A DNA stretch of 64,000 bases. Source: Christensenellales bacterium. GTDB taxonomy: Bacteria > Bacillota > Clostridia > Christensenellales > CAG-917. The translations under genes and the position numbers were made by a program. The stretch lies in assembly GCA_045130665.1 (NCBI GenBank), contig JBGUQC010000004.1, forward strand, positions 635,217 through 699,216. Reading direction: 5' to 3'. How positions within the stretch are numbered: position 1 is the first letter of the stretch; each line of letters starts with the position of its first letter. The notes under the pieces were generated by a model that was not told where the DNA came from, searched no databases, and saw only the letters and a list, made by a program, of their open reading frames with translations. Shown here piece after piece: positions 1 through 64,000 of the stretch.

Positions 1-943
1 CGCAGTCTGGATCAGTTCCGATAACAATATCGGATTTGATTTCATCTGCAAGCTTAACACCTAATGCTAATGCATCTGGTTCTTCTGGATTAGGAACTTT
101 AACTGTTGAGAACTCTGTATCTGGTTTTGCTTGTTCTTCAACTACGTTGAATGGAATGCCCATTCTCTTTAAAATTGTTGTTACTGGCATGTATCCGCTG
201 CCATGAATTGGGGTGTAAACTATCTTTAATGTTTTACCAACTTCTTTTACTGCATCTGGAGATAATGATAATTTTTCAATGGTATCAAAATAATCTGCAT
301 CTAAAGATGCACCAATAACTGTAATATTGTCATCTACCTTGAAATTATCCTTTCCATTAATAACAGAAGCATCTAAAACGATATCTGATTCGGCAATATT
401 GAAATATGGTGTCTTTGAAATATACTCTACGACCTTCTCAGTTGCCTCAGGAGACATTTGAGCACCATCCTCACCATATACCTTATATCCGTTGTATACC
501 TTTGGATTATGAGATGCGGTAATCATTATTCCTGCAATACATCCTAAATGCATAATTGCATATGAACAAAGTGGTACTGGACGAACATTTTCAAATAAGA
601 ATACCTTGATTCCGTTTTGAGATAAAACCCTTGCTGCATGACATGCAAATTCAGAACTCATCTTACGTGTATCATAGCTAATAATAACACCACGTTTTGC
701 TGCATCTGCACCTAATGAATTAATATAATCTGCAAGACCCTTTGTAGCACGTCTTACAGTAAACTTATTCATACGGTTGGTACCAGGAGCAATAACGCCT
801 CTCATACCTGCTGTACCAAATTCTAGTGACTTATAGAAAGCATCTTCTCTTTCTTTTTCATCATAACTATCCAACCATGCAGCACATTCTGCACTGATTT
901 CTTTGCTATTTCGCCATTCGGCATACATTTCTTTCCAGCTCAT
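1..943 (-). CDS. Phosphohexomutase (phosphoglucomutase/phosphomannomutase family), N-terminal ~314 codons; 3' end runs off the window
   Basis: Not in the supplied ORF track because it is truncated. My minus-strand translation from the ATG at 943-941 gives MSWKEMYAEWRNSKE...EFGTAGMRGVI...GIMITASHNPKVYNGYKVYGEDGAQ. This contains the TASHNP phosphoserine loop of alpha-D-phosphohexomutases. Confidence 0.8.
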   Translation of the reverse strand, partial: MSWKEMYAEWRNSKEISAECAAWLDSYDEKEREDAFYKSLEFGTAGMRGVIAPGTNRMNKFTVRRATKGLADYINSLGADAAKRGVIISYDTRKMSSEFACHAARVLSQNGIKVFLFENVRPVPLCSYAIMHLGCIAGIMITASHNPKVYNGYKVYGEDGAQMSPEATEKVVEYISKTPYFNIAESDIVLDASVINGKDNFKVDDNITVIGASLDADYFDTIEKLSLSPDAVKEVGKTLKIVYTPIHGSGYMPVTTILKRMGIPFNVVEEQAKPDTEFSTVKVPNPEEPDALALGVKLADEIKSDIVIGTDPDC

Positions 944-983
944 AGTTTACCTTCCCTTCGTTTTTTATAATAAAATTATAAAT

Positions 984-1802
984 CTAATTATTATTTATAT
1001 TCAACCCTAATTTGACCAATGTCTCTTCAGGAAGAATGCATGTTATATCTCTTTCATCTGGACCATGATAATCTGATCCACCCGTTGCAAGTAGATGATA
1101 TTTGGTAGCATATGTGGTAAATAATTGAACTTCACCTAAACTATGTCCAGGATAATAACATTCCAATCCTCCAAGGCCAACTGGATTTAATTCTTCAATT
1201 AAAGGCTCTAATTCACCAATCATAAAGATTTTCTTTGGATGAGCTATAACTGCAACACCACCATTATCTACGATAGTCTTTACTGCATCCTTTGGTGTTA
1301 ATCTATCTCCTTTAACATATGCGATACCATCTTTCCCAAGATATTTGTTAAACGCTTCATCTATTGATGAAACATATCCTTTTTGTATCATAAGCTTGGC
1401 GATTTTAACCCTTCCGAAGTTTTTAACTCCAAAGTCTATATCAGTTAAATCCACGCCAACTTCTTTTAGTCTCTTTTGTAATTGTAGATTTCTTTCAACC
1501 CTACACTCTTTGCTTCTTTCTAATGCTTTAGTAAACGCAGCATCTTTATATTTGATTCCATATCCAAGGATATGGATTTCATGTTCTGCATATGAACTAA
1601 GCTCTATTCCTGGAATAATCTTGATCCCCTTTTTGGTTGCTGTATCTATTAACTCATCTAAACCATCTACAGTATCATGGTCTGTTAGAGAAGTTACAGA
1701 ATACTTCTTTTCTACTGCTCTATTAATTAATTGAGTAGGAGTTAAGATGCCATCTGAGAAGGTAGAGTGTGTATGTAAATCTACATTGTACATCTTAGTC
1801 AT
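984..1802 (-). CDS. PHP-domain metal-dependent phosphoesterase (TrpH/YciV-like)
   Basis: Starts ..MYNVDLHTHSTFSDG and carries SLTDHDTV, IAHP and GGSDYHG, which are PHP His/Asp motifs. I moved the start to the ATG at 1802, which lies 6 nt after GGAGG; the track start is a GTG at 1820. Confidence 0.75.
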   Translation of the reverse strand: MTKMYNVDLHTHSTFSDGILTPTQLINRAVEKKYSVTSLTDHDTVDGLDELIDTATKKGIKIIPGIELSSYAEHEIHILGYGIKYKDAAFTKALERSKECRVERNLQLQKRLKEVGVDLTDIDFGVKNFGRVKIAKLMIQKGYVSSIDEAFNKYLGKDGIAYVKGDRLTPKDAVKTIVDNGGVAVIAHPKKIFMIGELEPLIEELNPVGLGGLECYYPGHSLGEVQLFTTYATKYHLLATGGSDYHGPDERDITCILPEETLVKLGLNINNN

Positions 1803-3066
1803 CATTATCCTCCAACACACCTAATTGTGGGATTTCTGGGTCTTCTGTATCTATAAATGGAGTTCCAGTTCCATCTAAAGATGAAACTTTGTTCAAAGTC
1901 TTTTGAATATGTGTATTCTTTTTTCTTGCATCTTCTAAAGATACTTGAAGTGTTGATATATTTTTGCTCATCTTGTCTAGGTATTCTTCAAACTTGCTGA
2001 AATCTTTTTGGAATTTAACCAAAACATCTGCTATTTCTTTACTTCTCTTCTCCATAGCCATAGTCTTAAATCCCACTCTAAGAGAGTTTAATAAAGCTGC
2101 TGTAGTAGATGGCCCACCAACAATAATTCTATATTGATTTTGAAGCGTTTCTAATAGTCCTGGCTGCTTTGCAATCTCTGCATATAAGCCTTCTGTTGGA
2201 AGATACATTACGGCAAAATCTGTTGTGATTGGAGGCTTGATGTATTTCTCTGAAATTGACTTAGCCTGGTTTTTTACAGATGAAATGAGTGCTTTAAGTG
2301 CCGATTCTGTCAAATCCTTGTCTCCGGACTCTGATGCGGAAATCAATCTTTCATAATCTGCAAGAGGGAATTTAGCATCCATTGGAAGGATTACATTACC
2401 ATTGTCTTTTCCTGGTAGAATAATAGCGAAGTCAACACCACCTTGCTCGCCAGTTTTCTTATCTATTGCATACTGTGCTCTATACTGTTCTGGTGACAAG
2501 ATTTGTGATAGTAAGCTTTCTAGGGATACTTCACCCCATGTACCTCTTGTCTTTACATTATTGAATATTCCGTTTAAATCTTTTACGGATGATTGAAGGG
2601 TTTGAAGTTCTGCTAAGCTTTGTCCAAGTTCAGCCATTCTATCTGTTACTTGCTTAAATGATGCATTAAATCTCTTTTCGATGTTTTCTGAGAGCTTTTG
2701 GTCTACAACTTCTCTCATCTTTTCCATCTCAATAGTATTTTCTTGACGCATTCTATTAATGGTCTCGTTATTATCCTTTCTTATAGCATCAATTTTGACG
2801 TCTATATTAGACATAAATGCATCAAAACGAGCTGTTAATTGGTTAAGACTACCAGTTAGCATCTCAATTCTTGTTGCATTGATGGCATTTATACTATTTA
2901 CTGAACTTATTATTTCATTTTTTTGCCTATCCATATCTCCAAGTAATAGTGAATCATTGTTATTTGCAGGTGCACTCTTCTTTTTTATGAGAATTACAAG
3001 CAATGCAATAACAACTAATACTAAAACTATTGATATAGCCAGCATTACATATTCAACTATGTTCAT
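1795..3066 (-). CDS. rmuC: DNA recombination protein RmuC
   Basis: 423 aa with an N-terminal TM helix, a long coiled coil, and a C-terminal VDFAIILPG...MDAKFPL..Y..L region typical of the RmuC family. Confidence 0.8.
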   Translation of the reverse strand: MNIVEYVMLAISIVLVLVVIALLVILIKKKSAPANNNDSLLLGDMDRQKNEIISSVNSINAINATRIEMLTGSLNQLTARFDAFMSNIDVKIDAIRKDNNETINRMRQENTIEMEKMREVVDQKLSENIEKRFNASFKQVTDRMAELGQSLAELQTLQSSVKDLNGIFNNVKTRGTWGEVSLESLLSQILSPEQYRAQYAIDKKTGEQGGVDFAIILPGKDNGNVILPMDAKFPLADYERLISASESGDKDLTESALKALISSVKNQAKSISEKYIKPPITTDFAVMYLPTEGLYAEIAKQPGLLETLQNQYRIIVGGPSTTAALLNSLRVGFKTMAMEKRSKEIADVLVKFQKDFSKFEEYLDKMSKNISTLQVSLEDARKKNTHIQKTLNKVSSLDGTGTPFIDTEDPEIPQLGVLEDNDD

Positions 3067-3076
3067 TTATATACCT

Positions 3077-4501
3077 CTACTTTTTTATTTTCTTTCTCAA
3101 ATACTCTAGAGCATGATCTCTGTCATTTAAAGTATTGTTCATAACAGTATCTCTCCAAAGTTCATACAAGGCCATTCCTCTTTCACATTCTGGGTATCCC
3201 ATAGCAATTAAGTCATCTCCATTTACTTTTAAGTCTTTAATACCCATTGGTACGCCCTCTTGCTTCATCTGTTCAAATAAAACAGCCCATCTTAGTTCTG
3301 GTCTTATTTTTTGTGAAGCAAAGGTGTCTGCGGCCTTTAAATCGATTAGCTGTGGCATTAGTTTTGATTTTTCTGCCATAAACCAACGAAGTTTGCTTTC
3401 ACTTGTCTCATCATCGATGTCATACATATGATTTCTAATCAAAGCACAGATATCTCTTGCTCTTATTTTTGGGAAACGTAATCTATTACAAATATCATCC
3501 ATCATATCTGCACCCATTATTGCATGCATATACATCTTCCCATATTTATCCATACTTGGCTTTTTACCGATATCATGGAATAATGCTGCCCATCTTATTT
3601 CTGGCACAGATACTCTATATGCTTCAAGCGAATGATCATATGCATCATATATATGCCACTTGGCAGATTGTTTAAGTCCTTTAAGCGCTGTTAGTTCTGG
3701 GAACAGTATTTCCAAAACGCCTAGTTCATCTAGCATTTTTATACCGATAAAGTGTGCGTTATGTAAAATGTCGGTTTCGTCCTTACCCTCAACACCAGGG
3801 CTTCCATCGTTCCCTTTTCCAGCATATGCTGAGATAAATCCATCCCTCTCAAACACTCTTCCATGTGCTGTATCAGCTACGAAAATCTTATCTAACTCAA
3901 CTAGTATTCTTTCTGGAGATAAGTCTTTTATTCTCCATACATTATCTTTTGCTACCTGCCATGTTTTTGGATCTATACTAAAACCTAACTCTGCTGCAAA
4001 ACGAACCATTCTTAAGATTCTAAGACCATCCGCCTCAAAGACTATATTTGGATCTGTGACTGTTTTAATAACTTTGTTATTAATATCATCAACACCACCA
4101 ACTAAATCAACTAGTTCATTCTTTAATATGTCCAAATACAAAGAGTTACATGTAAAATCTCTTCGTAGTGCATCTTCTTTAATATCATCTGTGAATTTTA
4201 CGGTATCTGGTCTATGCTTACCACTTCCTTCTTTGTATGAATCTACTCTAAACGTAGTGTATTCAGCCTTAAAGCCATGGGATGTAATTACTATTGTACC
4301 CATTCTTAAGTCCTTATTTTGTACCGTAAATTCTGTCCCTTTTAAAAACTCCCTAACTTTAGCTGCATCTAAAGATGCACATACATCTATATCACCAGAT
4401 TGTATGTTTAAAATATCATCTCTTACAAAACCACCTACAGCGTATAGTGGTGCATATGGAGCAAATTTTTCAGCTAAAGATAAAAGTTTGTTATTTTTCA
4501 T
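3077..4501 (-). CDS. cca: CCA-adding tRNA nucleotidyltransferase / poly(A) polymerase family with C-terminal HD domain
   Basis: GGFVRDDILN..SGDIDV is the GGxVRD...DxD head-domain motif. RDFTCNSL and LFHDIGK (HD) are also present. Confidence 0.75.
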   Translation of the reverse strand: MKNNKLLSLAEKFAPYAPLYAVGGFVRDDILNIQSGDIDVCASLDAAKVREFLKGTEFTVQNKDLRMGTIVITSHGFKAEYTTFRVDSYKEGSGKHRPDTVKFTDDIKEDALRRDFTCNSLYLDILKNELVDLVGGVDDINNKVIKTVTDPNIVFEADGLRILRMVRFAAELGFSIDPKTWQVAKDNVWRIKDLSPERILVELDKIFVADTAHGRVFERDGFISAYAGKGNDGSPGVEGKDETDILHNAHFIGIKMLDELGVLEILFPELTALKGLKQSAKWHIYDAYDHSLEAYRVSVPEIRWAALFHDIGKKPSMDKYGKMYMHAIMGADMMDDICNRLRFPKIRARDICALIRNHMYDIDDETSESKLRWFMAEKSKLMPQLIDLKAADTFASQKIRPELRWAVLFEQMKQEGVPMGIKDLKVNGDDLIAMGYPECERGMALYELWRDTVMNNTLNDRDHALEYLRKKIKK

Positions 4502-5036
4502 ATACCTCAGGTGCTAAAATACAGATATCTGGTAAATTTCTGTATCTCTCATTATAATCTAATCCATAACCAACTATGAATTCATTTGGTACTGTGAATC
4601 CGATATAATCGGATTTAATATCTGCAGTTCTTCTTTCTGGTTTATCAATACATGCACAAATCTTAATAGATTTTGGATTACGTGCAAGTAACATTTTCTT
4701 TAAATAGCTAAGTGTTACACCTGTATCCATAATATCTTCAACAATAATTACATTTTCACCATCTATTGTTGATGATAAATCTTTAACTAGTTTAACTTCA
4801 CCACTTGTAGTGGTGCCTGCGCCATAACTTGAAACAGCAATGAAGTCTATCTCACATGGAATAGTAATTTGTCTTAATAGATCTGCAAAGAATACGGATG
4901 CCCCTCTTAAAATACAGATAAGAGTGAGTTTTTCTCCCTTATAGTCTTCGCTAATTTGCTTTCCAAGCTCTTCAACTCTTTTTTGCAATTGTTCTTTTGT
5001 AATTAAAATCTTTGCTATATCTTTTGAATATTGCAT
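4491..5036 (-). CDS. hpt: Hypoxanthine-guanine phosphoribosyltransferase
   Basis: 181 aa. VIIVEDIMDTGVTL is the PRPP-binding loop, and GFTVPNEFIVGYGLDYNERYRNLP is the canonical Hpt C-terminus. Confidence 0.9.
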   Translation of the reverse strand: MQYSKDIAKILITKEQLQKRVEELGKQISEDYKGEKLTLICILRGASVFFADLLRQITIPCEIDFIAVSSYGAGTTTSGEVKLVKDLSSTIDGENVIIVEDIMDTGVTLSYLKKMLLARNPKSIKICACIDKPERRTADIKSDYIGFTVPNEFIVGYGLDYNERYRNLPDICILAPEVYEK

Positions 5037-5047
5037 TTTGCACCTCT

Positions 5048-6376
5048 CTATTTATTACTAATCTTTATAACCTGTTTTGTTTTGTCATCTATTGCTACTT
5101 TTGATGATATTTCTATGCCAAATACGCATAAGACATCATTATCTTTAGCACAGACTATGATTTTATCTCGTAATCTTAGTGGTATTTTCTTATCTGTTAA
5201 AAAATCTCCTAGAGATTTTGTTCCACCACCAAATTTGGAAATAAAATCGCCATCTTGTCTATTTCTAACAAGGGCATCTACTGGAATCTTATCCAAATCC
5301 ATATAAATTGTTTTACTTAAATTATTAAAATTGCCGTGTATAATTCTTAAAGAATTATCATCTGGAATTTCATTTAACTTTTCGACACTATAATTTAGTA
5401 TTTTCCCACCTAAAACATCTTTAAATGGAATGCATACATCTATTTTTTCTGTTCTTTTGGTAAATACAATCTTATCTTCTTCTTTATAAGCATCTGCACT
5501 ATGAGATAGTTCTCTTCTAGAGCCATTTTCTTTTGTTGTAAGATTTAATACTGCCTCAATATGCTTTTCTTCAACATCTTGAATAACACCAATACATCTC
5601 ATGGCCTTTTGTATTAGTCTAGAAGCGATTGCTCTATCTTTTAGGTCTACTATATTAATAGTAGCCGTATCTCCATCTACAATAGGTTCTGGAACGAATT
5701 TAGATATAAAGTCTTCTGCATCATTAGCATTACGAGCAAGCCTTAAGAAAGATTCTTCAATATTTGGATATTTTTCTTTTAACTTATTAATCTCTTGTCT
5801 TAAGAAGTTTCTTGTATATATATCCTCAGCGTTTGTAAGGTCTTCTACATATGGAATATCATTTGCAATGACATAGTCATTGATATCATCTCTAGTATAT
5901 TCTAGAAGAGGTCTAACATAGTATCTGTTTTGAATTTGCATACCTTCTAATCCCTTAATACCAGTTCCACGAAGAATACGCATTAAGATAGTTTCAGCTT
6001 GATCATTTGCATGATGAGCAAGGGCTATACAATCTACAACGCCATCTTTAATTAGGCTATCAAAGACCTCATATCTTGCTATTCTTGCTGCTTGTTCTAA
6101 TGATAATCCTTTCTCTTTTGCAATCTTTGGTGCATCTATTCTATATATTTTTAATTCTATATTATGCTTTAAAGCATAATCTTTTACAAAATTCATATCT
6201 GATATAGAATCATCTCCTCTAATTCCATGTTCAATATGAATTGCCAAAGGAGAAATACCTGCATCTACAAGTACAGATAATAAACACATAGAATCTCTTC
6301 CACCAGAAAGAGCTACGCCGACTTTTTTTCCTTCAAATAATGAAGTGTCTACAAGTATCTTTTTCATTAGAAACAA
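5048..6376 (-). CDS. tilS: tRNA(Ile)-lysidine synthase
   Basis: Contains the VALSGGRDSMCLL PP-loop (SGGxDS). Length and position immediately upstream of hpt match the conserved tilS-hpt pair. Confidence 0.85.
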   Translation of the reverse strand: MFLMKKILVDTSLFEGKKVGVALSGGRDSMCLLSVLVDAGISPLAIHIEHGIRGDDSISDMNFVKDYALKHNIELKIYRIDAPKIAKEKGLSLEQAARIARYEVFDSLIKDGVVDCIALAHHANDQAETILMRILRGTGIKGLEGMQIQNRYYVRPLLEYTRDDINDYVIANDIPYVEDLTNAEDIYTRNFLRQEINKLKEKYPNIEESFLRLARNANDAEDFISKFVPEPIVDGDTATINIVDLKDRAIASRLIQKAMRCIGVIQDVEEKHIEAVLNLTTKENGSRRELSHSADAYKEEDKIVFTKRTEKIDVCIPFKDVLGGKILNYSVEKLNEIPDDNSLRIIHGNFNNLSKTIYMDLDKIPVDALVRNRQDGDFISKFGGGTKSLGDFLTDKKIPLRLRDKIIVCAKDNDVLCVFGIEISSKVAIDDKTKQVIKISNK

Positions 6377-6446
6377 TTACCTATTATTAAAAATCTATCT
6401 TCGAAAAATATTATATCACAAAATACCACTTTTTGAGAAGATATTA

Positions 6447-6476
6447 TAAAAAAAGAGAGCAACAAATGTGCTCTCT
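6447..6476 (-). terminator. Rho-independent terminator after argF
   Basis: 8-bp stem AGAGAGCA (6454-6461) pairs with TGCTCTCT (6469-6476). On the minus strand it is followed by a T7 run (the A-run at 6447-6453). Confidence 0.6.
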
Positions 6477-6497
6477 TAGTATTTAATATAAATATAA

Positions 6498-7418
6498 TTA
6501 TGCTTTGACCTTATCTGGTGCCATTAAATGAACCATAACAGCCTTTTGAGCATGTAGTCTGTTTTCTGCCTCATCAAAGATTTCTGCTGCATGTGCTTCA
6601 AAGACATCATTTGTGATTTCTTCTTCTCTATGAGCTGGTAAACAATGTAAAACCATTGCATCTGGTTTAGCAACTGCCATAACATCAGCATTAATTTGGA
6701 ATCCTTTGAAAGCTTTTTCTCTAATTGCCTTCTCACTTTCTTGTCCCATACTTGCCCAAACATCTGTATAAAGAACATCTGCATCCTTGCAAGCTTCTAA
6801 AACGTTGTTAGTAATTGTGAGTTTGCCTAATTCAGTACCCCATTTGATAATATCTGCATCTGGCTTGTAGTCATCTGGGCATGCAATTGTTACAGACATA
6901 CCTGTTTTAATACCACCAACTATTAATGAGTTAGCCATATTATTACCATCTCCAACAAAAGTCATCTTTAATCCCTTTAAAGAACCCTTATATTCACGAA
7001 TAGTCATGATGTCTGCAAGAACTTGGCATGGATGACAATAATCTGTAAGACCATTAATAATAGGTATATCACCATATTTTGCTAAATTCTCAACATCTTC
7101 TTGAGCGAATGTTCTAATCATGATACAGTCTACCATTCTAGATAAAACTCTTGCTGTATCTTGAATTGGTTCACCTCTACCGATTTGAAGATCATGTGTT
7201 GATAAGAATAGTCCTTGTCCGCCTAATTGGAAAATACCTGTCTCAAAAGAAACACGTGTTCTTGTTGATGCTTTAGCGAATATCATTGCAAGAGTTTTGT
7301 TCTTACAATAATGGTGTTCAATACCATTCTTTAATTCAAACTTTAATTGGTCTGCAGTATTTAAAATTGCAGTAATTTCTTGTTCTGTTAAATCACCGAG
7401 TTTTAGCAAATTCTTCAT
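6498..7418 (-). CDS. argF: Ornithine carbamoyltransferase
   Basis: Carries the STRTRVSFE, HPCQ, DVWASMG and HCLPA motifs. Confidence 0.9.
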   Translation of the reverse strand: MKNLLKLGDLTEQEITAILNTADQLKFELKNGIEHHYCKNKTLAMIFAKASTRTRVSFETGIFQLGGQGLFLSTHDLQIGRGEPIQDTARVLSRMVDCIMIRTFAQEDVENLAKYGDIPIINGLTDYCHPCQVLADIMTIREYKGSLKGLKMTFVGDGNNMANSLIVGGIKTGMSVTIACPDDYKPDADIIKWGTELGKLTITNNVLEACKDADVLYTDVWASMGQESEKAIREKAFKGFQINADVMAVAKPDAMVLHCLPAHREEEITNDVFEAHAAEIFDEAENRLHAQKAVMVHLMAPDKVKA

Positions 7419-8569
7419 TTTAACACCTCACATAGTATAGATAAACCCTTTGTTAGGGAATTATCATCAATATTCAATGGTGGCAATAATCTTACTCTAT
7501 CGTGTGCTGTTAACACCACCAATTTCTTCTTTAAGCACTTTTGTAGAACCTTCTTTGCATCGTCTACTTCAATGCCTATCATAAGTCCCAAACCGGACAC
7601 GCTCTTTACTTTTGAGCACTTTAATAATGCCTCTTTTATTATCTCACTCTTTCTTTGAACATCCTTTAAAAGAGCATCATCTATTTGGTCTATTGTTGCA
7701 ATTGCACCTGCACATGCAAGTAAATTTGCACCAAATGTAGATCCATGTGTACCTGGTGTTAATACATTTTCTGTCTTTTCATTAAACATACAAGCACCAA
7801 TTGGTATACCATTAGCAAGACCCTTTGCTGTAGTCAAGATATCTGGTTTGATTCCGTATTGTTCATATGCAAAGAATGTGCCTGTTCTTCCATTTCCTGT
7901 TTGAACTTCATCAATAATAAGAAGAGTATCTTTGCTCTTTGCAAATTCTTCCACTTTCTTTACATAATCCTTATCTAAAGCAACAACACCGCCCTCACCT
8001 TGAACCAATTCAAACATGATTGCACAAGTATTGTCATCGCAAGCTTCCTTTAAGGCATCTATATTTCCTGCCTCAACGTATTTAAATCCATCTAAGAATG
8101 GATTAAAGAACTTATGAAGACTATCTTGACCTGTTGCAGTAAGAGTTGCCATAGTACGTCCATGGAACGAATTAACCAATGTTATGATATCTGTGCCCTT
8201 TCCTTTATCGGATGCATACTTTCTTGCTGTCTTTATTGCACATTCATTAGCTTCTGCACCAGAATTTCCAAAGAAAACTTTTTTCATTCCTGCTTTTTTA
8301 CATAATTTTTCAGCTAAAACTGCGCATGGCTCAGAATAATATAGATTAGATGTGTGTGCTATTGTTTTTACTTGTTTAGTTACAGCATCTACCCATGCTT
8401 TGTTATTATGTCCCAAACCATTAACTGCTATACCAGCACCGAAATCTATATATCTCTTGCCTTTATCGTCATACAAATAACTACCCTTACCTTTTACAAA
8501 GGTAACATCTTGACGTGCATATGTGTGAACGATATATTCACTATCTAATTGTTTTGTATTTTCTGCCAT
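7415..8569 (-). CDS. argD: Acetylornithine aminotransferase
   Basis: Class III aminotransferase with GSGAEANE, LIIDEVQTG.GRTG and TTAKGLANG (PLP lysine). I moved the start to MAENTK (ATG at 8569), 1 nt after the argB stop. Confidence 0.85.
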   Translation of the reverse strand: MAENTKQLDSEYIVHTYARQDVTFVKGKGSYLYDDKGKRYIDFGAGIAVNGLGHNNKAWVDAVTKQVKTIAHTSNLYYSEPCAVLAEKLCKKAGMKKVFFGNSGAEANECAIKTARKYASDKGKGTDIITLVNSFHGRTMATLTATGQDSLHKFFNPFLDGFKYVEAGNIDALKEACDDNTCAIMFELVQGEGGVVALDKDYVKKVEEFAKSKDTLLIIDEVQTGNGRTGTFFAYEQYGIKPDILTTAKGLANGIPIGACMFNEKTENVLTPGTHGSTFGANLLACAGAIATIDQIDDALLKDVQRKSEIIKEALLKCSKVKSVSGLGLMIGIEVDDAKKVLQKCLKKKLVVLTAHDRVRLLPPLNIDDNSLTKGLSILCEVLK

Positions 8570-8570
8570 A

Positions 8571-9425
8571 TTAATAGAACATTGTGCCCATACCTTCATT
8601 GGTGAGCATTTCAATAATGATTGCGTGTGGTTTGCGTCCGTCTATAATAAAGACGTGTTTTGCACCACGACGTATTGCTTCTTGACTTCCTAAAACCTTT
8701 GGAACCATACCGCCAGATACGATACCTTCTTTAATAAGTTCTGGAATCTCGCTTGCACTAACTGCAGATATTACAGATGTTTCATCATCCTTATCTTTCA
8801 GCAATCCTGGAGTATCTGTCATGCTAAATAAAGCCATTGCTTTTAATTCGCCTGCAATACGAGCTGCAGCTGTATCTGCATTAATATTATATGCATTACC
8901 ATCTGCATCTACACCGATTGTACTGATAATAGGAATGATGTCGTTATCTAATTCTTGATTAATCAATGTTGTATCTACAGATAAGATATCTCCAACATAT
9001 TCAAGATTTGGATCCTTTTGTTTAACTTTAATCATGCCACCATCGATACCACAAAGGCCTACGGCCTTTCCACCGAAGGATTGAACCAATCCAACCAAGT
9101 CTTTTCCGACCTTTCCAGCAAGAATCATTTGTACAACATCCATTGTGGCCTTATCTGTCTTTCTGAAACCATCAATAAATTCAGACTTGATGCCCAATTT
9201 ATCAAGCATATCATTAATTTCTGGTCCGCCACCATGAACCAATACAACCTTAACACCTACTTGATGAAGAAGAACTATATCTTGCATTACAGTTTTCTTA
9301 ATATCTTCATCTTTCATTGCGCTTCCGCCAAATTTAATAACAACTTTTTGACCATTATATTTTTGAATATGTGGTAAAGCTTCTACTAAAATTTGAGCCT
9401 TTTGTGAATTAGAAGTATTTTCCAT
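8571..9425 (-). CDS. argB: Acetylglutamate kinase
   Basis: VVIKFGGSAM, VLVHGGGP and YNINADTAA are amino-acid kinase family motifs. Confidence 0.9.
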   Translation of the reverse strand: MENTSNSQKAQILVEALPHIQKYNGQKVVIKFGGSAMKDEDIKKTVMQDIVLLHQVGVKVVLVHGGGPEINDMLDKLGIKSEFIDGFRKTDKATMDVVQMILAGKVGKDLVGLVQSFGGKAVGLCGIDGGMIKVKQKDPNLEYVGDILSVDTTLINQELDNDIIPIISTIGVDADGNAYNINADTAAARIAGELKAMALFSMTDTPGLLKDKDDETSVISAVSASEIPELIKEGIVSGGMVPKVLGSQEAIRRGAKHVFIIDGRKPHAIIIEMLTNEGMGTMFY

Positions 9426-9441
9426 ATCTATTTCTCCTTAA

Positions 9442-10656
9442 TTACGTACGATAATCTCCATTGATTTTAACATAATCATATGTTAAATCACATCCCCAAG
9501 CTGTTGCACTTGCATTTCCATCTCTTAAGATAACCTTAATTAAGATTTCATCCTCAAGAAGAACTACTTTTGCTGTATCTTCATCAAATGGAATGCCAGA
9601 TCCTTGTCTACAAACAGGAACGCTTCCTTTGGAAGAAACAAAATCTACATCCACTTTATTAATATCTACATCTGCACCAGAATAACCGATTGCACATAAA
9701 ACTCTTCCCCAGTTTGCATCTGATCCAAACATTGCAGCCTTAACTAAGTTAGACATAATAACGCTTTTTGCAATTATTTTTGCATTTTGAATGTCTTTTG
9801 CACCTGTTATTTCGCATTCTACTAGTTTTGTGGCACCTTCTCCATCTTTTGCCATCATCTTGCAAAGCTTTTGTGTACACATTGCTAGAGCATCTTTAAA
9901 GACTAAATAGTCTTTATTTTCCGAGTCTATCTCTTTATTTCCTGCTAAACCATTTGCAAGCAAGACCAACATATCATTTGTTGATGTGTCTCCATCTACA
10001 GAAACCATATTGAAAGAATCTTTTACATCTTCTTTAATAAGTTGTTCTAGCATTTTAGATGATATTGCGACATCTGATGTAAGGTATACAAGCATTGTAG
10101 CCATATTTGGACGAATCATACCAGAACCCTTAGCAATTCCACCAACATGGCAAATCTTTCCATCTAATTCAAACTCAACAGCAACACTCTTTTCCTTTGT
10201 ATCTGTTGTCATAATAGCTTGGTTAGCATCTGAAGATTTGTTATATGCAAGTCCTGCAACTAATTCATCTATACCATTTTCAAAAGGTTCCAAAGACATT
10301 TCCATGCCTATAACGCCAGTGCTTCCAACTATAACATCGTTAGCTGAAATACCCATCGCTTTTTCAACAAGATTGGCCATTCCTTCAGCAATCTCAATAC
10401 CATTTGCATTACAAGTATTAGCATTACCACTATTGCAAATAATTGCTTGAGCCTTGCCATTTTTTAGGTGCTCTTTAGACACAATAAGTGGTGCACCTTT
10501 AACTAAATTAGTTGTATAAACACCAGCAGCATTGCATAGTACATCTGAGACAATAAGTGCTACGTCTTTCTTATCTCTATTCTTTCTTACGCCACAATGT
10601 ATTCCGTTTGCTTTGAATCCATATGACGCACAAACTCCACCTTCTACAAATTTCAT
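9442..10656 (-). CDS. argJ: Bifunctional glutamate N-acetyltransferase / amino-acid acetyltransferase
   Basis: 404 aa. Contains the autoprocessing site ..PNMATMLVYLTSD and ends in YVKINGDYRT. Confidence 0.9.
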   Translation of the reverse strand: MKFVEGGVCASYGFKANGIHCGVRKNRDKKDVALIVSDVLCNAAGVYTTNLVKGAPLIVSKEHLKNGKAQAIICNSGNANTCNANGIEIAEGMANLVEKAMGISANDVIVGSTGVIGMEMSLEPFENGIDELVAGLAYNKSSDANQAIMTTDTKEKSVAVEFELDGKICHVGGIAKGSGMIRPNMATMLVYLTSDVAISSKMLEQLIKEDVKDSFNMVSVDGDTSTNDMLVLLANGLAGNKEIDSENKDYLVFKDALAMCTQKLCKMMAKDGEGATKLVECEITGAKDIQNAKIIAKSVIMSNLVKAAMFGSDANWGRVLCAIGYSGADVDINKVDVDFVSSKGSVPVCRQGSGIPFDEDTAKVVLLEDEILIKVILRDGNASATAWGCDLTYDYVKINGDYRT

Positions 10657-10689
10657 GTTATCGCAATACTCCTATTTTATATTCTCATT

Positions 10690-11613
10690 TTATATATTTA
10701 AACTCTTTGTTTCATCAAAACCGCACATTATATTCATACATTGTATTGCGGCTCCCGATGCACCTTTTCCTAGGTTATCAAAGAGTGATACTGCTATGAT
10801 TCTATCATCATTTCCACCAACATATATATTCATATTATCCTTCATCGAAAGCTCTGATGCTGACATGAAGTTTTGTTCAAGTGGTAATACTTTAATTAAC
10901 TTTGAACCATTGTAGTTTTTACTTAGACAATTAATAACATCGTCTTTATTTCCATTAATCATTTTACCAAATAAAGGAACACTTACTTCCATACCAGAAT
11001 AGAAATCCCCGACTATTGGTGCAAATATTGGTTCTTGATCAAGTCCAGCTATCTTTTTCATTTCTGGCAAGTGTTTATGCATTTGTGCAAAAGCATATTG
11101 TCTTGGTCCTTCATAGTCTTGAGGTCTATTTGCATCATTATATTCTGCAATCATTTTCTTACCACCACCAGAATATCCTGTTAATGAATAACAAACAAAA
11201 GGATAACTTGATGGTACTAATCCGTTTTTCACTAATGGATATACAATTGATAAGAATCCACTTGCATGACAACCTGGCACAGCAACTCTTTTTGCATTTT
11301 TAAGACTATTTTTGATTTCTTCATCTAATTCTGGGAAACCATATGTCCAATTTGGGTCTGTTCTATGTGCTGTTGATGTATCTATCACTTTGGTATTTGG
11401 ATTATCTATCATAGAAACCGCTTCAATTGCAGCAGCATCAGGAAGACATAAGAATGCAATATCTGCATTGTTTAGTGCATCCTTTCTAGCTGCTGAATCT
11501 TTGCGTATATCTTCAGGTAGTGTGAATAGCTCTATATCGTCTCTTTTGGACAATCTTTCTTCTATTCTTAATCCTGTAGTTCCAACATTACCATCTATAA
11601 ATACTTTTAACAT
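10690..11613 (-). CDS. argC: N-acetyl-gamma-glutamyl-phosphate reductase (short form)
   Basis: 307 aa with an N-terminal GNVGTTG Rossmann loop and the PGCHASG active-site cysteine context. It lies inside the arg operon. Confidence 0.85.
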   Translation of the reverse strand: MLKVFIDGNVGTTGLRIEERLSKRDDIELFTLPEDIRKDSAARKDALNNADIAFLCLPDAAAIEAVSMIDNPNTKVIDTSTAHRTDPNWTYGFPELDEEIKNSLKNAKRVAVPGCHASGFLSIVYPLVKNGLVPSSYPFVCYSLTGYSGGGKKMIAEYNDANRPQDYEGPRQYAFAQMHKHLPEMKKIAGLDQEPIFAPIVGDFYSGMEVSVPLFGKMINGNKDDVINCLSKNYNGSKLIKVLPLEQNFMSASELSMKDNMNIYVGGNDDRIIAVSLFDNLGKGASGAAIQCMNIMCGFDETKSLNI

Positions 11614-11622
11614 AGTTTTTCC

Positions 11623-12993
11623 CTATTTGATTATTTTCTTTATTTGTTCGATTTGTTTTTTGACTGATGATGGAGATGGACCACCTTGTGATGCCCTTTT
11701 CTCAACACAGTTCATTAAATCTATTACTTCATAGACATCCTTTTCAAACATTGGACTAATTTTTTTATATTCATCCAATGAAAGTGAATTCAATGTCTCG
11801 CCTTTTTGGATACATATTGCAACCAATTTACCGGAGCATTTATATGCATCCCTGAATGGCATACCTTTCTTTGCTAAATAGTCTGCCACATCTGTTGCAT
11901 TGATAAATCCTTTCTCAGCTGCCTTTTTCATGACATCTGCTTTAATTGTTGCGGTTGAAAGCATCTCTCCAAAGATTGGCAAACATGCTTTAACTGTATC
12001 TACAGAATCAAAGATAGCTTCCTTATCTTCTTGCATATCTTTATCATAAGCAAGAGGTAGTCCTTTCATAACTGTTAATAATGCCATAAGGTTACCATAA
12101 ACCCTACCTGTTTTACCCCTTACTAATTCAGCAACATCTGGATTTTTCTTTTGTGGCATGATGGATGAACCAGTTGCATAAGCATCGTCCAATTCTACAA
12201 ATCCATACTCTGAAGATGTCCAAAGTATTACTTCATCTGCCATTCTTGACAAATGCATCATAATTAAGGAAATATCTGATGCGAGTTCAATTACATAATC
12301 CCTATCGCTTACACCATCCATTGAATTTGCATATGGCGCATCAAAGCCAAGGCTCTTTGCAACCATTTCCCTATCTATTGGATATGTAGTTCCAGCAAGT
12401 GCAGCAGAACCTAAAGGTGACTTTAAATTCTTAGCTAAATTCTCGAGTCTTACGATATCCCTTGCAAACATATTTGCGTATGCCATCATATAATGTGCAA
12501 AAGTTACAGGTTGTGCCCTTTGTAGATGTGTATATCCTGGCATTATAGTATTTAGATTCTTTTCTGCGAGAGTTACTAATACTTTTATGAAATTGTTTAA
12601 ATCTAGGGTTATATCATCTACAACACCCTTAACATACAAGTTCATATCTAATGCAACTTGGTCATTTCTACTTCTTGCAGTATGTAATTTCTTTCCAGCA
12701 TCTCCAATTTTCTTTGTTAATTCAGCTTCAACAAACATATGAATGTCTTCAGCTTCTGGATCTATTACTAAAGTTCCGTTTTCTAATTCCTTTAAGATTT
12801 CTTCTAATCCATTTAAAATTTTGTCTACATCTTCTTGTGGAATAATAGAGCAAGCACCAAGCATTGTTGCATGTGCCATAGAACCCTTAATATCTTCCTT
12901 ATATAAGTTACAATCGAAAGATATAGATGAGTTGAAATCGTTTACTGCTTTGTTCTCTTCTTTTGAGAACCTTCCTGCCCACATTTTTGCCAT
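11623..12993 (-). CDS. argH: Argininosuccinate lyase
   Basis: MAKMWAGRFSKE start, the GSSIMPQKKNPD signature and HLQRAQP. Start taken at the ATG at 12993; the track extends to 13041 without an SD sequence. Confidence 0.9.
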   Translation of the reverse strand: MAKMWAGRFSKEENKAVNDFNSSISFDCNLYKEDIKGSMAHATMLGACSIIPQEDVDKILNGLEEILKELENGTLVIDPEAEDIHMFVEAELTKKIGDAGKKLHTARSRNDQVALDMNLYVKGVVDDITLDLNNFIKVLVTLAEKNLNTIMPGYTHLQRAQPVTFAHYMMAYANMFARDIVRLENLAKNLKSPLGSAALAGTTYPIDREMVAKSLGFDAPYANSMDGVSDRDYVIELASDISLIMMHLSRMADEVILWTSSEYGFVELDDAYATGSSIMPQKKNPDVAELVRGKTGRVYGNLMALLTVMKGLPLAYDKDMQEDKEAIFDSVDTVKACLPIFGEMLSTATIKADVMKKAAEKGFINATDVADYLAKKGMPFRDAYKCSGKLVAICIQKGETLNSLSLDEYKKISPMFEKDVYEVIDLMNCVEKRASQGGPSPSSVKKQIEQIKKIIK

Positions 12994-13068
12994 TTTTAAT
13001 ACCCCAAGAGGCTCTCTGTAACAGAAAGCCTCTATTTTCATTGTTATTTATCTAACGAACAAAGAATA

Positions 13069-14295
13069 CTATTTGTTATTCTTTTTGTCCATTAATGCTT
13101 TAACTTTAATGGATAATCCATATAAGTTAATGAATCCAGCGGAATCTGCTTGGTTGTATACTTGATCTTCATCAAATGTTGCGAAGTCTTCGTTGTATAA
13201 TGAATACTTACTTGTGATACCTGCTTTAATGATATTTCCTTTATAAAGCATGAGTTTTACTTCACCTGTTACATTTTCTTCAATCTTATCTACAAATGCT
13301 TGTAATCCTTCTCTTAATGGTGTAAACCACTTTCCGAAGTATACTAATTCTGCATATTGTTCTGAAATTAGTTGCTTATAATGTGCTGTATCTCTATCTA
13401 AGGTAAGTGTTTCAAGTGCAGCATGTGCTTTGTATAGGATTGTTCCACCAGGTGTTTCGTATACACCACGTGATTTCATACCAACTAATCTGTTTTCTAC
13501 GATGTCTAATAAACCGATACCATTTTCTCCACCGAGTTTATTTAATGCTTTAACCATTTCAACACCATCTAACTTCTTTCCATCTAATGTTGTTGGTACA
13601 CCTTTTTCAAAACCAATTGTGATAAATGTTGGTTTATCTGGAGCTTGCATTGGTGAAACACCCATTTCTAAGAAGCCTTTCTTATCATATTGTGGCATAT
13701 TTGCTGGATCTTCTAAATCCAAACCTTCATGTGATAAGTGCCAAATGTTCTTATCTTTTGAATAATTTGTCTCACGACTAATCTTAAGTGGTACGTTATG
13801 TGCTTCAGCATAATCTATTTCTTCGTCACGAGATTTGATGTTCCAGATTCTCCATGGAGCAATAATCTTCATTTCTGGAGCAAATGCTTTGATAGCTAAT
13901 TCGAAACGAACCTGGTCATTTCCTTTACCTGTACATCCATGACAAATTGCATCTGCTTTTTCTGCCAATGCAATTTCTGCTAATTTCTTACCAATTAATG
14001 GACGTGCAAAAGATGTTCCAAGTAAATACTCTTCATAAATTGCACCGGCTTTAAGTGTTGGATAAATGTAATCTTCAACGAATTCTTTCTTGAGATCTAA
14101 AACGATTAATTTGCTTGCACCTGTTTTTAAAGCTTTTTCTTCAAGACCATCTAATTCATCACCTTGACCAACGTCTGCAGAAACTGCGATGATTTCTGGA
14201 TTGTTATAATTTTCTTTGAGCCATGGGATAATGATAGACGTATCTAATCCACCTGAATAAGCTAAAACGATTTTCTTAATTTCTTTGTCTGCCAT
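13069..14295 (-). CDS. argG: Argininosuccinate synthase
   Basis: [11 protein letters not shown]-loop, [13 protein letters not shown] and [11 protein letters not shown]. Confidence 0.95.
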
Positions 14296-14334
14296 AATTA
14301 CTTACCTCTGTAATTTTAAATTTATTATAGGCAT

Positions 14335-14363
14335 ATAATAAGGGAGAATATGAGTAATGTCAA
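14335..14363 (-). promoter_or_regulatory. SigA-type promoter of the arg operon
   Basis: On the minus strand: TTGACA (14363-14358), a 17-nt spacer, then TATTAT (14340-14335). It lies about 40 nt upstream of the argG ATG. Confidence 0.55.
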
Positions 14364-14480
14364 CAAAAAATACATAAATTTTGAATATTTTTTAATAATT
14401 TTTACATTTTTATTGTATATTATGCAATTTTTATCTATTTTTGCATAAAAAATGAATATTTTATACATTTTGTTTTGGAT

Positions 14481-14510
14481 AAAATAAAAAACGGCCCGAA
14501 GGCCATTTTC
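14481..14510 (-). terminator. Weak terminator after the hydro-lyase beta gene
   Basis: GGCC/GGCC stem with a CGAA tetraloop (14493-14504). On the minus strand it is followed by TTTTTTATTTT. The stem is short. Confidence 0.4.
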
Positions 14511-14525
14511 TAAATATTTTTGTTC

Positions 14526-15053
14526 TTATTTTGAATAAAGGTTTGTACCTGATTGATCAAATACTACAACCGCAGGCAACCTATCTAATGTGAACTTATA
14601 AACAGCCTCTGCGCCAAATTCTTCAAATGCAAGTATCTCATATTTTGAAATACATTTTGCACTTAGAGCACCTGCGCCACCAATTGCTGCAAAATAAACT
14701 GCATTATTTCTTACCATTGCATCTTTAACGCTTTGAGCAACATCGCCCTTACCAATAATTGCAACAATACCATTATCTAATAAAGGTTCAATTATTCCAT
14801 CCATACGTTTAGATGTTGTAGGTCCTGCAGATGAAATCTTGCCAGTTTTGTCAAAAGTTGGACCAACATAGAAAATAGTTTCTCCAACAATATTAAATGG
14901 AAGCTTTTCGCCTCTTTCTAGCATTTCCTTTGTTCTTTTAACTGCTTTATCTCTTCCGGTAATTATTTCACCAGATAAATATACTGTATCTCCAGTTTTT
15001 AAAGACTTTGTTTGTTCTTTAGTAATAGGAAATTTAATTTCTAATTCGGCCAT
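14526..15053 (-). CDS. Fe-S type hydro-lyase beta subunit (class I fumarate hydratase / L-tartrate dehydratase family)
   Basis: 175 aa with YLSGEIITGRD.A, GPTTSKRMD and IGKG motifs of FumA C-terminal/TtdB proteins. Confidence 0.8.
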   Translation of the reverse strand: MAELEIKFPITKEQTKSLKTGDTVYLSGEIITGRDKAVKRTKEMLERGEKLPFNIVGETIFYVGPTFDKTGKISSAGPTTSKRMDGIIEPLLDNGIVAIIGKGDVAQSVKDAMVRNNAVYFAAIGGAGALSAKCISKYEILAFEEFGAEAVYKFTLDRLPAVVVFDQSGTNLYSK

Positions 15054-15886
15054 TAAAATACCACCTCCGTCTTTCTCATTGCATTACAACCAAAGTTAAT
15101 TGCAACTGGCAAACCTGCAATATGAGTTGGGTGTTTTTCAATATGAACAGCTAAAGCTGTTGTATTGCCACCAAATCCAGATGCTCCTATCTTTAATGCA
15201 TTAACTGCACCTAAGATTTGTTTTTCTAATTCAGCAAGTTCTGGGTCTGGATTTATTGAACCAATTTCCCTAAGCAAACCATGTTTTGCCATCTCTAATG
15301 CTTTTTCAGAAGTACCGCCAATACCAACACCAATTACATATGGTGGACATGGACAAGCTCCTGCATTCTTTGCAGCATCAACAACAGAATTAATAATACC
15401 CTGTTTTCCTGCAGATGGGAAAAGCATATAAAGTTTGGTCATGTTTTCAGCACCAAAACCTTTTGGCATAAATGATATTTTTAATCCATCACCCTCAACC
15501 AAATTAATATGAATAATAGCTGGTGTATTATCTTTTGTATTAATTCTGCTTAGAGGATCCAAAACACTTGATCTTAATCCACTTGAATATGCCTTAGATG
15601 TTGCATTATTTAATGCTTGTCTTAGACTTCCTTCAATATGGACATCTTGACCTAATTCAACGAAGAAAACAGCCATGCCTGTATCTTGGCAAAGTGGAAC
15701 AGCTTCTTTCTTTGCAACTTCTGCATTCTCTAATAAAACATTCATTGCAAATTGGGCTCTTTCTGAATCTTCAACAGCTAGTGCATTTTTAATACCACAA
15801 ACTGCATCTTGAGCAAGTGTTGTACTGGTATCATAAATAATCTTTGTTAATTTGTTTTCAATATCTTGTGCATTTATAGTTCTCAT
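15053..15886 (-). CDS. Fe-S type hydro-lyase alpha subunit (class I fumarate hydratase / L-tartrate dehydratase family)
   Basis: PLCQDTGMAVFF and GVGIGGT motifs. I moved the start to MRTINAQD (ATG at 15886). Its stop overlaps the beta subunit start. Confidence 0.8.
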   Translation of the reverse strand: MRTINAQDIENKLTKIIYDTSTTLAQDAVCGIKNALAVEDSERAQFAMNVLLENAEVAKKEAVPLCQDTGMAVFFVELGQDVHIEGSLRQALNNATSKAYSSGLRSSVLDPLSRINTKDNTPAIIHINLVEGDGLKISFMPKGFGAENMTKLYMLFPSAGKQGIINSVVDAAKNAGACPCPPYVIGVGIGGTSEKALEMAKHGLLREIGSINPDPELAELEKQILGAVNALKIGASGFGGNTTALAVHIEKHPTHIAGLPVAINFGCNAMRKTEVVF

Positions 15887-16001
15887 ACAAATAATGTTAA
15901 AACAAAATCCAAAATAAAACAACATTTTTATATGCGCACGCGAAAATAAATACTTGTTGACTAATCTTATTATTAGCAATATAATTCAATTCACGATTGA
16001 T

Positions 16002-16078
16002 GCGCCGTTAGCTCAATTGGATAGAGCGTTGGTCTACGGAACCAAAGGTTAGGGGTTCGACTCCCTTACGGCGCGCCA
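16002..16078 (+). tRNA. tRNA-Arg (anticodon ACG)
   Basis: Hand-folded cloverleaf. Acceptor stem is GCGCCGT/ACGGCGC and D arm is GCTC..GAGC. The anticodon stem TTGGT/ACCAA closes the loop CTACGGA, the T arm is AGGGG-TTCGACT-CCCTT, and the 3' CCA is encoded. Confidence 0.9.
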
Positions 16079-16112
16079 TTTTTTTATATAAAGAACTTTT
16101 TAAGGAGCAAAA

Positions 16113-16544
16113 ATGGAATACAAATTTTATGGTTCAAATACCCCATCTATTAAGCCTGTAAATCCAGATTTTACTAAAGTAAAAGATCAAAGACATTTAT
16201 ATGATTTGCTATCTGACATTTGGTGTGAATATTCATGTGCTCCTAGATATAGAAAGGATTGGTCCAAAGAGAATAAAACATTAGGACAATGCTCTATTTC
16301 TTCTTTCCTTATCCAAGATATTTTTGGCGGAAAAGTATATGGTGTTCCACTTAAAGAAGGTGGCTTCCATTGTTACAATGTTGTAGATGGAATTCACTTT
16401 GATTTAACTAGCGAGCAATTTGGCGATGAAAAGCTTATATATGATGATAAATATGAGCAAACTCGTGAAGAACATTTTGCAAGCAAAGAAAAGTATGAGC
16501 GCTATCTTTATCTAAAAAATACCCTATTAGATAAATTCAAATAA
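16113..16544 (+). CDS. Hypothetical cytoplasmic protein, 143 aa
   Basis: Clean ORF with AGGAGC 7 nt upstream of the ATG. I see no motif I can assign. Confidence 0.5.
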   Translation: MEYKFYGSNTPSIKPVNPDFTKVKDQRHLYDLLSDIWCEYSCAPRYRKDWSKENKTLGQCSISSFLIQDIFGGKVYGVPLKEGGFHCYNVVDGIHFDLTSEQFGDEKLIYDDKYEQTREEHFASKEKYERYLYLKNTLLDKFK

Positions 16545-16549
16545 TATAA

Positions 16550-16578
16550 TTGACATCATTCTGTTAGAATGCTATTAT
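16550..16578 (+). promoter_or_regulatory. SigA-type promoter of the T-box leader
   Basis: TTGACA (16550-16555), a 17-nt spacer, then TATTAT (16573-16578). Confidence 0.6.
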
Positions 16579-16589
16579 TCATGCAATAG

Positions 16590-16857
16590 CGCTTGACCAA
16601 GAACAAGTAGGAGCGAGGGGCCTTTTAGAGAGATGCCGGTTGCTGCAAGGCATTAAGGGAATCGTATCTGAATACATCTTGTTAGCTGCGTACGGAAAGG
16701 AAACGAGTATGCTACGCCGGGATTGCCCGTTACAGCAAGAGAGCAACTGCTCCATAAGGTTTAATTAGTAATAATTAAGCGAATAGAGGTGGTACCACGA
16801 ATAATTCGTCCTCTTAAACAAAAATCTAGAATTAGATTAATGTTGAGAGGATTTTTT
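16590..16857 (+). promoter_or_regulatory. T-box riboswitch leader with apparent Tyr (UAC) specifier
   Basis: Stem I shows the AGUA S-turn, an AGAGAG bulge and an AUGCC/GGCAU distal helix. The specifier loop reads GAA-UAC-A, with the codon at 16673-16675. The T-box sequence AAUAGAGGUGGUACCACG lies at 16782-16799. A terminator (GTCCTCTT 16808-16815 with TGAGAGGA 16844-16851) is followed by a T6 run. Confidence 0.8.
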
Positions 16858-16884
16858 ATTTTCTCAACAATATGAGGTGAGGTT

Positions 16885-18606
16885 ATGTTTAATTCTCTAA
16901 TTAGTGCAGAAAGATCAGCTGGTGGCATTGCTTTAATGTCCATCATGATTGTAGTTTTTGCCGCAGCAATGGTATTTGTTGGCATTTACACTAGAAGAAA
17001 AGCTAAGGACGTAAATGGCTTCGTTTTAGGCGGAAGAAGCATTGGCCCATGGCTTACTGCTTTTACATACGGAACATCATATTTTAGTGCAGTTATATTT
17101 ATTGGTTATGCTGGACAATTCGGTTATTTATTTGGCGTAGCAAGTACATGGATTGGAATTGGAAACGCTGTTTTAGGTTCACTTCTTGCATGGGTTGTTC
17201 TTGGAAGAAGAACAAGAATCATGTCTCAAAGCTTAGATTCTAAGACAATGTCTGATTTCTTTGGAAAGAGATATTTATCTAAAGGATTAAAACTTGCAGC
17301 TGCTATTATCATATTTATTTTCTTAATTCCATATACCGCTTCCTTATTCAATGGTTTATCTAGATTATTCACTATTGCATTTGGATTCAAAAATGAAAAT
17401 ATGGCATACATCATTATTGTTGCAGTAATGGCTGTATTGACAGGTATTTATGTATTATTTGGTGGATATAGAGCTACAGCAATTAATGACTTTATTCAAG
17501 GAATAATCATGCTAATTGGTATTATTGCAGTTATCGCTGTTGCATTAAATGCAAATGGTGGTTTAACAGGATCAATGACAGCTCTTGCAGAGCAAGCTGG
17601 TTGGAAATATACATCATTCTTCGGAGCAGCTCCAGTATTCTTAATCTTTGTTATTATCTTAACATCTCTAGGTACATGGGGATTACCACAAATGGTTAAT
17701 AAATTCTATGCAATTAAGAGTGAAAACGATATCAGAAAAGGAACTATCATTTCTACAATTTTCGCAATCATAGTTGCAGGTGGATGTTACTTCCTTGGTG
17801 GTTTCGGAAGATTATTTGCTGAACCAGGAACAGCATTTGATGCTGTTGTACCAACTATCTTAGACAAAACTGTTCATTCGGACTTCTTAATGGGCATTGT
17901 TGTTATTCTAGTATTAAGTGCATCTATGTCTACACTTTCTAGCTTAGTATTAACATCTTCAAGCACATTAACATTAGACATGATTAAGGGCTATGTTATT
18001 AAAGAAGAAAAGTTCACTGAAAGAAAGCAAATGGTTATTATGCGTATATTCCTTGCAATATTTATTGCAATAAGTGCAGTTATTGCTATCATTCAAAAGC
18101 TTTATAATGTTTCAACAATTGCTCAATTAATGGGTGTAAGTTGGGGCGCATTAGCTGGCGCATTCCTTGCTCCATTCTTATATGGTTTATATAGCAAGAA
18201 GATTACAAAATCTTCTGTATGGGCATCATTCATTATTGGTGTTACAATCTCAATCTTCTCACTCGTTATGTCTATTACAAAAGGAACATTCATGACAGTT
18301 ACATTCTCATCTGGAGAAACATTGAACTTTGCTAATGCTGTTGTTATGGGTGCTATAGCAATGATTGCTGGATTAATCATTGTTCCACTTGTAAGTCTTT
18401 GCACATACAAACTCGAAGTTAAGAAAGGCATCCTTGATGTTGAAGCTACCGAGAGAATGTTTGATTGCTTCAAGGGTAAAGTTGTTGTAAGCAGAAAGTC
18501 TTCACTTGGTGATGAAGTTATCGATGAGGTTGCAAACAACGAAGAGGTAAAAGAAGAAATCTTATCCGAGATGGTAGAAGAACAAGCAAACGAAAATAAA
18601 GAATAA
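16885..18606 (+). CDS. Sodium:solute symporter family (SSF) transporter
   Basis: 573 aa with about 13 TM segments and PutP/SSF-like blocks (GGRSIGPW, GTWGLPQMVNKFYA). It has an acidic C-terminal tail and a GAGGTGAGG RBS. Confidence 0.8.
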   Translation: MFNSLISAERSAGGIALMSIMIVVFAAAMVFVGIYTRRKAKDVNGFVLGGRSIGPWLTAFTYGTSYFSAVIFIGYAGQFGYLFGVASTWIGIGNAVLGSLLAWVVLGRRTRIMSQSLDSKTMSDFFGKRYLSKGLKLAAAIIIFIFLIPYTASLFNGLSRLFTIAFGFKNENMAYIIIVAVMAVLTGIYVLFGGYRATAINDFIQGIIMLIGIIAVIAVALNANGGLTGSMTALAEQAGWKYTSFFGAAPVFLIFVIILTSLGTWGLPQMVNKFYAIKSENDIRKGTIISTIFAIIVAGGCYFLGGFGRLFAEPGTAFDAVVPTILDKTVHSDFLMGIVVILVLSASMSTLSSLVLTSSSTLTLDMIKGYVIKEEKFTERKQMVIMRIFLAIFIAISAVIAIIQKLYNVSTIAQLMGVSWGALAGAFLAPFLYGLYSKKITKSSVWASFIIGVTISIFSLVMSITKGTFMTVTFSSGETLNFANAVVMGAIAMIAGLIIVPLVSLCTYKLEVKKGILDVEATERMFDCFKGKVVVSRKSSLGDEVIDEVANNEEVKEEILSEMVEEQANENKE

Positions 18607-18629
18607 AATTCTTTAAGTTAAAAAAAATA

Positions 18630-18663
18630 AAGCCGTATTCAGTAATGTTTACGGCTTTTTATT
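18630..18663. terminator. Bidirectional rho-independent terminator between convergent genes
   Basis: AAGCCGTA (18630-18637) pairs with TACGGCTT (18650-18657). An A-run lies upstream and a T-run downstream. Confidence 0.6.
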
Positions 18664-19603
18664 TTTCTATAAACTCATGTATGAAGTTATCAACTGCATC
18701 ATCATACTGTTGAGTATTATTTATTCGAATATGTGAATGAACTCCCTTATCAAACCACACCAATTGTTTTGGAGCATGGCAACTGTCATATAGCAATTGT
18801 GCTTGATCTGGTGTTGAATAAGCATCCATCTTAGAATACAAGAACAAGATTGGTTTCTTCATCTTCCCTATACAATTAATTGGTCCAAATTTAGTTGGAG
18901 ATTTATGTGAGAAGATTCTTATTAAAAGCATAACAAGATGATGTATTGGAAATAATGGTTTTCTTGCTTCTCTAATGTGGTTTGCAAAAGATTCAGCGAA
19001 GTTTACATACATTCCCTCTGCAACCATTGCCTTCATATAATCTGGACAAGAATCATCTGTTAAAGCATATAGAGACATTGATGAACCAATACAAATAGCA
19101 TGAATAATTACTTCCTTAATTCCAAGATTATCATGTAAATATCTACCCCATGCAAGAATATCCTTATATTCTTCAAAACCAATTCTGTTGATAACGCCAC
19201 TAGATAATCCGTGCGCTCTATTATCTATAGAAAGAATGTTGTAACCATTCTTTTTGTATATTTCTGAAAAATAGTATCCATATGACCCCGCTTCAGATCT
19301 TCCTGGAATAACAATTACGGCCTTATCTGAACCAAAGTCTACATAGTTGGCAAAGAGTTTATATCCTTCATTCTCTATTTGGACGATTCTAATATAATCT
19401 TTATTTTCTTCTCCAAAAACTTTACCCTCTTCCATCATTTGAGATTCTTCGGCATCTTTTCTTGGCCAATCTCTACGCCACTTTTTCTTTGAAGTACGAA
19501 CCAATAACGTTATATAAATAACTACTGGAGTAACAAAAATTGGGAAGCCTATTATAAATAAAGCTACCAACACAACTATTAGCGCTATTAATCCTGGTGC
19601 CAT
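18659..19603 (-). CDS. Membrane-anchored alpha/beta hydrolase
   Basis: N-terminal TM helix, an alpha/beta-fold pattern with a nucleophile-elbow-like HAICIGSS, and a late His (GVHSH). Confidence 0.65.
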   Translation of the reverse strand: MAPGLIALIVVLVALFIIGFPIFVTPVVIYITLLVRTSKKKWRRDWPRKDAEESQMMEEGKVFGEENKDYIRIVQIENEGYKLFANYVDFGSDKAVIVIPGRSEAGSYGYYFSEIYKKNGYNILSIDNRAHGLSSGVINRIGFEEYKDILAWGRYLHDNLGIKEVIIHAICIGSSMSLYALTDDSCPDYMKAMVAEGMYVNFAESFANHIREARKPLFPIHHLVMLLIRIFSHKSPTKFGPINCIGKMKKPILFLYSKMDAYSTPDQAQLLYDSCHAPKQLVWFDKGVHSHIRINNTQQYDDAVDNFIHEFIEK

Positions 19604-21240
19604 TAAATTACTCCAATTAAAATATTATAAATATTTTGTCCGCCATCTATAGTTTGTACATCTAAATAAGAATACTTATCACCGAGCATTGATTCCACCT
19701 GCTCTTTATCATCATCTGATATATCCTTTCCATAACAAACTATTAGACCAGACTTTTCATCTATATCATCTACTTTACCTAATGTATTATCTACTGCTTC
19801 AACGAGGCTATCTCCTCTTGCAACAAGTTTGTCATCTAAACACCCAATTTTCTCTCCAACTTCGCATGAAAATTTATCATCCTTATATGGCTTAACTGCT
19901 GTAGATATTGTAATAGTTGAAATACCCTCAGTTCCTTCTTTCATAGAATTAATTCTAAGTTCGATATCATCACTATCTTGGATATCCATTGCAAGAGCGT
20001 AATAACCCTCCATAACGGATTTTGTTGGGAATATTGTAACATTATCCAACTCGGCTTCTTTAACAGCGTGTGTGGCCGTTAAAAGTATGTTGGAATTATT
20101 TGGGAAAATAACTATATGATCTGCATTAATCTTCTTGAAAGCATTCATAAAATCTCCCATTGGTGGATTCATTGTTTGTCCGCCCTCAATAATTACATCC
20201 ACACCTAAATCCGTAAAGAGTTCTTTTAATCCATCTCCATCTACAACAGAAATAACACCCATTGCTTTGTGTGGAATTTGGCTCTTGGCATATTCTTGTT
20301 CATTATGTTGAATTTGCATGTTTTCAAGCTTGAATGTAATAAACTCACCAAACTCTTGTGCCTTGTTAATAATATAAGCAGGAGCAAATGTATGAACGTG
20401 AACTTTAACAATCTTATCTTCTTGGATGGCTACAATTGAATTACCTTTGGTATTTAGATAATTTCTAAATGCATCTATGTTAAAATCCTTATTCTTTGAA
20501 TTCATCAATTGAAGTAAGAATTCTAAGCAATATCCTTCTTCAAATTTAGAGTTCTCATTAAACAAACTTGAAGTATCTACCTTTAATGTCGATTCATCTA
20601 CTGGCTTTGAATATGATGTAGCTTCAAGTACTTCACCTTTTAGATATTTTGCCATACCTTCAATGAGTGCAATATATCCAGCAGCACCAGCATCTACAAC
20701 ACCTGCATCTTTTAATTGTTTTAATTTTTCAGGTGTTTTTTCTAGGCTCAATTTCATTGCATCTACATATAATGCAAATTCATTTTCTAATGTGATATCT
20801 CCAACTATTTTATCTTTAATAATCTCAATACCTTCTCTTGCAACAGTTAGCATTGTACCTTCAACTGGTTCAAAGACTGACTTATATGCTGTATGATATG
20901 CTCTTATAAGAGCATTTTTCATTTCTGTTGGATTTACAATACCATCTGATAATAATTCTTGAGACATACCCTTAAATAATTGAGAAAGTATGGCACCAGA
21001 GTTTCCTCTTGCACCTAATAGCATTCCCATACTAAGGTCTTTTAGATATAAGCCTAAATGTTTATTAGAAACTGTCTTATTTACGCCGTTTTCTAAAGTG
21101 CGGCGCATATTAGTACCTGTATCTCCATCTGCCACTGGAAATACATTCATATCATTTATTTCTTTTTCAACAAGGCATAAACTATTTAATCCATTACGGA
21201 TCATGCCCTCAAAAATTAGCCCGTCTAGATGGTTTTTCAT
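19603..21240 (-). CDS. DAK2 domain fusion protein (YloV family)
   Basis: The N-terminal FPVADGDTGTNM DAK2 motif, the 545-aa length and the adjacency to a DegV gene all fit YloV. Confidence 0.8.
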   Translation of the reverse strand: MKNHLDGLIFEGMIRNGLNSLCLVEKEINDMNVFPVADGDTGTNMRRTLENGVNKTVSNKHLGLYLKDLSMGMLLGARGNSGAILSQLFKGMSQELLSDGIVNPTEMKNALIRAYHTAYKSVFEPVEGTMLTVAREGIEIIKDKIVGDITLENEFALYVDAMKLSLEKTPEKLKQLKDAGVVDAGAAGYIALIEGMAKYLKGEVLEATSYSKPVDESTLKVDTSSLFNENSKFEEGYCLEFLLQLMNSKNKDFNIDAFRNYLNTKGNSIVAIQEDKIVKVHVHTFAPAYIINKAQEFGEFITFKLENMQIQHNEQEYAKSQIPHKAMGVISVVDGDGLKELFTDLGVDVIIEGGQTMNPPMGDFMNAFKKINADHIVIFPNNSNILLTATHAVKEAELDNVTIFPTKSVMEGYYALAMDIQDSDDIELRINSMKEGTEGISTITISTAVKPYKDDKFSCEVGEKIGCLDDKLVARGDSLVEAVDNTLGKVDDIDEKSGLIVCYGKDISDDDKEQVESMLGDKYSYLDVQTIDGGQNIYNILIGVI

Positions 21241-21247
21241 TTATATA

Positions 21248-22189
21248 TTAGCCTTTGTAATTTTCTGATAAACGTGCAACTAAAGCTTTTTCTTCTTCTA
21301 ATCCTTCAGAGATTGGTTTGCCATAATAATATGCAGCCATTAAACCTGGACCAATATTAATTCCACAGAATGGGAATACATCGCAAATCATAACCTTCTT
21401 TGGATGGAATCTTTCTTCGATTAATCTCTTATATTCTTCAGCATTCTTATGTCTATTTGTTGTTGCAATGATGATTGTTTGTTTGTCAGCATCAATAATT
21501 GTTTCAGCAATGAAATCTACCAATACTGAATAAGCCATCTTCTCGCCCTTGAGTTTACCAATAACTGTTGTTAATCCATTCTTATCGAATTCACCAATTG
21601 GTTTGATACCAACTAATGTTCCCATGAATGCTTTTGCTCTTGTTAAACGACCCTTCTTAGCAGTAAATGCTAAGTCATCCATCCAACCTGTTTGATGGAA
21701 GCGGTTCTTATTATCTTCTAACCATTTAGCAACTTCTTCAACATCCTTACCTTCTTTTCTCATTTCGGATGCAATAATTGCCATTAATCCATAACCTGGA
21801 CCAAAACGAAGTGTATCTATGATAAAGATTTTTGCATCTGGATATTCCTCTAATACTTGTTCTTTAGCTTTTTGCATAAAGCCAAATGAACCACTTAAAC
21901 CTGTTGAGATAGATAATGCTAAAACATCTATTCCTTGGGATGCATATTTCTTAAATGCTTCATAACTCTCTTCCATATTTGGAGGAGAAGTTTTATATCC
22001 GTTTGGATCTTTCTTTAATTCTGTATAGAAAGTTTCTCTGTCTATATTGTCCCAGTTGAGATGTGTTTGATGTTCTTCTCCATCTGGTGTTGAATAGTGT
22101 CCATGAATAACGTCAATATTGTATTCTTTTCTAATGCTATCTGCTAAATCACAACCCGCATCTGGTAATATTGCAAAATATTTTCCCAT
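21248..22189 (-). CDS. DegV family fatty-acid-binding protein
   Basis: 313 aa with a DegV-like layout (ILPDAGCDL..., SISTGLSGSF). Confidence 0.75.
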   Translation of the reverse strand: MGKYFAILPDAGCDLADSIRKEYNIDVIHGHYSTPDGEEHQTHLNWDNIDRETFYTELKKDPNGYKTSPPNMEESYEAFKKYASQGIDVLALSISTGLSGSFGFMQKAKEQVLEEYPDAKIFIIDTLRFGPGYGLMAIIASEMRKEGKDVEEVAKWLEDNKNRFHQTGWMDDLAFTAKKGRLTRAKAFMGTLVGIKPIGEFDKNGLTTVIGKLKGEKMAYSVLVDFIAETIIDADKQTIIIATTNRHKNAEEYKRLIEERFHPKKVMICDVFPFCGINIGPGLMAAYYYGKPISEGLEEEKALVARLSENYKG

Positions 22190-22256
22190 AATGTTCCTCG
22201 CTTTTTAAGTAATTTATATCATTATATACCATAAAAAAAATAATTAAAATATTTTT

Positions 22257-22784
22257 TTATACTGGCATACCTGTTTGTTCTTTTGCCCAACATGCAACCA
22301 TGTATTCTGAAATAACTGCTTTAGATCCTCTTATGGCTAATCCTGGAGCGATTTCAGCGCCTTTGCATATCTTTTTGATATCTTCTTCACTATTTCCTAA
22401 ACCGCTGCCTTCGTGCGTCATAAGAGGCAATACCTTTTTGCCTTCAAAGTTTAATCTTTCAATTAAGCTAAAGATGGCACATGGATATGTACCCCACCAG
22501 CATGGGCCACAAATAAAGATATTGTCATATACTGAAATATCATCTAAATATGCTTTAAGTTTTGGGCGCTCATTATTCTTTAATTCTTTTTTGGCCTCTT
22601 CAATACATTTCATGTATTTTTTGTTGTATGGACGTTTTGTCTCTACTTGAAACAAATCTCCGCCAACGGCTCTTTGGATATATTCGGCGCAGACTTCAGT
22701 ATTACCTTTGTCTATACTTTTTATCTCGCCACCGAAATAATTCTCACCTGTTCTAGAATAATAAATGATTAGGTTTTTGCTCAT
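22257..22784 (-). CDS. Flavodoxin-like protein
   Basis: The IIYYSRTGENY FMN-binding loop, at 175 aa. Confidence 0.7.
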   Translation of the reverse strand: MSKNLIIYYSRTGENYFGGEIKSIDKGNTEVCAEYIQRAVGGDLFQVETKRPYNKKYMKCIEEAKKELKNNERPKLKAYLDDISVYDNIFICGPCWWGTYPCAIFSLIERLNFEGKKVLPLMTHEGSGLGNSEEDIKKICKGAEIAPGLAIRGSKAVISEYMVACWAKEQTGMPV

Positions 22785-23710
22785 TATTTTAAGAATCCGT
22801 TTATGATTTGTTCTTCGGCTTCCTTTTCGGTTAAGCCTAGAGTCATTAATTTATCTAATTGTTCGCCTGCAATCTTACCAATAGCTGCCTCGTGGATTAA
22901 TCTTGCATATACATCATTTGCATTAATCTTTGGTATTGCACTTACTTGTCCGTTATCCATTAAGATAGCATCACACTCTGTGTGTCCGTTACATTTATTA
23001 TTTCCGTTTACACAAGAAATATATGTTTGATGCGAGTTATCTGTTGCAACTGAACGAGATATTACATGTGCTCCACTATCTACACCATCTAAATCTACCA
23101 AGAAGTCTGTTGTTGCAGTTTGGTTACCATGTGTTAATATCTTTTCTTTTATAACTAGGATTGCCTTATCTTTTAGTTTTGCAACTGTCTTTCTATATGT
23201 TGAATCTACTCCCTTAATTTGAGCAGTATTCATTTCCATATATCCGCCTTCTTCTATCTCAACTTCTGTTGTTGGATTAAGTACTCTTTCACCAGTTCCT
23301 TCGCCCTCTCCGTAATGGTTTTCAATGTATTTTACTTTTGCGTTTTTACCTACGTGGAAAGCATGAATTCCATCATGTTCGGACTTAAGTCCGCCAGCAT
23401 TATGAATACCACAACCTGCAACGATTAAAACATCTGCATTTTCACCGATATAAAAATCATTGTAGACTAAATCATTTAATCCAGTTTGAGTTAAAATAAC
23501 TGGAATATCTACTCTTTCGTTCTTTGTGTTTGGCTTAATAATAATATCTATTCCTGGCTTATCTTCTTTTGTTCTAATATCTATATTAGCTGTTACTCTA
23601 CGTCCTGCTAATTGTCCATCTGAACGAAGGTTATATGCACCCTCTGGGATGGACTCATAACCAGCTATTTCTTTAAGCATATTCTTTTGAATTCCATTTA
23701 ATTCGCCCAT
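22784..23710 (-). CDS. SufB/SufD family Fe-S cluster assembly protein
   Basis: C-terminal RLIHEAAIGKIAGEQLDKLMTLGLTEKEAEEQIINGFL is typical of SufB/D. I moved the start to MGELNG (ATG at 23710, GAGGTG RBS). Confidence 0.75.
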   Translation of the reverse strand: MGELNGIQKNMLKEIAGYESIPEGAYNLRSDGQLAGRRVTANIDIRTKEDKPGIDIIIKPNTKNERVDIPVILTQTGLNDLVYNDFYIGENADVLIVAGCGIHNAGGLKSEHDGIHAFHVGKNAKVKYIENHYGEGEGTGERVLNPTTEVEIEEGGYMEMNTAQIKGVDSTYRKTVAKLKDKAILVIKEKILTHGNQTATTDFLVDLDGVDSGAHVISRSVATDNSHQTYISCVNGNNKCNGHTECDAILMDNGQVSAIPKINANDVYARLIHEAAIGKIAGEQLDKLMTLGLTEKEAEEQIINGFLK

Positions 23711-23718
23711 AGTGCACC

Positions 23719-24438
23719 TCACATCTTATCTGCAAGAGTTCTGCAGATGTTTTGAGATAGTAATCCTGGAAGGATATCTTCCTTTGTACCATCGTTTGTT
23801 ATTTTGCCACTTGTAATAACTATTATTCTTTGAGCCATTTCTAAGATACGTTCTTGGTGAGAAATAATAAGTATTGAACCCTTTGTTTTTTCTTCCAACT
23901 TTTCAAAGACAGAAATAAGGTTATTAAAGCTCCATAAATCTATTCCTGCTTCTGGTTCATCAAAGAGTGTAAGTTTTGGAGATCTTGCCATTGCTGTTGC
24001 TATTTCTATTCTCTTTAATTCGCCACCAGATAAATCACCGTTTACTTCTCTATCTACATATTCTCTAGCACAGAGGCCAACCTCTGAAAGGTATGAACAG
24101 ATTTCTGTTATTCCAAGGTTTTTACCACTTGCTAAAGAGATTAAATCACTGACAGTAATTCCCTTAAATTTAACTGGTGCTTGGAAAGCATAACCGATAC
24201 CCATCTTAGCACGTTCTGTGATGGATAAATTTGTAATATCTTTACCATCAAAGAAGATTTGTCCTGAGGTAGGTTTATAAAGGCCCATAATTAATTTAGC
24301 AAGTGTAGACTTGCCTCCTCCATTTGGACCAGTGAATGCAATAAATTTCTCATTTATTTTGAGAGATATGTTATCAATGATTGTTTTTTCTCCAAGGTCT
24401 GTATCTACCTTAAAAGAAACATTTTTTAATTCTAACAT
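23719..24438 (-). CDS. sufC: SufC-type ABC ATPase
   Basis: Walker A GPNGGGKST, signature LSGGELKR and Walker B LTLFDEPEAGID. It is paired with SufBD. Confidence 0.8.
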   Translation of the reverse strand: MLELKNVSFKVDTDLGEKTIIDNISLKINEKFIAFTGPNGGGKSTLAKLIMGLYKPTSGQIFFDGKDITNLSITERAKMGIGYAFQAPVKFKGITVSDLISLASGKNLGITEICSYLSEVGLCAREYVDREVNGDLSGGELKRIEIATAMARSPKLTLFDEPEAGIDLWSFNNLISVFEKLEEKTKGSILIISHQERILEMAQRIIVITSGKITNDGTKEDILPGLLSQNICRTLADKM

Positions 24439-24500
24439 GGCTTTATTCTCCTATTGTGTTTGCAATTATATCACAAGCACAATTCAACCGCTATAAAAAA

Positions 24501-25445
24501 TTATATTTTTTCTAAATACCAAGAAACTGTCTTTTGTATGCCCTCGTCAAATGAGAATTTTGGGAACCAATTTAATTCGTTTCCAATTTTATCTTTCAGC
24601 ATAGGATATCTTAAATCATGTCCTTTTCTATCTTGGACAAACTTGATTTTAGCATCTTTATTCATAGTTTTAGATATAGCATTAATCAAGTCTAAATTGC
24701 TAAGATCTGTATCTGAACAAATATTATAAATATTTGCCTTCTCCCCCTTCCTTACAACTAAATCTATTGCTATACAATTATCCTCTACATAAATCCAGTT
24801 TCTTATATTACTTCCATCTCCATATACTGGAATGTCTTTCTTATTTTGAATTGCATCTATAACAACTGGAATAAACTTCTCGCTATGTTGATAAGGACCG
24901 AAATTATTTGAGGATCTTGTTATAGTTGCATCTAATCCATATGTCCTAACATATGCAAGAACCATTAAATCTGCAGAAGCTTTACTTGCGGCATATGGGC
25001 TAGATGGTTTTAGTGTGGATGATTCTGTAAAATATTCTTTTGTATCTAATGGCACATCTCCGTATACTTCGTCTGTAGATACTTGGTGGAATCTTTTAAC
25101 TCCATACTTTAAACAAGCATCCATAAGAACTTGTGTTCCAAGCACATTTGTCTTTGTGAATAAATCTGGATTTTGTATCGAATTATCTACATGACTTTCA
25201 GCTGCAAAATTAATAACAATATCTGGTTTATATTCTTTGAATATACTATCTATTGTTTCTTTATCTGTGATGTCTGCCTTTACAAATGTAAATTTAGGAT
25301 TATCCTTAACATCTTTTAGGTTATCTAGAGAGCCTGCATATGTTAAAGAGTCTATGCAAATAATGTCATCTGTATAATGACTTAATTCGTATCTTATGAA
25401 GTTGCAGCCTATGAAGCCGGCTCCGCCTGTTATTACTATTCTCAT
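24501..25445 (-). CDS. rfbB: dTDP-glucose 4,6-dehydratase (extended SDR)
   Basis: TGGAGFIG, the YAASKASAD catalytic YxxxK, and NIYNIC. Confidence 0.8.
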   Translation of the reverse strand: MRIVITGGAGFIGCNFIRYELSHYTDDIICIDSLTYAGSLDNLKDVKDNPKFTFVKADITDKETIDSIFKEYKPDIVINFAAESHVDNSIQNPDLFTKTNVLGTQVLMDACLKYGVKRFHQVSTDEVYGDVPLDTKEYFTESSTLKPSSPYAASKASADLMVLAYVRTYGLDATITRSSNNFGPYQHSEKFIPVVIDAIQNKKDIPVYGDGSNIRNWIYVEDNCIAIDLVVRKGEKANIYNICSDTDLSNLDLINAISKTMNKDAKIKFVQDRKGHDLRYPMLKDKIGNELNWFPKFSFDEGIQKTVSWYLEKI

Positions 25446-25549
25446 CGTCTTAATATAGTATATTAAAAAATGTTAGATAGTCAAGGTTCAATGAATTGCA
25501 AAACATATTATAATTGTTTTATACTATTCAACATAAAGGAAGGTATTTT

Positions 25550-26719
25550 ATGAACTATTTCGAAGAATCATTAAAGCTCCACTACAATCTTCAAGGCAAA
25601 ATTGAAGTAGTAGCAAGAGCAGAAGTTAGTAACAAAGAAGAATTATCTCTTGCATATACCCCAGGTGTTGCACAACCATGTTTAGAAATTCAAAAAGATT
25701 TATCTAAATCTTATGAGTTAACTAGAAGATGGAACCTAGTTGCTGTTGTAACAGATGGAACTGCAGTACTTGGACTTGGAGACATTGGTCCAGAAGCTGG
25801 TATGCCAGTTATGGAAGGTAAATGTGTTCTCTTTAAGAAATTCGGCAATGTAGATGCCTTCCCTATTTGTGTTAAAAGTAAAGATGTAGATGAAATAGTT
25901 AAAACTATTGCACTCATATCTGGATCCTTTGGTGGCATCAACTTAGAAGACATATCTGCTCCACGTTGTTTTGAAATTGAAGAAAAGCTCAAGGAATGTA
26001 CAGATATTCCTATCTTCCATGATGACCAACACGGAACAGCAGTTGTATGTACTGCAGCAATGATTAACTCACTTAAGTTAGTTAACAAGAAGTTTGAAGA
26101 CTGCACTATTGTTATTTCTGGTGCAGGTGCAGCTGGTGTTGCTATTTGTAATTTATTACAAAAGTTTGGCGCAAAGGATGTTATTGTTTGTGATAGAAAA
26201 GGTGCTATCAATGCAACAAACAGACCAACAGTTGAATACAAAGCACAACTTGGTGCAAGAACAAACAAGAGACAAATAGATGGTTCACTTGCAGATGCAA
26301 TGAAAGGTGCAGATATCTTTATTGGTGTTTCAGCTCCAGGAATTGTTTCCAAAGAAATGGTTGAGTCTATGAATAAAGACCCATTAATTTTTGCGATGTC
26401 CAACCCAACTCCAGAAATAGATCCAGATTTAGCAAAAGAAGCTGGTGCAAAAATAGTTGGAACAGGACGTAGTGATTATCCAAACCAAATAAATAACGTT
26501 CTCGCCTTCCCTGGCATCTTTAGAGGCGCTTTAGATGCTCATGCAACAACTATTAACGAAGAGATGAAAGTGGCCGCTGCAAAGGCTTTGGCGTCTTTAG
26601 TTTCAGATGACGAACTTAATGTAGACTACATCCTTCCAAAACCATTTGATCCAAGAGTTTGTGGTGTTGTATCCTCTGCTGTTAAACAAGCTGCTATAGA
26701 TACAAAAGTTTGTAGATAA
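25550..26719 (+). CDS. NAD(P)-dependent malic enzyme
   Basis: LAYTPGVA, TDGTAVLGLGDIG, FGGINLEDI, HDDQHGTA and GAGAAG motifs. Start is the ATG at 25550 after AAGGAAGG. Confidence 0.85.
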   Translation: MNYFEESLKLHYNLQGKIEVVARAEVSNKEELSLAYTPGVAQPCLEIQKDLSKSYELTRRWNLVAVVTDGTAVLGLGDIGPEAGMPVMEGKCVLFKKFGNVDAFPICVKSKDVDEIVKTIALISGSFGGINLEDISAPRCFEIEEKLKECTDIPIFHDDQHGTAVVCTAAMINSLKLVNKKFEDCTIVISGAGAAGVAICNLLQKFGAKDVIVCDRKGAINATNRPTVEYKAQLGARTNKRQIDGSLADAMKGADIFIGVSAPGIVSKEMVESMNKDPLIFAMSNPTPEIDPDLAKEAGAKIVGTGRSDYPNQINNVLAFPGIFRGALDAHATTINEEMKVAAAKALASLVSDDELNVDYILPKPFDPRVCGVVSSAVKQAAIDTKVCR

Positions 26720-26742
26720 TAATCTTAGTAATTAAAAAAATA

Positions 26743-26770
26743 ACTCCTTGCAAAACGCAGGGAGTTTTTT
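26743..26770 (+). terminator. Terminator after malic enzyme
   Basis: ACTCCTTGC/GCAGGGAGT stem with 1 mismatch, followed by T6. A second hairpin (ACACCCA 26783-26789 / TGGGTGT 26804-26810) serves the convergent lipoprotein gene. Confidence 0.55.
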
Positions 26771-26830
26771 ATTTATAATAAAACACCCACAGCATTTCTG
26801 CCATGGGTGTAGTTGTATTGACTTTAATTA

Positions 26831-29800
26831 TTATCCCGCATAATCAAAGAGACCTGTAAATATACCCAATGCTTCTCCACCAGAGCCAACATGGATACAA
26901 ATATAATTATGTGGTACACTAAATGCTTGAATAGTTGCATATCCTGCTTCTTGAGAAAGTTCAGTATATTCTGCATTTCTTAATACATATGTTTCATCTT
27001 GTGGAACTGCAATACACATTGCATTGCCGACAGAGAATGCTGGAGGACCGATTTGGTTCCAATATGCAATAGAATCATAAGTTGTTGCTGGTTCTTCGCC
27101 AACAGCGCTAATTCTATTTAGAGCATCACCTTGATATGAAACATAACATTGTCCTTGAGATGAAACGCAAATAAGATTAAATTTGTTATTCTGCAAGAAT
27201 GTCTTATGGAAATATCCGTTGAGTAATCCATCTAATGCTTTTAATGTTGGTACTTGTCCTGGAGCGAAAATATCAAACCAAACTTCTTCACCTGTAATAA
27301 AGTTTTCTAACTTACTATTAGAATCAATTATGACTCTTGGTATTTCAATATAATCACTAGTATTTAGTGCACCATCATTCTTAAGGTCATCTGTTTGTTG
27401 TGTAACAATCATAAGAGGACCACCAGCACGTTTAAAGTGACAATTCTTAACATTGACTTCTGTTTCTCCTAAAGCATAAATTGCGTTTAGATATGAATCA
27501 TAAGATTTTAGTTTCTCGTAATGACAAACTGTATAATCTCTACTGAAGAATGAAATGAAACAAGAGTTTGCATTTATATTGTATAAATTTGAATGACAGA
27601 AGTGTGTCTTAACGAAGATAATACCTCCGCCATATACTGGATTATCTGCCATACCTTCACTCATAGTAGTTGAACCATCTAACAATAATTGCTTTGGAGA
27701 TGCATTGCCTCTAACCATAAAGTTATCAAATGAGAATAGTTCATCATTTTCTTCGCTTTCTGTTGGTGTTTCGCCTAAATCTGTTAAATAACGCCATCCT
27801 TGGTTTACACCATTTTCATATCTAACATCCCAGCCTCTTACATCAAGGAATGAAATCTTAGACATATAATCCATATAGTATGCATCACGTCCATCTGGAT
27901 GTTCTATGCCTGATGGTTCAAATGAACAAACAAGTGGGAGTTTTGATAAATCAATATCAAAGAAATTACCATGGATTGAGAAGTCCTCACCATTTTGCAT
28001 ATCATATTGTAATAATCCCCATTCTTGATCCCATAAGAATGATCTTTCTAATGGCCCACCTAATTCGGTTGGAACATCTTCTGGTCTATATTTTGTATCA
28101 CCATATTTATAGTAAACATTATAGTTACTTGGAAGAGTAAACCAGAATTCTTGTGGGAGAGCATCTTTTGTTACAACGAGATTATCGTGTAATATAATTG
28201 ATGAATATCTCTTTCCAGTAAGACCTAATTCAGATTTGATAGAATCCCAGAATTTTCTTCCGTTTGGATATTTGGATGTAGTTTGGTTTCTTGTAGCGTC
28301 ACTTGGTTGTTCAAGTAAACAAATTTCACGGGAATCGTAAATGTTATATCCCTTTACAACTTTAACTGTCCACTCGACTGGGTTAATATCATCTGGATCA
28401 TATACAAATTCGTTTGGATCTGGAAGAACAGATAACTTAAATGATTTATTTTCAGCAGCTGTTGTAAATTGATATTTATTCTCGTTTGTTGTTTCTGTCA
28501 AATATTTAACTCCACCATGAGACCATTCTATTGTATAAGTACCAGTTTTAGTTGCGTCAAGAGGAGTTGCATTAGAACCATCTACAAGATAAATAGTACT
28601 TGATGCTGCAAATGATGTTAGTGTTGTTTTTGTAGCATTAATAATATCAATTTGGTTGAATGTTGGAACAAATCTATATGGATTATCATTTCCAACAATA
28701 TAATCTTCATGATCATTAACAAAGAGTGCACCCTCAAATGCTTGAGAATTTACATTATCTTGGTTTGCTCTTCCATAAGCAAGAGTTGCATTGTATTTTA
28801 CCAATGATTGTGGTAATGAGAATTCATCTACACCATTTCCACTAACAAGAACATTGATAACAAATTCTGCGGAACGAGTATAACCATTATATAAATAGTT
28901 AATCTTAACTTCTCTATTTCCAGATACTAAAGCAATATTATCAAGCTCCAATTGAGTAAGTGATTGATAATTTCCTTCAACTTTAAGTTCAAAACTTACA
29001 ACACCATATAAGAATGATTGTCCATCGTTTTGTAAAATATTGATTTCTTCTTGTCCCTTATATTCATAATTACCTAAAACTCTAAGTGCAATTAAGAATT
29101 TTTCAACTTCACCATTCTTAACAATCTTAGTAGGAATTGAGGTTGGATCAACTTGGATACTATTTAATATATCTTTTACAACGAGAGTAATACCGTTGTT
29201 TTCTACTCCTGCATAAGCAACTGTTACTGTCTTTGTTCCTGGAACTGTAATACTATTTCCAGAGAATGTATATCCACTTTCTACAAGTTGTGATGTACCT
29301 GATTTATAGTTTGCATAAACTTGAAGTCCGGCAAAATTTGTAAATACAGAACCTTCTGTCTTATTTACATTTGTTTCAAAGCTTGTTGTTCCTTGAAGTG
29401 ATAAGCTTAATACATAGTCTGTAACATTAATGTTAAATGAAATTTCTTTTCCTTCGAATTTAATTGTAACTGTCTTTTGTCCTGCAGTTGCTGTAAATGC
29501 ATTTAAATTTGTAGTGACATCAACTGAACCATTGTAGAATGCTAAAGCACCATATGCGATTTCTTCTTCACCGAAGTTCTTGATTGCTTTGACAACAAGT
29601 CCGTCAAAGTCAACATCTTCTTCAACCAAATATGCGACCTTGGTTGGTTCTGATACAACTTGAAGATCTGTTACATTATTTGTGATTGTAAGATTAAATG
29701 ATGTTGTTTTATTTAGATAATTAATATTAACTGCAACTGAATTTGCTCCAATAGGGGCTATCTTAGTAAGGTTATCAAGACTTGTGACTAATGCATCATT

Positions 29801-31186
29801 ATAATAAATTTTGACACCTTTTGTTTCAAAATCTGCATAAGAAATTACATCGTTTGGAGTTGTTCCATCTTTATAAACACCTGTTATGACAAGTCCATCA
29901 AGTGAAACACCTGTTGCACCAGCTGTATAAGAATTAGCAGTTGGTTGACTTGATACAGTTAATGATTCAAGAACACTTTCCTTTTCTGCTACTGTAACAG
30001 AGAATGTTGCTGTCTTGCCTTGATATTTTACTGTAATAACTTTTGTGCCGGCTGTTGTTGTTAATGCATCAAAATTAATTGCTGCATCATTTGCGTTTAC
30101 GCACTCAACACCGAATGCTGTTAATGATATTTCTTGAGGTGCACTTCCTGCATATGCTACATTAACCTTAACATCAGCAAAATCATCTATTGAAATCTCA
30201 TCATCAACAACATAGTTGAGTTGAACACCTGTTGTTACTAATGAAATAGATTCAACATATGTTGCAACTTGAATAGCTATATCCTTTTCACCATCAACAT
30301 TTTGATATGATGCTTTTGCGGTAACAATCTTTGTTCCAGAGGATGATGTTAAACTATTGGAATCAGTTAATTCTACAGAACCAAGATAGAAAGTTACAGC
30401 AATGTTGTTAACTTTTGTTCCACTTCTATAGATTGCAGATGCTGAAATTGTATTAAACGCAACTGGATCGCCAACTTTATAGTTTGTTTTGAAGTTATTT
30501 GGAACATTTATTGCAACTTCATCCAATACATCATTGACTGTTATTGTAAATGAATCAGTTGATTTAACAGTACCATAACGTACCTTAATTGCTTTTGAAC
30601 CAACTTCATCTGTGATTCTAGACAAGTTACTTAATGATATAATTTCTGCGTCATCAATTACGAATGAGAGGTTTGAATCTGTAAGAGCAATTACTCTCTT
30701 ATCATATCCATCATATACTGCTTTAATTACTAGGCCTTCGAATGATACGGCATCTTTAACATTGTATTGCGTTTTAAATGTTGATGATGGCGGATCGATT
30801 TCAACACCAGTTAAAACAGCAATATGTTTCTCATTGACTTTAATTGTGACACTTCTAACAATGTTAGAATACTTAATTTCAACAATTTTTGTTCCAATTG
30901 ATTCGGTAATTTTGGATAACTCGTCAAGAGAAATCTGCTCACCATCAACTTTAATTGTAACTTTATCAAGAGGAATTGCTTCTTGAGAGCCATCTGAGAA
31001 TGTGGCATACATTTTGATTTTTGTTAAATCAACTTGATCACCAACTTCATAAGTCTTTGCGAATTCTTCAAAGTCTACTACAAAATCTTGCATTTGATAT
31101 TTACCGCCATTACATGCTGTAAATGCGGTGGAACATACTAATACAAGTAGTAAGACAATAAACAATATACCTATTTTATGTCTCAT
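26831..31186 (-). CDS. Large surface lipoprotein: signal peptide/lipobox, ~8 tandem Ig-like repeats, ~670-aa C-terminal domain (beta-helix-like)
   Basis: MRHKIGILFIVLLLVLVCSTAFTAC|NGG is a lipobox. A repeated ~85-100-aa module carries Y.VGD...F.GL.V.A.Y.DG and ends in ..G.K.V.V.Y.....F.V.V. Confidence 0.7.
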   Translation of the reverse strand: MRHKIGILFIVLLLVLVCSTAFTACNGGKYQMQDFVVDFEEFAKTYEVGDQVDLTKIKMYATFSDGSQEAIPLDKVTIKVDGEQISLDELSKITESIGTKIVEIKYSNIVRSVTIKVNEKHIAVLTGVEIDPPSSTFKTQYNVKDAVSFEGLVIKAVYDGYDKRVIALTDSNLSFVIDDAEIISLSNLSRITDEVGSKAIKVRYGTVKSTDSFTITVNDVLDEVAINVPNNFKTNYKVGDPVAFNTISASAIYRSGTKVNNIAVTFYLGSVELTDSNSLTSSSGTKIVTAKASYQNVDGEKDIAIQVATYVESISLVTTGVQLNYVVDDEISIDDFADVKVNVAYAGSAPQEISLTAFGVECVNANDAAINFDALTTTAGTKVITVKYQGKTATFSVTVAEKESVLESLTVSSQPTANSYTAGATGVSLDGLVITGVYKDGTTPNDVISYADFETKGVKIYYNDALVTSLDNLTKIAPIGANSVAVNINYLNKTTSFNLTITNNVTDLQVVSEPTKVAYLVEEDVDFDGLVVKAIKNFGEEEIAYGALAFYNGSVDVTTNLNAFTATAGQKTVTIKFEGKEISFNINVTDYVLSLSLQGTTSFETNVNKTEGSVFTNFAGLQVYANYKSGTSQLVESGYTFSGNSITVPGTKTVTVAYAGVENNGITLVVKDILNSIQVDPTSIPTKIVKNGEVEKFLIALRVLGNYEYKGQEEINILQNDGQSFLYGVVSFELKVEGNYQSLTQLELDNIALVSGNREVKINYLYNGYTRSAEFVINVLVSGNGVDEFSLPQSLVKYNATLAYGRANQDNVNSQAFEGALFVNDHEDYIVGNDNPYRFVPTFNQIDIINATKTTLTSFAASSTIYLVDGSNATPLDATKTGTYTIEWSHGGVKYLTETTNENKYQFTTAAENKSFKLSVLPDPNEFVYDPDDINPVEWTVKVVKGYNIYDSREICLLEQPSDATRNQTTSKYPNGRKFWDSIKSELGLTGKRYSSIILHDNLVVTKDALPQEFWFTLPSNYNVYYKYGDTKYRPEDVPTELGGPLERSFLWDQEWGLLQYDMQNGEDFSIHGNFFDIDLSKLPLVCSFEPSGIEHPDGRDAYYMDYMSKISFLDVRGWDVRYENGVNQGWRYLTDLGETPTESEENDELFSFDNFMVRGNASPKQLLLDGSTTMSEGMADNPVYGGGIIFVKTHFCHSNLYNINANSCFISFFSRDYTVCHYEKLKSYDSYLNAIYALGETEVNVKNCHFKRAGGPLMIVTQQTDDLKNDGALNTSDYIEIPRVIIDSNSKLENFITGEEVWFDIFAPGQVPTLKALDGLLNGYFHKTFLQNNKFNLICVSSQGQCYVSYQGDALNRISAVGEEPATTYDSIAYWNQIGPPAFSVGNAMCIAVPQDETYVLRNAEYTELSQEAGYATIQAFSVPHNYICIHVGSGGEALGIFTGLFDYAG
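28847..31084 (-). repeat. Protein-level tandem repeat array (about 8 diverged Ig-like modules)
   Basis: Repeat boundaries read from the translation, at aa ~35-118, 122-217, 218-308, 309-398, 402-500, 503-590, 591-672 and 673-780. The repeats are diverged at the DNA level. Confidence 0.55.
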
Positions 31187-31210
31187 GGTTTAATCTCCTT
31201 TTTTTTTGTT

Positions 31211-31708
31211 TTATACTTTTAACGATATTCCAATATCTGCTCTTACGGTTGAACCATCGTGTGATGTGATGATAATTGAAATAGTTTTTGGCTTTAAAAA
31301 GACGAATTCATATGTTTCTTCGTCAAAATATACTGACCCTTCTACTGCATTTTTATCATATGCGAATGTTAACTCCTTATTTGAAGCATTGTAAGGGACT
31401 ATTGTATATAATATTTTTATTCTATTAGGGTTAGATTCTAGACTTTCTGGTGACATATCATATGTGCCTGGCATAAAATAGCCAGCATAGTGATCAGTTT
31501 CTTTACCAGAACCATCACTTAATCTAACTACTAATTTATATTTTGCATCAACAGATTCATCTCGATTTGTAAACTCAAATCCAGATACCTCTATTGAAGA
31601 AATGTAGATATTACCCTGCATTTCAACAACTCTAAGGCCAAAGAACTGGACTATTAAAATAGACGCAATATAAGCAACAAATATAGCAAGAATTACTGTC
31701 TTCTTCAT
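31211..31708 (-). CDS. Small membrane-anchored extracytoplasmic protein
   Basis: 165 aa with an N-terminal TM helix followed by a beta-rich domain. Its start lies 2 nt after the stop of the upstream permease gene. Confidence 0.5.
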   Translation of the reverse strand: MKKTVILAIFVAYIASILIVQFFGLRVVEMQGNIYISSIEVSGFEFTNRDESVDAKYKLVVRLSDGSGKETDHYAGYFMPGTYDMSPESLESNPNRIKILYTIVPYNASNKELTFAYDKNAVEGSVYFDEETYEFVFLKPKTISIIITSHDGSTVRADIGISLKV

Positions 31709-31709
31709 A

Positions 31710-33389
31710 TTACGTCTCCTTGTAATATACTTTTATTCGTAAGAAATAGAAGTAAATTTTTATAACCATATACACAAATGCAACAGCAATAATTTTATAC
31801 CAAGCTGTTCTAGAATTTTCCATTGCAAGGAACATCCAAAATCCTGCAAATACCAATGATAAAACGAATGTCATTATAATTGATTTGTTTTCATTTGGAT
31901 TATTGGCTTGCGAAGCAAATGTAGCATATTGTTGAGCTTGTGAATTCATAATGTCATATTGTGCACTTCCAAATAAATGTGCCACAAATAAGAAGAATAT
32001 GATAAATGTAAATAATGTGTATTCCCCTGCACTTACTGCGTGATAGAACGAATAAACAACAGTACTTGTTATTAATCCAATAATACCAATCACTAAATTA
32101 ACTGTAAGTTTTGCAAATAACAATTTACCATAATTTGATGGTTGTAATTTATTTAGATATGCTGATGATCCATCCTTACTATATGCACTTGCCATACGAA
32201 TATTAGCAGATAGCATAAATAGCAACACAATAAACATATTAAAGCAAACTGTCAATTGTGTTCCCAAGAACTTGGTATTCATTGCATTATACAAACTATT
32301 TAATAATGCTACAGCAAGTGGCATAACTATTAACAATTCGACAACCAGTGTCGTAATAGTGTTATCTCTTAGTGCAAGTACCCATTCTTTTTTAGTAACA
32401 GCAAGGAATGGTGAAAGTTTCTTTTCCTTTCTTATCTTTGCATTCATGTTCTTTTTATATTCAAATGGTTTGGATGCCATATCATAGAATAATGGTTTAG
32501 ATAAAACAAAGCACAATACTCCCAATAATCCAATTGAACCAAATAATCCAAGAAGAATAAATATCGTACTTACGCTAAACATATTGGTTGCCATATATTT
32601 ACCAACCATTAATTCAACCAACCATTTAAATGGCAACATGATATTTTGGAAATCACTTAAGAAACCTTTAATTTGGAAGAATGTTGTTCCCCATGTTTCT
32701 TTAAAGTTAATATCTGGTGGAATAATAGAAATTAAATATGCTGCAAGAGCTATAATACCAGCAACTCCGATAATAACCAATGCATACATTACAAACTTGA
32801 CTTTCTTTAGGGCTTGATAAATATACATAGCTGGAATCGAAATCAAAGCACCTAAAAGTACTGGTAATGTAACAATAAACAAGAACATTATTATCATCCA
32901 AAGATAATAATAAATTGGCATATTAACATTTATTCCATATCCTATAAACAATGGAATTAAGAATAAAGCGTTTTTCTTAAGTTCATTAACATAGTGCACT
33001 AATAATTTAGACGTAAAGACAATCGATGGTGTTGTTGGAAGTGTTAGTAGTACAAAATTATCTCTTGAGAAATATAAAGACTTTACAAGACTAATGGTTG
33101 TAAATATTAGAGACAATAAGAACATTAAAGTAAAAATCACAACCAATACTGAGGTTGGGAATTTACCACTTAAATCAAATATTTTTAATCTCATTGCTAT
33201 GTTGATAAGGAAATAACATGCAACAACTACAAGTGCAAACCCAATTAAGAAGAATGATAATGATAATAACGACTTCTTTGGATGAGCCTTAAAAGAGAAA
33301 TTCATTTTCTCTTTCAATTGCATTATTGTCAAATTCATCAACGATGAGAATGATTTTTTTATAGATGTTTTGATTTGTTCTTTTTCCAT
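31710..33389 (-). CDS. Polytopic membrane protein, putative ABC exporter permease
   Basis: 559 aa with at least 10 hydrophobic segments. It starts 4 nt after the ABC ATPase fusion gene. Confidence 0.6.
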   Translation of the reverse strand: MEKEQIKTSIKKSFSSLMNLTIMQLKEKMNFSFKAHPKKSLLSLSFFLIGFALVVVACYFLINIAMRLKIFDLSGKFPTSVLVVIFTLMFLLSLIFTTISLVKSLYFSRDNFVLLTLPTTPSIVFTSKLLVHYVNELKKNALFLIPLFIGYGINVNMPIYYYLWMIIMFLFIVTLPVLLGALISIPAMYIYQALKKVKFVMYALVIIGVAGIIALAAYLISIIPPDINFKETWGTTFFQIKGFLSDFQNIMLPFKWLVELMVGKYMATNMFSVSTIFILLGLFGSIGLLGVLCFVLSKPLFYDMASKPFEYKKNMNAKIRKEKKLSPFLAVTKKEWVLALRDNTITTLVVELLIVMPLAVALLNSLYNAMNTKFLGTQLTVCFNMFIVLLFMLSANIRMASAYSKDGSSAYLNKLQPSNYGKLLFAKLTVNLVIGIIGLITSTVVYSFYHAVSAGEYTLFTFIIFFLFVAHLFGSAQYDIMNSQAQQYATFASQANNPNENKSIIMTFVLSLVFAGFWMFLAMENSRTAWYKIIAVAFVYMVIKIYFYFLRIKVYYKET

Positions 33390-33392
33390 CTT

Positions 33393-35798
33393 TTATTCTT
33401 TTTCTTTTTGATCATCATCTGTGTCAACGTTTTGAAGTTGATCACTTTCATTGTTCTCAGTAACACCTACCATCTCAGATTCATCTTTTACTGAATCTTC
33501 TTCGACGATTTCGCCTTTGGCTTTCTTTTTATTTTTTCTATGCTCTTTTTTTGCTTCCATGAAAGATACATCCACTTCCCTTTCGACTGTAGAACTCTCA
33601 ATAGTTGTTCTATAGAATTCTTCAAGAGGTGTTCCACTTTCTTCTATTTCTTTAACATCTGCTGTACATATAATATGTCCATTTTTGATGATTGCAATCT
33701 TGTCACAAATCTTTTCTACAACATCAATAATGTGTGATGAGAAGAAAACGATATTACCTGCTGCAGCATGTTGTTTCATTGTTTCCTTTACTTGGAAGAT
33801 ACTATCTGGATCCAAACCTGTTAAAGGTTCATCAAGAATCCATACTTTTGGATTGTGAACTAATGCAGACATAATGGTTATTTTTTGTTTCATACCATGA
33901 GAGTAAGTCTTAATAGGATTTTCAAATGAACCATGAAGTTGGAATCTTTCTACAAACTCATCAATTCTCTTATTTCTTTCTTCAATATCTACGCCATAAA
34001 GGTTAGCAATATAGTTGATATATTCTCTACCAGATAAATTCTCATATAAGGCGTAATGATCTGGAACAAAACCAATTTGTAATTTTGCTTGTACAGATTG
34101 TTTTTCGACATCAAAACCACACACTTCAATAGTTCCTGATGTAATTGTTTGTATTCCTACAACACTCTTAATAATTGTGGACTTACCTGCACCATTTGGT
34201 CCAAGGAATCCAAAAATTTGTCCGCCATCTATTTCAAGATTTGCATCTTTAACGGCATAAACATTACTTGTGGAATACTTTTTACTAAAATTATTTAATA
34301 TTAGTTTATTTACTCCTGCTTCGTTCATAGGTTCGTTTTTATTCCTTCCTTTTAAACTTTCTTCCAAAATCTGCATGTCTGATTTATATTTTTTATTACG
34401 TTTAAATACATCTGCAATATTATCTTCTATTTGGAACATAACCAAATAGACATACCACATTAAGAAACTAACACCAACATATACGCTAAAGAATATTGCT
34501 TGATATGCTGGATAGAACACCATCGGTGTTCCCCATTTTGTAGGAATTTCTATTGTGATTAATCTTAATTCTTTTGCTCCAGCGCCAAACTTACTTGCAA
34601 TAAAGTCACTATTTATAAAGAAGAAGTCTGTTGGATTCAATGGTGTTTTTGACGTGAAATATGCATTAACAATCAATACTAATGCAAAGTATCCCGCAAA
34701 TCCCGCAATTGAATATCCCATTTCCTTCATTTTTGGTCTATCATAAAGATGGAATACCATTATCAAAATTGGCATAAAGAATGCATCATAATGGTTAATC
34801 CAGAATCTAACGTTACCATAAGTAAATAGGAACTCATCACTTCCAAGGTTTGGCAATAAAATAGCCATTAATGCACCAAATACATTGATAAAGAATGTAA
34901 AGTAATAGAAATGCTTAACTTTAAATATCAAGCAAATAGGCACCATATAAACAGCTAAGTTACATAAATGGAATGGATATGATCTTAAATTTATTAAATC
35001 CGGGAATTCATAGCTCGCACTATACGAAATACAAATTGCTAGACTCATAAATAACAAAACATAGCGCTTATGTTCATAATCTTTGTCATAGAACATAAAG
35101 GCCATAATAATAGGAACTATAAATGCACCATATATAATCATTCTATGAGCAAAGTTAAAATCTTCAACAATAAAGTGTCCTGGACCTTTGCCAAATAATA
35201 CTTGGAATGTAAACATTGGTATGGCCACTAGGAACATTCCTAATAAACAAGCGAAATATATTCCTGCACCCTTCCATGAGAAGAATGTTCTATATTCTTT
35301 CATCCAAACTGCACAACAAAGTGTTAATGCAAGAGCAACTTCTAGAGCAAAGAATATACCGCCCATATGGAATGTGTTTAAAGCTTCTGCAGTAAATGAT
35401 GCTTGTATTTGCATATTTATTGTTGCGAAGTTGATTAAATATATAGGAGTTGCAGCAAACTTTACCAAATGCTTTAAAATAATAATATGATTTTTAAAGA
35501 ATGGATATGTTTGTAATAAAACAATGGACATACATGTAAGCCAGAACATAAACAATGTAAACACTGTTTGTGTTTGACCATATATACCAAATGGCGAGAA
35601 TATATTTATTCCGATTGTCTTCTTAATAGCAATTGTGTCACTTAAATATCTACATACAAACATGAGTGTAAATAAAAGTGCCAATCCTTTTAATATCCAT
35701 GACTTTGCTTTCTCATTCTTAACAAACTTATCTAGCACGATATACAATCCGATAAAGAAGACTGTAGCACATGCAGCTATAATGTAATAATATGGCAT
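33393..35798 (-). CDS. Fusion of a ~480-aa polytopic membrane domain with an ABC-2-type ATPase and an acidic tail
   Basis: The C-terminal half has Walker A GPNGAGKST, signature YSHGMKQK and Walker B VWILDEPLTGLD. The N-terminal half is about 12 TM segments. Start is the ATG at 35798, 9 nt after AAGGAGG. Confidence 0.75.
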   Translation of the reverse strand: MPYYYIIAACATVFFIGLYIVLDKFVKNEKAKSWILKGLALLFTLMFVCRYLSDTIAIKKTIGINIFSPFGIYGQTQTVFTLFMFWLTCMSIVLLQTYPFFKNHIIILKHLVKFAATPIYLINFATINMQIQASFTAEALNTFHMGGIFFALEVALALTLCCAVWMKEYRTFFSWKGAGIYFACLLGMFLVAIPMFTFQVLFGKGPGHFIVEDFNFAHRMIIYGAFIVPIIMAFMFYDKDYEHKRYVLLFMSLAICISYSASYEFPDLINLRSYPFHLCNLAVYMVPICLIFKVKHFYYFTFFINVFGALMAILLPNLGSDEFLFTYGNVRFWINHYDAFFMPILIMVFHLYDRPKMKEMGYSIAGFAGYFALVLIVNAYFTSKTPLNPTDFFFINSDFIASKFGAGAKELRLITIEIPTKWGTPMVFYPAYQAIFFSVYVGVSFLMWYVYLVMFQIEDNIADVFKRNKKYKSDMQILEESLKGRNKNEPMNEAGVNKLILNNFSKKYSTSNVYAVKDANLEIDGGQIFGFLGPNGAGKSTIIKSVVGIQTITSGTIEVCGFDVEKQSVQAKLQIGFVPDHYALYENLSGREYINYIANLYGVDIEERNKRIDEFVERFQLHGSFENPIKTYSHGMKQKITIMSALVHNPKVWILDEPLTGLDPDSIFQVKETMKQHAAAGNIVFFSSHIIDVVEKICDKIAIIKNGHIICTADVKEIEESGTPLEEFYRTTIESSTVEREVDVSFMEAKKEHRKNKKKAKGEIVEEDSVKDESEMVGVTENNESDQLQNVDTDDDQKEKE

Positions 35799-35996
35799 GT
35801 TATATATCCTCCTTATCTTTTGAAGACATAGCAAAAGAACAGAATGTATTTTCTGTGTTTATCTTGTTACTATTTAGTTCTTCTTTGATTGTGTTGAACA
35901 ACCTGTTTGTTGTTCTAACGTGTAAATTTGCTTCACTCATTTTTTTCTATATAAAAAAATCTCCTATTTTAATTTTTAATTAAAAATGGAGAAATT

Positions 35997-36464
35997 CTAT
36001 ATATTTAAACGAGTTACACCTGTAAAATTATCAAATATAATATTTGTTGAATCTTGATATGAATCAAAACTATATTGAATGTTTTCTGAATTTGAGTCCT
36101 TTCTTGCAATTCTTATTAACAATAAGAAACTCATTGCAATAACAATAGTAAATACAAATGAGGATGTAAATGTTAATGTAGAAAGAACACCAAGTGCATT
36201 AACAATAGCTGCGTTTGGTCCAACCATTTGAATTAGCATCTCTTTTGGTATTGCTCTTTCAAGAGTTAAAACACTTCCTACTGAACTTACTGAATTGCCT
36301 TCAGATAAAATGACTAACATAAATACGAAGGAGATTGGTGAAATGATACCAACAATAGATAAAAGCCATCTATTCTTAATGGTTTTTCTACTGCATAAAA
36401 CTATCGCTGTTAATACAACTATTACTGCGATAACTAGTGTGCAGATCAAAAATGTTGATACCAT
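35997..36464 (-). CDS. Small integral membrane protein (hypothetical)
   Basis: About 4 TM segments. I moved the start to MVSTF (ATG at 36464), which has AAGGAG upstream. Confidence 0.5.
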   Translation of the reverse strand: MVSTFLICTLVIAVIVVLTAIVLCSRKTIKNRWLLSIVGIISPISFVFMLVILSEGNSVSSVGSVLTLERAIPKEMLIQMVGPNAAIVNALGVLSTLTFTSSFVFTIVIAMSFLLLIRIARKDSNSENIQYSFDSYQDSTNIIFDNFTGVTRLNI

Positions 36465-36564
36465 ATATTGTGTTTTCTCCTTATTCAAGTTTGTGTAATT
36501 ATATCTTATATATAATATACGTGTCAAACTAATTTACACATTCTATGAATATATCACTTTATTA

Positions 36565-36590
36565 GAATGTTTTTTTGTGGATAATTGACC
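36565..36590. repeat. attL-like junction (left island boundary)
   Basis: GAATGTTTTTTTGTGGATAATTGACC is an imperfect direct repeat of 54969-54991. The shared core TTTTGTGG lies at 36573-36580. Confidence 0.55.
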
Positions 36591-36606
36591 AAAAAGTATC
36601 TACAAA

Positions 36607-38280
36607 TTATTTTCTATTTAATACAACAACTGTCTCAAAGCTCGAATCTTTTTCCCACAACACTTTGTTCACCTCTTCATTGTTTACATAGACGGGGAAA
36701 TTGAACTCGATGGACTTCAATGGTATCTTTGCTTCCTCGTCATTTGGATAGATTTGAACCTCTTTTATGAGATATGACACCAAATCCCGTCGTTCTTCCT
36801 CTGTCATTATATCATAGAATGCTCCGAAAGTCTTTAACATTTCATAGATATTTTCCACCGTCACCCGTTCTTTTTCGATAGACTCCTTACGCAAATTGGC
36901 ATCGTCAAGACAAGATTCGATTTCACTGATTGTATCATACAATGAATCAAGCCGTTTCGTCATATCTGCGATCTTTCTTTCGCGATGAGTTGCGTCCATC
37001 GGCATCGTGTCGATTTCGTGTTCCAACCGAGTTTTGTTAGCAATCACCTCTTTCAGCTTTTTCTCGTAATTGGCAATCTCAGTATCAATCTGCGTAGTGT
37101 CAATCTCCTGCGATATTCTGCGTTGCACTTCTTTTGCAAAAGTCTCGTTTGCAACAAGCAATTTGATTGCCTCGATAACCAGCGGCTCGATATCTGTCTT
37201 GCGGAGTTTGGCTTTATAATCGCACATCTTGCCGCGCTTCCCTCCGCTATGTCCGCAATAGTAATAGTAAACGTCTTTGTATGTCCCATCCCGATTCGTC
37301 CACTCGTGTCGATTACAATACATAATGCCGCCACATTTCGGACAGCGCAGTATTCCCGTTAAAAGATGGGAGCGTTCGCGCCCTTGCTTACACTCCCACT
37401 TTACTCCGGTAGCTATTCGTTTTTCACGAGCCTTGTTCCACATCTCTTCGCTGACGATCCCTTCGTGTTTGCCGTCACTCAAGATATAATCGTCGGTTTC
37501 AACTCTTCTGTATTCGGCTTTCGTGCCTTTCACTTTTTCTTTTGTCCGTCGTCCGAAGGCAATTTTTCCGCAATAAACCGGATTGTCCAAAATGATCTTA
37601 ATGAAATGCCCCGACCAGTCTTCTATCGAGTGCCTTTGATGCGGTCTCTTTTTAAAACCTTGCAAGTTCAGATATTTGGCTATTCCGCCGTAACCCGCTT
37701 TTGTATTTACAAAGCGGTCGTAAATCAAACGGACGATTTCCGCCTCTTTTTCGTCTATTACAAGTTCGTTATTGACAAGTTGGTAACCGAACGGCGGCGG
37801 ACCGCCGTTCCATTTACCTTGTCTTGCTTTTTCTTTACGTCCGTTCATCGTCTGTTCGAGAATATTCTCTCTTTCGATTTCAGCCACAGCCGAAAGAATC
37901 GAAATTAGCAATTTACCGCTCGTTTGAGATGAATCGATTCCTTCTTCTACGCATATCAGTTCTACGCCATACGACTGTATCAATTCCAAAGAGTTCAGAA
38001 TATCAGCGGCGTTTCTGCCAAATCGAGACAGTTTATAAACGATGACGTAATCAACGCCCAATCCGTTTTTAATATCGTTCAGCATCCTTTTGAATTCCGG
38101 ACGCCCTTCGATAGATTTACCGGATTTTCCTGCGTCTTCATATGCACCGACGTGTACCATTTCTTCCCGTTCGGCGTATCTCGTAATGCAATTGGCTTGT
38201 CCTTCCAAACTGTATCCATCTACCTGCATTTCGGTACTTACACGAAGATACATTACATACTTCTTGCCTTCTCTTCTCAT
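36607..38280 (-). CDS. Large serine recombinase (TnpX/TndX-like)
   Basis: N-terminal resolvase catalytic domain YLRVSTEMQ..GYSLEGQ...YKLSRFGRN. This is followed by a recombinase domain, the zinc-ribbon cysteines CPKCGG...C..C, and a C-terminal coiled coil. Confidence 0.9.
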   Translation of the reverse strand: MRREGKKYVMYLRVSTEMQVDGYSLEGQANCITRYAEREEMVHVGAYEDAGKSGKSIEGRPEFKRMLNDIKNGLGVDYVIVYKLSRFGRNAADILNSLELIQSYGVELICVEEGIDSSQTSGKLLISILSAVAEIERENILEQTMNGRKEKARQGKWNGGPPPFGYQLVNNELVIDEKEAEIVRLIYDRFVNTKAGYGGIAKYLNLQGFKKRPHQRHSIEDWSGHFIKIILDNPVYCGKIAFGRRTKEKVKGTKAEYRRVETDDYILSDGKHEGIVSEEMWNKAREKRIATGVKWECKQGRERSHLLTGILRCPKCGGIMYCNRHEWTNRDGTYKDVYYYYCGHSGGKRGKMCDYKAKLRKTDIEPLVIEAIKLLVANETFAKEVQRRISQEIDTTQIDTEIANYEKKLKEVIANKTRLEHEIDTMPMDATHRERKIADMTKRLDSLYDTISEIESCLDDANLRKESIEKERVTVENIYEMLKTFGAFYDIMTEEERRDLVSYLIKEVQIYPNDEEAKIPLKSIEFNFPVYVNNEEVNKVLWEKDSSFETVVVLNRK

Positions 38281-38525
38281 TCTTCCTCCTTGCGACTATC
38301 CGCACCTTGCATTACTTGTTTTCCATACTTTGAAACAATCCCTGCCAAAAACTGATAAAACGCATTTTCATATTCTTTTTGAATTTCTAATTCTGTCTTG
38401 TTCCCTTCCTGTTTTGTATCCAATATCCTTATTCGGACTTACTGCGAAACACTTATTTCGCGTCCTTATTGCTTTGAATACTATGTTCTCTCTTCATTGC
38501 TTTTCCTCCTTATTTTGAAAAGATT

Positions 38526-38822
38526 TTAAGTATTCGGTTTTTTCTTTTCGACATCCTCTAAACCGACAAAGTCTGTTTTTGCGGATTGTTTCTTATTCTT
38601 CGCGTCTGCGCCTGCCGCCATTTCTTTTAACTTCTCATATCCTGCGACAATCAACTGTACTTTGGTAAATCCGCTCGTTTTCAAGAAAGCGTTGATTTCT
38701 TCAAAAAGCGACCTCGGTATCATCGTTCCGAAATTTCCGCTCGTCTGCTTTCTCTTTTCTTTGTTTACTTCTTCGTACTTCCGTCTTGCCGTTCTCTGCG
38801 GTGTGTTCTCTTTCTTTTCCAT
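38526..38822 (-). CDS. Small basic protein with a ribbon-helix-helix-like core
   Basis: 98 aa. FGTMIPRSLFEEINAFLKTSGFTKVQLIVAGYEKLKE fits a strand-helix-helix pattern. AAGGAG RBS. The fold assignment is inference only. Confidence 0.4.
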   Translation of the reverse strand: MEKKENTPQRTARRKYEEVNKEKRKQTSGNFGTMIPRSLFEEINAFLKTSGFTKVQLIVAGYEKLKEMAAGADAKNKKQSAKTDFVGLEDVEKKKPNT

Positions 38823-38836
38823 CGGTCAATTCTCCT

Positions 38837-39199
38837 TTATTTAACGTATACAATCTCGTTTAAGATCTCTTCTTCGATAATCCGTCTTTTCTCTTCCTCT
38901 ACCTGCAAATCGTGCAGGAAGTTACCGTTCCTTTTATACTTCTCTTCTTGGGACAATTTTTCATACATTGCAGTCCACATTCTGTCTGCCGCGGCGTCTA
39001 CACCATGTAAGTATTCCGGTAAATCAACTATCGACCAATATTTTGCAACGTTATGTTCTTCGAGATACTTCTTCGCAAGCGTTCCGTACTTCCCGTAAAC
39101 GTGCTTAACCGGCTTGACAAGTCTTTGATATACCTGTATTTCTTCCACAGTCAAACCCATTCCGGCTTCGGCTTTTCTCATAATTTCTTGTTCGTTCAT
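38837..39199 (-). CDS. TnpV-like transposon protein
   Basis: YGKYGTLAKKYLEEHN...LPEYLHGVD.AA.....M...L....EEILNEIVY matches my recollection of the TnpV family (LGKYG...YL.EH...L...L..ID..A......M...EIVL.ELIY). Start is the ATG at 39199 after GGGAGG. Confidence 0.65.
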   Translation of the reverse strand: MNEQEIMRKAEAGMGLTVEEIQVYQRLVKPVKHVYGKYGTLAKKYLEEHNVAKYWSIVDLPEYLHGVDAAADRMWTAMYEKLSQEEKYKRNGNFLHDLQVEEEKRRIIEEEILNEIVYVK

Positions 39200-39285
39200 C
39201 GTCAACCTCCCATAAATGTTTAGTCGTATCAATACGATACAGTATATCTCTCGCTTTGTCAAGCTCTTTTTTCAACTTTCTTCAG

Positions 39286-40593
39286 CTATTTCGTCCAATT
39301 ATACTTGGTGTTCGGTTTTACTTCCTCATTTGCTTTTACCTCCTCTTGTTTTCTCTTTTCTTCGATTTCCTGTTCGATCTCCTTTAATCGGTTATGACAC
39401 GCGCTCGTGTGCGGATTGAATAGGTCGAACACCGAGGCGAATAGCCCATCGGTGATTCCTCGTATCTTCCGCGCCGAGATGGTCAAGTTGCGTTTTAACG
39501 CCTTGTCGTTGGTCTTGTACTGCCGTTTCGGGTTTCTTTGATATGTTTCCCTTTGAATGTCCCTGACGTGGCGGAGAACGATGTTCCCGAGTCTTCTTCT
39601 GTAATCCCATTCGACCGCTTCTATCGTGTGTAGCGTTTTCAGTCCGTCGCCCAACTCGGTAAAGCCTTCCATATTCTGAACACAGTGAAGTTCGCCATCA
39701 GCTTGATTCTTATACCATCCGCCCATCTTGTCCTGTAGCTTTTCTTTCGTGGCTCGTAGTTCCTTTTTGAAAGCGTCGTCGGCGCGTTGCGCTTCGGAAT
39801 CCATATCAATGAGATAATCGGCGATCATATCAATAAGCGGTCGGTGCGGCTTCATCTCTTTGCTCGCATACCATAACGGTTTGTCCCGTGGCAGTTCGTC
39901 GGCGAGTTCCTTCATCCACTTGCGAACGACGTCGTTGACGTGCGCCCGTCCGTATTCTTCGTTCTTTTGAAGAGCGTCGATCACGGCGTCCCTGCGCTTG
40001 TCCAACTCATCGTCGATGGTGTAGGCGTTCAGCCGTTCCGTCATCTTCTCGATGGCGTCCATCTGTATTTTACCTTTCTTGCGGTAGGTGTAGCCGGCGG
40101 CGCGTTTGTTCTTCACTTTCGGCTCTTTCTCAAAGAACAGGTAGTGGATATGTAGGTGAGTCACTTTGTCCAAGTGCAAGGCGCACATCAAGTCCATATT
40201 GTCGGGATCGAAGCCGGCGTCCTTGAAGAATTGATTGAACGTCTTTTTGACAAGCGCGATACACTTTTCGGGCGTGTCGATGAGGCGAGAGTCTTCCTCG
40301 TTAAAGGAGATAAACCCGTGCCACAAGTTCTTTTCGCCTTCTCTCGCACGTTTCTTGATTTCCTTGACCTCTTCCTTTGACAGCATACCGTTCTGATTGA
40401 ACACGCCCGTGCTCTTTTGCAGATATTCGAGCATCGTGAACTTCGTCGCTTCTTCGCCATATATCTTTCCTTCCGTGGTCATATACTTGTAGATATTGTT
40501 CTCGCCCGACATATCGTAGAAGGCGCGATTCTTGGCGTGTTTCTCTATCTCTTCTTGCGTTGCGTTCTTCGGCAACCGATACGGCGTGTACAA
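39286..40593 (-). CDS. Putative relaxase / mobilisation protein (MOBV-like His motif)
   Basis: ALHLDKVTHLHIHYLF resembles the HxDE..(P)HxH metal-binding motif of Mob/Pre relaxases such as MobM (VHLDESTPHMHM). The start is uncertain: the track uses a TTG with no SD sequence. Confidence 0.55.
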   Translation of the reverse strand: MYTPYRLPKNATQEEIEKHAKNRAFYDMSGENNIYKYMTTEGKIYGEEATKFTMLEYLQKSTGVFNQNGMLSKEEVKEIKKRAREGEKNLWHGFISFNEEDSRLIDTPEKCIALVKKTFNQFFKDAGFDPDNMDLMCALHLDKVTHLHIHYLFFEKEPKVKNKRAAGYTYRKKGKIQMDAIEKMTERLNAYTIDDELDKRRDAVIDALQKNEEYGRAHVNDVVRKWMKELADELPRDKPLWYASKEMKPHRPLIDMIADYLIDMDSEAQRADDAFKKELRATKEKLQDKMGGWYKNQADGELHCVQNMEGFTELGDGLKTLHTIEAVEWDYRRRLGNIVLRHVRDIQRETYQRNPKRQYKTNDKALKRNLTISARKIRGITDGLFASVFDLFNPHTSACHNRLKEIEQEIEEKRKQEEVKANEEVKPNTKYNWTK

Positions 40594-40639
40594 TATATCA
40601 AAGATAACCGGTGATTTGTTTTGTTCTATAATGATTTCC

Positions 40640-40730
40640 TCCTTTTGTTAGTGTGTTTTCCCGTTGTCAAAACGGTTGTCGGGTATCCCGAAACCGTAAA
40701 TCCTTTTGCGGTGAAACTGCAAAAGCTTAG
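40640..40730. other. Candidate oriT region upstream of the relaxase gene
   Basis: TAGTGTGTT lies at 40648-40656. GTTGTC direct repeats sit inside a CCCG...CGGG bracket at 40660-40683. A 7-bp inverted repeat CTTTTGC/GCAAAAG lies at 40703-40725. Confidence 0.3.
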
Positions 40731-40788
40731 CCTGCTTACTTTTTCCTCTTTTTTGCTTCACTTTTGCTTGCAACTTTGCTTTCACGTT

Positions 40789-41493
40789 TTAACCGATAAT
40801 TTCTTTGTAATGCGTCAGGATCTGATACAGGCTCTTGCAATCCGCGTACGCCGTATGTGGCAATACGTAATCCAACATCCACCAGTCAACGTCCGCCGTC
40901 AGGTGTATACTTGACTTGTATATATCGTTCCTTATTTGCGGGTGACGTTGCAAAAATCCGTCCATATCAAGCCGCCCTTGTCGTTCGTCGCTTACTTCTC
41001 TGACTTGATCGGCGGTAACGGGGATACGCTCGGTTCTGCCGCCTTTACTGCCAACTCTGCGCCGGACTTTCGATAGGTCTAACTTCCGCTTTGCGAGCGC
41101 AAAGAACCCGTCGAGCGGCGGTTTCAACGTAGGCGTTTTGTCCTCGAACATATACCCGCAGATGGCTTTGACGTACTGTCCGCTTTGCTTGTCGTCAAGT
41201 AAGGTAAGCGCGTCGTAAAAGTTCTCTTGAAAGGTAAAGTGTTTCATCCGTCTATTCAGTCCCGCGCTCTGCTTGCCGCACTTCACGGCGTCTTTGCTCT
41301 CTTCCAATACGTCCACGAGATTGTCCCAATAGAAACGCTCTTTGCCGTCCGTGATTTCAGTCACAGGCTCATCGGTGAACATGAAGGCGCACATCCGCTT
41401 TGCCATTCGTCCCGCTTCTTCGTCTGTTAAGCCGTTCAGTATCTCGGCGTAAAAGTCGTAGAAGGGGAATTGATTGATTTGTCTTTCTTCCAT
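40789..41493 (-). CDS. Conserved MGE protein with an internally duplicated helical module, function unknown
   Basis: Module A is FPFYDFYAEILNGLTDEEAGRMAKRMCAFMFTDEP and module B is FTFQENFYDALTLLDDKQSGQYVKAICGYMFEDKTP. Strong AAGGAGG RBS. Confidence 0.45.
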   Translation of the reverse strand: MEERQINQFPFYDFYAEILNGLTDEEAGRMAKRMCAFMFTDEPVTEITDGKERFYWDNLVDVLEESKDAVKCGKQSAGLNRRMKHFTFQENFYDALTLLDDKQSGQYVKAICGYMFEDKTPTLKPPLDGFFALAKRKLDLSKVRRRVGSKGGRTERIPVTADQVREVSDERQGRLDMDGFLQRHPQIRNDIYKSSIHLTADVDWWMLDYVLPHTAYADCKSLYQILTHYKEIIG

Positions 41494-41849
41494 TTACTTC
41501 CTCCTTATTTGTGTTTTTGTTTGCCGCCGTTTAACGACCGTCGGCACGTCATTCAGTTGTGCATACGCATCACCTCCCGTTTGATTGATTCGCCCACAAA
41601 AGGGCATAAAAAAGCCGCCGATATGTCCTACCGCCGACTTTGATATTTGTTGTTCAGTTGTGGTTGTCGCTTTCTTTATTACGTCATCAATTACATCTCC
41701 TTGTCAGATTCATAGCATACGAAAACGGAAGTCTTGTGCAGACTCCCGCCTTTGTTGCGTTATTCAGTTTGTCGAGCGAAACGTTTATTCCCCTCTATAA
41801 TATAGCCAGGAGAGCGTTGAAAAATCGTACCCCCTGTTAAAAATTCCGA

Positions 41850-42434
41850 TTATTTGCCGAAAAGTACCTTTAATAAACGCAGTTGTGCTAATTCTTCTTC
41901 AGTTTGTTTTAAGGCGCGCTCGCGCTCTCTCTTACGCTTTCGCGCTTCCTTTCTCTTCTGCCGTTTCTTCCCTTTCTTGGCTTCGATGGCTTGCAAACGG
42001 AGTTTTTCGAGGTTCTCTTCCGCTTTCAGAATGAGTTTGCGGACGGCGCCTTCCGTCACGCCCATCTCTTTGGCAATATCGACTTTCTTCATTTCAAGAT
42101 ACTTGAACTTGAAGTAAGCTTGCGCCTGCCGCGCCGTGAGCCGCGACTCCAACCATTTCTGTTTCCGCTCCAGTCGCTCGTCTTCCATCTGAGCCAATTC
42201 TTCTTCGAGTTCTTCTTCTTCGCGTTTCTCCCACACGGTCTCAATATCCGAATTAGGATCGGCGAACTCAAAACCCGCTTCTTCGAGCATATCCAAAGAA
42301 ACGTGCCGCCGCGTTTCTTTCCGGTTCACTTTCTGCTCGTATTTCTCAAGCTCGTAGAACACTTCCGCGACTTCGTCCGTTACTTCCAATTCTTCTTTAT
42401 GCCCATCGGCAAAGGTGTATAAAATCGTTTTCAT
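41850..42434 (-). CDS. Sigma-70 region-4-like HTH protein
   Basis: LTARQAQAYFKFKYLEMKKVDIAKEMGVTEGAVRKLILKAEENL is a region-4/LuxR-type HTH. It is followed by a Lys/Arg/Glu-rich tail. Confidence 0.55.
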   Translation of the reverse strand: MKTILYTFADGHKEELEVTDEVAEVFYELEKYEQKVNRKETRRHVSLDMLEEAGFEFADPNSDIETVWEKREEEELEEELAQMEDERLERKQKWLESRLTARQAQAYFKFKYLEMKKVDIAKEMGVTEGAVRKLILKAEENLEKLRLQAIEAKKGKKRQKRKEARKRKRERERALKQTEEELAQLRLLKVLFGK

Positions 42435-42450
42435 TTTATCGATTATTCAG

Positions 42451-44781
42451 CTATTTTATCATTATAATTGCGCCAGTATATGTATCTATTTTGTATTTAA
42501 TTTCTATATTTAAGATGACATACTCTTTATGTAATGCTCTTGCAACATCTTCCCTTGACATAAAAATGCTTTTATAGACATATTGACCATCAGGACGTTT
42601 ATACTTTTCAACTTCTTGTTCTAGATTTTCTCCGTCCAAATCATCGGCCTCAAACTTTACGATGTTACAATTAAAAGAGAATCCATCTTTTAAAATGAAT
42701 ACCGGCTTAAAGAAAATGTGGCTCTTAATCTTTTCTGCTTTTTCCATTTTCTTTTGATAAGATTGTTTTATCTCCTCATCTTTAATAGCATACCAATGAC
42801 GAATAGCTCCGCCATTAACGTACTGAATGTTCTTTGTCAGTAGATCTTTTGCATGTTCATCAAAAAGGTTTTCTCTTTCTATAATTTCTACATAATCATT
42901 TTCAATTTTAGTCCCTATTTCATGCAGAATTCCCCGAACGAATGAATCAATGATAACTTCGTCAAAATTGATCGCATCTGATGCTCTTTCGCACAAAACG
43001 GAAAGATATCTTGATTGTTCGTTTTTAATGTCTATAGCTTTATTAAAGCCCCATTCTTCCTCAACTTTACTTTCTATAGCAGGACCATATTTGTTTTCTA
43101 TATCCCTATTGCTGACTTTAGATGCTTGTTTAATCGTTTCCTCCAACTCATCCTTTTTCAACTCATCTAAATACGATTTAAAAGTATGTTCTCTTTCTTC
43201 CAAATTAATAAAAGCATCAAATACCGTTTGGTCTAATGAATAAAAGCCTACCATTTTTATCATTTTTTCAGAAGGGTGAAAACTCATGCCATCAAAGCAC
43301 TGTTTTTCAAACTCTTTTAGGTGAAAACTTATTTTCTCAAACAAACTCTTGTAATCATAATCATATATCTTCTCACTCAAAAACAGAGTTGTCAAGAACC
43401 AATCTGAAGCAAAATTCTCATCCAAAACAACGCTGTGCATAAATCCACTATAAAGCATAAATTCTAAAATAGAACTGTTTTCATTGAAAATTGTCATAAA
43501 GTCATTATAATTAGCGGCACAATTTTGCACATAGAACTTGAACATATTATTCCAAGAAACTATCGCTGTATTATCGGTAACCCCTGAATAAGCCATGAAG
43601 TCCTTAATATGCTCTTTTACAGTCTCAGTGGTATCTATCTCGCATTCTGCCAAATAGTATAAATACATACTTATAAGAGCAAACATTGTGGTTGATAACG
43701 AATCACTCCCTAGCATAAAATAGTTGACTGAATAATGCTTCCTAATTGTTTCCAGCAGATAAAAATCATTATATTTGATAGTAGTAGACAGGATTGATAG
43801 AATAACAGCTTCCGTAAAACAATCTTTTGTGCTTAAAGTCTCCTCATGTTTATTATAAAAAGACAATAAACCAGCAATAAATTCGGCTGTTTTTTCTCGA
43901 GATTGCGTATTCATCAACAATCTATAGATTGTCCTAGAAACATAATGTTTGCAGTTTGTTATTTCATCACCAATTATTGTGTAGATGTCAAAGTTCCACC
44001 ACAGAATATCCGAAACCGAATCGGTTAAAGCACGAGCAACCGTCTTAAATTCCTTATGATCGTTTATTGTATCAAGATCGAATGATGTTTTTTGTAGGTA
44101 ATCTAAAAGAGAATACAATACCTTTTTGTTATATTCGGGATAATCATCCTCTTTTAGCGCATCATATACAACACTAATATTCTTATCTTTTAACTGAAAA
44201 GAAACAGCTTTGTCAAAATCTATAGACAAAGGATCTGTTGCCTTTAAGGGAACGATGAATCTATTTTTGATGATTTTTTGCATGGCTTTTTCACTTGCCA
44301 TCATATATGGAATTTCCATATACAAAATATAAATACAAAAAATAAAAATCGCCAATGTAATACCCATGCACAATACCATTTGAGAGCATAAGTAAAAAAT
44401 GACATCCAAGAATAATGTGCTAAACGATATTATAGCACAAGCCCTCAGTGAGAAATGCTTGTCTACACGCATAGAGTATAGTTTACTTACTGTAATTCCG
44501 AATTGCTCATTATGTTGCAAAGAAACAGAAATACCCAAGATCGATACTATACAACAGACTATAGCCGCTATAACTTGACAAGAAATGCCTATTGCATTAA
44601 CAATAGATTCGCAACCATTCAACCAACGAAAGTGTTGCTCTATTATATCTAACACTATTGAAACAACGAGCAATATAACTGTAATTGAAATAATGAAATA
44701 GAATGAACCATTCTTTATTGCAGGAAACAACAGTTCGCTGCCTTTATTGTTTGAGTTTTTCTTTTCTTCCGTATCTCCCAT
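42451..44781 (-). CDS. 776-aa protein: four N-terminal TM helices plus a ~600-aa cytoplasmic domain with no recognisable motif
   Basis: Long uninterrupted ORF that starts 4 nt after the helicase-MTase stop. I found no Walker, PLD, HD, TIR or SIR2 motif. Composition is AT-rich, unlike its neighbours. Confidence 0.6.
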   Translation of the reverse strand: MGDTEEKKNSNNKGSELLFPAIKNGSFYFIISITVILLVVSIVLDIIEQHFRWLNGCESIVNAIGISCQVIAAIVCCIVSILGISVSLQHNEQFGITVSKLYSMRVDKHFSLRACAIISFSTLFLDVIFYLCSQMVLCMGITLAIFIFCIYILYMEIPYMMASEKAMQKIIKNRFIVPLKATDPLSIDFDKAVSFQLKDKNISVVYDALKEDDYPEYNKKVLYSLLDYLQKTSFDLDTINDHKEFKTVARALTDSVSDILWWNFDIYTIIGDEITNCKHYVSRTIYRLLMNTQSREKTAEFIAGLLSFYNKHEETLSTKDCFTEAVILSILSTTIKYNDFYLLETIRKHYSVNYFMLGSDSLSTTMFALISMYLYYLAECEIDTTETVKEHIKDFMAYSGVTDNTAIVSWNNMFKFYVQNCAANYNDFMTIFNENSSILEFMLYSGFMHSVVLDENFASDWFLTTLFLSEKIYDYDYKSLFEKISFHLKEFEKQCFDGMSFHPSEKMIKMVGFYSLDQTVFDAFINLEEREHTFKSYLDELKKDELEETIKQASKVSNRDIENKYGPAIESKVEEEWGFNKAIDIKNEQSRYLSVLCERASDAINFDEVIIDSFVRGILHEIGTKIENDYVEIIERENLFDEHAKDLLTKNIQYVNGGAIRHWYAIKDEEIKQSYQKKMEKAEKIKSHIFFKPVFILKDGFSFNCNIVKFEADDLDGENLEQEVEKYKRPDGQYVYKSIFMSREDVARALHKEYVILNIEIKYKIDTYTGAIIMIK

Positions 44782-44785
44782 ATAT

Positions 44786-47700
44786 TTACTCCATAGGTTT
44801 GATCATCGCCTCGATGAAAGCGATTTCGGATTCATCGAGGTTGTATATAGCGTATAATTGCTTGTCGATCTCGGGAACAGACTTCGACCAATCAATATCG
44901 GACTTGGCGGTAAAGTCTTGCATGGGAACAAACTTCCAGACTTTTTTTGTATTGTCTTGGGTGACTTTTAATATGCCCAACAATGTCCTTGCAAATTTCG
45001 ACTTAATATATTTCAAAACAGCTTCGGCTTCTGATTTCGAAGATGTTTCTCCCGCAGAAATATAGGTTTCGGTATAGCCGATCAACGGCGAGCCGATCAA
45101 CGGCGTAGATAACACTTCTCCAATTGCGCCCGATCCATTTGCTTTAGGAAACATAACTTTATACTTGTATAGATTATCTATTGGCGCCAAGTAGTCTTTC
45201 CTAAACCACCTATACACTCTATTGCTCCCAATATTCCCAAGCAATTGAATGTAGTCTTTACCATCATTAGGCTTATCCACTGTAAACAAAGCCGGCATAC
45301 GCTCAAATGCACTGGTTGAGATTCTTCTATCGGATGTTTTCTTCATCTCTTCAGGATGTTCTTCGTAAACTAAATCAGAAAACCTATATTGACCTCTGTT
45401 CAAAATAGTATCCGCGAAACTCTCGGTTGTTATAGCCCAAACTTTATTCTTGATGCTGTTTAACTCTTCATAGGAACAATACATTCCTATTGCGCCAAAG
45501 TTTGTCTTTGAATCTCTGTATGTAATTGCCACGCCACCCTTGATATCTACGTTGGGAAATACCTCGGAACTATCAGAAGTATAATACAAAACTTTGAAGT
45601 GTTCGTCCGAAAGAACTTTTTCATTCCAACTTGAAGGCGTTGCACCGGCATTGAATAAGAAACGAGCAGGCGTTATAAAACTAACTTTTTCTGACAACCT
45701 AAACGCAACATCCATGAACAGGTGATATATCGGTTTATCATTAACCGAACTTGCAACCGCTTCTTGATACGGCGGGTTTCCTACTACTGCGTCGAATTTC
45801 ATTTCTGCTACTCCTTTATTCCAATAACTGCCTCTCGTGACTTTTGCGCGGAATTGTTCCGGTTTCTCTTTTAGTTGGTTGATTAAGTCCTCAAAATAGT
45901 GGGCGTTTGCCTTTGTGCCGGAATATCCACAAAGGGTACGAATGGTGATATATTTTGCCATTTCCGTCTTGCAAATAACGAAGACGTTTTCTTTTACGGT
46001 CAAGTTCCATAGTTCGCGTTGTTTTTCGAGCGTCAATTCCTCTTGGCACTCCTCGCAACGCTTACGGTATATGCTGTAGGTGACGTACAACGGATACAAG
46101 CCTGTTTTGGAATTGATCTCCAATATCCGCGCGGAGGTATTGGCGAGCGTATCCGACGTCACTTTGCCGCGATCGACAAAACGAGGTTCTTCTATCGTTT
46201 CCTCGTGGTTTTCGTCGTAGAAATCATACCCGCCCAAACAATCGCTAATGTGCATATTGACGACGCGCCACGGCGTAAGCACCGTTTCTTTGTCGGGATT
46301 CTTGAAAGTAGCAAACAAAGCGGATATCTTTTGCACTCTTTCGGTGGGAGAGAGTAAGTCGGCGGCTTTTGCCAATTGACGGATACGACGACCGGCGGCA
46401 ATGAAGATATCGGCGTCATAATATTTTGCAAACTTTTTGAAAAGTTCTTTGGTGACGCCTTGCCCCTTGTTCTCCTTATCCTTCGACTCGTTCTTGGGCA
46501 TAAACTCTTTCCAAGATGCGTCGTCGATCAGATCGGTGAAGTTGTCGATGGTAATATCCTTATCAATAGGAATGTTCGCGCCGTAAATCAAAAGCGGTAT
46601 GCGTACGGATATGCCGCGCAAAATGGAAATGGCTTTTTGTTTATTATCTTGTTTCTTCTTTTTCTCCTCAAGGAAAGCGATCTCTTCGGGTGTGCGCTCT
46701 TTTTTCGGTTTACGCTCGATTCGTTCCAACTCCTCGTATTCTTCATCGGTAAACCCTTGATTGTTGACGTCAACGGTTTCCACTTTTTTGGATTGTTTAC
46801 TTGCGCCGATGATCTTTTTCAAGTCTTCAAAGTCTTTGAGTTCCAGTCCATCCAACTTCATCAGGTTGTCGTTGTAAATATGGATATCGTCGAAGCCGTT
46901 GCGGACAACCCTATCGGTATAGACGCGCTTGAGTTGTTGCAACAATCCGTCCACGTTATAGGGGAGCATATTGGAGCCTTCCACTGCAATAACGGGGCAG
47001 AAGTTGAGGAACTCGCCCATGATCACTTTATCACTGGATGTATCGCCGGCTCGTGTGGAAAGCCGTCCGGCTTCGGCAACGACTTTCAATGTCCTATCCG
47101 GCGCAAAGTCAAAGACATAGCATTCTTCTTTGATCTTACCGTTGATATTGGCGGGCGACTGCACACGGAAAATGGTCTGCATATAACTGGATGCAGACGT
47201 TGAAAACGTACCCGCAAGCATAAAGACCGCCGTCCATTCGGGAACGGTCACACCTGTAGTCAATCGACCACAAGAAAGAGTGATCGAATACGTTTCGGCG
47301 GGATTATCTCCGAAGGCGTCCTGCACCTTCTTCAACGCTTCGGCAGACTTTTCTTCCTCGTCGCCGCTTCCCGCGACGTTTGCGATATTAAAGTGTTTGA
47401 AAACAGGGTGCTGTTTGAGAAGCGCCGACAAAGCGCGGGCTTCTTTTACGCCCGGAACCATCCACAAAGAGTGACGGAAATAATTGCGATACTCTTCGGT
47501 AGAGTACGGGTAGTTGCTGTTTTCATCCGTCTTGCAAAGGAGATTGAGAAAACTCTCCACGTCGGCTTTGTGTACAAAGTCGCCGACTTTTGCATTCGAC
47601 GGAATCGCTTTGAAGTCCTTCTCGGGTTTTCCCGTCCAAGTGCGGAAGAACTCGTGGAAGTTGAAAGCGGAGTCCTCGGCGTCAATATATCCGGGGATCA

Positions 47701-48823
47701 ATTTATCAAGATTATAGGTGAAGATTTGCAGTTTGGGCAACGTCGCATAAGGATTACTGTCGCCAAAGTGATATTTGTCCCACTCGGCTTTCGCTTTCTG
47801 CTCCATCACATAATCCCACGTATAAATCTCTTGCTCGCTGAACTTGCTGACGATATTGAAGGGCGTACCCGACAATTCAAGAAGTTTCGGCTTCTTGGGG
47901 TGGTCGTTCAAAAGTTCTATAACCGTTTGACCGAGTTTCGTTTGCGTCCCTTCGTGCGCCTCGTCAATGATGACGAAATCCCATTCAATCAAAAACTCCA
48001 GTATGTTTTTATCGAATTTGCCGCCGACCGCTTCACTACCACGCAAATCTTGTATGGAAGCGAAATAAACGAACTTATTGTCGTCCTTTTCTATGAGTTT
48101 TTCAATTGTTTCGCCCTGCGTTTTCGAGCCGAATTGATAATCGGTATCGTAAAAGATCTTTTCAAAATCCTCGAACCAACCTTTACTGACAACGGGGCGG
48201 TGGGTAATAATGATCGTCTTTTGGAAGCCGCATTCCTTGGCGACTTGCAAGGCGGTCAAAGTTTTGCCGAAACGCATTTTTGCGTTCCAAAGCATATGGT
48301 CGTTGGTCTTAAATCTTGCGACCGTTTCTTTAATTGCTTTCTTTTGTTCGGGACGGAACAAAATAGGCGTTCTTCCTGTGGACACTTCCGTTGCCGTTAA
48401 AGATTTTCGACCTTCTTTAACTGCTTTGATCGCATTCTTTGCCGTTTCCAAATCAACGGGGAACCATTCGACGCCTTTCTTTTCATCCTTAAACTCATGG
48501 CGCGTAATGCCTGAGCGGATCAACACGGAATGAACCGCTTTATCAGAGAAAGAACGTAGTTTCTTTTTGCCATTGACCATTTCTTCGCGCACGGCAAGTT
48601 CCGTATACAGCAAATCGTAGGAGATCGCCGCCGTTTGCGTGTATTGGTCAATACGTTTCTTGGCGGCAACGTTTAATTCTCTGCAATTCGGGAAAAGCAA
48701 GTTGGGCGTTTTGTCCGAGCGTAAAGTGGCTTCGCCGATTTTCAGCAAGCCTTTATGTTCTTTGTCGTTTATGCCGAAGACATAAATCAACGTATATGTA
48801 AAGGTTGACGTAAACTGACTCAT
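44786..48823 (-). CDS. Single-polypeptide T5orf172(GIY-YIG-like) / SF2 helicase / gamma-class N6-adenine MTase / C-terminal specificity-like region
   Basis: N-terminus reads LIYVFGIND..GLLKIGEATL...VEWF. Helicase motifs are Walker A RFGKTLTA (GKT 48260-48268), DEAH IIDEAHEG (47954-47965) and LSGTPF. MTase motifs are ETVLTPWRVVNMH, ILEINSKTGLYPLY and VVGNPPYQ (NPPY 45767-45778). The tail is LYAIYNLDESEIAFIE. Confidence 0.8.
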   Translation of the reverse strand: MSQFTSTFTYTLIYVFGINDKEHKGLLKIGEATLRSDKTPNLLFPNCRELNVAAKKRIDQYTQTAAISYDLLYTELAVREEMVNGKKKLRSFSDKAVHSVLIRSGITRHEFKDEKKGVEWFPVDLETAKNAIKAVKEGRKSLTATEVSTGRTPILFRPEQKKAIKETVARFKTNDHMLWNAKMRFGKTLTALQVAKECGFQKTIIITHRPVVSKGWFEDFEKIFYDTDYQFGSKTQGETIEKLIEKDDNKFVYFASIQDLRGSEAVGGKFDKNILEFLIEWDFVIIDEAHEGTQTKLGQTVIELLNDHPKKPKLLELSGTPFNIVSKFSEQEIYTWDYVMEQKAKAEWDKYHFGDSNPYATLPKLQIFTYNLDKLIPGYIDAEDSAFNFHEFFRTWTGKPEKDFKAIPSNAKVGDFVHKADVESFLNLLCKTDENSNYPYSTEEYRNYFRHSLWMVPGVKEARALSALLKQHPVFKHFNIANVAGSGDEEEKSAEALKKVQDAFGDNPAETYSITLSCGRLTTGVTVPEWTAVFMLAGTFSTSASSYMQTIFRVQSPANINGKIKEECYVFDFAPDRTLKVVAEAGRLSTRAGDTSSDKVIMGEFLNFCPVIAVEGSNMLPYNVDGLLQQLKRVYTDRVVRNGFDDIHIYNDNLMKLDGLELKDFEDLKKIIGASKQSKKVETVDVNNQGFTDEEYEELERIERKPKKERTPEEIAFLEEKKKKQDNKQKAISILRGISVRIPLLIYGANIPIDKDITIDNFTDLIDDASWKEFMPKNESKDKENKGQGVTKELFKKFAKYYDADIFIAAGRRIRQLAKAADLLSPTERVQKISALFATFKNPDKETVLTPWRVVNMHISDCLGGYDFYDENHEETIEEPRFVDRGKVTSDTLANTSARILEINSKTGLYPLYVTYSIYRKRCEECQEELTLEKQRELWNLTVKENVFVICKTEMAKYITIRTLCGYSGTKANAHYFEDLINQLKEKPEQFRAKVTRGSYWNKGVAEMKFDAVVGNPPYQEAVASSVNDKPIYHLFMDVAFRLSEKVSFITPARFLFNAGATPSSWNEKVLSDEHFKVLYYTSDSSEVFPNVDIKGGVAITYRDSKTNFGAIGMYCSYEELNSIKNKVWAITTESFADTILNRGQYRFSDLVYEEHPEEMKKTSDRRISTSAFERMPALFTVDKPNDGKDYIQLLGNIGSNRVYRWFRKDYLAPIDNLYKYKVMFPKANGSGAIGEVLSTPLIGSPLIGYTETYISAGETSSKSEAEAVLKYIKSKFARTLLGILKVTQDNTKKVWKFVPMQDFTAKSDIDWSKSVPEIDKQLYAIYNLDESEIAFIEAMIKPME

Positions 48824-49797
48824 CTGTGCCTCCCGTCAAGCAAAGTGACGAACTTTACTTTCTTTCCCTTTTCCCAATCCATAACGTAACAATAAATGCC
48901 GTTATGACGGTTTCTGTTGTTTTTCAAACAGCCTTCGCATTCTTCGATTTTCGGCTCGTCGAATAAAGATAACTGCATTGATTCCATCTTGTGGCAACTG
49001 TTGGGAATGACGAATTTCAGTCCGTCCATCTGCCATATATTCCACGCAAGTATCTCGGCGATCTCGCGCAGGTATTCTCTTATCGGATACACACCGAACT
49101 TGTCTTCGTAGTAGTCGCAGAATGTAAAGAGTAGGTTTTCACGAGCGAGAAGGACGTTATCCCCCTGCCAGTCATAGCCGTAAATGCTCTTATATGCTTC
49201 TTTCGCCCACGCGTACCACTCTTGCTCGCCGTCGGTATTTTCGGAAACAATACGGAGTTTTCTGTCCAATAGCCCGATGCGGTTTTTAACGGGTATCACT
49301 TCGCCCGTAACGGTATCGTAGCGACTGGCAAGATAGGGCGCTTCGCCGCAGGTAATCTCAAGGCGTTGCGCCTTAACGTAGTCTTGCCACGTTTTGCCGT
49401 CGGGGAAGGTCAATTTTTCTTCATTTGTCATCCAACCTTTTTCCGTTTCGGTATTAAAGACGTTTTCATGCCCAAACCAAGCATTGTCGATGAGATTGTT
49501 TTGTTTATTGCATATCCACGATGGCGTGAATACTTCGGCTTTGTCACGGACACGAGAGAGTTGCTCTTGTTTGGTCTTCTCGGTGCGCGGCTTGATGAGA
49601 TTGCCGTTCGCTCCGGTGATGGCATAGACGTCGATATGGTCGTTTTTGCCGTAGCCGAAACCTTTTTGAGAATAGTTATCCGTAGCCCAAATGAGATTCT
49701 TACCCGAAGAATTGTCTTTGAGCAGAAAAGACAAAAGAGATGCGTCCATCTCCAGTATCTTATTCTCTTTTACATCAACTCTAATCTCTTTTGCCAT
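48820..49797 (-). CDS. MTase-fold-like protein lacking a catalytic (D/N)PP(Y/F) motif
   Basis: KAEVFTPSWICNKQNNLID is motif-X-like and RLEITCGEAPYL is motif-I-like (compare M.TaqI LEPACAHGPFL). YGYDWQGDNVLLARENLL is also present, with no NPPY anywhere. The stop overlaps the next start as ATGA. Confidence 0.5.
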   Translation of the reverse strand: MAKEIRVDVKENKILEMDASLLSFLLKDNSSGKNLIWATDNYSQKGFGYGKNDHIDVYAITGANGNLIKPRTEKTKQEQLSRVRDKAEVFTPSWICNKQNNLIDNAWFGHENVFNTETEKGWMTNEEKLTFPDGKTWQDYVKAQRLEITCGEAPYLASRYDTVTGEVIPVKNRIGLLDRKLRIVSENTDGEQEWYAWAKEAYKSIYGYDWQGDNVLLARENLLFTFCDYYEDKFGVYPIREYLREIAEILAWNIWQMDGLKFVIPNSCHKMESMQLSLFDEPKIEECEGCLKNNRNRHNGIYCYVMDWEKGKKVKFVTLLDGRHR

Positions 49798-49877
49798 TCG
49801 TTTTTTATCCTTATTTCTCCTGTCCTATTTTACCACTTTTCGTCGTAAAAATCAATGCCGCCGTAGCCCTACTATGA

Positions 49878-49906
49878 ATAATATCGTATCCATTTTACTT
49901 TGTAAA
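49878..49906 (-). promoter_or_regulatory. Promoter of the RM-like operon
   Basis: On the minus strand: TTTACA (49906-49901), a 17-nt spacer, then TATTAT (49883-49878). It lies about 80 nt upstream of the ATG at 49797. Confidence 0.5.
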
Positions 49907-49993
49907 CCGCCATCTGTCCCAATATGGGTACTCCTTGACTTATTCGTTTCGGAGCATATCAGCTTTCCTATTCCATACAAAGCACTCCCAACT

Positions 49994-50698
49994 CTAAATG
50001 CGTATTGTTAAGCTGTCTAACAAAACCCACTGTGTTTGATTTGAGTAATCAATTGTGCCTTCGTTTGCACAGTCGTTTATATCCATTGCGAATTTCATTC
50101 TGAACGGTTCAGACAAACAGTTTTTTAAGTTTATGATATTCGTCCACAAAGAACCGTTACCGTCGCCGAAACTACATTTCTTCAAATTCTTGTTGTCCAA
50201 CAAAAAACGATTATGGCTTACTTCGTTTCGCAATGCGATAACAGCGTCAAGGTCGCGAGATAGTTTATCAATTTTATTAAGATAAAGAGGGAATAACTCT
50301 TGCTTATCTGTTTCAGGCAACTTTTTCGCTTGCGATATCAATTGCCCGAACGTTAGGGAAGATAACGCGCTGAAAAAGCCATCGCCTGAATCCAAGTAAC
50401 GTTGTAACTGTAAAGTATGTATTATTGCTCCACTATTATCGCTATATTTGTTTGAAATAAACGCGCGAATGCTTTCTTCCAAAAGACCAATATATTTATA
50501 AAGAACACGACGTATCCGTTTATCGTAGCGGAAAGCGGTGGCAATTTCGGCATAAGAAACTTTTTCACCGGAAAGGCTTTCCAGGTGTTGGCGAACGTGA
50601 TCGTGTTCGTCAATGCCACGGTATTGAAGATAATGAACCGACTTCTTTTTCTCTTCTTCGGTTATTATTATTTTTTCCCAAAACTCTTCGTACGTCAT
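49994..50698 (-). CDS. Abi_2 (AbiD/AbiF-like) HEPN-domain protein
   Basis: FRYDKRIRRVLYKYIGLLEESIRAFI plus IALRNEVSHNRFLL. The latter contains the R-x4-H HEPN motif, R157..H162, at 50213-50230. Confidence 0.7.
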   Translation of the reverse strand: MTYEEFWEKIIITEEEKKKSVHYLQYRGIDEHDHVRQHLESLSGEKVSYAEIATAFRYDKRIRRVLYKYIGLLEESIRAFISNKYSDNSGAIIHTLQLQRYLDSGDGFFSALSSLTFGQLISQAKKLPETDKQELFPLYLNKIDKLSRDLDAVIALRNEVSHNRFLLDNKNLKKCSFGDGNGSLWTNIINLKNCLSEPFRMKFAMDINDCANEGTIDYSNQTQWVLLDSLTIRI

Positions 50699-50705
50699 AA
50701 TAAGG

Positions 50706-51326
50706 CTAATCGCAAATCTCGTTGATTGCTTGGATCAATATCGAAAACGAAGCAATATCATCTTGCTTGGACAAGTGCTGATTCTTCAACTTAAGATATC
50801 TCGCGCGCAAATCATTCCACTTTCCGGCGTCCTTTATCGCTTTGATTTTTGTTTGGTAATTACGCGAATTACGAACTTCATTCCAGTAATACTGTCCGGT
50901 CGCTTTATTGTGTACGATCTTCAGATAGTTGCCGTTGTTTCCTTCGCACATAATGGCAACGTCGAAAGAAAAGTGTAAGCGGTTCCCGAAAATCAACTTC
51001 GACGTTATCACCGAAGTAGAGTTTTCCGCAGGTTTAAAGCCCAAATCGGGATTCGTTTCGTTAAACGCTTGAATGAACAGTTCCTTTATCTTTTTGGGAT
51101 TGTTTATCAGCCCTTGCTTGTCCTTTTGTAGAATAAAATTGTAGTCCAGATCAAACTCGCCATTCTCTCCGTTTTGGGTGATAAGGTTATTGCTTCCACT
51201 ACCGATCAGAACGAATTGAAAAGTAAAGTAATCTTTAAGCCAACTCTGTTGAACGTTCTTAATAATGGTTTCGCAAGCGTTTTTTAATTCTCTTAATTCC
51301 TGTTTATCGTATACGTAATCAAACAT
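50706..51326 (-). CDS. Minimal Pol-beta-superfamily nucleotidyltransferase with a helical C-terminal region
   Basis: VLIGSGS-x13-DLD, with DLD at 51144-51152, gives the GS...DxD signature. A third acidic strand reads HFSFDVAIM. AGGAGA RBS. Confidence 0.65.
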   Translation of the reverse strand: MFDYVYDKQELRELKNACETIIKNVQQSWLKDYFTFQFVLIGSGSNNLITQNGENGEFDLDYNFILQKDKQGLINNPKKIKELFIQAFNETNPDLGFKPAENSTSVITSKLIFGNRLHFSFDVAIMCEGNNGNYLKIVHNKATGQYYWNEVRNSRNYQTKIKAIKDAGKWNDLRARYLKLKNQHLSKQDDIASFSILIQAINEICD

Positions 51327-51349
51327 TATTATTCTCCTAAAACATTTTT

Positions 51350-53224
51350 CTACCTTTTATCTTCTTTATAGCAAATTTCAGATTGTTTTCTGTAGAAAGC
51401 AATCCCAAGTTTCAAAATGCTATAGCCCTGCGCTTCAAGCGGATAGGCATATTCTTTTTCGTCGATTTGATTGAGCGCTTCTTGCGACAACGCGCAGAGT
51501 TCGTTCGTAATCGTATCGGCATTTTTACTTGTCGTAGACAGCACCTTAACTTCGATGATGATGGCGGGCATATTTTTATTGAATGGAACCATTTGGATAT
51601 CGAAACGACCATTGCCGGATTCCCGATTAGACGAAACAGAATACAAATCATTCATCACTGCGTACAGTCCCAACATCAAGCCGTGATAAAAGCCTTCGTT
51701 CGACGTATCGAAGAAACTTACCGTTTGTTTGAGATAGCGTTCGAGATGTTGTTTCATTCCGTTTATATCGTTATCGATAATCGCTTGTTGAACAGACGAC
51801 GCCGTAGATTGAGCGCGTGAGTCGCCGATCGCCGAAAGAATCTCTTTTCCATAGATCCGTTGGATCTCTTTGTTGGGAATGGAAACATAATAGAATGACG
51901 TTCCCGCGACGTTCGGACTCTTGTTTAGTTTCAAATAGCCGGCGATGAGCAGAAAACTGAATATCGTTTGAGGATTGTCCTTGATCTCGGGATAGATCAC
52001 CGAAGTGTCCACGTCGGCAAGAACCGACTTCCCTTCCAACAAGGCTTGTAACTTTTCTTTCGTTTCTACGGGCGATTCCAAAACGATCTGACGAATGATA
52101 TCATTGCTACCCGTGTTTTGCCAATAGGCTTGCGGTATACATTCGTTTTTGATATAACTGATGACTGACCACGGATTAAACATCTCGTTGGAGCCGAAGC
52201 GATACCCGTCGTACCATTCGCACACTTCGCCGAACTTGCTTTTCTTGCCATAAGCGGCGAGAAGCGTTTTGACTTCTTCCTTCGTAAAACCGAAGTACGT
52301 GCTATAACGCTCTTTCAGTACCGAATTATCGATGAGATTATTCATGCCGCTGAAAATGCTTTCTTTTGCGACGCGCAAAATACCCGTCATAAAACCGAAT
52401 GAAAGATGTGAATTATCTTTGAATCCGCCCGAAAACAAATTGCGCATAAACACAATGATTTTCTCATAATACTTTTTCGTATATCCTTGTTGAATCGGAG
52501 TATCGTATTCGTCGATGATAATGACAGGTGCTATATCGTAATAGTCATGCAACATCTTCGACAACCTTGCAAGTGCTTCGGTCAATTCTACTTCCGTTTC
52601 ATTGCCGGACAATAGTTTGTTGTAATAAACGATCTCGTTTTTATCCGCTTTCGCATTCTCGCCGATAATTTCTTTATGGCGAATAAACTCTGTTTGAAAC
52701 AGCGACTTTATTTTAGCAAAGGTATCTTCCCATGTATCGAACTTAACGTCCTTAAAAGAAAGGTAGATCACGGGATATTTCCCTTGATAAGAGGTGTATT
52801 TCTCTCCGTATGCCCATATTCTTTTATCGGCAAAATAACGAGACGTATCCTCATCGCTCTTCTCAAAAAACACGCGAAGCATATCCATCGTCAATGTTTT
52901 TCCGAAGCGACGGGGGCGCGTAAACAAGCTGACCTTGGGGAGATCGTCCAATATGTCTTTGATTAGATCGGTCTTATCCACGTAATAATAATGACTAACA
53001 GCTTCTTTGAAATCTGACACGCCGATAGGAAGCGGCTTCCGTAAATTTATCAAAGCTCCTCTTTTCGTTCTCCCGTCTACCGGCTTTTCCGCATTCACAG
53101 GTATTAACCACATTCCATTCTCTTTTTTCGCTCCAATGATTTTACCATCACGACAAAGCATTGTGATTCTGCGTTCTTCTAATTCCCATTTTTCAGCAGC
53201 TTCTTGCACATTAATGAAATCCAT
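51350..53224 (-). CDS. HTH + AAA-ATPase_like + PD-(D/E)XK (PDDEXK_9-like) protein
   Basis: N-terminal excisionase/MerR-like HTH (INVQEAAEKWELEERRITMLCRDGKI). Then PIGVSDFKE....YYYVDKT...TRPRRFGKTLTMDML (Walker A). The C-terminal GNGRFDIQM....AIIIEVKV is a D...ExK nuclease motif. Confidence 0.75.
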   Translation of the reverse strand: MDFINVQEAAEKWELEERRITMLCRDGKIIGAKKENGMWLIPVNAEKPVDGRTKRGALINLRKPLPIGVSDFKEAVSHYYYVDKTDLIKDILDDLPKVSLFTRPRRFGKTLTMDMLRVFFEKSDEDTSRYFADKRIWAYGEKYTSYQGKYPVIYLSFKDVKFDTWEDTFAKIKSLFQTEFIRHKEIIGENAKADKNEIVYYNKLLSGNETEVELTEALARLSKMLHDYYDIAPVIIIDEYDTPIQQGYTKKYYEKIIVFMRNLFSGGFKDNSHLSFGFMTGILRVAKESIFSGMNNLIDNSVLKERYSTYFGFTKEEVKTLLAAYGKKSKFGEVCEWYDGYRFGSNEMFNPWSVISYIKNECIPQAYWQNTGSNDIIRQIVLESPVETKEKLQALLEGKSVLADVDTSVIYPEIKDNPQTIFSFLLIAGYLKLNKSPNVAGTSFYYVSIPNKEIQRIYGKEILSAIGDSRAQSTASSVQQAIIDNDINGMKQHLERYLKQTVSFFDTSNEGFYHGLMLGLYAVMNDLYSVSSNRESGNGRFDIQMVPFNKNMPAIIIEVKVLSTTSKNADTITNELCALSQEALNQIDEKEYAYPLEAQGYSILKLGIAFYRKQSEICYKEDKR

Positions 53225-53254
53225 TTGCTTGGCTCCTATATGTTAATCATCTAT

Positions 53255-53283
53255 ATTATATACATTCGCAGGTGGCATGTCAA
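53255..53283 (-). promoter_or_regulatory. Consensus SigA promoter of the AAA/NTase/HEPN operon
   Basis: On the minus strand: TTGACA (53283-53278), exactly 17 nt, then TATAAT (53260-53255). The ATG at 53224 is preceded by TAGGAG. Confidence 0.65.
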
Positions 53284-53333
53284 GATAGATGTCAAGTTAT
53301 TTTCGCCAAATGTTAAGTTATATGTCGAGATAT
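53277..53333. repeat. Four copies of a 12-bp motif ATGTYRAGWTAK arranged as two tandem dimers
   Basis: ATGTCAAGATAG (53277-88), ATGTCAAGTTAT (53289-300), a 9-bp gap, ATGTTAAGTTAT (53310-21) and ATGTCGAGATAT (53322-33). The first copy contains the -35 hexamer. Confidence 0.6.
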
Positions 53334-53417
53334 GCCGATAAAATATTTAAATATATATTAAAAAAACCAGAAACCCTATCAAAAGCCTATTGTAAAATCA
53401 TATAAAAAACATTTTTC

Positions 53418-54551
53418 CTATTCAGCTTTTATTACGGCTACATACTTTGATCCAAACATATGATCTGAATAAAAATCAGTCCACGTGTTAATAGATGCTA
53501 CCGCATTGACATGTCTGATTAATATTCCGTCCATCTCAAGTTCTTTTCGTTTGTTAATTATGTAAGAATGTAAATCATTAAAGTCTAATACAATTCCATT
53601 TCCTAACACGTTAATGCTTGTTCTTTTCAAAACTGTTTTTTCTTGCAAATACGCTTTCGGATTCTCTCTTTCTGAAAACCTCTTTGTGCATTCGATGGTA
53701 TCTACAAGCGACATAAGCATTAATAGTTTATTCTCTATTGTTACTCTTTTAGGCGAAGTCGAAAGCAAATTAAATAAAGAATATCTCCTATAAATAGCAT
53801 CTTTTTCTGCACTGTCAGATTTAAATATATTATGTGTTGCTGCAATAAAACAAGCTATCTTTTGTTCTTTCATAATAGCAGGACTAGGATAAATACCAGT
53901 CATGCCATTTTTCAATTTCGTTTTCAAGTCTCGCTCAACTTTTTTGCAATAATTGGAAAAAACGAGTGCACCTCCAATAATACCATGATCATTCTTTTCG
54001 TTCTTATCATTTTTTAATTGCTCTTTCCTATATTGGAAATAATTTAAAACCTCGTCATAAGTATATGAGAAAAAACACTTTGTTTCTTCGATTATGGACA
54101 TATTGTTTAAATATCTGAACTCTCCGCTTCCATAATCATCCATAAATAGATTATGCTCTTTAATAAGGTTTTCTATCTGTAAATCTTCATCTTTGACTTC
54201 CTTCCTAAAATAACCGTAATCATGCGTTATTGCTGTTTGTAGCCATATTCTTCCAAAATATAGCGATCCTACGCCAGCGGGATATTTGTTCAATTGAAAA
54301 GTATCAGCTAACGCAACACCCAACAACCAAGTTACCATAATATGTGTTGCCCGTTGTTTGTTAAAAATAATCGCATTCGGATCATCGTCCAAAATACATT
54401 TAATAAAATCCACACAAAGGTTACAATCGTTAATAACTTTTTCAAAGGAATTGAACTTTATTATCTTGTACTCTTCTTCATCAAGACCTATATGCAAGTT
54501 CAACAGATTATTGTATGTTTGTTCTATAAACTTATATAAAGACAATTTCAT
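53418..54551 (-). CDS. Hypothetical protein with an HD-domain-like His/Asp pattern
   Basis: 377 aa with ..RATHIMVTWLLG...LQTAITHDYGYF...NDHGIIGGALVF...AATHNIFKSD, which fits an H..HD..H..H..D layout. AT-rich gene at the island edge. The assignment is tentative. Confidence 0.4.
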   Translation of the reverse strand: MKLSLYKFIEQTYNNLLNLHIGLDEEEYKIIKFNSFEKVINDCNLCVDFIKCILDDDPNAIIFNKQRATHIMVTWLLGVALADTFQLNKYPAGVGSLYFGRIWLQTAITHDYGYFRKEVKDEDLQIENLIKEHNLFMDDYGSGEFRYLNNMSIIEETKCFFSYTYDEVLNYFQYRKEQLKNDKNEKNDHGIIGGALVFSNYCKKVERDLKTKLKNGMTGIYPSPAIMKEQKIACFIAATHNIFKSDSAEKDAIYRRYSLFNLLSTSPKRVTIENKLLMLMSLVDTIECTKRFSERENPKAYLQEKTVLKRTSINVLGNGIVLDFNDLHSYIINKRKELEMDGILIRHVNAVASINTWTDFYSDHMFGSKYVAVIKAE

Positions 54552-54657
54552 AGGTTCACTTCATGGATAGTATTTTTCTTGCTTTTTTAAAACAGCTACT
54601 CAAGCACTTGAGTATGCGATGCCAATCATATGATCATCACGTTTTGTTTTGGAATGT

Positions 54658-56310
54658 TTATATTATCTCAAAATGTTTCAACGCATCCTTGATCACTTCT
54701 ATCATCTTTTCCGATGGATGTTGACGAGGACGTTTGAGTTCTTCGACGGCGTTAGGGGCGTCGTACATAGGCAAGCCGTAACTACGTTTGACCTCGGCGA
54801 TATAAGCGGTGTGGACTTTGAAACCGTAGTTCTCTTCCACATAAGCTTGTATCATTTTGTAGGTAACCCGCTCCGCTGGTTTATAGACTTGTGCATTCTT
54901 TAATAGGGTATCCGTTTGAATACTGTTGTCCTTGTCGAAATCCACTTTAACTACGATATGACTGTCCGGAATTTTGTGGGAAAGTTGAACCAGCGTTTCA
55001 ACATGAGTCGTTTGTGGGAACATATCAAAAGGTTGAATATATGCTATCTCATACTTATCACTAAGCATTTTTATATCTCTACTTAATGTCGCAGGATTAC
55101 ATGAAATGTAAACTATCTTATCAAACTCAACTTCTTTTGCCTTTAAAACAACTTTTTCATCAATTCCTTTTCTTGGCGGATCAATAAGTAATGCTTTTAT
55201 GTTTCTATCATCAACGAGTTCATCCATAAATTTTCCAGCATCGTCACAAATACAACGAACTCTATTAGACACATTTGTACTTTCCATTAATTTCCTAGCA
55301 TCTTGAACAGCTTCTGGAACTATTTCAACAGCATCAAATTTGGACTTTGGCATACGTTTTGCTAAGTTTGCTGTTAAAATTCCAATTCCTGAATAAAGTT
55401 CTACTATATTTCCATCAAAGTTTGAAAGCTTTTCGGCAACCTTGTTGTAAAGAGCACTCATAACATCTAAATTTACCTGTAAAAATGAAAATGGGTCAAT
55501 TTTGACATTTATTCCATCTATTTGATGTAATGTTTCTTCACCATACACAAGTTGCTTAGTATCTCCTAAAATTACATTACCTGTCTTTTTGTTTGGCGAG
55601 AAATACAAACTAAAGGTTGAAAATGCCTCTTTAATTTTAGCAACTAAAGAGTCTACAAAAGGAATCTTGTCTCCAGCACCTACCAAAACAATATCTGGAG
55701 TATCTATAAACCTAACTACCAAATGTCTTAGGAAACCTTTTTTGGTTATCTCATCGTATACACTAACATTATTCTCATTAGCCCACTCTGAAAAAATCTT
55801 GATGATATCTGCTGCCCATTCTTTATGTAACGGACAAAATTTCATGGAAACTACTTTGTGGGTTTGTTTCTCATAAAAACCTAAAATTACTCTTTCTCCT
55901 CTCTTGCCAAAAGGTAATGCAAGTTTGTTTCTATATTCCCATTCATTTACAGAAACAGGGGTAGGAACATCTACCTCTATTCCAGCATTTTTCTTGAGTG
56001 TTCTTTGGATATTTAGTCTCTTAATATCTAACTGTTCTGAATAAGCAATGTGTTGCATATCACAGCCACCACATTTGCCATAATACGGACATTTTGGTTT
56101 TACTCTAAAATCGGAACTTTTAATAACTTCAACGATATCACCAAAGGCATAGTCTTTCTTTACATATGAAAGTTTGATTTTAACCTTCTCACCTTTGATT
56201 GCACCTTGTATAAAAATAGGGTAATTATCTATCTTTGCGATACCTTCTCCACCCATTCCAAAGTCTAAAATATCAACTATGAGTTCTTCGCCGATTTTAC
56301 AATATCCCAT
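54658..56310 (-). CDS. rlmD: 23S rRNA (uracil-C5)-methyltransferase RlmD/RumA, chimeric: native body plus ~100-aa island-encoded C-terminal tail
   Basis: TRAM-like N-terminus, Fe-S cysteines CPYYGKCGGCDMQH, ELYSGIG, the YISCNPATLSRD nucleophile motif and DMFPQTTHVET. The frame then continues across the att core into GC-richer island DNA. Confidence 0.85.
   Translation of the reverse strand: MGYCKIGEELIVDILDFGMGGEGIAKIDNYPIFIQGAIKGEKVKIKLSYVKKDYAFGDIVEVIKSSDFRVKPKCPYYGKCGGCDMQHIAYSEQLDIKRLNIQRTLKKNAGIEVDVPTPVSVNEWEYRNKLALPFGKRGERVILGFYEKQTHKVVSMKFCPLHKEWAADIIKIFSEWANENNVSVYDEITKKGFLRHLVVRFIDTPDIVLVGAGDKIPFVDSLVAKIKEAFSTFSLYFSPNKKTGNVILGDTKQLVYGEETLHQIDGINVKIDPFSFLQVNLDVMSALYNKVAEKLSNFDGNIVELYSGIGILTANLAKRMPKSKFDAVEIVPEAVQDARKLMESTNVSNRVRCICDDAGKFMDELVDDRNIKALLIDPPRKGIDEKVVLKAKEVEFDKIVYISCNPATLSRDIKMLSDKYEIAYIQPFDMFPQTTHVETLVQLSHKIPDSHIVVKVDFDKDNSIQTDTLLKNAQVYKPAERVTYKMIQAYVEENYGFKVHTAYIAEVKRSYGLPMYDAPNAVEELKRPRQHPSEKMIEVIKDALKHFEII
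54969..54991. repeat. attR-like junction (right island boundary, inside the rlmD reading frame)
   Basis: GAATTTTGTGGGAAAGTTGAACC is an imperfect direct repeat of 36565-36590. The core TTTTGTGG lies at 54972-54979. Confidence 0.55.
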
Positions 56311-56313
56311 GTT

Positions 56314-57462
56314 TTAGCATTCAATTTGACCATTTAAACTGGCTTTATAGTTATTTAAGAACTTTTCTATTCTTGCATAATTTGCAGACATATCTACGCC
56401 ATTTTCAGCCATTCTATCCATATACCACTTTAGATACAACTTAGTATCTTTTCTTGGTGATGGGAATGGTGTGCGAAGTACATAACAGTGTGCTCCTCTG
56501 CCTACTTTATACTCATTTTTAACGCCCTTTTCGGTCAATAATTTAGCACATCTTTTTGCCTCTCCAAAACATAATAAATCGGCAATTCCACCATTGTTGT
56601 ATGTCTCTGGGAAGTCCTTATTGAAGTAATTATATGGGGTTAATTCTTTGTAATAATCCCACTCTCTACACTTCTTTCTAGTGCTCTTTAAAGTACAATA
56701 TCTAACCATCAATAAATTGGTGCAAGGTATACGATACATTACATCAACTGAAAATGCTCCTGAGATAAAAATATTGTATTTTGGCTTTGCTTTTAACTCT
56801 GGCAAATTGAGCTTAAGTCTGTACATTTCATCTGTTGCTGCACAACTTAAACATGCTGCCATATGTCCACCACTTGAATCACCTGTGACAGTAATTAAGC
56901 TGGTATCAAAGTTATATTTCTCTGCATTATCTACAACATAGTTTAATGCATCAATACAGTCTTCAAGGTTTTGAGGGAAAACATATTCTGGACATAATCT
57001 ATGATCTATAACAACTACGGCTGCACCCATTACAGCATATAATCTTGCATATCCATCTCTTCTATTTCTATTGTGGATAACCCAACCACCACCAGGAATA
57101 TCAAGAACTACTGGTAGTTTTTCACTAACAGGTCTAGATGGAAGATAAATATCCATATAAAGAATGGTATCTCCTACCTTCTTATACTCAATATCTTTAA
57201 TTACTTTGATTTCATCTACAAAAGGTGATTTACCGTTAGGTCTGGCTCTACTTTCTTCAACCACATCAAAGATGTGAGCCATTAGTGGATCATGATTTCT
57301 AATCTTGTTTTCTATTCTTTCTTCTTTAACTAGATACTTGCAACGCTTAAGATTATTCTTTTCTAATTGCTTATCATACTTTTTAGCATGCTCTGCATCC
57401 GGGTGTTCTTCTCTCCTGCGTTGTATCTTTTCTTCACGTCTATCGAACTTTGAATAAGACAT
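56314..57462 (-). CDS. Alpha/beta hydrolase fold-3 esterase/lipase
   Basis: The DIPGGGWVIH oxyanion motif and the GDSSGGHMA nucleophile elbow. Start is the ATG at 57462 after GGGGGAG. Confidence 0.7.
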   Translation of the reverse strand: MSYSKFDRREEKIQRRREEHPDAEHAKKYDKQLEKNNLKRCKYLVKEERIENKIRNHDPLMAHIFDVVEESRARPNGKSPFVDEIKVIKDIEYKKVGDTILYMDIYLPSRPVSEKLPVVLDIPGGGWVIHNRNRRDGYARLYAVMGAAVVVIDHRLCPEYVFPQNLEDCIDALNYVVDNAEKYNFDTSLITVTGDSSGGHMAACLSCAATDEMYRLKLNLPELKAKPKYNIFISGAFSVDVMYRIPCTNLLMVRYCTLKSTRKKCREWDYYKELTPYNYFNKDFPETYNNGGIADLLCFGEAKRCAKLLTEKGVKNEYKVGRGAHCYVLRTPFPSPRKDTKLYLKWYMDRMAENGVDMSANYARIEKFLNNYKASLNGQIEC

Positions 57463-57477
57463 TATTCTCCCCCTTAA

Positions 57478-57513
57478 AAAATAAAAATGCAGCAACTAAT
57501 TGTCACTGCATTT
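57478..57513 (-). terminator. Terminator after pfkA
   Basis: AAATGCAG (57485-92) pairs with CTGCATTT (57506-13). On the minus strand the stem is followed by TTTTTATTTTTT. Confidence 0.6.
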
Positions 57514-57528
57514 ATTTTTATAAAATAA

Positions 57529-58515
57529 TTATTTAGAAATGATGTTTGCGATTTTGTAGAGTTGATGGTTGAATTCCTTATCTTCACCATATAGTGAATC
57601 TGCTATAGGAACGTCAATAATCTTTCTACCATCGATACCAACTGCTCTTCCGCCTTTACCTTCTTCGATAAGGTCTACAGCTCTAATTGCAAATCTTGCA
57701 GCAAGAACTCTGTCTAACATTGTTGGGCTACCACCACGTTGTACATAGCTTAAGTTAACAAAGTTAACTGTTCTTCCTGTAACTTGTCTTAATCTTTCCA
57801 TTAATGGTTGCTCAATTTCTTTACAACCTTCTGCAACTACTACTAAAGCAGATTCTCTATGTCTTGAAACAATTATATTGTTTACTTCATCTGCAAGCTT
57901 GTTAACATCACTTGTTTCTTCTGGACAAACGATAGTTTGTGCACCACCTGCAAGTCCTGACCATAATGCTATATCTCCACAGTTTCTTCCCATAACTTCT
58001 AGAACCATGATTCTATCATGAGATGCAATTGTATCTCTTAATGAAAGGATTGCACTTAAAACTGTATTACATGCTGTATCAAAACCAATTGTGTAGTCTG
58101 TGTATCCCATATCGTTGTCAATTGTTCCTGGAATACCAACTGCATTATATCCGAAATGATCATACATTCTTTGTACACCATGGAATGATCCGTCTCCACC
58201 AATAACGATTAGGTTTTCAATTCCACGTTTTTTAAGGTTTTCTAATGCTTTGCCTGTTCCTTCAACACAAGCAAACTCTTTTGATCTACCTGTTCTAATG
58301 ATTGTTCCACCTAATTGAACAATGTTTGTAACACTTGCATGGTCCATTGGGAAAATATCATCTTCTAAGAGACCTACATAACCACGTCCTACACCATAAA
58401 CCTCGTATCCCTTACTTAATGCATATCTTACACATGCACGAATACATGCGTTCATTCCTGGTGCATCTCCACCAGATGTTAAGATTGCTAAACGTTTTAC
58501 ATTGTGATCTGACAT
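57529..58515 (-). CDS. pfkA: ATP-dependent 6-phosphofructokinase
   Basis: ILTSGGDAPGMNA, IGGDGS, PGTIDND and MGR motifs. Confidence 0.9.
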   Translation of the reverse strand: MSDHNVKRLAILTSGGDAPGMNACIRACVRYALSKGYEVYGVGRGYVGLLEDDIFPMDHASVTNIVQLGGTIIRTGRSKEFACVEGTGKALENLKKRGIENLIVIGGDGSFHGVQRMYDHFGYNAVGIPGTIDNDMGYTDYTIGFDTACNTVLSAILSLRDTIASHDRIMVLEVMGRNCGDIALWSGLAGGAQTIVCPEETSDVNKLADEVNNIIVSRHRESALVVVAEGCKEIEQPLMERLRQVTGRTVNFVNLSYVQRGGSPTMLDRVLAARFAIRAVDLIEEGKGGRAVGIDGRKIIDVPIADSLYGEDKEFNHQLYKIANIISK

Positions 58516-58618
58516 ATTGTCCTCCTGTATGGAGTGTATCTATACACTCTCTTAAAAATCGTATGAATTATAAACTATATTTGTATATCGGTCAAATAAA
58601 ATATCTATTTTATGTTAC

Positions 58619-61600
58619 CTAGCTAATTCTTATTCTTGCTTCTCCTACTATATTCTTTAATTGATTGAGTACTTCATCTGTTGGATTTACTTTTCCTCTA
58701 TATGCTTTTCTATCTTCTTGTTTCTTTCCAACAATAATTCTAATAATGCTATCTCCTGGATTTGCTAAGCATACAGATTGAACCAAATCTTTTTCAGACT
58801 CTGTATAACAGAGTACCTTTACAAATTTACCATCCGAATCTGGTATTTTTGGCATATCTTCTTTGCCTGTTTTACCAATATCCCAAATTTCCATACTATC
58901 TACGATAATCTTTGGTTCGGCACCTTTCATGTCTATCTTACCAGTGACAACAACTGGATTTTCAGATGTAAGAGCATTGTAATCTCTTTCGTAAACCTGT
59001 GGAAACATAGTAAATTCTATATCTCCAGATAATTCTTCTAACCTACCCGCTGCAAAGACCTGGTTCTTCTTTGTCTTTTTCTTTTCCCATTTTTCTACAA
59101 CACATCCAAATTTAACTGTTTGTCCATCATATGAGTTATCATATTGATCTTCAGTAGTTTCCTCTTCTTCTGTATTGTTTGATAATAATAAATTATCAAT
59201 AGTGAATTTGAAATTGTTAAATGGAGCATAGTCATCCAAAGGATGTCCAGAAATATACATACCAAGATTTGCTTTTTCATCTCTTAGTAATTCCTGCTTT
59301 GTATATTCCTCTCTTTCAATATATGTTATAGGTTCAATATCATTTGTTACTCCAAATGCATCATCGTCAAAGAAACTTATTTGTCCGCTTTCTTTATTCT
59401 TCCTATCTTTATTTACTGCATCGAGTATAGATTTATATGATGCAATCAATGTTGCTCTATTCTTTCCAAATGAATCAAGAGCACCACTTTTAATTAAAGA
59501 CTCAATCATACGAGAATTAAGCTCATTTCCACATCTATCAAAGAAGTCTCTAATGTCTTTATAAAGGCCATTTTGCTCTCTTTCGCTTAATACTTTTTCA
59601 ATAGCTGCTTCACCAACATTTTTTATACCCATCAAGCCGAAACGAACGTTATTTCCTTCAATAGAAAACTTCTTTTTAGACTTATTTATATCTGGTTTTA
59701 GGATGTTAATTCCGATACGTTTCATGTAGCTGATATAATGGCTTTGTTCCTTCGCATCACCTATTCTATTATTGATGATTGCTGTGAGGAAGTGTACCGG
59801 GAAGTAGCACTTTAAGTATGCAGTTTGATATGATAAAACTGCGTATGCGGTAGCATGAGACTTATTAAAGCAGTAATCGGCGAAGTCATATAATTGTTGG
59901 AAAAGTGTGTTTACAACATCCTCTGGAACACCTCTTACAAGTGCACCATCAACTGTTTTTCCAGTGCCATCGCCTTGGATTTTACCACCATGGATGAATG
60001 TCTCTTTCTGTGCCATCAAAACATCAGCCTTTTTCTTGGAAATTGCTCTTCTTAAGATGTCTGCACCACCAAATGAATAGCCTGCAATTTCACGTGCTAT
60101 TTGCATAACTTGTTCTTGGTAAATAATACAGCCATAAGTAACCTCTAAAATAGGCTTAAGTTTTGGATGTAAATAAGTAACCTTTTCTGGATTTTTCTTT
60201 CCTTCAATAAATTTATCCATGAACTGCATTGGACCTGGTCTAAAAATAGAAATACCAGCTATAACGTCTTCCAATGATGTTGGTTTTAATCTAGACATGA
60301 AGTCTGTCATACCACCAGATTCTAATTGAAATACAGCCATACAGTCTCCAGAAGAAATTAATTCGTAGATCTTTGGATCATCATATCCTAACTTGTGGAA
60401 ATTAATTTCCACACCTTTATCTTCCATAATATATTTCTGGGCTTCTTTAATATCTGTTAATGTCTTTAATCCTAAGAAGTCCATCTTGAGCATTCCTAAT
60501 GGCTCAATCTGTGTCTTATCAAATTGTGTAATGACAAAGTCATTATTTTTGGCAAGTGGTATATGATTATCTACTGGATCTGAACAGATGATAACACCTG
60601 CAGCATGCATGGATGTTTGTCTAGGCATACCTTCAATCATAATAGCCTTATCTATAATTTTCTTTGCTTCAGGATTTTCATCGTATAATTTCTTAAACTC
60701 TGGTGCAAAAAGCTTACTGTTTTCATCTAAACATCCTTTGATGTTTACTTTTGGATCATTTGGTATGGTTTTTGCCCAAATGTTAGCTTCTTCATATGGA
60801 ATATTGTAGATTCTTGCTACGTCTTTTATGGCTTGTTTTGCCTTCATTGTGCCATAAGCAATAATCTGTGTAACCCTATCTGAACCATATTTCTTTGTGA
60901 CATAGTCTATTATTTCGTTTCTTCTTACATAACAGAAGTCTATATCAAAGTCTGGCATAGAAACTCTTTCTTTAGATAAGAATCTTTCGAAAATAAGTTG
61001 GAATCTTAAAGGATCTACGTCTGTTATTCCTATGGAATAAGCAACAATAGAACCAACACCAGATCCTCTTCCTGGTCCAACAGGTATATCCATCTTTCTT
61101 GCAGCATTTACATAATCCCAAACAATTAAGAAGTAAGTTGCATAGCCGCATTCGCATATAACATCCAATTCGTAGTTTAGTCTCTTTTTAATTTCTGGAG
61201 TTATATTGTCATATCTGTGTTGGATGCCTCCCCATGCTAAATCTCTTAAGTATTGTTCTGCTGTTCTTCCGTTTAAGTCTTCAGCATCAAATGGAGGTAT
61301 TAAATAATGTCCAAGATTGAGTTTGAATTCAAACTCTATCTTATTTGCAATTTCTACGGTACTCTCAAGAGCTTCTGGACACCAACCAAATAGTTCTTCC
61401 ATTTCCTCTGCAGTTTTAAGATAAAACTCTTGTTTTTCAAAACGAACATTATTAGGCTCGTTCTTTCTGCATCCTAATTGGATGCACATCATATCATCTT
61501 GTATTTCTGCATCTTCTTTCTCTATATAGTGAACGTCATTGGTTGCAACAACCTTAACACCAATCTCTTTCGCTATGCGAACTAGGTCATTTCTTACTCT

Positions 61601-62167
61601 TAATTCTTCTTCAATACCATGATCTTGGAGTTCAATATAGAAATCTCCTGGTGCAAACATATCTCTTAGTCTTATTGCATAAGCCTTAGCGTCTTCATAG
61701 CGACCTTCTAACAATAATCTAGGAATTGCACCAACAATACATGCAGATAAGCATATAAGGCCTTCTGAGTGCTTTTCAAGCACATCTAAATCAATTCTTG
61801 GCTTCATATAGAAACCATCTATGAATGCAAGTGAACTTAATTTAATTAAATTTCTATAACCAACATCATTCTTTGCAAGTAAAATTAAGTGATATCTTTT
61901 ACTATCTTTGTTTCTTTCGTACATGTTGTCACAGATATAGAACTCTTCACCAATGATTGGCTTAATACCTGTACCTTTTAAAGACTCAACAAAGGAATAT
62001 ACGCCATACATGTTGCCATGATCTGTTATTGCAACAGCATCCATATCTCTAGCTTTTAGGGCATCAGCTAAAGGATGGACGTCATGCTTGGCACCCGTTG
62101 TAAGTCTTACGCATCCATCTAATAAAGAATACTCAGTATGTAAATGTAAATGTACAAACTTCCCCAT
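58619..62167 (-). CDS. dnaE: DNA polymerase III alpha subunit (DnaE type)
   Basis: N-terminal PHP domain (FVHLHLHTEYSLLDG), palm PDFDIDF, fingers, and an OB fold near the C-terminus. 1182 aa. Confidence 0.95.
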   Translation of the reverse strand: MGKFVHLHLHTEYSLLDGCVRLTTGAKHDVHPLADALKARDMDAVAITDHGNMYGVYSFVESLKGTGIKPIIGEEFYICDNMYERNKDSKRYHLILLAKNDVGYRNLIKLSSLAFIDGFYMKPRIDLDVLEKHSEGLICLSACIVGAIPRLLLEGRYEDAKAYAIRLRDMFAPGDFYIELQDHGIEEELRVRNDLVRIAKEIGVKVVATNDVHYIEKEDAEIQDDMMCIQLGCRKNEPNNVRFEKQEFYLKTAEEMEELFGWCPEALESTVEIANKIEFEFKLNLGHYLIPPFDAEDLNGRTAEQYLRDLAWGGIQHRYDNITPEIKKRLNYELDVICECGYATYFLIVWDYVNAARKMDIPVGPGRGSGVGSIVAYSIGITDVDPLRFQLIFERFLSKERVSMPDFDIDFCYVRRNEIIDYVTKKYGSDRVTQIIAYGTMKAKQAIKDVARIYNIPYEEANIWAKTIPNDPKVNIKGCLDENSKLFAPEFKKLYDENPEAKKIIDKAIMIEGMPRQTSMHAAGVIICSDPVDNHIPLAKNNDFVITQFDKTQIEPLGMLKMDFLGLKTLTDIKEAQKYIMEDKGVEINFHKLGYDDPKIYELISSGDCMAVFQLESGGMTDFMSRLKPTSLEDVIAGISIFRPGPMQFMDKFIEGKKNPEKVTYLHPKLKPILEVTYGCIIYQEQVMQIAREIAGYSFGGADILRRAISKKKADVLMAQKETFIHGGKIQGDGTGKTVDGALVRGVPEDVVNTLFQQLYDFADYCFNKSHATAYAVLSYQTAYLKCYFPVHFLTAIINNRIGDAKEQSHYISYMKRIGINILKPDINKSKKKFSIEGNNVRFGLMGIKNVGEAAIEKVLSEREQNGLYKDIRDFFDRCGNELNSRMIESLIKSGALDSFGKNRATLIASYKSILDAVNKDRKNKESGQISFFDDDAFGVTNDIEPITYIEREEYTKQELLRDEKANLGMYISGHPLDDYAPFNNFKFTIDNLLLSNNTEEEETTEDQYDNSYDGQTVKFGCVVEKWEKKKTKKNQVFAAGRLEELSGDIEFTMFPQVYERDYNALTSENPVVVTGKIDMKGAEPKIIVDSMEIWDIGKTGKEDMPKIPDSDGKFVKVLCYTESEKDLVQSVCLANPGDSIIRIIVGKKQEDRKAYRGKVNPTDEVLNQLKNIVGEARIRIS

Positions 62168-62194
62168 CTTTCTCCTATGATTTATATCTCTTTT

Positions 62195-63175
62195 TTATTT
62201 ATCTGTGTACTGTGCTGCAATTTCTACAATTTTACGTAATCGATGGTTTAAACAGCTCTTTGATATACCTAAAACCTCTGATAGTTCATTTAGCGATGCT
62301 TGAGGCATATCCATTCTTGCCTGTGCTGTATCATACAAATCTTTAGGTAAAGTCTCTAGACCAACCCTCTCTTCAATAGTGCCAATGGCTAGTAAATGTT
62401 TGGATGCAGCAACGAAAGTTTTATCTAAATTATGAGCCTCACAAATAGCTGAACGGTTAATAATATTAGATGTCATTCTTTCGTTAATAATTATCTTTAA
62501 TTCTGCAGCACTTTCTACTGCACCTAATATACCAAGCATACCTAATATCTCATCTTTATCTTTGAGATAAACTAAGATATTTTGGTTTCTTTCACTTGTC
62601 TTTGGATGAATTCCATGTATGTTGAGTAATTGCACTATGGATTCAGATAAATCCTCTGAAGGTTGAGCAAACTCAAAATGATATCCATCCTTTTTATCTT
62701 CTTCACTTAGTGAAGGAACAAATACTGAACCACAAGCAACAAATAGACCATCAAAGTATGCTTCAGCATTCTTTTGGTTTTTGTAAACCAACTCTGGCAT
62801 TGTAGAGACAAAAGCTATAACTTGGTCGTCCTTCATCTTAATAAGTCCCAAATCTCTCATAACATCTAATGTTATAATGGCCGGAACAGATACTGCATAA
62901 TGCTTTCCACCGGATCCTTTGTTATTCTTTGTCTTTGGCATTAAGAGTTCAAATACTGTTTGGTAATCAACCTTTAGAATATCTATGATATTCATAGCTA
63001 TATCTACGGTTGGAACGCTAAATACAAAATTCATACGTCCATTGGTGTATTCAATAGACCCTGCAACCTTTCCTAAAGCAGATAGGTAAGAAAACCTCTC
63101 TTCCTTTTTCATAAAATGAGAGGCTCTTTTTAGTATTTCCTTTACCAAATTATCGCTGAATTCAGATCTTGCCAT
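62195..63175 (-). CDS. whiA: DNA-binding protein WhiA
   Basis: Degenerate LAGLIDADG-like core (FDGLFVACGSV...GYHFEF), ILVYLKDKDEILGML, and the C-terminal HTH LNELSEVLGISKSCLNHRLRKIVEIA. Confidence 0.8.
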   Translation of the reverse strand: MARSEFSDNLVKEILKRASHFMKKEERFSYLSALGKVAGSIEYTNGRMNFVFSVPTVDIAMNIIDILKVDYQTVFELLMPKTKNNKGSGGKHYAVSVPAIITLDVMRDLGLIKMKDDQVIAFVSTMPELVYKNQKNAEAYFDGLFVACGSVFVPSLSEEDKKDGYHFEFAQPSEDLSESIVQLLNIHGIHPKTSERNQNILVYLKDKDEILGMLGILGAVESAAELKIIINERMTSNIINRSAICEAHNLDKTFVAASKHLLAIGTIEERVGLETLPKDLYDTAQARMDMPQASLNELSEVLGISKSCLNHRLRKIVEIAAQYTDK

Positions 63176-63945
63176 TATTTCTTCTCTACGTATCCTGATT
63201 TATCTTTGAATACTGGTGCAAAACCAATACCTGCTATTCTATCTAATGGAATATTGTGTGCTTCAATGAAGTCTATGACTTTATTGAACTTTCCAGTATT
63301 CCTTGGTGAATGAGCATCACTACCCATGATGAAATATACATTTGTTGCAAGTATATCATCTATACATGGTGCTATTTCGTCTATATGCTTTTCGTTGAGT
63401 TCAATGAATATATCTTTCTTTGCGGCTGCTTCGCATACAGCTACGGCATCTACAAGAGTTCTAGATTGAAGATGTACAAGTACATCTATTGGATATCTTT
63501 CTATTGCACTTAGATATGCCCATGTATTAGTTGTTCTTAACTTTTCACGAGAGCGGTCTGAACCAAAACCATTGGTAATAATATATTTCATATTATTTGT
63601 CCAAACAGGTGGTTCTAGCCATCTATGGAATCCCATAGATAATAGTTCTATTCTTGGCATAACATCTGCTGGTATATCCATATCACCATTTTTGTTAATT
63701 AAATTGCCCTCAACGCCATGATAAATTTTGATTTCAAAATCATCTACAGTATGTAACATACTGATTTCTTCAGTTTGGTTGTCAAACTTGTGATGTGACA
63801 TTGATGTAAAAAGTGTACGGAATGAATGATCCGTAATAGCAATTTCTTTTAATCCAGCTTTAATAGCTGCACGAGCTTGCTCTGTAATTGATGAAGTCCC
63901 GTCAGATGCTGTAGTATGTAAATGATAATCTCCAAATATTTCCAT
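63175..63945 (-). CDS. PHP-domain phosphatase (histidinol-phosphatase-like family)
   Basis: GDYHLHTTASDG, ITDHS, HLQ and GSDAHS metal-ligand motifs. Confidence 0.7.
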   Translation of the reverse strand: MEIFGDYHLHTTASDGTSSITEQARAAIKAGLKEIAITDHSFRTLFTSMSHHKFDNQTEEISMLHTVDDFEIKIYHGVEGNLINKNGDMDIPADVMPRIELLSMGFHRWLEPPVWTNNMKYIITNGFGSDRSREKLRTTNTWAYLSAIERYPIDVLVHLQSRTLVDAVAVCEAAAKKDIFIELNEKHIDEIAPCIDDILATNVYFIMGSDAHSPRNTGKFNKVIDFIEAHNIPLDRIAGIGFAPVFKDKSGYVEKK

Positions 63946-64000
63946 TTCCCCTCTCTAAAATTTCATAAAATCATGAAATAGTATAGTTTTCAATAAGTAA

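What the first reader, a model, noticed from the sequence alone, without database searches (positions are those of the whole stretch)
44786..48823. 1345-aa fusion: Type ISP-like enzyme whose nuclease head is a T5orf172/GIY-YIG-like domain
Seen: residues 1-135 (48419-48823) read YTLIYVFGIND..GLLKIGEATLRSD...RIDQY...VEWF. That is the KIG.T / EWF pattern I associate with T5orf172/MUG113 members of the GIY-YIG superfamily. Residues ~150-600 are an SF2/ResIII-type helicase (GKT 48260-48268, DEAH 47954-47965, SGTP). A Lys/Glu-rich linker spans ~aa 690-735. Residues ~840-1110 (45494-46306) are a gamma-class N6A MTase (ETVLTPWRVV, ILEINSKTGLYPLY, GNPPYQ at 45764-45781). The last ~230 aa end in a TaqI_C/Eco57I-style LY..Y.L...EI.FIE tail. 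Established: characterised Type ISP enzymes use an Mrr/PD-(D/E)XK nuclease head. Inference: here that head appears replaced by a GIY-YIG-type module, an architecture I do not know to be characterised.
Basis: partly seen in the sequence, partly recalled or inferred. Interest (0 to 1): 0.7.

Follow-up and report, generated by a model that had tools for sequence, protein, structure and literature searches.

The report
Two-gene restriction enzyme, GIY-YIG head
The 1345-aa gene is real and encodes the large subunit of a very widespread but apparently uncharacterised ATP-dependent restriction-modification system with a T5orf172 (GIY-YIG-type) nuclease head. It is not self-contained, because the 325-aa gene just upstream encodes the missing SAM-binding half of its DNA methyltransferase.

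Summary
The ORF, its coordinates and every quoted motif are confirmed. The N-terminus is a T5orf172/GIY-YIG-clan domain. This is marginal for this protein alone (19.3 bits against a cut-off of 20) but clear at family level and by fold, with the Tyr/Arg/Glu catalytic set conserved. It is followed by an SF2 DEAH ATPase, a linker, an Eco57I-type N6A methyltransferase and a hypervariable TRD.

It is an obligate partner, present in at least 598 species genomes. It corresponds to the SAM-binding N-terminal half of a gamma-class methyltransferase and lacks NPPY.

Natural variants show the modules. The NPPY+TRD half can be fused to the helicase protein (as here), fused to the small protein, or encoded as a separate gene. 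Two phages carry only the small half plus the NPPY half. The large protein's own "motif I" (EINSKTGLY) is non-canonical.

So this is a Type ISP-like layout but not a Type ISP member. It has no Mrr head, it is not a single polypeptide, and no similarity to LlaGI/LlaBIII was detected. Databases already label relatives ("Type IIG", "subunit M"), and two papers mention such enzymes in passing. I found no characterisation. Verdict: a new variant of a known kind, of moderate interest.

The parts
48820..49797 (-). Small subunit gene (325 aa): SAM-binding N-terminal half of a gamma-class N6A methyltransferase, plus a Cys/His tail. Motif X is AEVFTPSW, motif I is RLEITCGEAPYL, and motif II/III is IYGYDWQGDNVLLARENLL, followed by WNIWQMDGL. 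There is no NPPY. Its stop overlaps the large gene's start by 4 nt.
   Evidence: PADLOC PDLC03390 'MTase_II' matches at E 2e-125 over the full length. It is the conserved partner in L001-L006 and in most of the 160 further loci. The lactococcal homologue passes Pfam N6_Mtase. Pfam Eco57I spans the small-to-C-half junction in phage protein FNU4_28.
44786..48823 (-). Large subunit gene (1345 aa plus stop): T5orf172 head, SF2 ATPase, linker, N-half-like domain, NPPY catalytic half and TRD.
48404..48823 (-). T5orf172 / GIY-YIG-clan nuclease head (aa 1-140). It carries Y14 ('LIY'), K28-I-G30 ('KIG'), R57 with Y61 at +4, D94, H98 and E119-W-F.
   Evidence: Pfam results are. The AF2 model has pLDDT 89. 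The BFVD Foldseek top hits are T5orf172 proteins at probability 0.97-1.0.
46904..48376 (-). SF2 (ResIII-type) ATPase/translocase, aa ~150-640. Invariant motifs are GKT186-188, DEAH287-290, SGT318-320, T522/G524 and Q549..R553.Q555.
46304..46903 (-). Post-helicase region, Lys/Glu-rich linker and coupler-like segment (aa 641-840).
   Evidence: Translation and conservation profile. No family is assigned.
45824..46303 (-). Cis methyltransferase N-half-like domain (aa 841-1000). It has TPW850-852 and a non-canonical motif I, E902-x-N-S-K906-x-G908-L-Y. The motif II acidic residue is not conserved (C951-K-T-x-M-A).
   Evidence: The same K(S/T)GLY signature ends the separate R proteins of variant systems.
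45524..45823 (-). Methyltransferase catalytic half (aa 1001-1100) with FDAVVGNPPYQ; N1016-P-P-Y1019 is invariant.
   Evidence: This half exists as a stand-alone gene starting MKFDIIVGNPPYQ in phage PTm1 and in three-gene variants.
44786..45523 (-). Target-recognition / C-terminal domain (aa 1101-1345) plus stop. Residues 1101-1215 are hypervariable. The tail DKQLYAIYNLDESEIAFIE is conserved.
   Evidence: Among close homologues, pairwise identity is 0.39 here against about 0.8 elsewhere. PADLOC PDLC03375 matches at 1219-1344.
49798..49993 (-). Intergenic region upstream of the small gene, with sigma-70-like hexamers (TTTACA-17-TATTAT at 49906-49878). It is the likely operon promoter.
   Evidence: This is a consensus match only.

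Best explanation
Window 44786-49797 (-) is an intact two-gene, ATP-dependent restriction-modification cassette.

**Large subunit.** It joins four modules:
- a T5orf172 (GIY-YIG superfamily) endonuclease head;
- an SF2 DEAH motor;
- a linker ending in a degenerate methyltransferase N-half-like domain;
- the NPPY catalytic half of an Eco57I-type N6-adenine methyltransferase with a variable TRD.

**Small subunit.** It is the SAM-binding N-terminal half of that methyltransferase.

**Shown by comparison:**
- The two genes are inseparable across phyla.
- The NPPY/TRD half is a movable module found on either polypeptide or on its own.
- The small protein plus the NPPY/TRD half occur without any helicase or nuclease in two phages.

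**Inferred:**
- The small subunit and the C-half assemble into the active methyltransferase, which marks an asymmetric site recognised by the TRD.
- On unmodified sites the motor is licensed and uses ATP to translocate or communicate along DNA, as in Type ISP, Type I or Type III enzymes.
- The GIY-YIG head then nicks or cuts the DNA.
- The cis N-half-like domain probably docks the restriction module onto the methyltransferase.
For: **Domains and conservation**
- Catalytic and motif residues are invariant across 33 members at 40-75% identity.
- A second, strongly diverged class of large subunits (23% identity in the helicase region) also starts with a T5orf172 domain. It scores 33.4 and 25.9 bits against a gathering score of 20.
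- A T5orf172 domain is a proven nuclease in the ICP1 phage protein Odn, and the E180A mutant is dead.

**Partner gene**
- The partner gene is conserved, with at least 598 genome hits and 472 viral-contig hits. A large-subunit homologue lies directly downstream in nearly all loci with enough flank.
- The lactococcal partner has canonical motifs X, I (FLEPAAGDGNFL) and II/III, has no motif IV, and passes Pfam N6_Mtase.

**Natural variants**
- Permuted two-gene and three-gene variants are seen.
- Phage PTm1 has gp279 (a small-subunit homologue, E 8e-131) plus gp277 (the C-half alone, E 2e-67). Phage FNU4_28 is a small-C-half fusion in which Pfam Eco57I spans the junction.

**Specificity and integrity**
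- The TRD is hypervariable.
- In L126 and L128 an inverted spare C-half cassette is flanked by repeats at the NPPY codons.
- Both window genes are intact.
Against: - No biochemical data exist for any member that I could find.
- The window protein's own T5orf172 score is just below Pfam's cut-off.
- The AF2 model of the small protein was poor (pLDDT 54), so its fold rests on motifs and family hits.
- The large subunit has its own N-half, which Pfam Eco57I aligns from model position 1. It could therefore be a complete methyltransferase in cis.
- The related split system dnmA-yeeB-yeeC of B. subtilis showed no restriction activity.
- Long-range translocation versus a Type III-like switch cannot be told from sequence.
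Confidence: 0.6

Rival explanations
1. Self-contained Type ISP-like single polypeptide. The large protein methylates and cuts on its own. The 325-aa protein is an independent accessory, for example a second-strand or regulatory methyltransferase-like factor.
For: The large protein has motif X, a motif I-like loop, II/III-like segments and NPPY in cis. Pfam Eco57I covers 945-1089 from model position 1.
Against: The small protein lacks motif IV and so cannot methylate alone. It is fused directly to the NPPY half in natural variants and in a phage methyltransferase. Phage PTm1 keeps only the small protein and the C-half. The cis motif I has Lys in place of the first Gly, and there is no conserved motif II acid.
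Confidence: 0.12
2. Same components, but a different restriction mechanism. The ATPase acts as a Type III-like switch or short-range remodeller, and the head cuts near the site. This corresponds to the 'Type IIG with helicase' reading of the REBASE-derived label.
For: PADLOC labels the sister class 'REase_MTase_IIG'. Pfam's best ATPase match is the Type III Res family. Motif VI is Q..R.Q rather than Q..GR..R.
Against: These labels are automatic. Nothing in the sequence discriminates the two modes. The head-motor-MTase-TRD order is that of Type ISP translocases.
Confidence: 0.15
3. The T5orf172 head is a non-catalytic DNA-binding or regulatory domain. The system either interferes without cleavage (BREX-like) or recruits another nuclease.
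For: T5orf172 was first described as a DNA-binding domain. A domesticated, non-cutting T5orf172 protein (CapR of the PLE phage satellite) is reported (paper listed). There was no significant match to solved GIY-YIG nucleases.
Against: Y14, R57 (with Y61 at +4) and E119 are conserved in class 1. Their equivalents are present in class 2 and in the R proteins of types B and C. No other nuclease gene is conserved next to the cassette.
Confidence: 0.08
4. The cassette is a decaying or domesticated relic that now acts only as an epigenetic methyltransferase, as proposed for B. subtilis DnmA.
For: Such relics exist: L051 has an internal deletion, and several related loci are frameshifted. B. subtilis dnmA-yeeB-yeeC gave no phage protection.
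Against: Both window genes are full length with all conserved motifs. The cassette sits next to Abi-like and PD-(D/E)XK genes. The TRD is under diversification.
Confidence: 0.05

Closest known systems
Type ISP restriction-modification enzymes (LlaGI, LlaBIII)
   Same: The N-to-C order is the same: nuclease, SF2 ATPase, coupler, gamma-class N6A methyltransferase, TRD. Both are presumed to defend via an asymmetric site and ATP-dependent communication.
   Different: The head is T5orf172/GIY-YIG rather than Mrr-type PD-(D/E)XK. An obligatory second polypeptide carries the SAM-binding half. No sequence similarity to the solved LlaGI/LlaBIII chains was found, even with a family profile. NCBIfam gave no hit.
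dnmA(yeeA)-yeeB-yeeC type clusters (MmeI-like methyltransferase + SF2 helicase + T5orf172 protein; Morgan 2009; PMC9973331)
   Same: The same three activities (N6A methyltransferase with TRD, SF2 helicase, T5orf172/GIY-YIG protein) are combined as a presumed restriction system. Both occur in defence islands.
   Different: There the three activities sit on three proteins, and the MmeI-like methyltransferase is complete. Here the head and helicase are fused and the methyltransferase itself is split. Direct homology was not tested because I had no sequences to hand.
Type IIG/IIL enzymes (Eco57I, MmeI) - the REBASE/PADLOC label of the sister class
   Same: Both have an Eco57I-family NPPY methyltransferase with a C-terminal TRD fused to a nuclease. 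The C-terminal 'LY..Y.L...EI.FIE' tail is shared.
   Different: Type IIG enzymes have no ATPase and carry a PD-(D/E)XK head. This family has a conserved DEAH motor and a GIY-YIG head.
Type I and Type III R-M systems
   Same: All are multi-subunit, with a motor subunit docked on a methyltransferase/TRD core. Related loci show RhuM-type hitchhiker genes and invertible specificity cassettes, as in Type I operons.
   Different: There is no HsdS or Mod architecture. The nuclease family and the split point of the methyltransferase also differ.
Split DNA methyltransferases (e.g. M.AquI alpha/beta; from my own knowledge, not checked here)
   Same: The catalytic domain is divided between two polypeptides.
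   Different: Those are m5C enzymes without motor or nuclease modules.

Membership tests
Type ISP R-M enzymes | All functions (nuclease, ATPase, methyltransferase, TRD) lie in one polypeptide that works alone. | tested here: not met
   An upstream half-methyltransferase gene is conserved and translationally coupled. Variants and phages pair it with the NPPY half. This is comparative evidence, not biochemical.
Type ISP R-M enzymes | Mrr-family PD-(D/E)XK nuclease head. | tested here: not met
   The N-terminus is T5orf172/MUG113. No PD-(D/E)XK family hit was found.
Type ISP R-M enzymes | Domain order nuclease-SF2 ATPase-coupler-gamma N6A methyltransferase-TRD. | tested here: met
Type ISP R-M enzymes | Detectable homology to LlaGI/LlaBIII. 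| tested here: not met
   phmmer and a 33-sequence profile against all PDB chains gave no hit. That LlaGI/LlaBIII entries are among those chains is from my own knowledge and was not checked. Remote homology of the individual domains cannot be excluded.
Type ISP R-M enzymes | One-strand methylation of an asymmetric 6-7 bp site, with cleavage after head-on collision of two translocating enzymes. | not testable with these tools
   This needs a methylome and biochemistry.
T5orf172 / GIY-YIG nuclease superfamily | Profile match to PF10544/PF13455. | tested here: met
   The window protein scores 19.3 bits against a gathering score of 20. 17 of 18 family members match, best 1.4e-7. Sister-class heads score 33.4 and 25.9 bits.
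T5orf172 / GIY-YIG nuclease superfamily | Catalytic residues: Tyr of 'GIY', Arg (with Tyr/His at +4) and metal-binding Glu. | tested here: met
   Y14 and E119 are invariant, and R57 is at least 90% conserved in the 33-member alignment A3. Y61 is invariant in the 18-member alignment A1. The 'YIG' Tyr is Lys (KIG), as is usual for T5orf172. Equivalents are present in class 2 and in the R proteins of types B and C. Assignment to catalytic roles is by motif position, not by structural superposition.
T5orf172 / GIY-YIG nuclease superfamily | GIY-YIG alpha/beta fold. | tested here: inconclusive
SF2 helicase-like ATPases (ResIII) | Walker A, DEAH, motif III, and motifs V/VI. | tested here: met
   ResIII matches at E 4e-17. 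GKT, DEAH, SGT, T522/G524 and Q549/R553 are invariant. Pfam did not call Helicase_C in the window protein.
Gamma-class N6-adenine DNA methyltransferase (Eco57I family) | Motif IV NPPY together with a canonical SAM-binding motif I and the motif II acidic residue in the same chain. | tested here: inconclusive
   NPPY is invariant, and Eco57I matches at E 1e-25. The cis motif I is EINSKTG, and there is no conserved motif II acid. The small subunit keeps E147, G151 and D209.
Type IIG R-M enzymes (database label) | Nuclease-methyltransferase-TRD fusion that acts without an NTPase. | tested here: not met
   A conserved DEAH ATPase lies between the head and the methyltransferase. PADLOC PDLC03626 covers only the C-terminal third of the window protein but the full length of the sister class.
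dnmA-yeeB-yeeC type systems | Homology of the helicase and T5orf172 parts to YeeB and YeeC. | not tested
   I had no YeeB or YeeC sequences available. The resemblance is at the level of domain content only.

The most novel reading that the evidence does not exclude
The NPPY/TRD half can pair with either of two alternative N-halves, and this exchange is the switch between modification and restriction. One partner is the SAM-binding half on the small subunit, giving a methylation-competent state. The other is the degenerate K(S/T)GLY half at the end of the motor protein, giving a state that reads the target adenine without methylating it and licenses the ATPase and the GIY-YIG head. This would be a new way of coupling methylation sensing to restriction, built from a split Rossmann fold.
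Probability: 0.15. Interest if true: 0.8.

Novelty: new variant of a known kind. Interest (0 to 1): 0.55.

Why it matters
This family is one of the more abundant R-M-like cassettes in gut and rumen Bacillota and Bacteroidota, in spirochaetes, and on Lactococcus and Enterococcus plasmids, yet it seems never to have been studied.

It would extend ATP-dependent restriction to a GIY-YIG nuclease. It also offers a natural split methyltransferase, with fused, permuted, three-gene and phage-borne methyltransferase-only forms. These forms give a ready-made set of constructs for asking how methylation and restriction are coupled.

Practically, current annotation ("Type IIG", "subunit M", "Eco57I domain protein") hides the fact that the two genes are one system. 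Phage-encoded copies of the two methyltransferase halves look like an anti-restriction strategy against it.

Tried and rejected
- **PDB sequence searches:** The whole protein, the N-terminal profile, a 33-member family profile, the small-protein profile and the natural fusion profile all gave nothing usable.
- **Foldseek, N-terminal model:** The search against the PDB gave no significant hit.
- **Small protein structure:** AF2 gave a poor model (pLDDT 54), and its Foldseek hits were discarded as meaningless.
- **hhalign, small protein against the large protein's C-terminal 746 aa:** No similarity was found (probability 0.25). I therefore dropped the idea that the small protein is a paralogue of the cis N-half.
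- **NCBIfam:** No model matched either protein.
- **Exact-sequence look-ups:** These gave no contig or organism name for the window proteins.
- **Neighbouring genes as partners:** I tested the 776-aa membrane protein, the Abi_2-like gene, the 206-aa ORF, the AAA/PDDEXK_9 gene and the sigma-70 r4-like gene. They are absent from related loci except in one closely related genome.
- **Invertible TRD cassettes in the window:** None were found.
- **~350-aa ORFs between the two genes in L078 and L083:** The L078 ORF reads like a RhuM-family protein (my reading of its sequence), a known hitchhiker in R-M operons. It has relatives elsewhere in three other loci but not at this position, and the L083 ORF was not examined. 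I do not count them as components.
- **Lactococcal defence literature:** It does not describe this system, and the supplements were not held.


Full report
**1. The observation.**

The ORF at 44786-48823 (-) is intact and 1345 aa long.

Family searches on the whole protein gave these results:
- Pfam calls ResIII (156-322, E 4e-17) and Eco57I (945-1089, E 1e-25).
- PADLOC matches only the C-terminal third, to REBASE-derived models.
- NCBIfam and the PDB give nothing.

An identical protein exists in public data. More than 8000 clusters at 90% identity are homologous over the full length, with the same Pfam content. [quoted passage not shown]

**2. The head.**

*Profile evidence.*
- The N-terminal 150 aa alone hit Pfam T5orf172 at 19.3 bits, against a gathering score of 20.
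- Across 18 N-termini at 48-65% identity, 17 hit T5orf172 (best 1.4e-7) and 14 hit MUG113.

*Conserved residues.* In 33 members at 40-75% identity, the invariant or near-invariant residues are Y14 ("LIY"), K28/G30 ("KIG"), R57, D94, H98 and E119-W120. Y61, at +4 from R57, is invariant in the 18-member alignment. By motif position these correspond to the GIY Tyr, the Arg with Tyr/His at +4, and the metal-binding Glu. This is the set retained in the T5orf172 nuclease Odn, whose E180A mutant is inactive (PMC8263062).

*Fold evidence.*
- An AF2 model (pLDDT 89) finds T5orf172 proteins as its top hits in BFVD, at probability up to 1.0 and E 7e-3.

*Distribution.* A profile search of 1.84 billion representatives found 552 relatives of this head. 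Fragments aside, these are almost all 1320-1385 aa proteins, with a few around 1500-1570 aa. Those sampled have the same ResIII+Eco57I content. The fusion is therefore old and stable.

**3.

The 325-aa ORF at 48820-49797 (-) overlaps the large gene's start by 4 nt.

*Co-occurrence.*
- The same pair, with the same overlap, is found in every context retrieved for homologues. The downstream gene differs each time.
- Scanning one genome per species with the small-protein alignment found at least 598 genomes. Identity is 55-86% across Clostridia, Bacteroidales, Bacilli, spirochaetes, Campylobacter, Eggerthellaceae, Opitutales, Gastranaerophilales and a Methanobacteriaceae bin.
- In nearly all loci with enough flank, a homologue of the large protein follows directly.

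*Existing labels.* The small protein has no Pfam or NCBIfam hit. It matches PADLOC PDLC03390 "MTase_II" over its full length (E 2e-125), and NCBI calls a relative "restriction endonuclease subunit M".

*Motifs.* It carries AEVFTPSW (motif X), RLEITCGEAPYL (motif I, TaqI-like), IYGYDWQGDNVLLARENLL (motifs II/III, with D209) and WNIWQMDGL, then a Cys/His tail. There is no NPPY.

*Lactococcal homologue.* Homologous cassettes at about 45% identity sit on 89 plasmids, mostly from Enterococcus and Lactococcus. On pCV56A the partner is a 231-aa "N-6 DNA methylase":
- It has canonical GEVFTPQWMVKKML, FLEPAAGDGNFL and IYGIEFLADNLEIARSRML motifs and no motif IV.
- It passes Pfam N6_Mtase over model positions 20-105 of 311.

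The small protein is therefore the SAM-binding N-terminal half of a gamma-class methyltransferase.

**4. Natural experiments on modularity.**

HMM parsing of 160 related loci shows four layouts.

| Type | Layout | Examples |
|---|---|---|
| A (the window) | small + [head-motor-linker-N-half-like-NPPY half-TRD] | majority of loci |
| B | small + separate NPPY/TRD gene (339-364 aa) + R protein of 1098-1140 aa | at least 12 viral-contig loci |
| C | [small fused directly to MKFDxVIGNPPYQ...TRD] (633-711 aa) + R protein | L047, L059, L074, L152, L155, L165, L166, L170 |
| D | methyltransferase only | phage PTm1, phage FNU4 |

*Type D in detail*:
- Tenacibaculum phage PTm1 has gp279 (a small-subunit homologue, E 8e-131) and gp277 (344 aa, starting MKFDIIVGNPPYQ). 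Only an HTH gene lies between them.
- Fusobacterium phage FNU4 protein 28 is a small-core/NPPY-half fusion. The Pfam Eco57I model (positions 9-171) runs straight across the junction.

*The R proteins.* In types B and C the R proteins begin with a T5orf172 domain (CYAYTT...WTKIGFTERDVETRI...DFHAYL...EWF). They end with an N-half-like domain (NQIFTPK..V..MVD / FADLYMKSGLY / VYGLAPTEIIY) and stop before any NPPY.

*The same signature in the window.* The same K(S/T)GLY signature is the window's EINSKTGLY. The first Gly of motif I is Lys, and the motif II acidic residue is not conserved.

*Interpretation.* Small plus C-half thus looks like the working methyltransferase. The cis N-half-like domain looks like a docking or pseudo-enzyme module. 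This step is inference.

**5. A sister class.**

About 40% of the genomic partners (22 of 56 full-length) belong to a second class:
- The helicase region is only 23% identical to the window's, while the NPPY/TRD half is 47% identical.
- The head does not match the class-1 profile. It reads GRVEPHIYAF...NYLKVGDTYRPV..RL.EW...FRD..VH.FL...EFF and passes Pfam T5orf172 in two of six cases tested.
- This class is covered over its full length by PADLOC PDLC03626 "REase_MTase_IIG" (1157 bits).

REBASE-derived resources therefore already hold the architecture under a Type IIG label.

**6. Specificity.**

Among close homologues, residues 1101-1215 are far more variable than the rest, with pairwise identity 0.39 against about 0.8. 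This is as expected for a TRD.

In L126 and L128 a spare, inverted C-half cassette lies just downstream. It is bracketed by 30-45 nt inverted repeats that encode DAIIGNPPYQ. This suggests specificity switching by inversion at exactly the module boundary. The window itself has no such repeats.

**7. Context.**

- The cassette lies in a defence-island-like stretch. Upstream are an Abi_2/AbiD-like gene and an AAA-ATPase_like+PDDEXK_9 gene.
- A low-GC 776-aa membrane protein gene starts 4 nt downstream.
- None of these neighbours recurs with the cassette beyond one closely related genome.
- Sigma-70-like hexamers lie in the 196-nt gap upstream of the small gene.

**8. Comparison with known systems.**

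*Type ISP.* The layout resembles Type ISP, but membership fails on three points:
- The head is not the Mrr type.
- The enzyme is not a single polypeptide.
- No similarity to LlaGI/LlaBIII is detectable.

*dnmA-yeeB-yeeC.* The domain content matches these clusters (methyltransferase + SF2 helicase + T5orf172 protein), noted by Morgan et al. 2009. The B. subtilis cluster was found inactive, while its Vibrio counterpart was protective.

*Prior mentions.*
- Sisakova et al. 2013 mention relatives that "utilize different endonuclease families (e.g. GIY-YIG)".

I found no paper that characterises this family or notes the split methyltransferase.

**9. Verdict.**

The most likely function is a two-subunit ATP-dependent R-M enzyme with a GIY-YIG nuclease and a split methyltransferase (confidence about 0.6). 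It is a new variant of a known kind. It is already catalogued automatically but is not understood.

Noticed in passing
window 42451-44781 (-): A 776-aa ORF starts 4 nt after the large gene's stop. It has several N-terminal hydrophobic (membrane-like) segments and no Pfam, PADLOC or NCBIfam family. Its GC is about 0.32-0.34, against 0.44-0.49 for the R-M genes. It has no homologue in any of the first 86 related loci. It is probably a separately acquired gene of unknown function, possibly co-transcribed.
   Followed up: partly
window 49994-53224 (-): Upstream of the cassette lie an Abi_2/AbiD-like gene (49994-50698), a 206-aa ORF with no family (50706-51326), and an HTH + AAA-ATPase_like + PDDEXK_9 protein (51350-53224). 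The same three genes precede the cassette in L001/L002 (80% identical large subunit) but not elsewhere. This looks like a defence-island neighbourhood.
   Followed up: partly
window 40789-42434 (-): A sigma-70 region-4-like 194-aa protein (41850-42434) and a DUF6291 protein (40789-41493) lie downstream. They are absent from the syntenic relative L001, which suggests an inserted mobile element or prophage remnant.
   Followed up: no
L126:10957-13019 and L128:3966-6007: Inverted repeats (30 nt at 100%, 45 nt at 84%) encode DAIIGNPPYQ. They bracket the C-half/TRD of the large gene and an inverted spare C-half copy downstream. This is a likely invertible specificity cassette that recombines exactly at the NPPY module boundary. 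L129 also has spare copies.
   Followed up: partly
L089 (Tenacibaculum phage PTm1 NC_049340.1, gp277 and gp279) and L090 (Fusobacterium phage FNU4, FNU4_28): These phages encode only the two methyltransferase halves, either separate or fused, with no motor or nuclease. This is plausibly self-methylation that evades this R-M family.
   Followed up: partly
L087 (L. lactis CV56 plasmid pCV56A, 2824-7876): The lactococcal and enterococcal plasmid versions differ from the window. The half-methyltransferase is shorter (231 aa) and canonical, and the large subunit is 1452 aa with an extra ~145-aa N-terminal extension before the T5orf172 head. 89 PLSDB plasmids carry homologues.
   Followed up: partly
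L104-L120 (IMG/VR contigs): Many near-identical viral or MGE contigs from different samples carry the cassette with the large gene split into 1079-aa and 244-aa ORFs around the TRD. This could be a frameshift, a TRD replacement or a widespread disrupted allele.
   Followed up: no
L078:990-2030; L083:10990-12063: ORFs of about 350 aa are inserted between the small and large genes. The L078 ORF reads like a RhuM-family protein (my reading of the sequence; no family search was run), the kind of hitchhiker known from Type I R-M operons. The L083 ORF was not examined.
   Followed up: partly
L001:14275-16145 and L006:14470-16341: A ~368-aa protein (weak GMT-wHTH) plus a ~254-aa radical SAM protein follow the cassette in two otherwise different contexts. 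This may be another associated module.
   Followed up: no
L051:9250-11528: This is a decayed cassette. The small gene is intact, but the class-2 T5orf172 head is followed by stops and then directly by the post-NPPY C-half, so the motor has been lost by internal deletion.
   Followed up: yes

What the first reader, a model, noticed from the sequence alone, without database searches (positions are those of the whole stretch)
48820..49797. Upstream partner looks like the front half of an adenine MTase without the catalytic motif
Seen: KAEVFTPSWICNKQNNLID resembles MTase motif X (G.V.TP..V...M). RLEITCGEAPYL resembles motif I (M.TaqI LEPACAHGPFL). YGYDWQGDNVLLARENLL resembles the motif II/III region. 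No (D/N)PP(Y/F/W) tetrapeptide occurs in the 325 aa, and the C-terminus carries a Cys cluster (ECEGC...CYVMDW). The gene is translationally coupled (ATGA) to the helicase-MTase. Inference: it may be a SAM- or DNA-binding MTase-derived subunit that acts as a specificity or sensing partner rather than a second methylase. Alternatively it could be a highly diverged endonuclease.
Basis: partly seen in the sequence, partly recalled or inferred. Interest (0 to 1): 0.55.

Follow-up and report, generated by a model that had tools for sequence, protein, structure and literature searches.

The report
Detached front half of a DNA methylase
This 325-residue protein is the cofactor-binding front half of an adenine DNA methylase, made as a separate subunit of a widespread two-gene helicase-type restriction system; the catalytic and DNA-reading back half sits at the end of the neighbouring gene and is probably also translated on its own.

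Summary
ORF 48820-49797(-) encodes 325 aa with MTase motifs X, I, II and III. It has no (D/N)PP(Y/F/W) and no PP at all, and its stop overlaps (ATGA) the start of a 1345-aa T5orf172-like/helicase/Eco57I-MTase gene.

- **Homology.** Pfam, NCBIfam and PDB sequence searches find nothing. A profile comparison links it (98%) to 226-260-aa "N-6 DNA methylase" half-proteins with canonical motifs. Its AlphaFold model matches phage N-6 methylase halves (E=1.5e-14).
- **Fused relatives.** About 30 cluster representatives among the best 150 hits are 650-717-aa chains: this module followed directly by MKFDxVxGNPPYQ and a back half 47% identical to the big protein's C-terminus.
- **Conservation.** Putative SAM-contact residues are invariant or conservatively substituted in split and fused forms.
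- **The puzzle.** The big protein has its own non-canonical front half (Lys in the G-loop, no motif II acid).
- **Likely resolution.** A conserved internal Shine-Dalgarno plus ATG sits exactly at the back half's start (window ATG 45802-45800). A Bifidobacterium plasmid encodes that half as a separate gene.

Best reading: small protein plus free back half form the methylase, and the full-length protein restricts. This is a new variant of Type ISP/III-like restriction-modification and is untested experimentally.

The parts
48820..49797 (-). Gene S: 325-aa half-methyltransferase (front half only: motifs X, I, II, III; no motif IV)
   Evidence: ORF. PADLOC PDLC03390 'MTase_II' full length, E=2e-125. 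AF2 pLDDT 92.9, pTM 0.92. hhalign 98% to canonical half-MTases. BFVD Foldseek E=1.5e-14.
49486..49542 (-). Motif X (KAEVFTPSWICNKQNNLID, residues 86-104)
   Evidence: E88 is invariant in 84/84 homologues; T91 82/84 (S in 2); P92 81/84. Aligns to GEVFTPQW of the lactococcal half-MTase.
49330..49365 (-). Motif I / strand beta1 plus cofactor loop (RLEITCGEAPYL, residues 145-156)
   Evidence: Strand 145-148 in the model. E147, C150, G151, E152 and P154 invariant in 84/84; A153 83/84. Aligns to LEPAAGDGNFL.
49129..49185 (-). Motif II / strand beta2 with acidic end (IYGYD, then WQGDNVLLARENLL; residues 205-223)
   Evidence: Strand 205-209. Position 209 is D or E in 84/84; G212 and D213 invariant. 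Aligns to YGIEFLADN.
49018..49044 (-). Motif III / strand beta3 (WNIWQMDGL, residues 252-260)
   Evidence: Strand 254-256. N253, Q256, M257 and G259 invariant; D258 in 80/84. Aligns to NIVRGNTL.
48904..48996 (-). Cys/His cluster C268, C287, C290, H298 (probable zinc ribbon), enclosing the QLSLFD motif (275-280)
   Evidence: Conserved in 51-52 of 54 split homologues but only 12-13 of 30 fused ones. QLSLF is shared with the short half-MTases. Metal binding was not tested.
48850..48891 (-). C-terminal beta-hairpin CYVMDWEKGKKVKF with near-invariant [DN]W
   Evidence: Strands 304-307 and 312-315. W308 in 83/84; D/N307 in 79/84. In fused homologues the NPPY half follows 6-50 residues later.
48820..48823 (-). 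ATGA stop/start overlap between S and L (translational coupling)
   Evidence: Read from the sequence.
44786..48823 (-). Gene L: 1345 aa, T5orf172-like domain + SF2 helicase + own front half (N') + NPPY catalytic half + TRD
   Evidence: Pfam ResIII, DEAD and Eco57I. PADLOC REase_MTase_IIG. T5orf172 E=0.0017, 19.3 bits, just under the cut-off of 20.
48419..48757 (-). T5orf172-like (GIY-YIG-superfamily) N-terminal domain of L, residues 23-135; candidate nuclease
   Evidence: Sub-threshold Pfam match covering profile positions 11-100 of 101. Nuclease activity is inferred only.
46904..48358 (-). SF2 helicase/translocase region of L (about residues 156-640)
   Evidence: Pfam ResIII 156-322. 35% identity to the type-A helicase over residues 13-644.
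45878..46291 (-). N': L's own non-canonical front half. X' KETVLTPWRVVNM (845-857), I' ILEINSKTGLYP (899-914), II' VFVICKTE (946-964), III' YFEDL (974-982)
   Evidence: Alignment of 59 homologues: Lys in the G-loop 56/59, Gly 59/59, no acid at the end of beta2 in 0/59, T/S two residues later 59/59. The Pfam Eco57I profile matches from its position 1.
45811..45817 (-). Internal Shine-Dalgarno-like AAAGGAG, 8 nt upstream of the in-frame ATG of Met1008
   Evidence: Sequence. Duplex energy -8.2 kcal/mol. The site is enriched across homologues.
44786..45802 (-). Back half: MKFDAVVGNPPYQ (NPPY at 45767-45778), motifs IV-VIII and TRD; predicted free 338-aa product from ATG 45802-45800
   Evidence: 47% identical to residues 367-710 of the fused homologue P0129. 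Hypervariable cassette after NPPYQ. A separate gene with its own SD in B. longum. The internal start is inferred, not shown.
49827..49906 (-). Promoter-like hexamer pairs upstream of S (TTTACA-17-TATTAT; TTGATT-17-TAAAAT)
   Evidence: Consensus scan only. The number of such sites in the region is not above shuffles.

Best explanation
S is the SAM-binding N-terminal half (helix X plus strands beta1-beta3, motifs I-III) of a gamma-class N6-adenine DNA methyltransferase that is split at the motif III/IV boundary. It cannot methylate alone. The catalytic and DNA-reading half (motif IV NPPY to VIII plus TRD) is encoded at the 3' end of the downstream gene L. I propose that this half is made in two forms. 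One is the C-terminus of full-length L, where it sits behind a second, non-canonical front half N' tethered to a helicase and a T5orf172-like putative nuclease. The other is a free 338-aa protein started at a conserved internal SD+ATG (Met1008). S plus the free back half would assemble into the modification enzyme, equivalent to the single-chain 650-717-aa homologues. Full-length L would be the ATP-dependent, Type ISP-like restriction enzyme. Both use the same TRD sequence, so modification and restriction always share specificity, and swapping one cassette changes both. What is shown: homology, the missing motif, the fused, split and three-gene arrangements, conservation, and the SD+ATG signal. 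What is inferred: internal initiation, the S/back-half assembly, SAM binding, and the division of labour between S and N'. My confidence by sub-claim: S is an MTase front half without a catalytic motif, about 0.95; S is an obligatory partner of L, about 0.9; the internal start is used, about 0.6; the whole model as stated, about 0.5.
For: (1) S is an MTase front half. hhalign gives 98% probability, E=1.9e-13, to 230-aa partners with canonical EPAAGDGNF, YGIE and GN motifs; one of these passes Pfam N6_Mtase over profile positions 20-105 of 311. Foldseek against BFVD finds a 173-aa 'N-6 DNA Methylase' at E=1.5e-14, TMt 0.86, rmsd 1.9 A.
(2) Fused homologues consist of the S module followed by MKFDxVxGNPPYQ and a back half. 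P0129 residues 367-710 are 47% identical to L residues 1007-1344. The AF2 model of P0129 is one confident body (pLDDT 91.6, pTM 0.89) and matches whole adenine MTases: BrxX 9e-10, CamA 3.5e-9 with TMt about 0.5, TaqI 1.9e-4.
(3) Putative SAM-contact residues (E88, T91, P92, E147, G151, D/E209, D258) are invariant or conservatively substituted in both 54 split and 30 fused forms. N' lacks the motif II acid in 59/59 sequences and has Lys in the G-loop in 56/59.
(4) Internal start. SD-like energy is -6 or lower at 54% of the conserved start codons, against 5.5% of 1576 other internal Met codons (p=2e-15). The signal is stronger than a synonymous-recoding null in non-Bacteroidota (-7.9 vs -5.9, p=1e-7) and absent in Bacteroidota. 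It is also present in fused M genes that have a helicase partner and absent in an orphan phage copy.
(5) On the B. longum plasmid the back half is a separate gene: a stop codon, then AAAGGAG, 7 nt, then ATG AAG AAG TTC...GGC AAT CCT CCA TAT.
(6) Phage PTm1 keeps S and an intact ORF starting at MKFD, but has no helicase and a frameshifted N'.
(7) A half-MTase gene lies beside every L homologue inspected: about 51-53 of 80 genome loci (the remainder mostly truncated contigs or other arrangements) and 7 of 7 further plasmids.
Against: No experiment, proteomic datum or ribosome-profiling datum was available.
- The SD-like motif could be a relic of cassette exchange from three-gene ancestors, or partly a by-product of a Gly/Glu/Lys-rich linker. 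The synonymous null already averages -5.9, and single-gene p-values are modest (median 0.22).
- In L, N' precedes the NPPY half with canonical spacing and is recognised by Pfam Eco57I from profile position 1. L may therefore be a complete methylase by itself.
- N' motifs are well conserved, not decaying.
- The tools return no coordinates or PAE, so I could not verify that strand beta1 of the S module pairs with beta4 in the fused model, nor co-fold S with L.
- Short-type partners carry a vestigial (S/N)EW at the motif IV position, which fits a degenerate whole-MTase paralogue as well as a clean half.
Confidence: 0.5

Rival explanations
1. Accessory pseudo-methylase. L's own N'-NPPY domain is the only methyltransferase. 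S is a catalytically dead, SAM-binding MTase-like subunit that docks on it and licenses or tunes methylation or restriction. Analogues are DNMT3L or METTL14, the non-catalytic Mod protomer of Type III enzymes, or a SAM sensor.
For: N' and the NPPY half are contiguous with canonical spacing and match Pfam Eco57I positions 1-171. N' residues are strongly conserved. S models as a compact fold on its own (pTM 0.92) with large extra elements. Short-type partners retain a degenerate motif IV (S/N)EW, as expected of a decayed paralogue. Partner-dependent activation of defence MTases has precedent in BrxX (PMC11842806) and MANTIS (bioRxiv 10.64898/2026.09.23.753747).
Against: It does not explain why fused homologues place S directly in front of an NPPY half and model as one canonical MTase. 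It does not explain the conserved internal SD+ATG, the separate back-half gene in B. longum, or phage PTm1 keeping S plus the MKFD-ORF while N' is frameshifted. The pattern is complementary: S has canonical SAM residues but no NPPY, whereas L has NPPY but no motif II acid. That is the opposite of known pseudo-MTase partners, which lose SAM binding.
Confidence: 0.28
2. Trans-complementation without a free back half. S pairs with the NPPY half inside full-length L, displacing or bypassing N'. The holoenzyme S-L is then a single bifunctional restriction-modification enzyme.
For: The same evidence as for the split-MTase reading. ATGA coupling suggests about 1:1 synthesis of S and L. An all-in-one fusion, S module-T5orf172-helicase-N'-back half, exists (L020 and P0145).
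Against: A cis N' immediately upstream of beta4 should out-compete a trans partner during folding. It leaves N' and the internal SD+ATG unexplained.
Confidence: 0.08
3. S is a complete but unorthodox methyltransferase that uses a cryptic catalytic motif, for example the near-invariant [DN]W at 307-308.
For: [DN]W follows a hydrophobic strand and is conserved in 79-83 of 84 homologues. REBASE-derived PADLOC models label the family 'Type II methyltransferase'.
Against: The protein ends 17 residues later, with no strands beta5-beta7 and no TRD. Fused homologues keep [DN]W and still add a canonical NPPY half. In short-type partners the aligned residues are D-V/I-Y-K, not a motif IV pattern.
Confidence: 0.03
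4. S is a diverged restriction endonuclease, or a decaying fragment of a broken fused methylase gene.
For: NCBI names some homologues 'restriction endonuclease'. An IS256-broken fused or adjacent arrangement exists in B. longum.
Against: There is no nuclease family, fold or motif in the Pfam, NCBIfam, PHROGs, PDB or Foldseek searches. The fold and profile are MTase front half. The split form is the majority arrangement across several bacterial phyla and one archaeal MAG, with invariant residues and intact ORFs, so it is not a pseudogene.
Confidence: 0.03

Closest known systems
Type ISP restriction-modification enzymes (LlaGI, LlaBIII)
   Same: Nuclease, SF2 translocase, gamma-class adenine MTase and C-terminal TRD in one long polypeptide (definition from PMC3874165). 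LlaGI and LlaBIII are among the Foldseek matches of the fused homologue. Both are plasmid-borne in lactic acid bacteria.
   Different: The nuclease candidate is T5orf172/GIY-YIG-like, not Mrr. An obligatory separate half-MTase gene accompanies the big gene. The in-chain front half is non-canonical. There is a probable internal start for the back half. No sequence-level hit to LlaGI or LlaBIII was found in PDB searches.
Type III restriction-modification (Mod + Res, e.g. EcoP15I)
   Same: The related 'type A' arrangement is a methylase gene carrying the TRD, followed by a coupled helicase-nuclease gene that has no TRD of its own. The helicase matches Pfam ResIII.
   Different: The MTase is gamma-class with a C-terminal TRD rather than beta-class. 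The putative nuclease is N-terminal. The helicase protein ends in an orphan MTase front half. In the window the back half has moved onto the helicase protein.
Eco57I/MmeI-type gamma-class adenine MTases (Type IIG/IIL MmeI, DrdV, BpuSI; BREX PglX/BrxX; orphan CamA; M.TaqI)
   Same: The fold of the fused homologue matches them at E=1e-9 to 2e-4. Motif order is X-I-II-III-IV...TRD. The back half hits Pfam Eco57I.
   Different: The front half is unrecognisable to Pfam and carries about 85 extra N-terminal residues, a 27-residue insertion after motif I and a Cys/His ribbon. The domain is cut into separate polypeptides at the motif III/IV boundary.
Naturally split DNA methyltransferases M.AquI and M.EcoHK31I (recalled from my own knowledge; not tested here)
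   Same: One catalytic MTase domain assembled from two polypeptides.
   Different: Those are C5-cytosine MTases split at a different place. They have no helicase partner and no second competing front half.
McrB-L / McrB-S of McrBC (recalled from my own knowledge; not tested here)
   Same: A restriction gene yields a full-length product and a shorter product from an in-frame internal start.
   Different: McrB-S is an N-terminally truncated GTPase subunit that modulates activity. Here the short product would be the catalytic/TRD half of a methylase.
PADLOC PDLC03390 'MTase_II' / NCBI 'restriction endonuclease subunit M'
   Same: S matches this REBASE-derived model end to end (E=2e-125). Homologues carry that NCBI name.
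   Different: These are predicted labels. The model covers only the front half (327 positions), and I found no functional description in the literature searches.

Membership tests
Gamma-class N6-adenine DNA methyltransferase (complete enzyme) | SAM-binding motifs X, I, II and III on helix X and strands beta1-beta3 | tested here: met
   Strands 145-148, 205-209 and 254-256 end in E147, D209 and D258. hhalign 98% to canonical halves. Foldseek BFVD E=1.5e-14.
Gamma-class N6-adenine DNA methyltransferase (complete enzyme) | Catalytic motif IV (D/N)PP(Y/F/W) after strand beta4 | tested here: not met
   No such tetrapeptide and no PP dipeptide in the 325 aa. It is present only in the extra half of fused homologues and in L.
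Gamma-class N6-adenine DNA methyltransferase (complete enzyme) | Strands beta5-beta7 (motifs V-VIII) and a target-recognition domain | tested here: not met
   The model ends after a hairpin at 304-315. These elements occupy residues 372-711 of P0129 and 1008-1345 of L.
Gamma-class N6-adenine DNA methyltransferase (complete enzyme) | Curated family model passes threshold (Pfam N6_Mtase, Eco57I or MmeI_Mtase; NCBIfam) | tested here: not met
   No Pfam hit even at E<=10 and no NCBIfam hit. Only the REBASE-derived PADLOC model matches.
Gamma-class N6-adenine DNA methyltransferase (complete enzyme) | Binds S-adenosylmethionine and transfers methyl to adenine N6 | not testable with these tools
   Needs ITC or crosslinking and methylome assays.
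Type ISP restriction-modification enzyme (applies to the S-L system) | Single polypeptide with all functions | tested here: not met
   A separate half-MTase gene is always adjacent.
Type ISP restriction-modification enzyme (applies to the S-L system) | N-terminal Mrr-like PD-(D/E)XK nuclease | tested here: not met
   The N-terminus gives only a sub-threshold T5orf172 match (E=0.0017) and no Mrr match.
Type ISP restriction-modification enzyme (applies to the S-L system) | SF2 translocase followed by gamma-MTase and TRD | tested here: met
   ResIII/DEAD at 156-322 and Eco57I at 945-1089. The C-terminal 250 aa are homologous to the TRD region of fused MTases.
Type ISP restriction-modification enzyme (applies to the S-L system) | ATP-dependent translocation and cleavage between head-to-head sites | not testable with these tools
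   Biochemistry required.
Restriction endonuclease (PD-(D/E)XK, HNH, GIY-YIG, PLD) | Recognisable nuclease fold or catalytic motif in S | tested here: not met
   No family, PDB-sequence or fold match to any nuclease.
Zinc ribbon | Four conserved Cys/His ligands on two knuckles | tested here: inconclusive
   C268, C287, C290 and H298 are conserved in 51-52 of 54 split homologues but absent from the Enterococcus and Pediococcus versions and from most fused versions. Metal binding was not tested.

The most novel reading that the evidence does not exclude
This family of ATP-dependent restriction-modification systems discriminates modification from restriction by sharing one catalytic/TRD half-domain between two alternative Rossmann front halves. 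One is a canonical SAM-binding half (S), giving the methylase. The other is a non-canonical half lacking the ribose-binding acid, tethered to helicase and nuclease (N'), giving an adenine-flipping reader that triggers restriction. The shared half is supplied in two copies by dual translation: full-length L plus a product from a conserved internal start. A single cassette swap would then re-programme both activities at once.
Probability: 0.35. Interest if true: 0.8.

Novelty: new variant of a known kind. Interest (0 to 1): 0.62.

Why it matters
The pair is not a curiosity of one genome. Relatives of S were confirmed in at least 587 matched stretches from a one-genome-per-species collection, spanning Clostridia, Bacilli, Bacteroidales, Treponema, Opitutales and one archaeal MAG. 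L homologues occur on 88 plasmids, including dairy Lactococcus, Enterococcus faecium resistance plasmids and Lactobacillaceae, and in phages.

Annotation pipelines call the small protein variously 'subunit M', 'restriction endonuclease', 'N-6 DNA methylase' or 'hypothetical'. Defence-finder HMMs count it as a Type II methylase.

If the split-enzyme model is right, three things follow. It explains how these systems keep methylation and restriction locked to one specificity cassette. It gives a natural example of a Rossmann MTase assembled from separately translated halves. It predicts that methylome assignments for these systems need both genes. It also suggests how phages such as PTm1 could copy only the methylase parts as counter-defence.

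Tried and rejected
- **Direct family searches.** Pfam, NCBIfam and PHROGs scans of S were empty, even at Pfam E<=10. phmmer and a 60-sequence profile against PDB sequences gave nothing meaningful (CheY at E=0.5) or nothing at all. phmmer of L residues 840-1345 against PDB gave nothing.
- **S alone against PDB structures.** No significant hit; the best is E=0.26. The result is used only as a trend.
- **S module versus N'.** hhalign gave only a 21-column motif X match at 2% probability. I therefore do not claim that S and N' are detectable paralogues.
- **Co-folding.** I could not co-fold S with L or obtain coordinates or PAE, so which front half pairs with beta4 remains unresolved. This was my main dead end.
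- **[DN]W or (S/N)EW as a functional motif IV.** Considered and rejected as unsupported.
- **Third operon gene.** The 776-aa downstream gene and the AbiD-like and other neighbours are not conserved in related loci, so they are not part of the system.
- **MANTIS/Gao_RL, BREX, Hma.** Different gene sets, and no PADLOC hits to them.
- **Literature.** Six full-text searches and four papers found no description of this two-gene family. pCV56A is merely counted as an 'apparently complete Type II system' (PMC6458302).

Full report
**1. The observation**

ORF 48820-49797 on the minus strand encodes 325 aa. A regular-expression check finds no (D/N)PP(Y/F/W) and no PP dipeptide at all.

Its stop codon overlaps the ATG of the next gene (…AGATGAGT…). 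That gene, 44786-48823 and called L here, encodes 1345 aa. It has a ResIII/DEAD helicase at 156-322 and an Eco57I-type methylase at 945-1089, with NPPY at 1016-1019. Its N-terminal 150 aa give a sub-threshold but near full-length T5orf172 match (E=0.0017).

The region lies in a higher-GC island (up to 47% against about 34%). The island carries a large serine recombinase, TnpV, DUF6291 and a sigma-70 region 4 protein. It also carries an AbiD-like gene and an AAA-ATPase_like/PDDEXK_9 gene.

**2. What the small protein (S) is**

Direct family searches fail. Pfam finds nothing even at E<=10, and NCBIfam, PHROGs and PDB sequence searches are also empty. Only a REBASE-derived PADLOC model, 'MTase_II' of 327 positions, matches end to end (E=2e-125). 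The family is very large: at least 8000 hits in a capped search and 1823 representatives of 50%-identity clusters.

Three independent lines show that S is the front half of a gamma-class adenine methylase.

- **Fused homologues.** About 30 of the 150 best cluster representatives are 650-717-aa proteins. They consist of this module followed, 6-50 residues after the point where S ends, by MKFDxVxGNPPYQ and a C-terminal half that hits Pfam Eco57I. P0129 residues 367-710 are 47% identical to L residues 1007-1344 (E=8e-101).
- **Canonical short partners.** L homologues on lactic-acid-bacterial, staphylococcal and Lysinibacillus plasmids are accompanied by 226-260-aa partners. These have fully canonical motifs: GEVFTP, FLEPAAGDGNFL, YGIE and G(D/N)xL. 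The S profile aligns to one of them motif by motif (hhalign 98%, E=1.9e-13). That protein passes Pfam N6_Mtase, but only over profile positions 20-105 of 311.
- **Structure.** The AlphaFold2 model of S is confident (pLDDT 92.9, pTM 0.92). Strands at 145-148, 205-209 and 254-256 end in or are closely followed by E147, D209 and D258, which is the Class I MTase pattern. Against viral predicted structures it matches a 173-aa 'N-6 DNA Methylase' (E=1.5e-14, TMt 0.86, rmsd 1.9 A). Against the PDB no match is significant, but the seven best are all PglX/BrxX, LlaGI, DrdV or MmeI.

The fused homologue P0129 models as one body (pLDDT 91.6, pTM 0.89). It matches whole adenine methylases: BrxX at 9e-10, CamA at 3.5e-9 with TMt about 0.5, then DrdV, M.BseCI, BpuSI, MmeI, LlaGI and TaqI.

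**3. Arrangements of the system**

Call the front half N, the NPPY/TRD half C, and the T5orf172-helicase part H.

- **Type A.** An N-C gene followed by a coupled gene for H. H ends in its own motif X/I/II/III half (N') and stops about 25 residues after motif III.
- **Type B (the window).** An N gene followed by an H-N'-C gene. In a Pediococcus plasmid, C is fused exactly where type-A helicases end.
- **Type C.** Everything in one chain, N-H-N'-C (L020 and P0145).

Among the 80 genome loci closest to S, about 51-53 are type B, two or three are type A and one is type C. The rest are truncated contigs or frameshifts. Host taxa span Clostridia, Bacilli, Bacteroidales, Treponema, Opitutales and one Methanomethylophilaceae MAG. 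None of the window's other neighbours is conserved with the pair.

**4. The puzzle**

Every system has two front halves (N and N') but apparently only one C.

N carries invariant or conservatively substituted SAM-type residues in both split (n=54) and fused (n=30) forms. N' is also conserved but non-canonical. It has an acid at the motif I position in 59/59 sequences and Lys in place of the first loop Gly in 56/59. No acid sits at the end of beta2 in any of the 59, and a Thr or Ser lies two residues later in 59/59. Pfam recognises N'-C as a contiguous Eco57I domain from profile position 1.

N and N' are not detectably related beyond motif X. C is hypervariable immediately after NPPYQ, while its first 13 residues are conserved in all arrangements. 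It therefore behaves as an exchangeable cassette.

**5. A likely resolution: the C half is also made on its own**

The conserved first residue of the cassette is Met in most sequences. Of the 59 sites scored, 54 carry ATG, GTG or TTG at this position.

In the window the sequence reads AAUAAAGGAGUAGCAGAAAUGAAAUUCGAC. That is AAAGGAG, 8 nt, then ATG at 45802-45800.

Across those start-type codons, the anti-SD duplex energy upstream averages -5.8 kcal/mol, against -1.7 for 1576 other internal Met codons of the same genes. It is -6 or lower at 54% of sites against 5.5% (Mann-Whitney p=2e-15).

In non-Bacteroidota genes the observed energy (-7.9) beats a synonymous-recoding null (-5.9; Wilcoxon p=1e-7). 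In Bacteroidota, which as far as I know do not rely on SD pairing, there is no signal (-1.9 against -2.1). Taxa were assigned from record titles.

The same SD+ATG is present inside type-A N-C genes that have a helicase partner (-8.7 to -9.5). It is absent from an orphan fused copy in Fusobacterium phage FNU4, which has no helicase gene.

On a Bifidobacterium longum plasmid, C is literally a separate gene. The sequence is the N stop codon, then AAAGGAG, 7 nt, then ATG AAG AAG TTC TAC GCC ATC ATC GGC AAT CCT CCA TAT. An IS256 interrupts it further downstream, and the helicase gene follows.

Tenacibaculum jumbo phage PTm1 keeps S, an HTH gene and an intact ORF annotated from the MKFD Met. It has no helicase, and its N' remnant is frameshifted in an A-run.

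**6. Mechanism proposed**

S plus the free 338-aa C half would form the modification methylase, equivalent to the fused 650-717-aa proteins. Full-length L would be a Type ISP-like restriction enzyme: T5orf172-like putative nuclease, translocase, N'-C and TRD. Both use the same TRD sequence.

In type-A systems the roles of 'fused' and 'free' C are simply exchanged. ATGA coupling places S synthesis ahead of L, as is usual for methylase-first operons.

The following steps are inferred, not shown:
- internal initiation at Met1008;
- assembly of S with the free C half;
- SAM binding by S;
- weak or absent SAM use by N';
- nuclease activity of the T5orf172-like domain.

The main rival is that L's N'-C is the only methylase and S is an activating or sensing pseudo-methylase. 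My weights are about 0.5 for the split model with a free C half, 0.28 for the accessory model, 0.08 for trans-complementation inside full-length L, and small remainders for the others.

**7. Comparison with known systems**

The closest kinds are Type ISP enzymes and Type III Mod/Res systems. Type ISP shares the domain order but has an Mrr nuclease, a single chain and canonical motifs (PMC3874165). Type III resembles the type-A gene logic but differs in MTase class and nuclease position.

The MTase itself belongs with the Eco57I/MmeI/PglX/CamA fold group. S on its own fails the membership test for a methyltransferase: it has no motif IV, no beta5-beta7 and no TRD.

Partner-dependent activation of defence methylases has recent precedents in BrxX (PMC11842806) and MANTIS (bioRxiv 10.64898/2026.09.23.753747), but those are different gene sets. 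I found no description of this two-gene family in six full-text searches. The lactococcal example on pCV56A is only counted as an 'apparently complete Type II system' (PMC6458302).

**8. Verdict**

The functional guess is partly right: S is a partner subunit and not a stand-alone methylase, but it is most likely the cofactor half of the real methylase rather than a specificity or sensing module.

The gene family is already catalogued under predicted labels. The split at the motif III/IV boundary, the two competing front halves and the conserved internal start appear to be undescribed. I rate this a new variant of a known kind, with interest 0.62.

Noticed in passing
window 36607-54650: The pair sits in an island of about 18 kb with raised GC (up to 47% against about 34%). 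The island carries a large serine recombinase (36607-38280), TnpV (38837-39262), a 435-aa protein with no family hit (39286-40593), DUF6291 (40789-41493) and a sigma-70 region 4 protein (41850-42434). It abuts the 3' end of an rlmD/RumA-like tRNA/rRNA U5-methyltransferase gene (54658-56310), whose ORF has about 100 extra C-terminal residues. It looks like an integrative mobilisable element inserted at that gene.
   Followed up: partly
window 42451-44781 (-): A 776-aa protein with several predicted N-terminal membrane helices starts 4 nt after the stop of L. It has no Pfam, NCBIfam, PADLOC or PHROGs hit and is absent from all related loci. It may be an independent defence cargo gene.
   Followed up: partly
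window 49994-54551 (-): Upstream of S lies a run of defence-like genes: an AbiD/Abi_2-like gene (49994-50698), a 206-aa protein with a GS...DLD pattern typical of nucleotidyltransferases (50706-51326; no family hit), an AAA-ATPase_like + PDDEXK_9 protein (51350-53224) and a 377-aa protein without hits (53418-54551).
   Followed up: partly
L099 (Tenacibaculum phage PTm1, NC_049340) 4236-7002: A lytic jumbo phage carries an S homologue (51% identity), an HTH gene and a 'DNA methyltransferase' ORF annotated from the MKFD Met, but no helicase. The N' remnant upstream is frameshifted in an A-run. This is a possible methylase-only counter-defence copy.
   Followed up: partly
L002 (B. longum plasmid NZ_CP065398) 6899-13714: The front half and the NPPY half are separate genes with an AAAGGAG SD between them. 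The NPPY gene is interrupted by IS256 right after NPPYQ..., and a 1113-aa helicase gene follows.
   Followed up: yes
L genes of 59 homologues; window 44789-45763: The sequence immediately after GNPPYQ is hypervariable: many unrelated 'flavours' of motifs V-VIII plus TRD combine freely with three flavours of N'. This suggests cassette exchange at the conserved MKFD...GNPPYQ boundary.
   Followed up: partly
window 48958-48975 (S residues 275-280) and short partners in L091-L097: A QLSLF(D/E) motif is shared by all small partners, both the long S-type and the short 226-260-aa type, although the surrounding C-terminal regions differ. It is a possible docking peptide.
   Followed up: no
L095 (L. 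brevis ATCC 367 plasmid 2), L093 (L. amylolyticus pL6-1): The half-MTase gene can lie downstream of L instead of upstream: overlapping L's stop in L. brevis, and two genes away in L. amylolyticus. Gene order is therefore not fixed.
   Followed up: no
L001, L004-L006, L099: A small HTH (HTH_3/XRE-type) gene often precedes the pair, like the controller proteins of restriction-modification operons. The window has none between 49798 and 49993.
   Followed up: no
L064, L066-L068, L074, L023, L027: Where the conserved cassette-start residue is Val, its codon is GTG in 7 of 8 cases. This is compatible with use as a start codon, but five of the cases are closely related Bacteroidales.
   Followed up: no

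What the first reader, a model, noticed from the sequence alone, without database searches (positions are those of the whole stretch)
49994..51326. Adjacent minimal nucleotidyltransferase and Abi_2/HEPN genes: HEPN-MNT-like or signal-activated RNase pair
Seen: the 206-aa ORF carries GSGS-x13-DLD (DLD at 51144-51152) and a third acidic strand, FSFDVAIM. This is the Pol-beta NTase signature, followed by a helical C-terminal region. Seven nt downstream starts a 234-aa ORF with FRYDKRIRRVLYKYIGLLEESIRAFI and IALRNEVSHNRF, which holds the R-x4-H motif at 50213-50230. Established: Abi_2 (AbiD/AbiF-like) proteins are classified as HEPN-domain abortive-infection proteins. In characterised HEPN/MNT toxin-antitoxin pairs the NTase neutralises the HEPN RNase by AMPylation. 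Inference: this pair may be a larger, non-canonical HEPN/MNT-type module with a ~200-aa NTase and an Abi_2-type HEPN. Alternatively the NTase could make a nucleotide signal for the HEPN protein. I am not aware of Abi_2 proteins being described with a dedicated NTase partner.
Basis: partly seen in the sequence, partly recalled or inferred. Interest (0 to 1): 0.75.

Follow-up and report, generated by a model that had tools for sequence, protein, structure and literature searches.

The report
Nucleotidyltransferase paired with AbiF-like RNase toxin
A conserved, mobile two-gene cassette joins an uncharacterised cGAS/CD-NTase-like nucleotidyltransferase to a trimmed AbiF-type HEPN RNase, so an enzyme sits where this toxin family (the ancestor of Cas13) normally has its RNA antitoxin, an arrangement I could not find described.

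Summary
The ORFs, the 7-nt gap, the GS…DLD…D triad and the RNEVSH motif are all at the stated coordinates.

The 234-aa protein is an Abi_2 HEPN protein. Its only significant structural match is PbAbiF bound to its ncRNA.

The 206-aa protein matches no Pfam, NCBIfam, PADLOC or PHROGs model. Its confident model matches only CD-NTases/cGAS among solved structures, and the catalytic triad is invariant.

The pairing is strong in both directions:
- 33 of 35 informative genomes with a close NTase homologue carry the Abi_2 gene directly downstream.
- 31 of 31 informative metagenomic loci of this Abi_2 clade carry the NTase next to it.
- Nucleotide homology between unrelated genomes covers exactly the two genes.

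Canonical AbiF is a type III toxin held by an upstream ncRNA. This locus has no room for one, no abiF RNA motif, and no synonymous-site constraint.

The clade has two invariant tyrosines (Y49, Y58). All 12 canonical Abi_2 proteins examined have Phe, Leu or Ile there.

NTases do occur without the toxin, on ICEs and phages, and once beside a truncated toxin.

Best reading: a toxin–antitoxin-type defence module in which a catalytic NTase neutralises the RNase, probably by nucleotidylation. This is inferred, not shown. It is not a member of HepT/MntA, type III AbiF or CBASS.

The parts
50706..51326 (-). Gene for a 206-aa Pol-beta-superfamily nucleotidyltransferase of an uncharacterised family. Its fold is CD-NTase/cGAS-like. 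Catalytic residues: G42-S43 (51203-51198), D59-x-D61 (51152-51144), D122 (50963-50961).
   Evidence: ORF. No hit in Pfam, PADLOC, NCBIfam, PHROGs or the PDB sequences. AF2 model has pLDDT 87.5. The Foldseek PDB top 50 are all CD-NTases/cGAS, best 8yss at E 5.7e-7 and TMq 0.59.
49994..50698 (-). Gene for a 234-aa trimmed Abi_2/AbiF-like HEPN RNase, the presumed toxin or effector. HEPN motif R157-NEVS-H162 lies at 50230-50213. Clade-specific invariant tyrosines are Y58 (50527-50525) and Y49 (50554-50552).
   Evidence: Pfam Abi_2 E 3.5e-8, above the gathering score. PADLOC AbiD 2.8e-9. AF2 model has pLDDT 94.6. The only significant PDB fold match is PbAbiF bound to ncRNA, 8vz6, E 2.6e-4, TMq 0.64. 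The comparison with canonical Abi_2 proteins is.
50699..50705 (-). 7-nt spacer between the NTase stop codon and the Abi_2 start codon. It has no Shine-Dalgarno sequence of its own, so translation is probably coupled. In homologues the spacing ranges from a 41-nt overlap to a 9-nt gap, with three outliers, two of them probably over-extended ORF calls.
   Evidence: Sequence. Spacing in 36 loci.
51327..51342 (-). 5' edge of the mobile two-gene cassette, containing the NTase ribosome-binding site (AGGAG at 51338-51334). Only 23 nt separate the stop codon of the upstream gene (51352-51350) from the NTase ATG.
   Evidence: Sequence. blastn homology to L003, L004 and L005 starts at 51342 and ends at 50008-50022.

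Best explanation
This is a self-contained, horizontally mobile two-gene toxin-antitoxin-type (abortive-infection) module.

The downstream gene encodes a trimmed AbiF-like HEPN RNase, which is the toxic effector. The upstream gene encodes a catalytically active Pol-beta nucleotidyltransferase with a CD-NTase-like fold. This enzyme acts as the toxin's neutraliser. It occupies the genomic position, and I infer the role, of the cis-encoded ncRNA antitoxin (AbiFr) of canonical AbiF systems.

The most likely chemistry is type VII-like: the NTase uses NTP to nucleotidylate the RNase. Candidate acceptors are the clade-specific invariant tyrosines Y58 (in the RYDKRIRR helix) or Y49. The modification would block RNA access or dimer activity. 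When NTase activity or supply fails, for example through phage shut-off of host expression, ATP depletion or a phage inhibitor, fresh or de-modified RNase cleaves RNA and arrests the cell.

Shown here: the identity of both proteins, the obligate pairing, the mobility as a unit, the absence of space for an ncRNA, and the invariant catalytic residues in both proteins.

Inferred: toxicity, the direction of regulation, nucleotidylation and its acceptor site, and the trigger.
For: 1. Pairing.
- In a species-level genome scan, 33 of 35 informative loci with an NTase of at least 41% identity have an Abi_2 homologue directly downstream on the same strand. Three more distant NTases do too.
- In the reciprocal scan, 31 of 31 informative metagenomic loci of this Abi_2 clade have the NTase adjacent. 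One of them (L149) has the order swapped.
- Pairwise identities of the two proteins correlate with r = 0.93, and 0 of 2000 Mantel permutations reach that value.

2. Mobility as a unit.
- Nucleotide homology to L003, L004 and L005 spans only 51342..50008-50022, which is the RBS plus the two genes.
- Flanking genes are otherwise unrelated and rich in defence genes.

3. TA-like asymmetry.
- The toxin clade is never seen without the NTase. NTases do occur without the toxin.
- L021 keeps an intact NTase next to only the first 44 codons of the Abi_2 gene.
- A whole sister group of solo NTases sits in ICE type IV secretion modules, and relatives occur in a gut phage.

4. The toxin.
- It passes the Pfam Abi_2 gathering score.
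- Its only significant PDB fold match is PbAbiF bound to ncRNA, 8vz6.
- R157 and H162 are present in 187 of 187 sequences.
- AbiF toxicity and its dependence on the R/H residues are published (PMC12373285).

5. No RNA antitoxin.
- The NTase-Abi_2 gap is 7 nt and the gap upstream of the NTase is 23 nt.
- Many homologues have upstream gaps of 10-20 nt next to unrelated genes.
- There is no RF03085 match in the window or in 11 related loci, while the phiC2 positive control is detected.
- Neither ORF shows a peak of synonymous-site conservation.
- All 10 canonical plasmid Abi genes fetched have at least 110 nt of non-coding DNA upstream.

6. Catalysis is required. G42, S43, D59, D61 and D122 are invariant in 38 sequences and at least 90% conserved in 136 diverse family members.

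7. Candidate acceptor residues. Y58 is present in 189 of 189 and Y49 in 188 of 188 clade sequences. All 11 aligned canonical Abi_2 proteins and PbAbiF have F, L or I at both positions.

8. Precedent. MntA oligo-AMPylates a Tyr of HepT (PMC7641770). Fused MNT-HEPN proteins self-AMPylate (PMC13000451). This makes the NTase-PIN7 and NTase-HNH fusions found in this family intelligible.

9. Expression layout. The NTase gene comes first with a strong AGGAG. The toxin gene lacks its own SD and often overlaps the NTase gene by 1 or 4 nt.
Against: - No experiment or complex model supports a physical interaction or a modification.
- The toxin lacks the RX4HXY tyrosine that is modified in HepT. Its motif is RNEVSH-N-R-F.
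- Y49 and Y58 replace hydrophobic residues of canonical Abi_2 proteins, so they may be partly buried or structural. I could not inspect coordinates.
- The NTase fold is closest to signal-making CD-NTases, not to protein-modifying MNTs.
- The NTase is more conserved than the RNase (51% against 40% mean identity). This is the opposite of the usual pattern for antitoxin and toxin.
- The absence of RF03085 is weak evidence. That model detected only 1 of 10 canonical plasmid Abi loci, and that hit was below its gathering score.
- Toxicity of this trimmed Abi_2 clade has not been tested.
Confidence: 0.45

Rival explanations
1. CBASS-like signalling. The NTase senses infection and synthesises a cyclic or linear oligonucleotide. 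That molecule binds the Abi_2 protein and switches on its HEPN RNase, as cOA activates Csm6.
For: - All top 50 solved-structure matches of the NTase model are CD-NTases, DncV or cGAS, with probability 1.00 and TMq up to 0.59.
- Two family members give weak hits to the DncV-like_NTFase Pfam model (E 0.03).
- The layout is two genes with the synthase first.
- The pair sits in defence islands.
Against: - The Abi_2 partner is a 234-aa all-alpha protein. It has no domain beyond the Abi_2/AbiF core and is in fact shorter than canonical AbiF. It therefore has no SAVED, CARF, STING or similar sensor.
- At 206 aa the NTase lacks much of the C-terminal lobe of CD-NTases of about 290-390 aa. It does not match the SMODS or CD-NTase models at significant E-values.
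- An effector that is inert without its signal should be found alone more often. Here the RNase is never alone (31 of 31), while the NTase is.
- Direct NTase-nuclease fusions (PIN7, HNH) make a diffusible messenger unnecessary.
- Solo NTases on phages and ICEs fit poorly with a host alarm synthase.
Confidence: 0.15
2. Enzyme-made antitoxin (guard logic, as in Hailong or Panoptes). The NTase constitutively synthesises a nucleotide or short oligonucleotide that occupies the HEPN active-site groove, in place of the genetically encoded AbiFr ncRNA. Phage nucleases, sponges or NTP depletion remove this molecule and release the RNase.
For: - In canonical AbiF, RNA nucleotides inserted in the HEPN site provide the inhibition (PMC12737573). 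The ncRNA is missing here, and an NTase gene sits exactly where it would be.
- The fold resembles template-independent oligonucleotide synthases.
- The catalytic triad is invariant.
- The model explains the same asymmetry as the best explanation: the toxin is never alone, and solo NTases on mobile elements could act as counter-defence.
Against: - There is no direct evidence for any product.
- The clade has lost a segment of about 40 residues (HH..KY..PIW) that all canonical Abi_2 proteins have. It may therefore have lost RNA-holding surface rather than retained it. I could not check which AbiF residues contact the RNA.
- The clade-specific tyrosines are better explained by covalent modification.
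Confidence: 0.15
3. The NTase acts on RNA rather than on the RNase. It might tag or repair RNA 3' ends produced by HEPN cleavage. Or it might work as a nucleic-acid-sensing subunit, like OAS, that targets the nuclease. In either case the two proteins share a substrate and do not form a toxin-neutraliser pair.
For: - The same NTase family is fused to other nucleases (PIN7 in P0268, HNH in P0306). This would suit a shared nucleic-acid substrate.
- Family-wide conservation of K181, N182 and W148 in the C-terminal helices is compatible with substrate binding.
Against: - It does not explain why the RNase clade is never found without the NTase while the NTase persists beside a truncated RNase gene.
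- It does not explain the replacement of the ncRNA antitoxin.
- No RNA-binding domain is detectable.
Confidence: 0.1
4. The adjacency has no functional meaning. These would be two independent defence-island genes that happen to be neighbours.
For: Defence islands pack unrelated systems close together. Both genes lie in such an island.
Against: - The association holds in both directions across Clostridia, Bacilli, Mycoplasmatota, Spirochaetota and Elusimicrobiota MAGs.
- The genes are overlapping or nearly abutting.
- The two proteins co-evolve, r = 0.93.
- Homology between different genomes is limited to exactly the two genes.
Confidence: 0.02

Closest known systems
HepT/MntA (HEPN/MNT) type VII toxin-antitoxin systems, including fused MNT-HEPN (FhepTA)
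   Same: - A Pol-beta NTase gene lies directly upstream of, and is co-transcribed with, a HEPN RNase gene.
- The NTase has a GS...DXD...D catalytic core.
- The toxin has an R-x4-H motif.
- Both are likely mobile modules.
- The known mechanism, Tyr oligo-AMPylation (PMC7641770, PMC11586414, PMC13000451), is the best available model for this pair.
   Different: - The NTase is 206 aa, not under 150 aa.
- It has GS-X15-DXD, not GSX10DXD.
- It does not match PF01909, and its fold is closest to CD-NTases.
- The toxin belongs to Abi_2/AbiF, not to DUF86 (PF01934), and lacks the RX4HXY tyrosine.
- The candidate acceptor tyrosines lie in a different helix (RYDKRIRR).
AbiF/AbiD (Abi_2) type III toxin-antitoxin systems, with AbiFr ncRNA and the abiF RNA motif RF03085; these are the evolutionary precursors of Cas13
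   Same: - The toxin has the Abi_2 domain.
- It shares the R-[FY]-D-K-x-x-R...E...R motif and the RN-x3-H motif with PbAbiF and AbiFCd.
- Its only significant PDB fold match is PbAbiF.
- It sits in a defence and mobile-element context.
   Different: - There is no upstream non-coding region and no abiF RNA motif.
- A protein-coding NTase gene occupies the antitoxin position.
- The protein is shorter (225-250 aa against 245-342 aa) and lacks a segment of about 40 residues.
- It has two invariant Tyr where canonical members have Phe, Leu or Ile.
Type I CBASS (CD-NTase plus effector)
   Same: - The NTase fold resembles CdnB, CdnE, CdnC, DncV and cGAS.
- It is a two-gene operon located in defence islands.
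   Different: - There is no significant sequence match to the SMODS or CD-NTase models.
- The NTase is about one third shorter.
- The effector has no nucleotide-sensing domain.
- The effector never occurs without the NTase.
- Members of the family are fused directly to nucleases.
Guard-type systems with an enzyme-made inhibitory nucleotide (Hailong HalB/HalA, Panoptes mCpol/2TM).
   Same: They offer a possible logic: a constitutive nucleotide-polymerising enzyme keeps a toxic effector off, and its loss triggers the effector.
   Different: - The effector here is a soluble HEPN RNase, not a membrane protein.
- The NTase family is different.
- No product is known.

Membership tests
Pol-beta nucleotidyltransferase superfamily | G-S motif followed by [DE]x[DE] on the next strand and a third acidic residue on a later strand, within an alpha-beta-alpha-beta-alpha-beta core | tested here: met
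   G42-S43, D59-L-D61 and D122 are invariant in 38 homologues and at least 90% conserved in 136 diverse members. The predicted secondary structure and fold matches agree.
HepT/MntA type VII TA | Antitoxin is a minimal NTase (under 150 aa) of PF01909 (NTP_transf_2) with GSX10DXD | tested here: not met
   The protein is 206 aa. It has no Pfam hit at E<=1. Only 2 of 136 family members touch PF01909, at E 0.14 or weaker. The spacing is GS-X15-DXD.
HepT/MntA type VII TA | Toxin is a DUF86/HEPN (PF01934) protein with RX4HXY, whose Tyr is the AMP acceptor | tested here: not met
   The toxin matches Abi_2 (PF07751), not DUF86. Its motif is R-NEVS-H-N-R-F, with no Tyr at H+2.
HepT/MntA type VII TA | NTase and HEPN genes are adjacent and co-directional, with the NTase usually first | tested here: met
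   The gap is 7 nt in the window. In 36 genome loci the spacing mostly ranges from a 41-nt overlap to a 9-nt gap. 30 of 31 metagenome loci have the NTase first.
HepT/MntA type VII TA | The NTase covalently (oligo)AMPylates the toxin and thereby neutralises it | not testable with these tools
   This needs MS and toxicity assays. The only indirect hint is that Tyr49 and Tyr58 are invariant in this clade and absent from canonical Abi_2 proteins.
AbiF/AbiD type III TA | Abi_2-domain HEPN RNase with a catalytic R-x4-H | tested here: met
   Pfam Abi_2 scores 34.4 bits against a cutoff of 25.6. PADLOC AbiD and PHROG 'abortive infection resistance protein' also match. Foldseek matches 8vz6 PbAbiF. R157 and H162 are present in 187 of 187 sequences.
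AbiF/AbiD type III TA | Cis-encoded ncRNA antitoxin directly upstream of the toxin gene (abiF RNA motif RF03085) | tested here: not met
   - There is no RF03085 match in the window at E<=1 or in 11 related loci, while phiC2 AbiF is detected.
- Only 7 nt lie upstream of the Abi_2 gene and 23 nt upstream of the NTase gene.
- Neither ORF shows synonymous-site constraint.
- Caveat: RF03085 found only 1 of 10 canonical plasmid loci. The lack of non-coding space is therefore the stronger argument.
CBASS / CD-NTase (SMODS) | cGAS/DncV-like two-lobed NTase fold | tested here: inconclusive
CBASS / CD-NTase (SMODS) | Sequence membership in the CD-NTase/SMODS profile families | tested here: not met
   The window protein has no Pfam hit. 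Only 2 of 136 family members hit DncV-like_NTFase, at E about 0.03. A profile search of the PDB sequences found nothing at E<=10.
CBASS / CD-NTase (SMODS) | The effector carries a nucleotide-sensing domain (SAVED, STING, CARF-like or similar) fused to the killing domain | tested here: not met
   The partner has only the Abi_2 domain. It is all-helical and shorter than canonical Abi_2 proteins.
Antibiotic nucleotidyltransferases (ANT/KNTase/Lnu) | Match to the corresponding Pfam or NCBIfam resistance models | tested here: not met
   There is no relevant hit in Pfam or NCBIfam at E<=1. There is no relevant PDB sequence hit.

The most novel reading that the evidence does not exclude
The NTase is an 'enzymatic antitoxin factory'. 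It makes a nucleotide or short oligonucleotide that plugs the AbiF-like HEPN active site, replacing the gene-encoded AbiFr RNA. On the lineage that gave rise to Cas13, an RNA antitoxin would then have been exchanged for an enzyme-synthesised nucleic-acid ligand. The solo NTases on phages and ICEs would be counter-defence copies that supply the same ligand, or the same modification, to silence host modules.
Probability: 0.13. Interest if true: 0.9.

Novelty: new variant of a known kind. Interest (0 to 1): 0.66.

Why it matters
AbiF/Abi_2 proteins are among the most widespread abortive-infection genes. They were recently shown to be type III toxins held by an upstream ncRNA and to be the ancestors of Cas13.

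A coherent clade of about 200 sequence clusters has swapped that RNA for a catalytic NTase with a CD-NTase-like fold. This shows that the same toxin scaffold can be controlled in a fundamentally different way. It links the type III and type VII TA logics, and possibly nucleotide-signalling logic as well.

It also gives a first functional handle on a large NTase family that no profile library covers (1076 clusters at 50% identity). Members of that family occur on ICEs and phages and are fused to PIN and HNH nucleases.

Current defence-finding tools would call this locus a single-gene 'AbiD/Abi2' system and miss the partner.

The hypothesis can be tested directly with a handful of constructs.

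Tried and rejected
- **Sequence annotation of the NTase.** Pfam, NCBIfam, PADLOC, PHROGs, and both phmmer and profile searches of the PDB sequences gave nothing meaningful. Scanning 136 diverse family members gave only sporadic sub-threshold hits.
- **A third conserved component.** The upstream 624-aa AAA-ATPase_like/PDDEXK_9 gene, the 377-aa ORF and the downstream RM genes are not conserved next to the pair, except in one near-identical genome. I rejected them as parts of the system.
- **A hidden ncRNA.** Rfam found nothing. Neither ORF shows a peak of synonymous conservation. The Rfam control on canonical loci showed low sensitivity, so I rely on the lack of non-coding space instead.
- **Plasmid and phage homologues.** Neither protein matches the plasmid collection, and the Abi_2 protein does not match the phage collection. 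The NTase has two distant phage hits.
- **Outgroups of the Abi_2 clade.** The profile search listed only the best 120 of 198 hits, all within the clade. A viral scan with AbiFCd returned only near-identical C. difficile prophage copies. I therefore took canonical Abi_2 sequences from plasmids.
- **NTase as an AbiEii/MenT-like toxin.** I rejected this because solo copies are common on mobile elements, and because the HEPN partner, not the NTase, is the gene that is never found alone.
Full report
**1. Observation**

One search lists two ORFs on the minus strand: 206 aa at 50706..51326 and 234 aa at 49994..50698. Seven nucleotides separate them.
- D59-L-D61 at 51152-51144
- G42-S43 at 51203-51198
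- D122 of FSFDVAIM at 50963-50961
- R157-NEVS-H162 at 50230-50213

An AGGAG lies 8 nt upstream of the NTase ATG. Only 23 nt separate that ATG from the stop codon of the preceding 624-aa gene. The Abi_2 start has no Shine-Dalgarno sequence of its own.

**2. What the two proteins are**

*The 234-aa protein.* It passes Pfam's Abi_2 gathering score (E 3.5e-8). It also hits PADLOC AbiD and a PHROG annotated as an abortive-infection protein. Its AlphaFold model is very confident (pLDDT 94.6, all-helical). Its single significant PDB match is PbAbiF bound to its ncRNA (8vz6, E 2.6e-4, TMq 0.64). A profile of 38 homologues aligns its RYDKRIRR...EE..R helix to the RFDKKLR...E..R helix of PbAbiF, and aligns to C. 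difficile AbiF. In 191 unique clade sequences, R157 and H162 are never substituted.

*The 206-aa protein.* It has no hit in Pfam, NCBIfam, PADLOC, PHROGs or the PDB sequences, even when searched as a profile. Its model (pLDDT 87.5) has an N-terminal long helix, a Pol-beta sheet and three C-terminal helices. All 50 best solved-structure matches are CD-NTases, DncV or cGAS (best DwCdnB, E 5.7e-7, TMq 0.59). G42, S43, D59, D61 and D122 are invariant in 38 homologues and at least 90% conserved in 136 diverse relatives.

The NTase family is large. It has 1076 clusters at 50% identity with E<=1e-3, and Pfam does not cover it.

**3. Is the pair real?**

*Forward test.* A scan of one genome per species returned 80 NTase loci.
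- Among the 36 loci with at least 41% identity, 33 have an Abi_2 homologue directly downstream on the same strand.
- One locus ends at the contig edge. Two lack the gene.
- Three more distant NTases are also paired.
- Spacing mostly ranges from a 41-nt overlap to a 9-nt gap, and is often a 4-nt or 1-nt overlap.

*Reciprocal test.* A metagenome scan seeded with Abi_2-clade motifs gave 33 loci.
- 30 have the NTase upstream.
- One (L149) has it directly downstream.
- Two are uninformative because of contig ends.

*Co-evolution.* Pairwise identities of the two proteins correlate with r = 0.93, and 0 of 2000 Mantel permutations reach that value.

*Phylogeny.* In a neighbour-joining tree, the Abi_2-linked NTases form one main clade plus a small second group.

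*Mobility.* Flanking genes are unrelated from locus to locus. They are rich in defence genes: AAA_14/DUF4143 (PADLOC PDC-S01), ResIII, type I methylases, SLFN_AlbA_2, PLD, AIPR, AbiEii, BrxL and a STAND-like ATPase. Nucleotide homology between the window and L003, L004 and L005 spans only 51342..50008-50022, that is, the RBS plus the two genes. The two genes are therefore a discrete mobile cassette.

**4. The context that changes the reading**

AbiF/AbiD (Abi_2) proteins are now established type III toxins. A cis-encoded upstream ncRNA (AbiFr, carrying the abiF motif RF03085) blocks the HEPN site, and AbiF is the inferred ancestor of Cas13 (PMC13064643, PMC12737573, PMC12373285).

Here there is no room for such an RNA.
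- The gaps are 7 nt and 23 nt in the window.
- In many homologues the gene upstream of the NTase is unrelated and only 10-20 nt away.
- Rfam finds no abiF RNA in the window or in 11 related loci. It does find the motif upstream of phiC2 AbiF.
- That model detected only one of ten canonical plasmid Abi loci, and below its threshold. The Rfam negative is therefore weak on its own.
- All ten canonical genes have at least 110 nt of upstream non-coding DNA.
- Neither ORF in this cassette shows a peak of synonymous-site conservation that would betray an embedded RNA.

Compared with 11 canonical Abi_2 proteins, this clade is shorter and lacks a segment of about 40 residues (HH..KY..PIW). It also carries Tyr at two positions: Y49 in 188 of 188 sequences and Y58 in 189 of 189. 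The canonical proteins and PbAbiF have Phe, Leu or Ile at both positions.

**5. Mechanism**

The genomic asymmetry is that of a toxin and its neutraliser.
- The RNase clade is never seen without the NTase.
- The NTase survives alone. L021 retains an intact NTase next to only the first 44 codons of the Abi_2 gene.
- A sister group of NTases at 30-38% identity occurs without Abi_2 in ICE type IV secretion modules, with PrgI downstream. Relatives also occur in a gut phage.
- Other family members are fused to PIN7 or HNH nuclease domains, or are duplicated in tandem.

Type VII HepT/MntA systems supply a precedent. MntA oligo-AMPylates a tyrosine of the HEPN toxin (PMC7641770), and fused MNT-HEPN proteins self-modify (PMC13000451).

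I therefore take the following as the best explanation. The NTase catalytically neutralises the AbiF-like RNase, most likely by nucleotidylating Y58 or Y49. Loss of NTase supply or activity during infection then releases the RNase. Toxicity, the direction of control, the chemistry and the trigger are all inferred.

*Evidence against this reading:*
- The RX4HXY tyrosine is absent.
- The two tyrosines replace hydrophobic residues and may be structural.
- The NTase fold resembles signal synthases.
- The NTase is more conserved than the RNase (51% against 40% mean identity).

*Rivals:*
- A CBASS-like activator. It is weakened by the lack of any sensor domain in a trimmed, all-helical effector, by the asymmetry above, and by the direct nuclease fusions.
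- An enzyme-made nucleotide or oligonucleotide inhibitor that replaces AbiFr. This is attractive but unsupported.
- An NTase that acts on RNA.
- Coincidental adjacency. This is effectively excluded.

**6. Membership**

The module fails the defining features of three known systems:
- HepT/MntA: PF01909 with GSX10DXD and under 150 aa, paired with PF01934 carrying RX4HXY.
- Type III AbiF: an upstream ncRNA.
- CBASS: SMODS/CD-NTase sequence membership and an effector with a sensor domain.

It shares the toxin fold of AbiF, the gene layout of HepT/MntA and the NTase fold of CBASS. I found no paper pairing Abi_2 or AbiF with an NTase.

**7. Setting in the window**

The cassette lies in a GC-rich island (0.39-0.49 against 0.33). 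The island is bounded by a large serine recombinase (36607-38280) and a rumA-like methyltransferase gene (54658-56310). It also carries a type IIG restriction-modification enzyme and a methyltransferase-like gene.

**Verdict**

This is a real, conserved and apparently undescribed two-gene module. It is a new variant of HEPN toxin control, and its mechanism can be tested experimentally.

Noticed in passing
window 36600-54650: This stretch is a GC-rich island (0.39-0.49 against about 0.33 in the flanks). It is bounded by a large serine recombinase (36607-38280; Resolvase+Recombinase+Zn_ribbon_recom) and a rumA-like TRAM/tRNA_U5-meth_tr gene (54658-56310). It is probably an integrative element carrying defence cargo. 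A rumA-type gene also flanks the pair in 5 Christensenellales-type loci, and flanks a solo NTase in L002.
   Followed up: partly
window 44786-49797: There is a 1345-aa type IIG-like enzyme (ResIII helicase plus Eco57I methylase; PADLOC REase_MTase_IIG). The gene just upstream of it, overlapping by 4 nt, encodes 325 aa. That protein matches a PADLOC 'MTase_II' model at 2e-125 but no Pfam family.
   Followed up: no
window 51350-53224 and 53255-53283: A 624-aa protein with an N-terminal HTH, AAA-ATPase_like and PDDEXK_9 domains is encoded directly upstream of the NTase. It is preceded by a perfect TTGACA-17-TATAAT promoter-like site. It is conserved next to the pair only in the near-identical loci L006 and L130. 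The pair may be co-transcribed from this promoter.
   Followed up: partly
window 53418-54551; 42451-44781; 39286-40593: Three sizeable ORFs in the island (377, 776 and 435 aa) have no Pfam hit. For the 377-aa ORF there was also no PADLOC or NCBIfam hit and only non-significant PHROGs matches.
   Followed up: no
L001, L002, L039-L082 (clade B NTase loci); L090 (phage PV036423.1 51514-52131): NTases at 30-38% identity to the window protein occur without Abi_2. Several sit between a roughly 600-aa protein, which I guessed (did not scan) to be a coupling protein, and PrgI plus a roughly 777-aa protein guessed to be VirB4-like, in conjugative-element type IV secretion modules. One sits in a Heliusvirales gut phage. 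These may be counter-defence genes or may have another role in mobile elements.
   Followed up: partly
proteins P0268, P0306, P0298, P0270/P0274: Members of the NTase family are fused to a PIN7 domain or an HNH nuclease, or are duplicated in tandem. Some carry a shared, unannotated C-terminal domain of about 140 aa (motif ...YLTDNL.LGDI.IR.EDGLEY...). One member carries DUF4391.
   Followed up: partly
L149 2501-3924; L021 5980-6728; L160: Three variants of the cassette turned up. L149 has the gene order swapped (Abi_2 first, then NTase). L021 has an intact NTase followed by only the first 44 codons of Abi_2, then a DNA methylase gene. L160 has both genes apparently frameshifted.
   Followed up: partly
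alignment A5, columns about 150-235: All 11 canonical Abi_2 proteins share a segment (consensus H..KY....PIW) that is absent from the NTase-linked clade. I could not check whether this segment is the ncRNA-binding element of AbiF.
   Followed up: no
window 16002-16075 and 16585-16816: A tRNA gene and a T-box leader lie on the plus strand. They are the only Rfam matches above gathering score in the window. No rRNA is present despite the GC-rich stretch at 37-42 kb.
   Followed up: no
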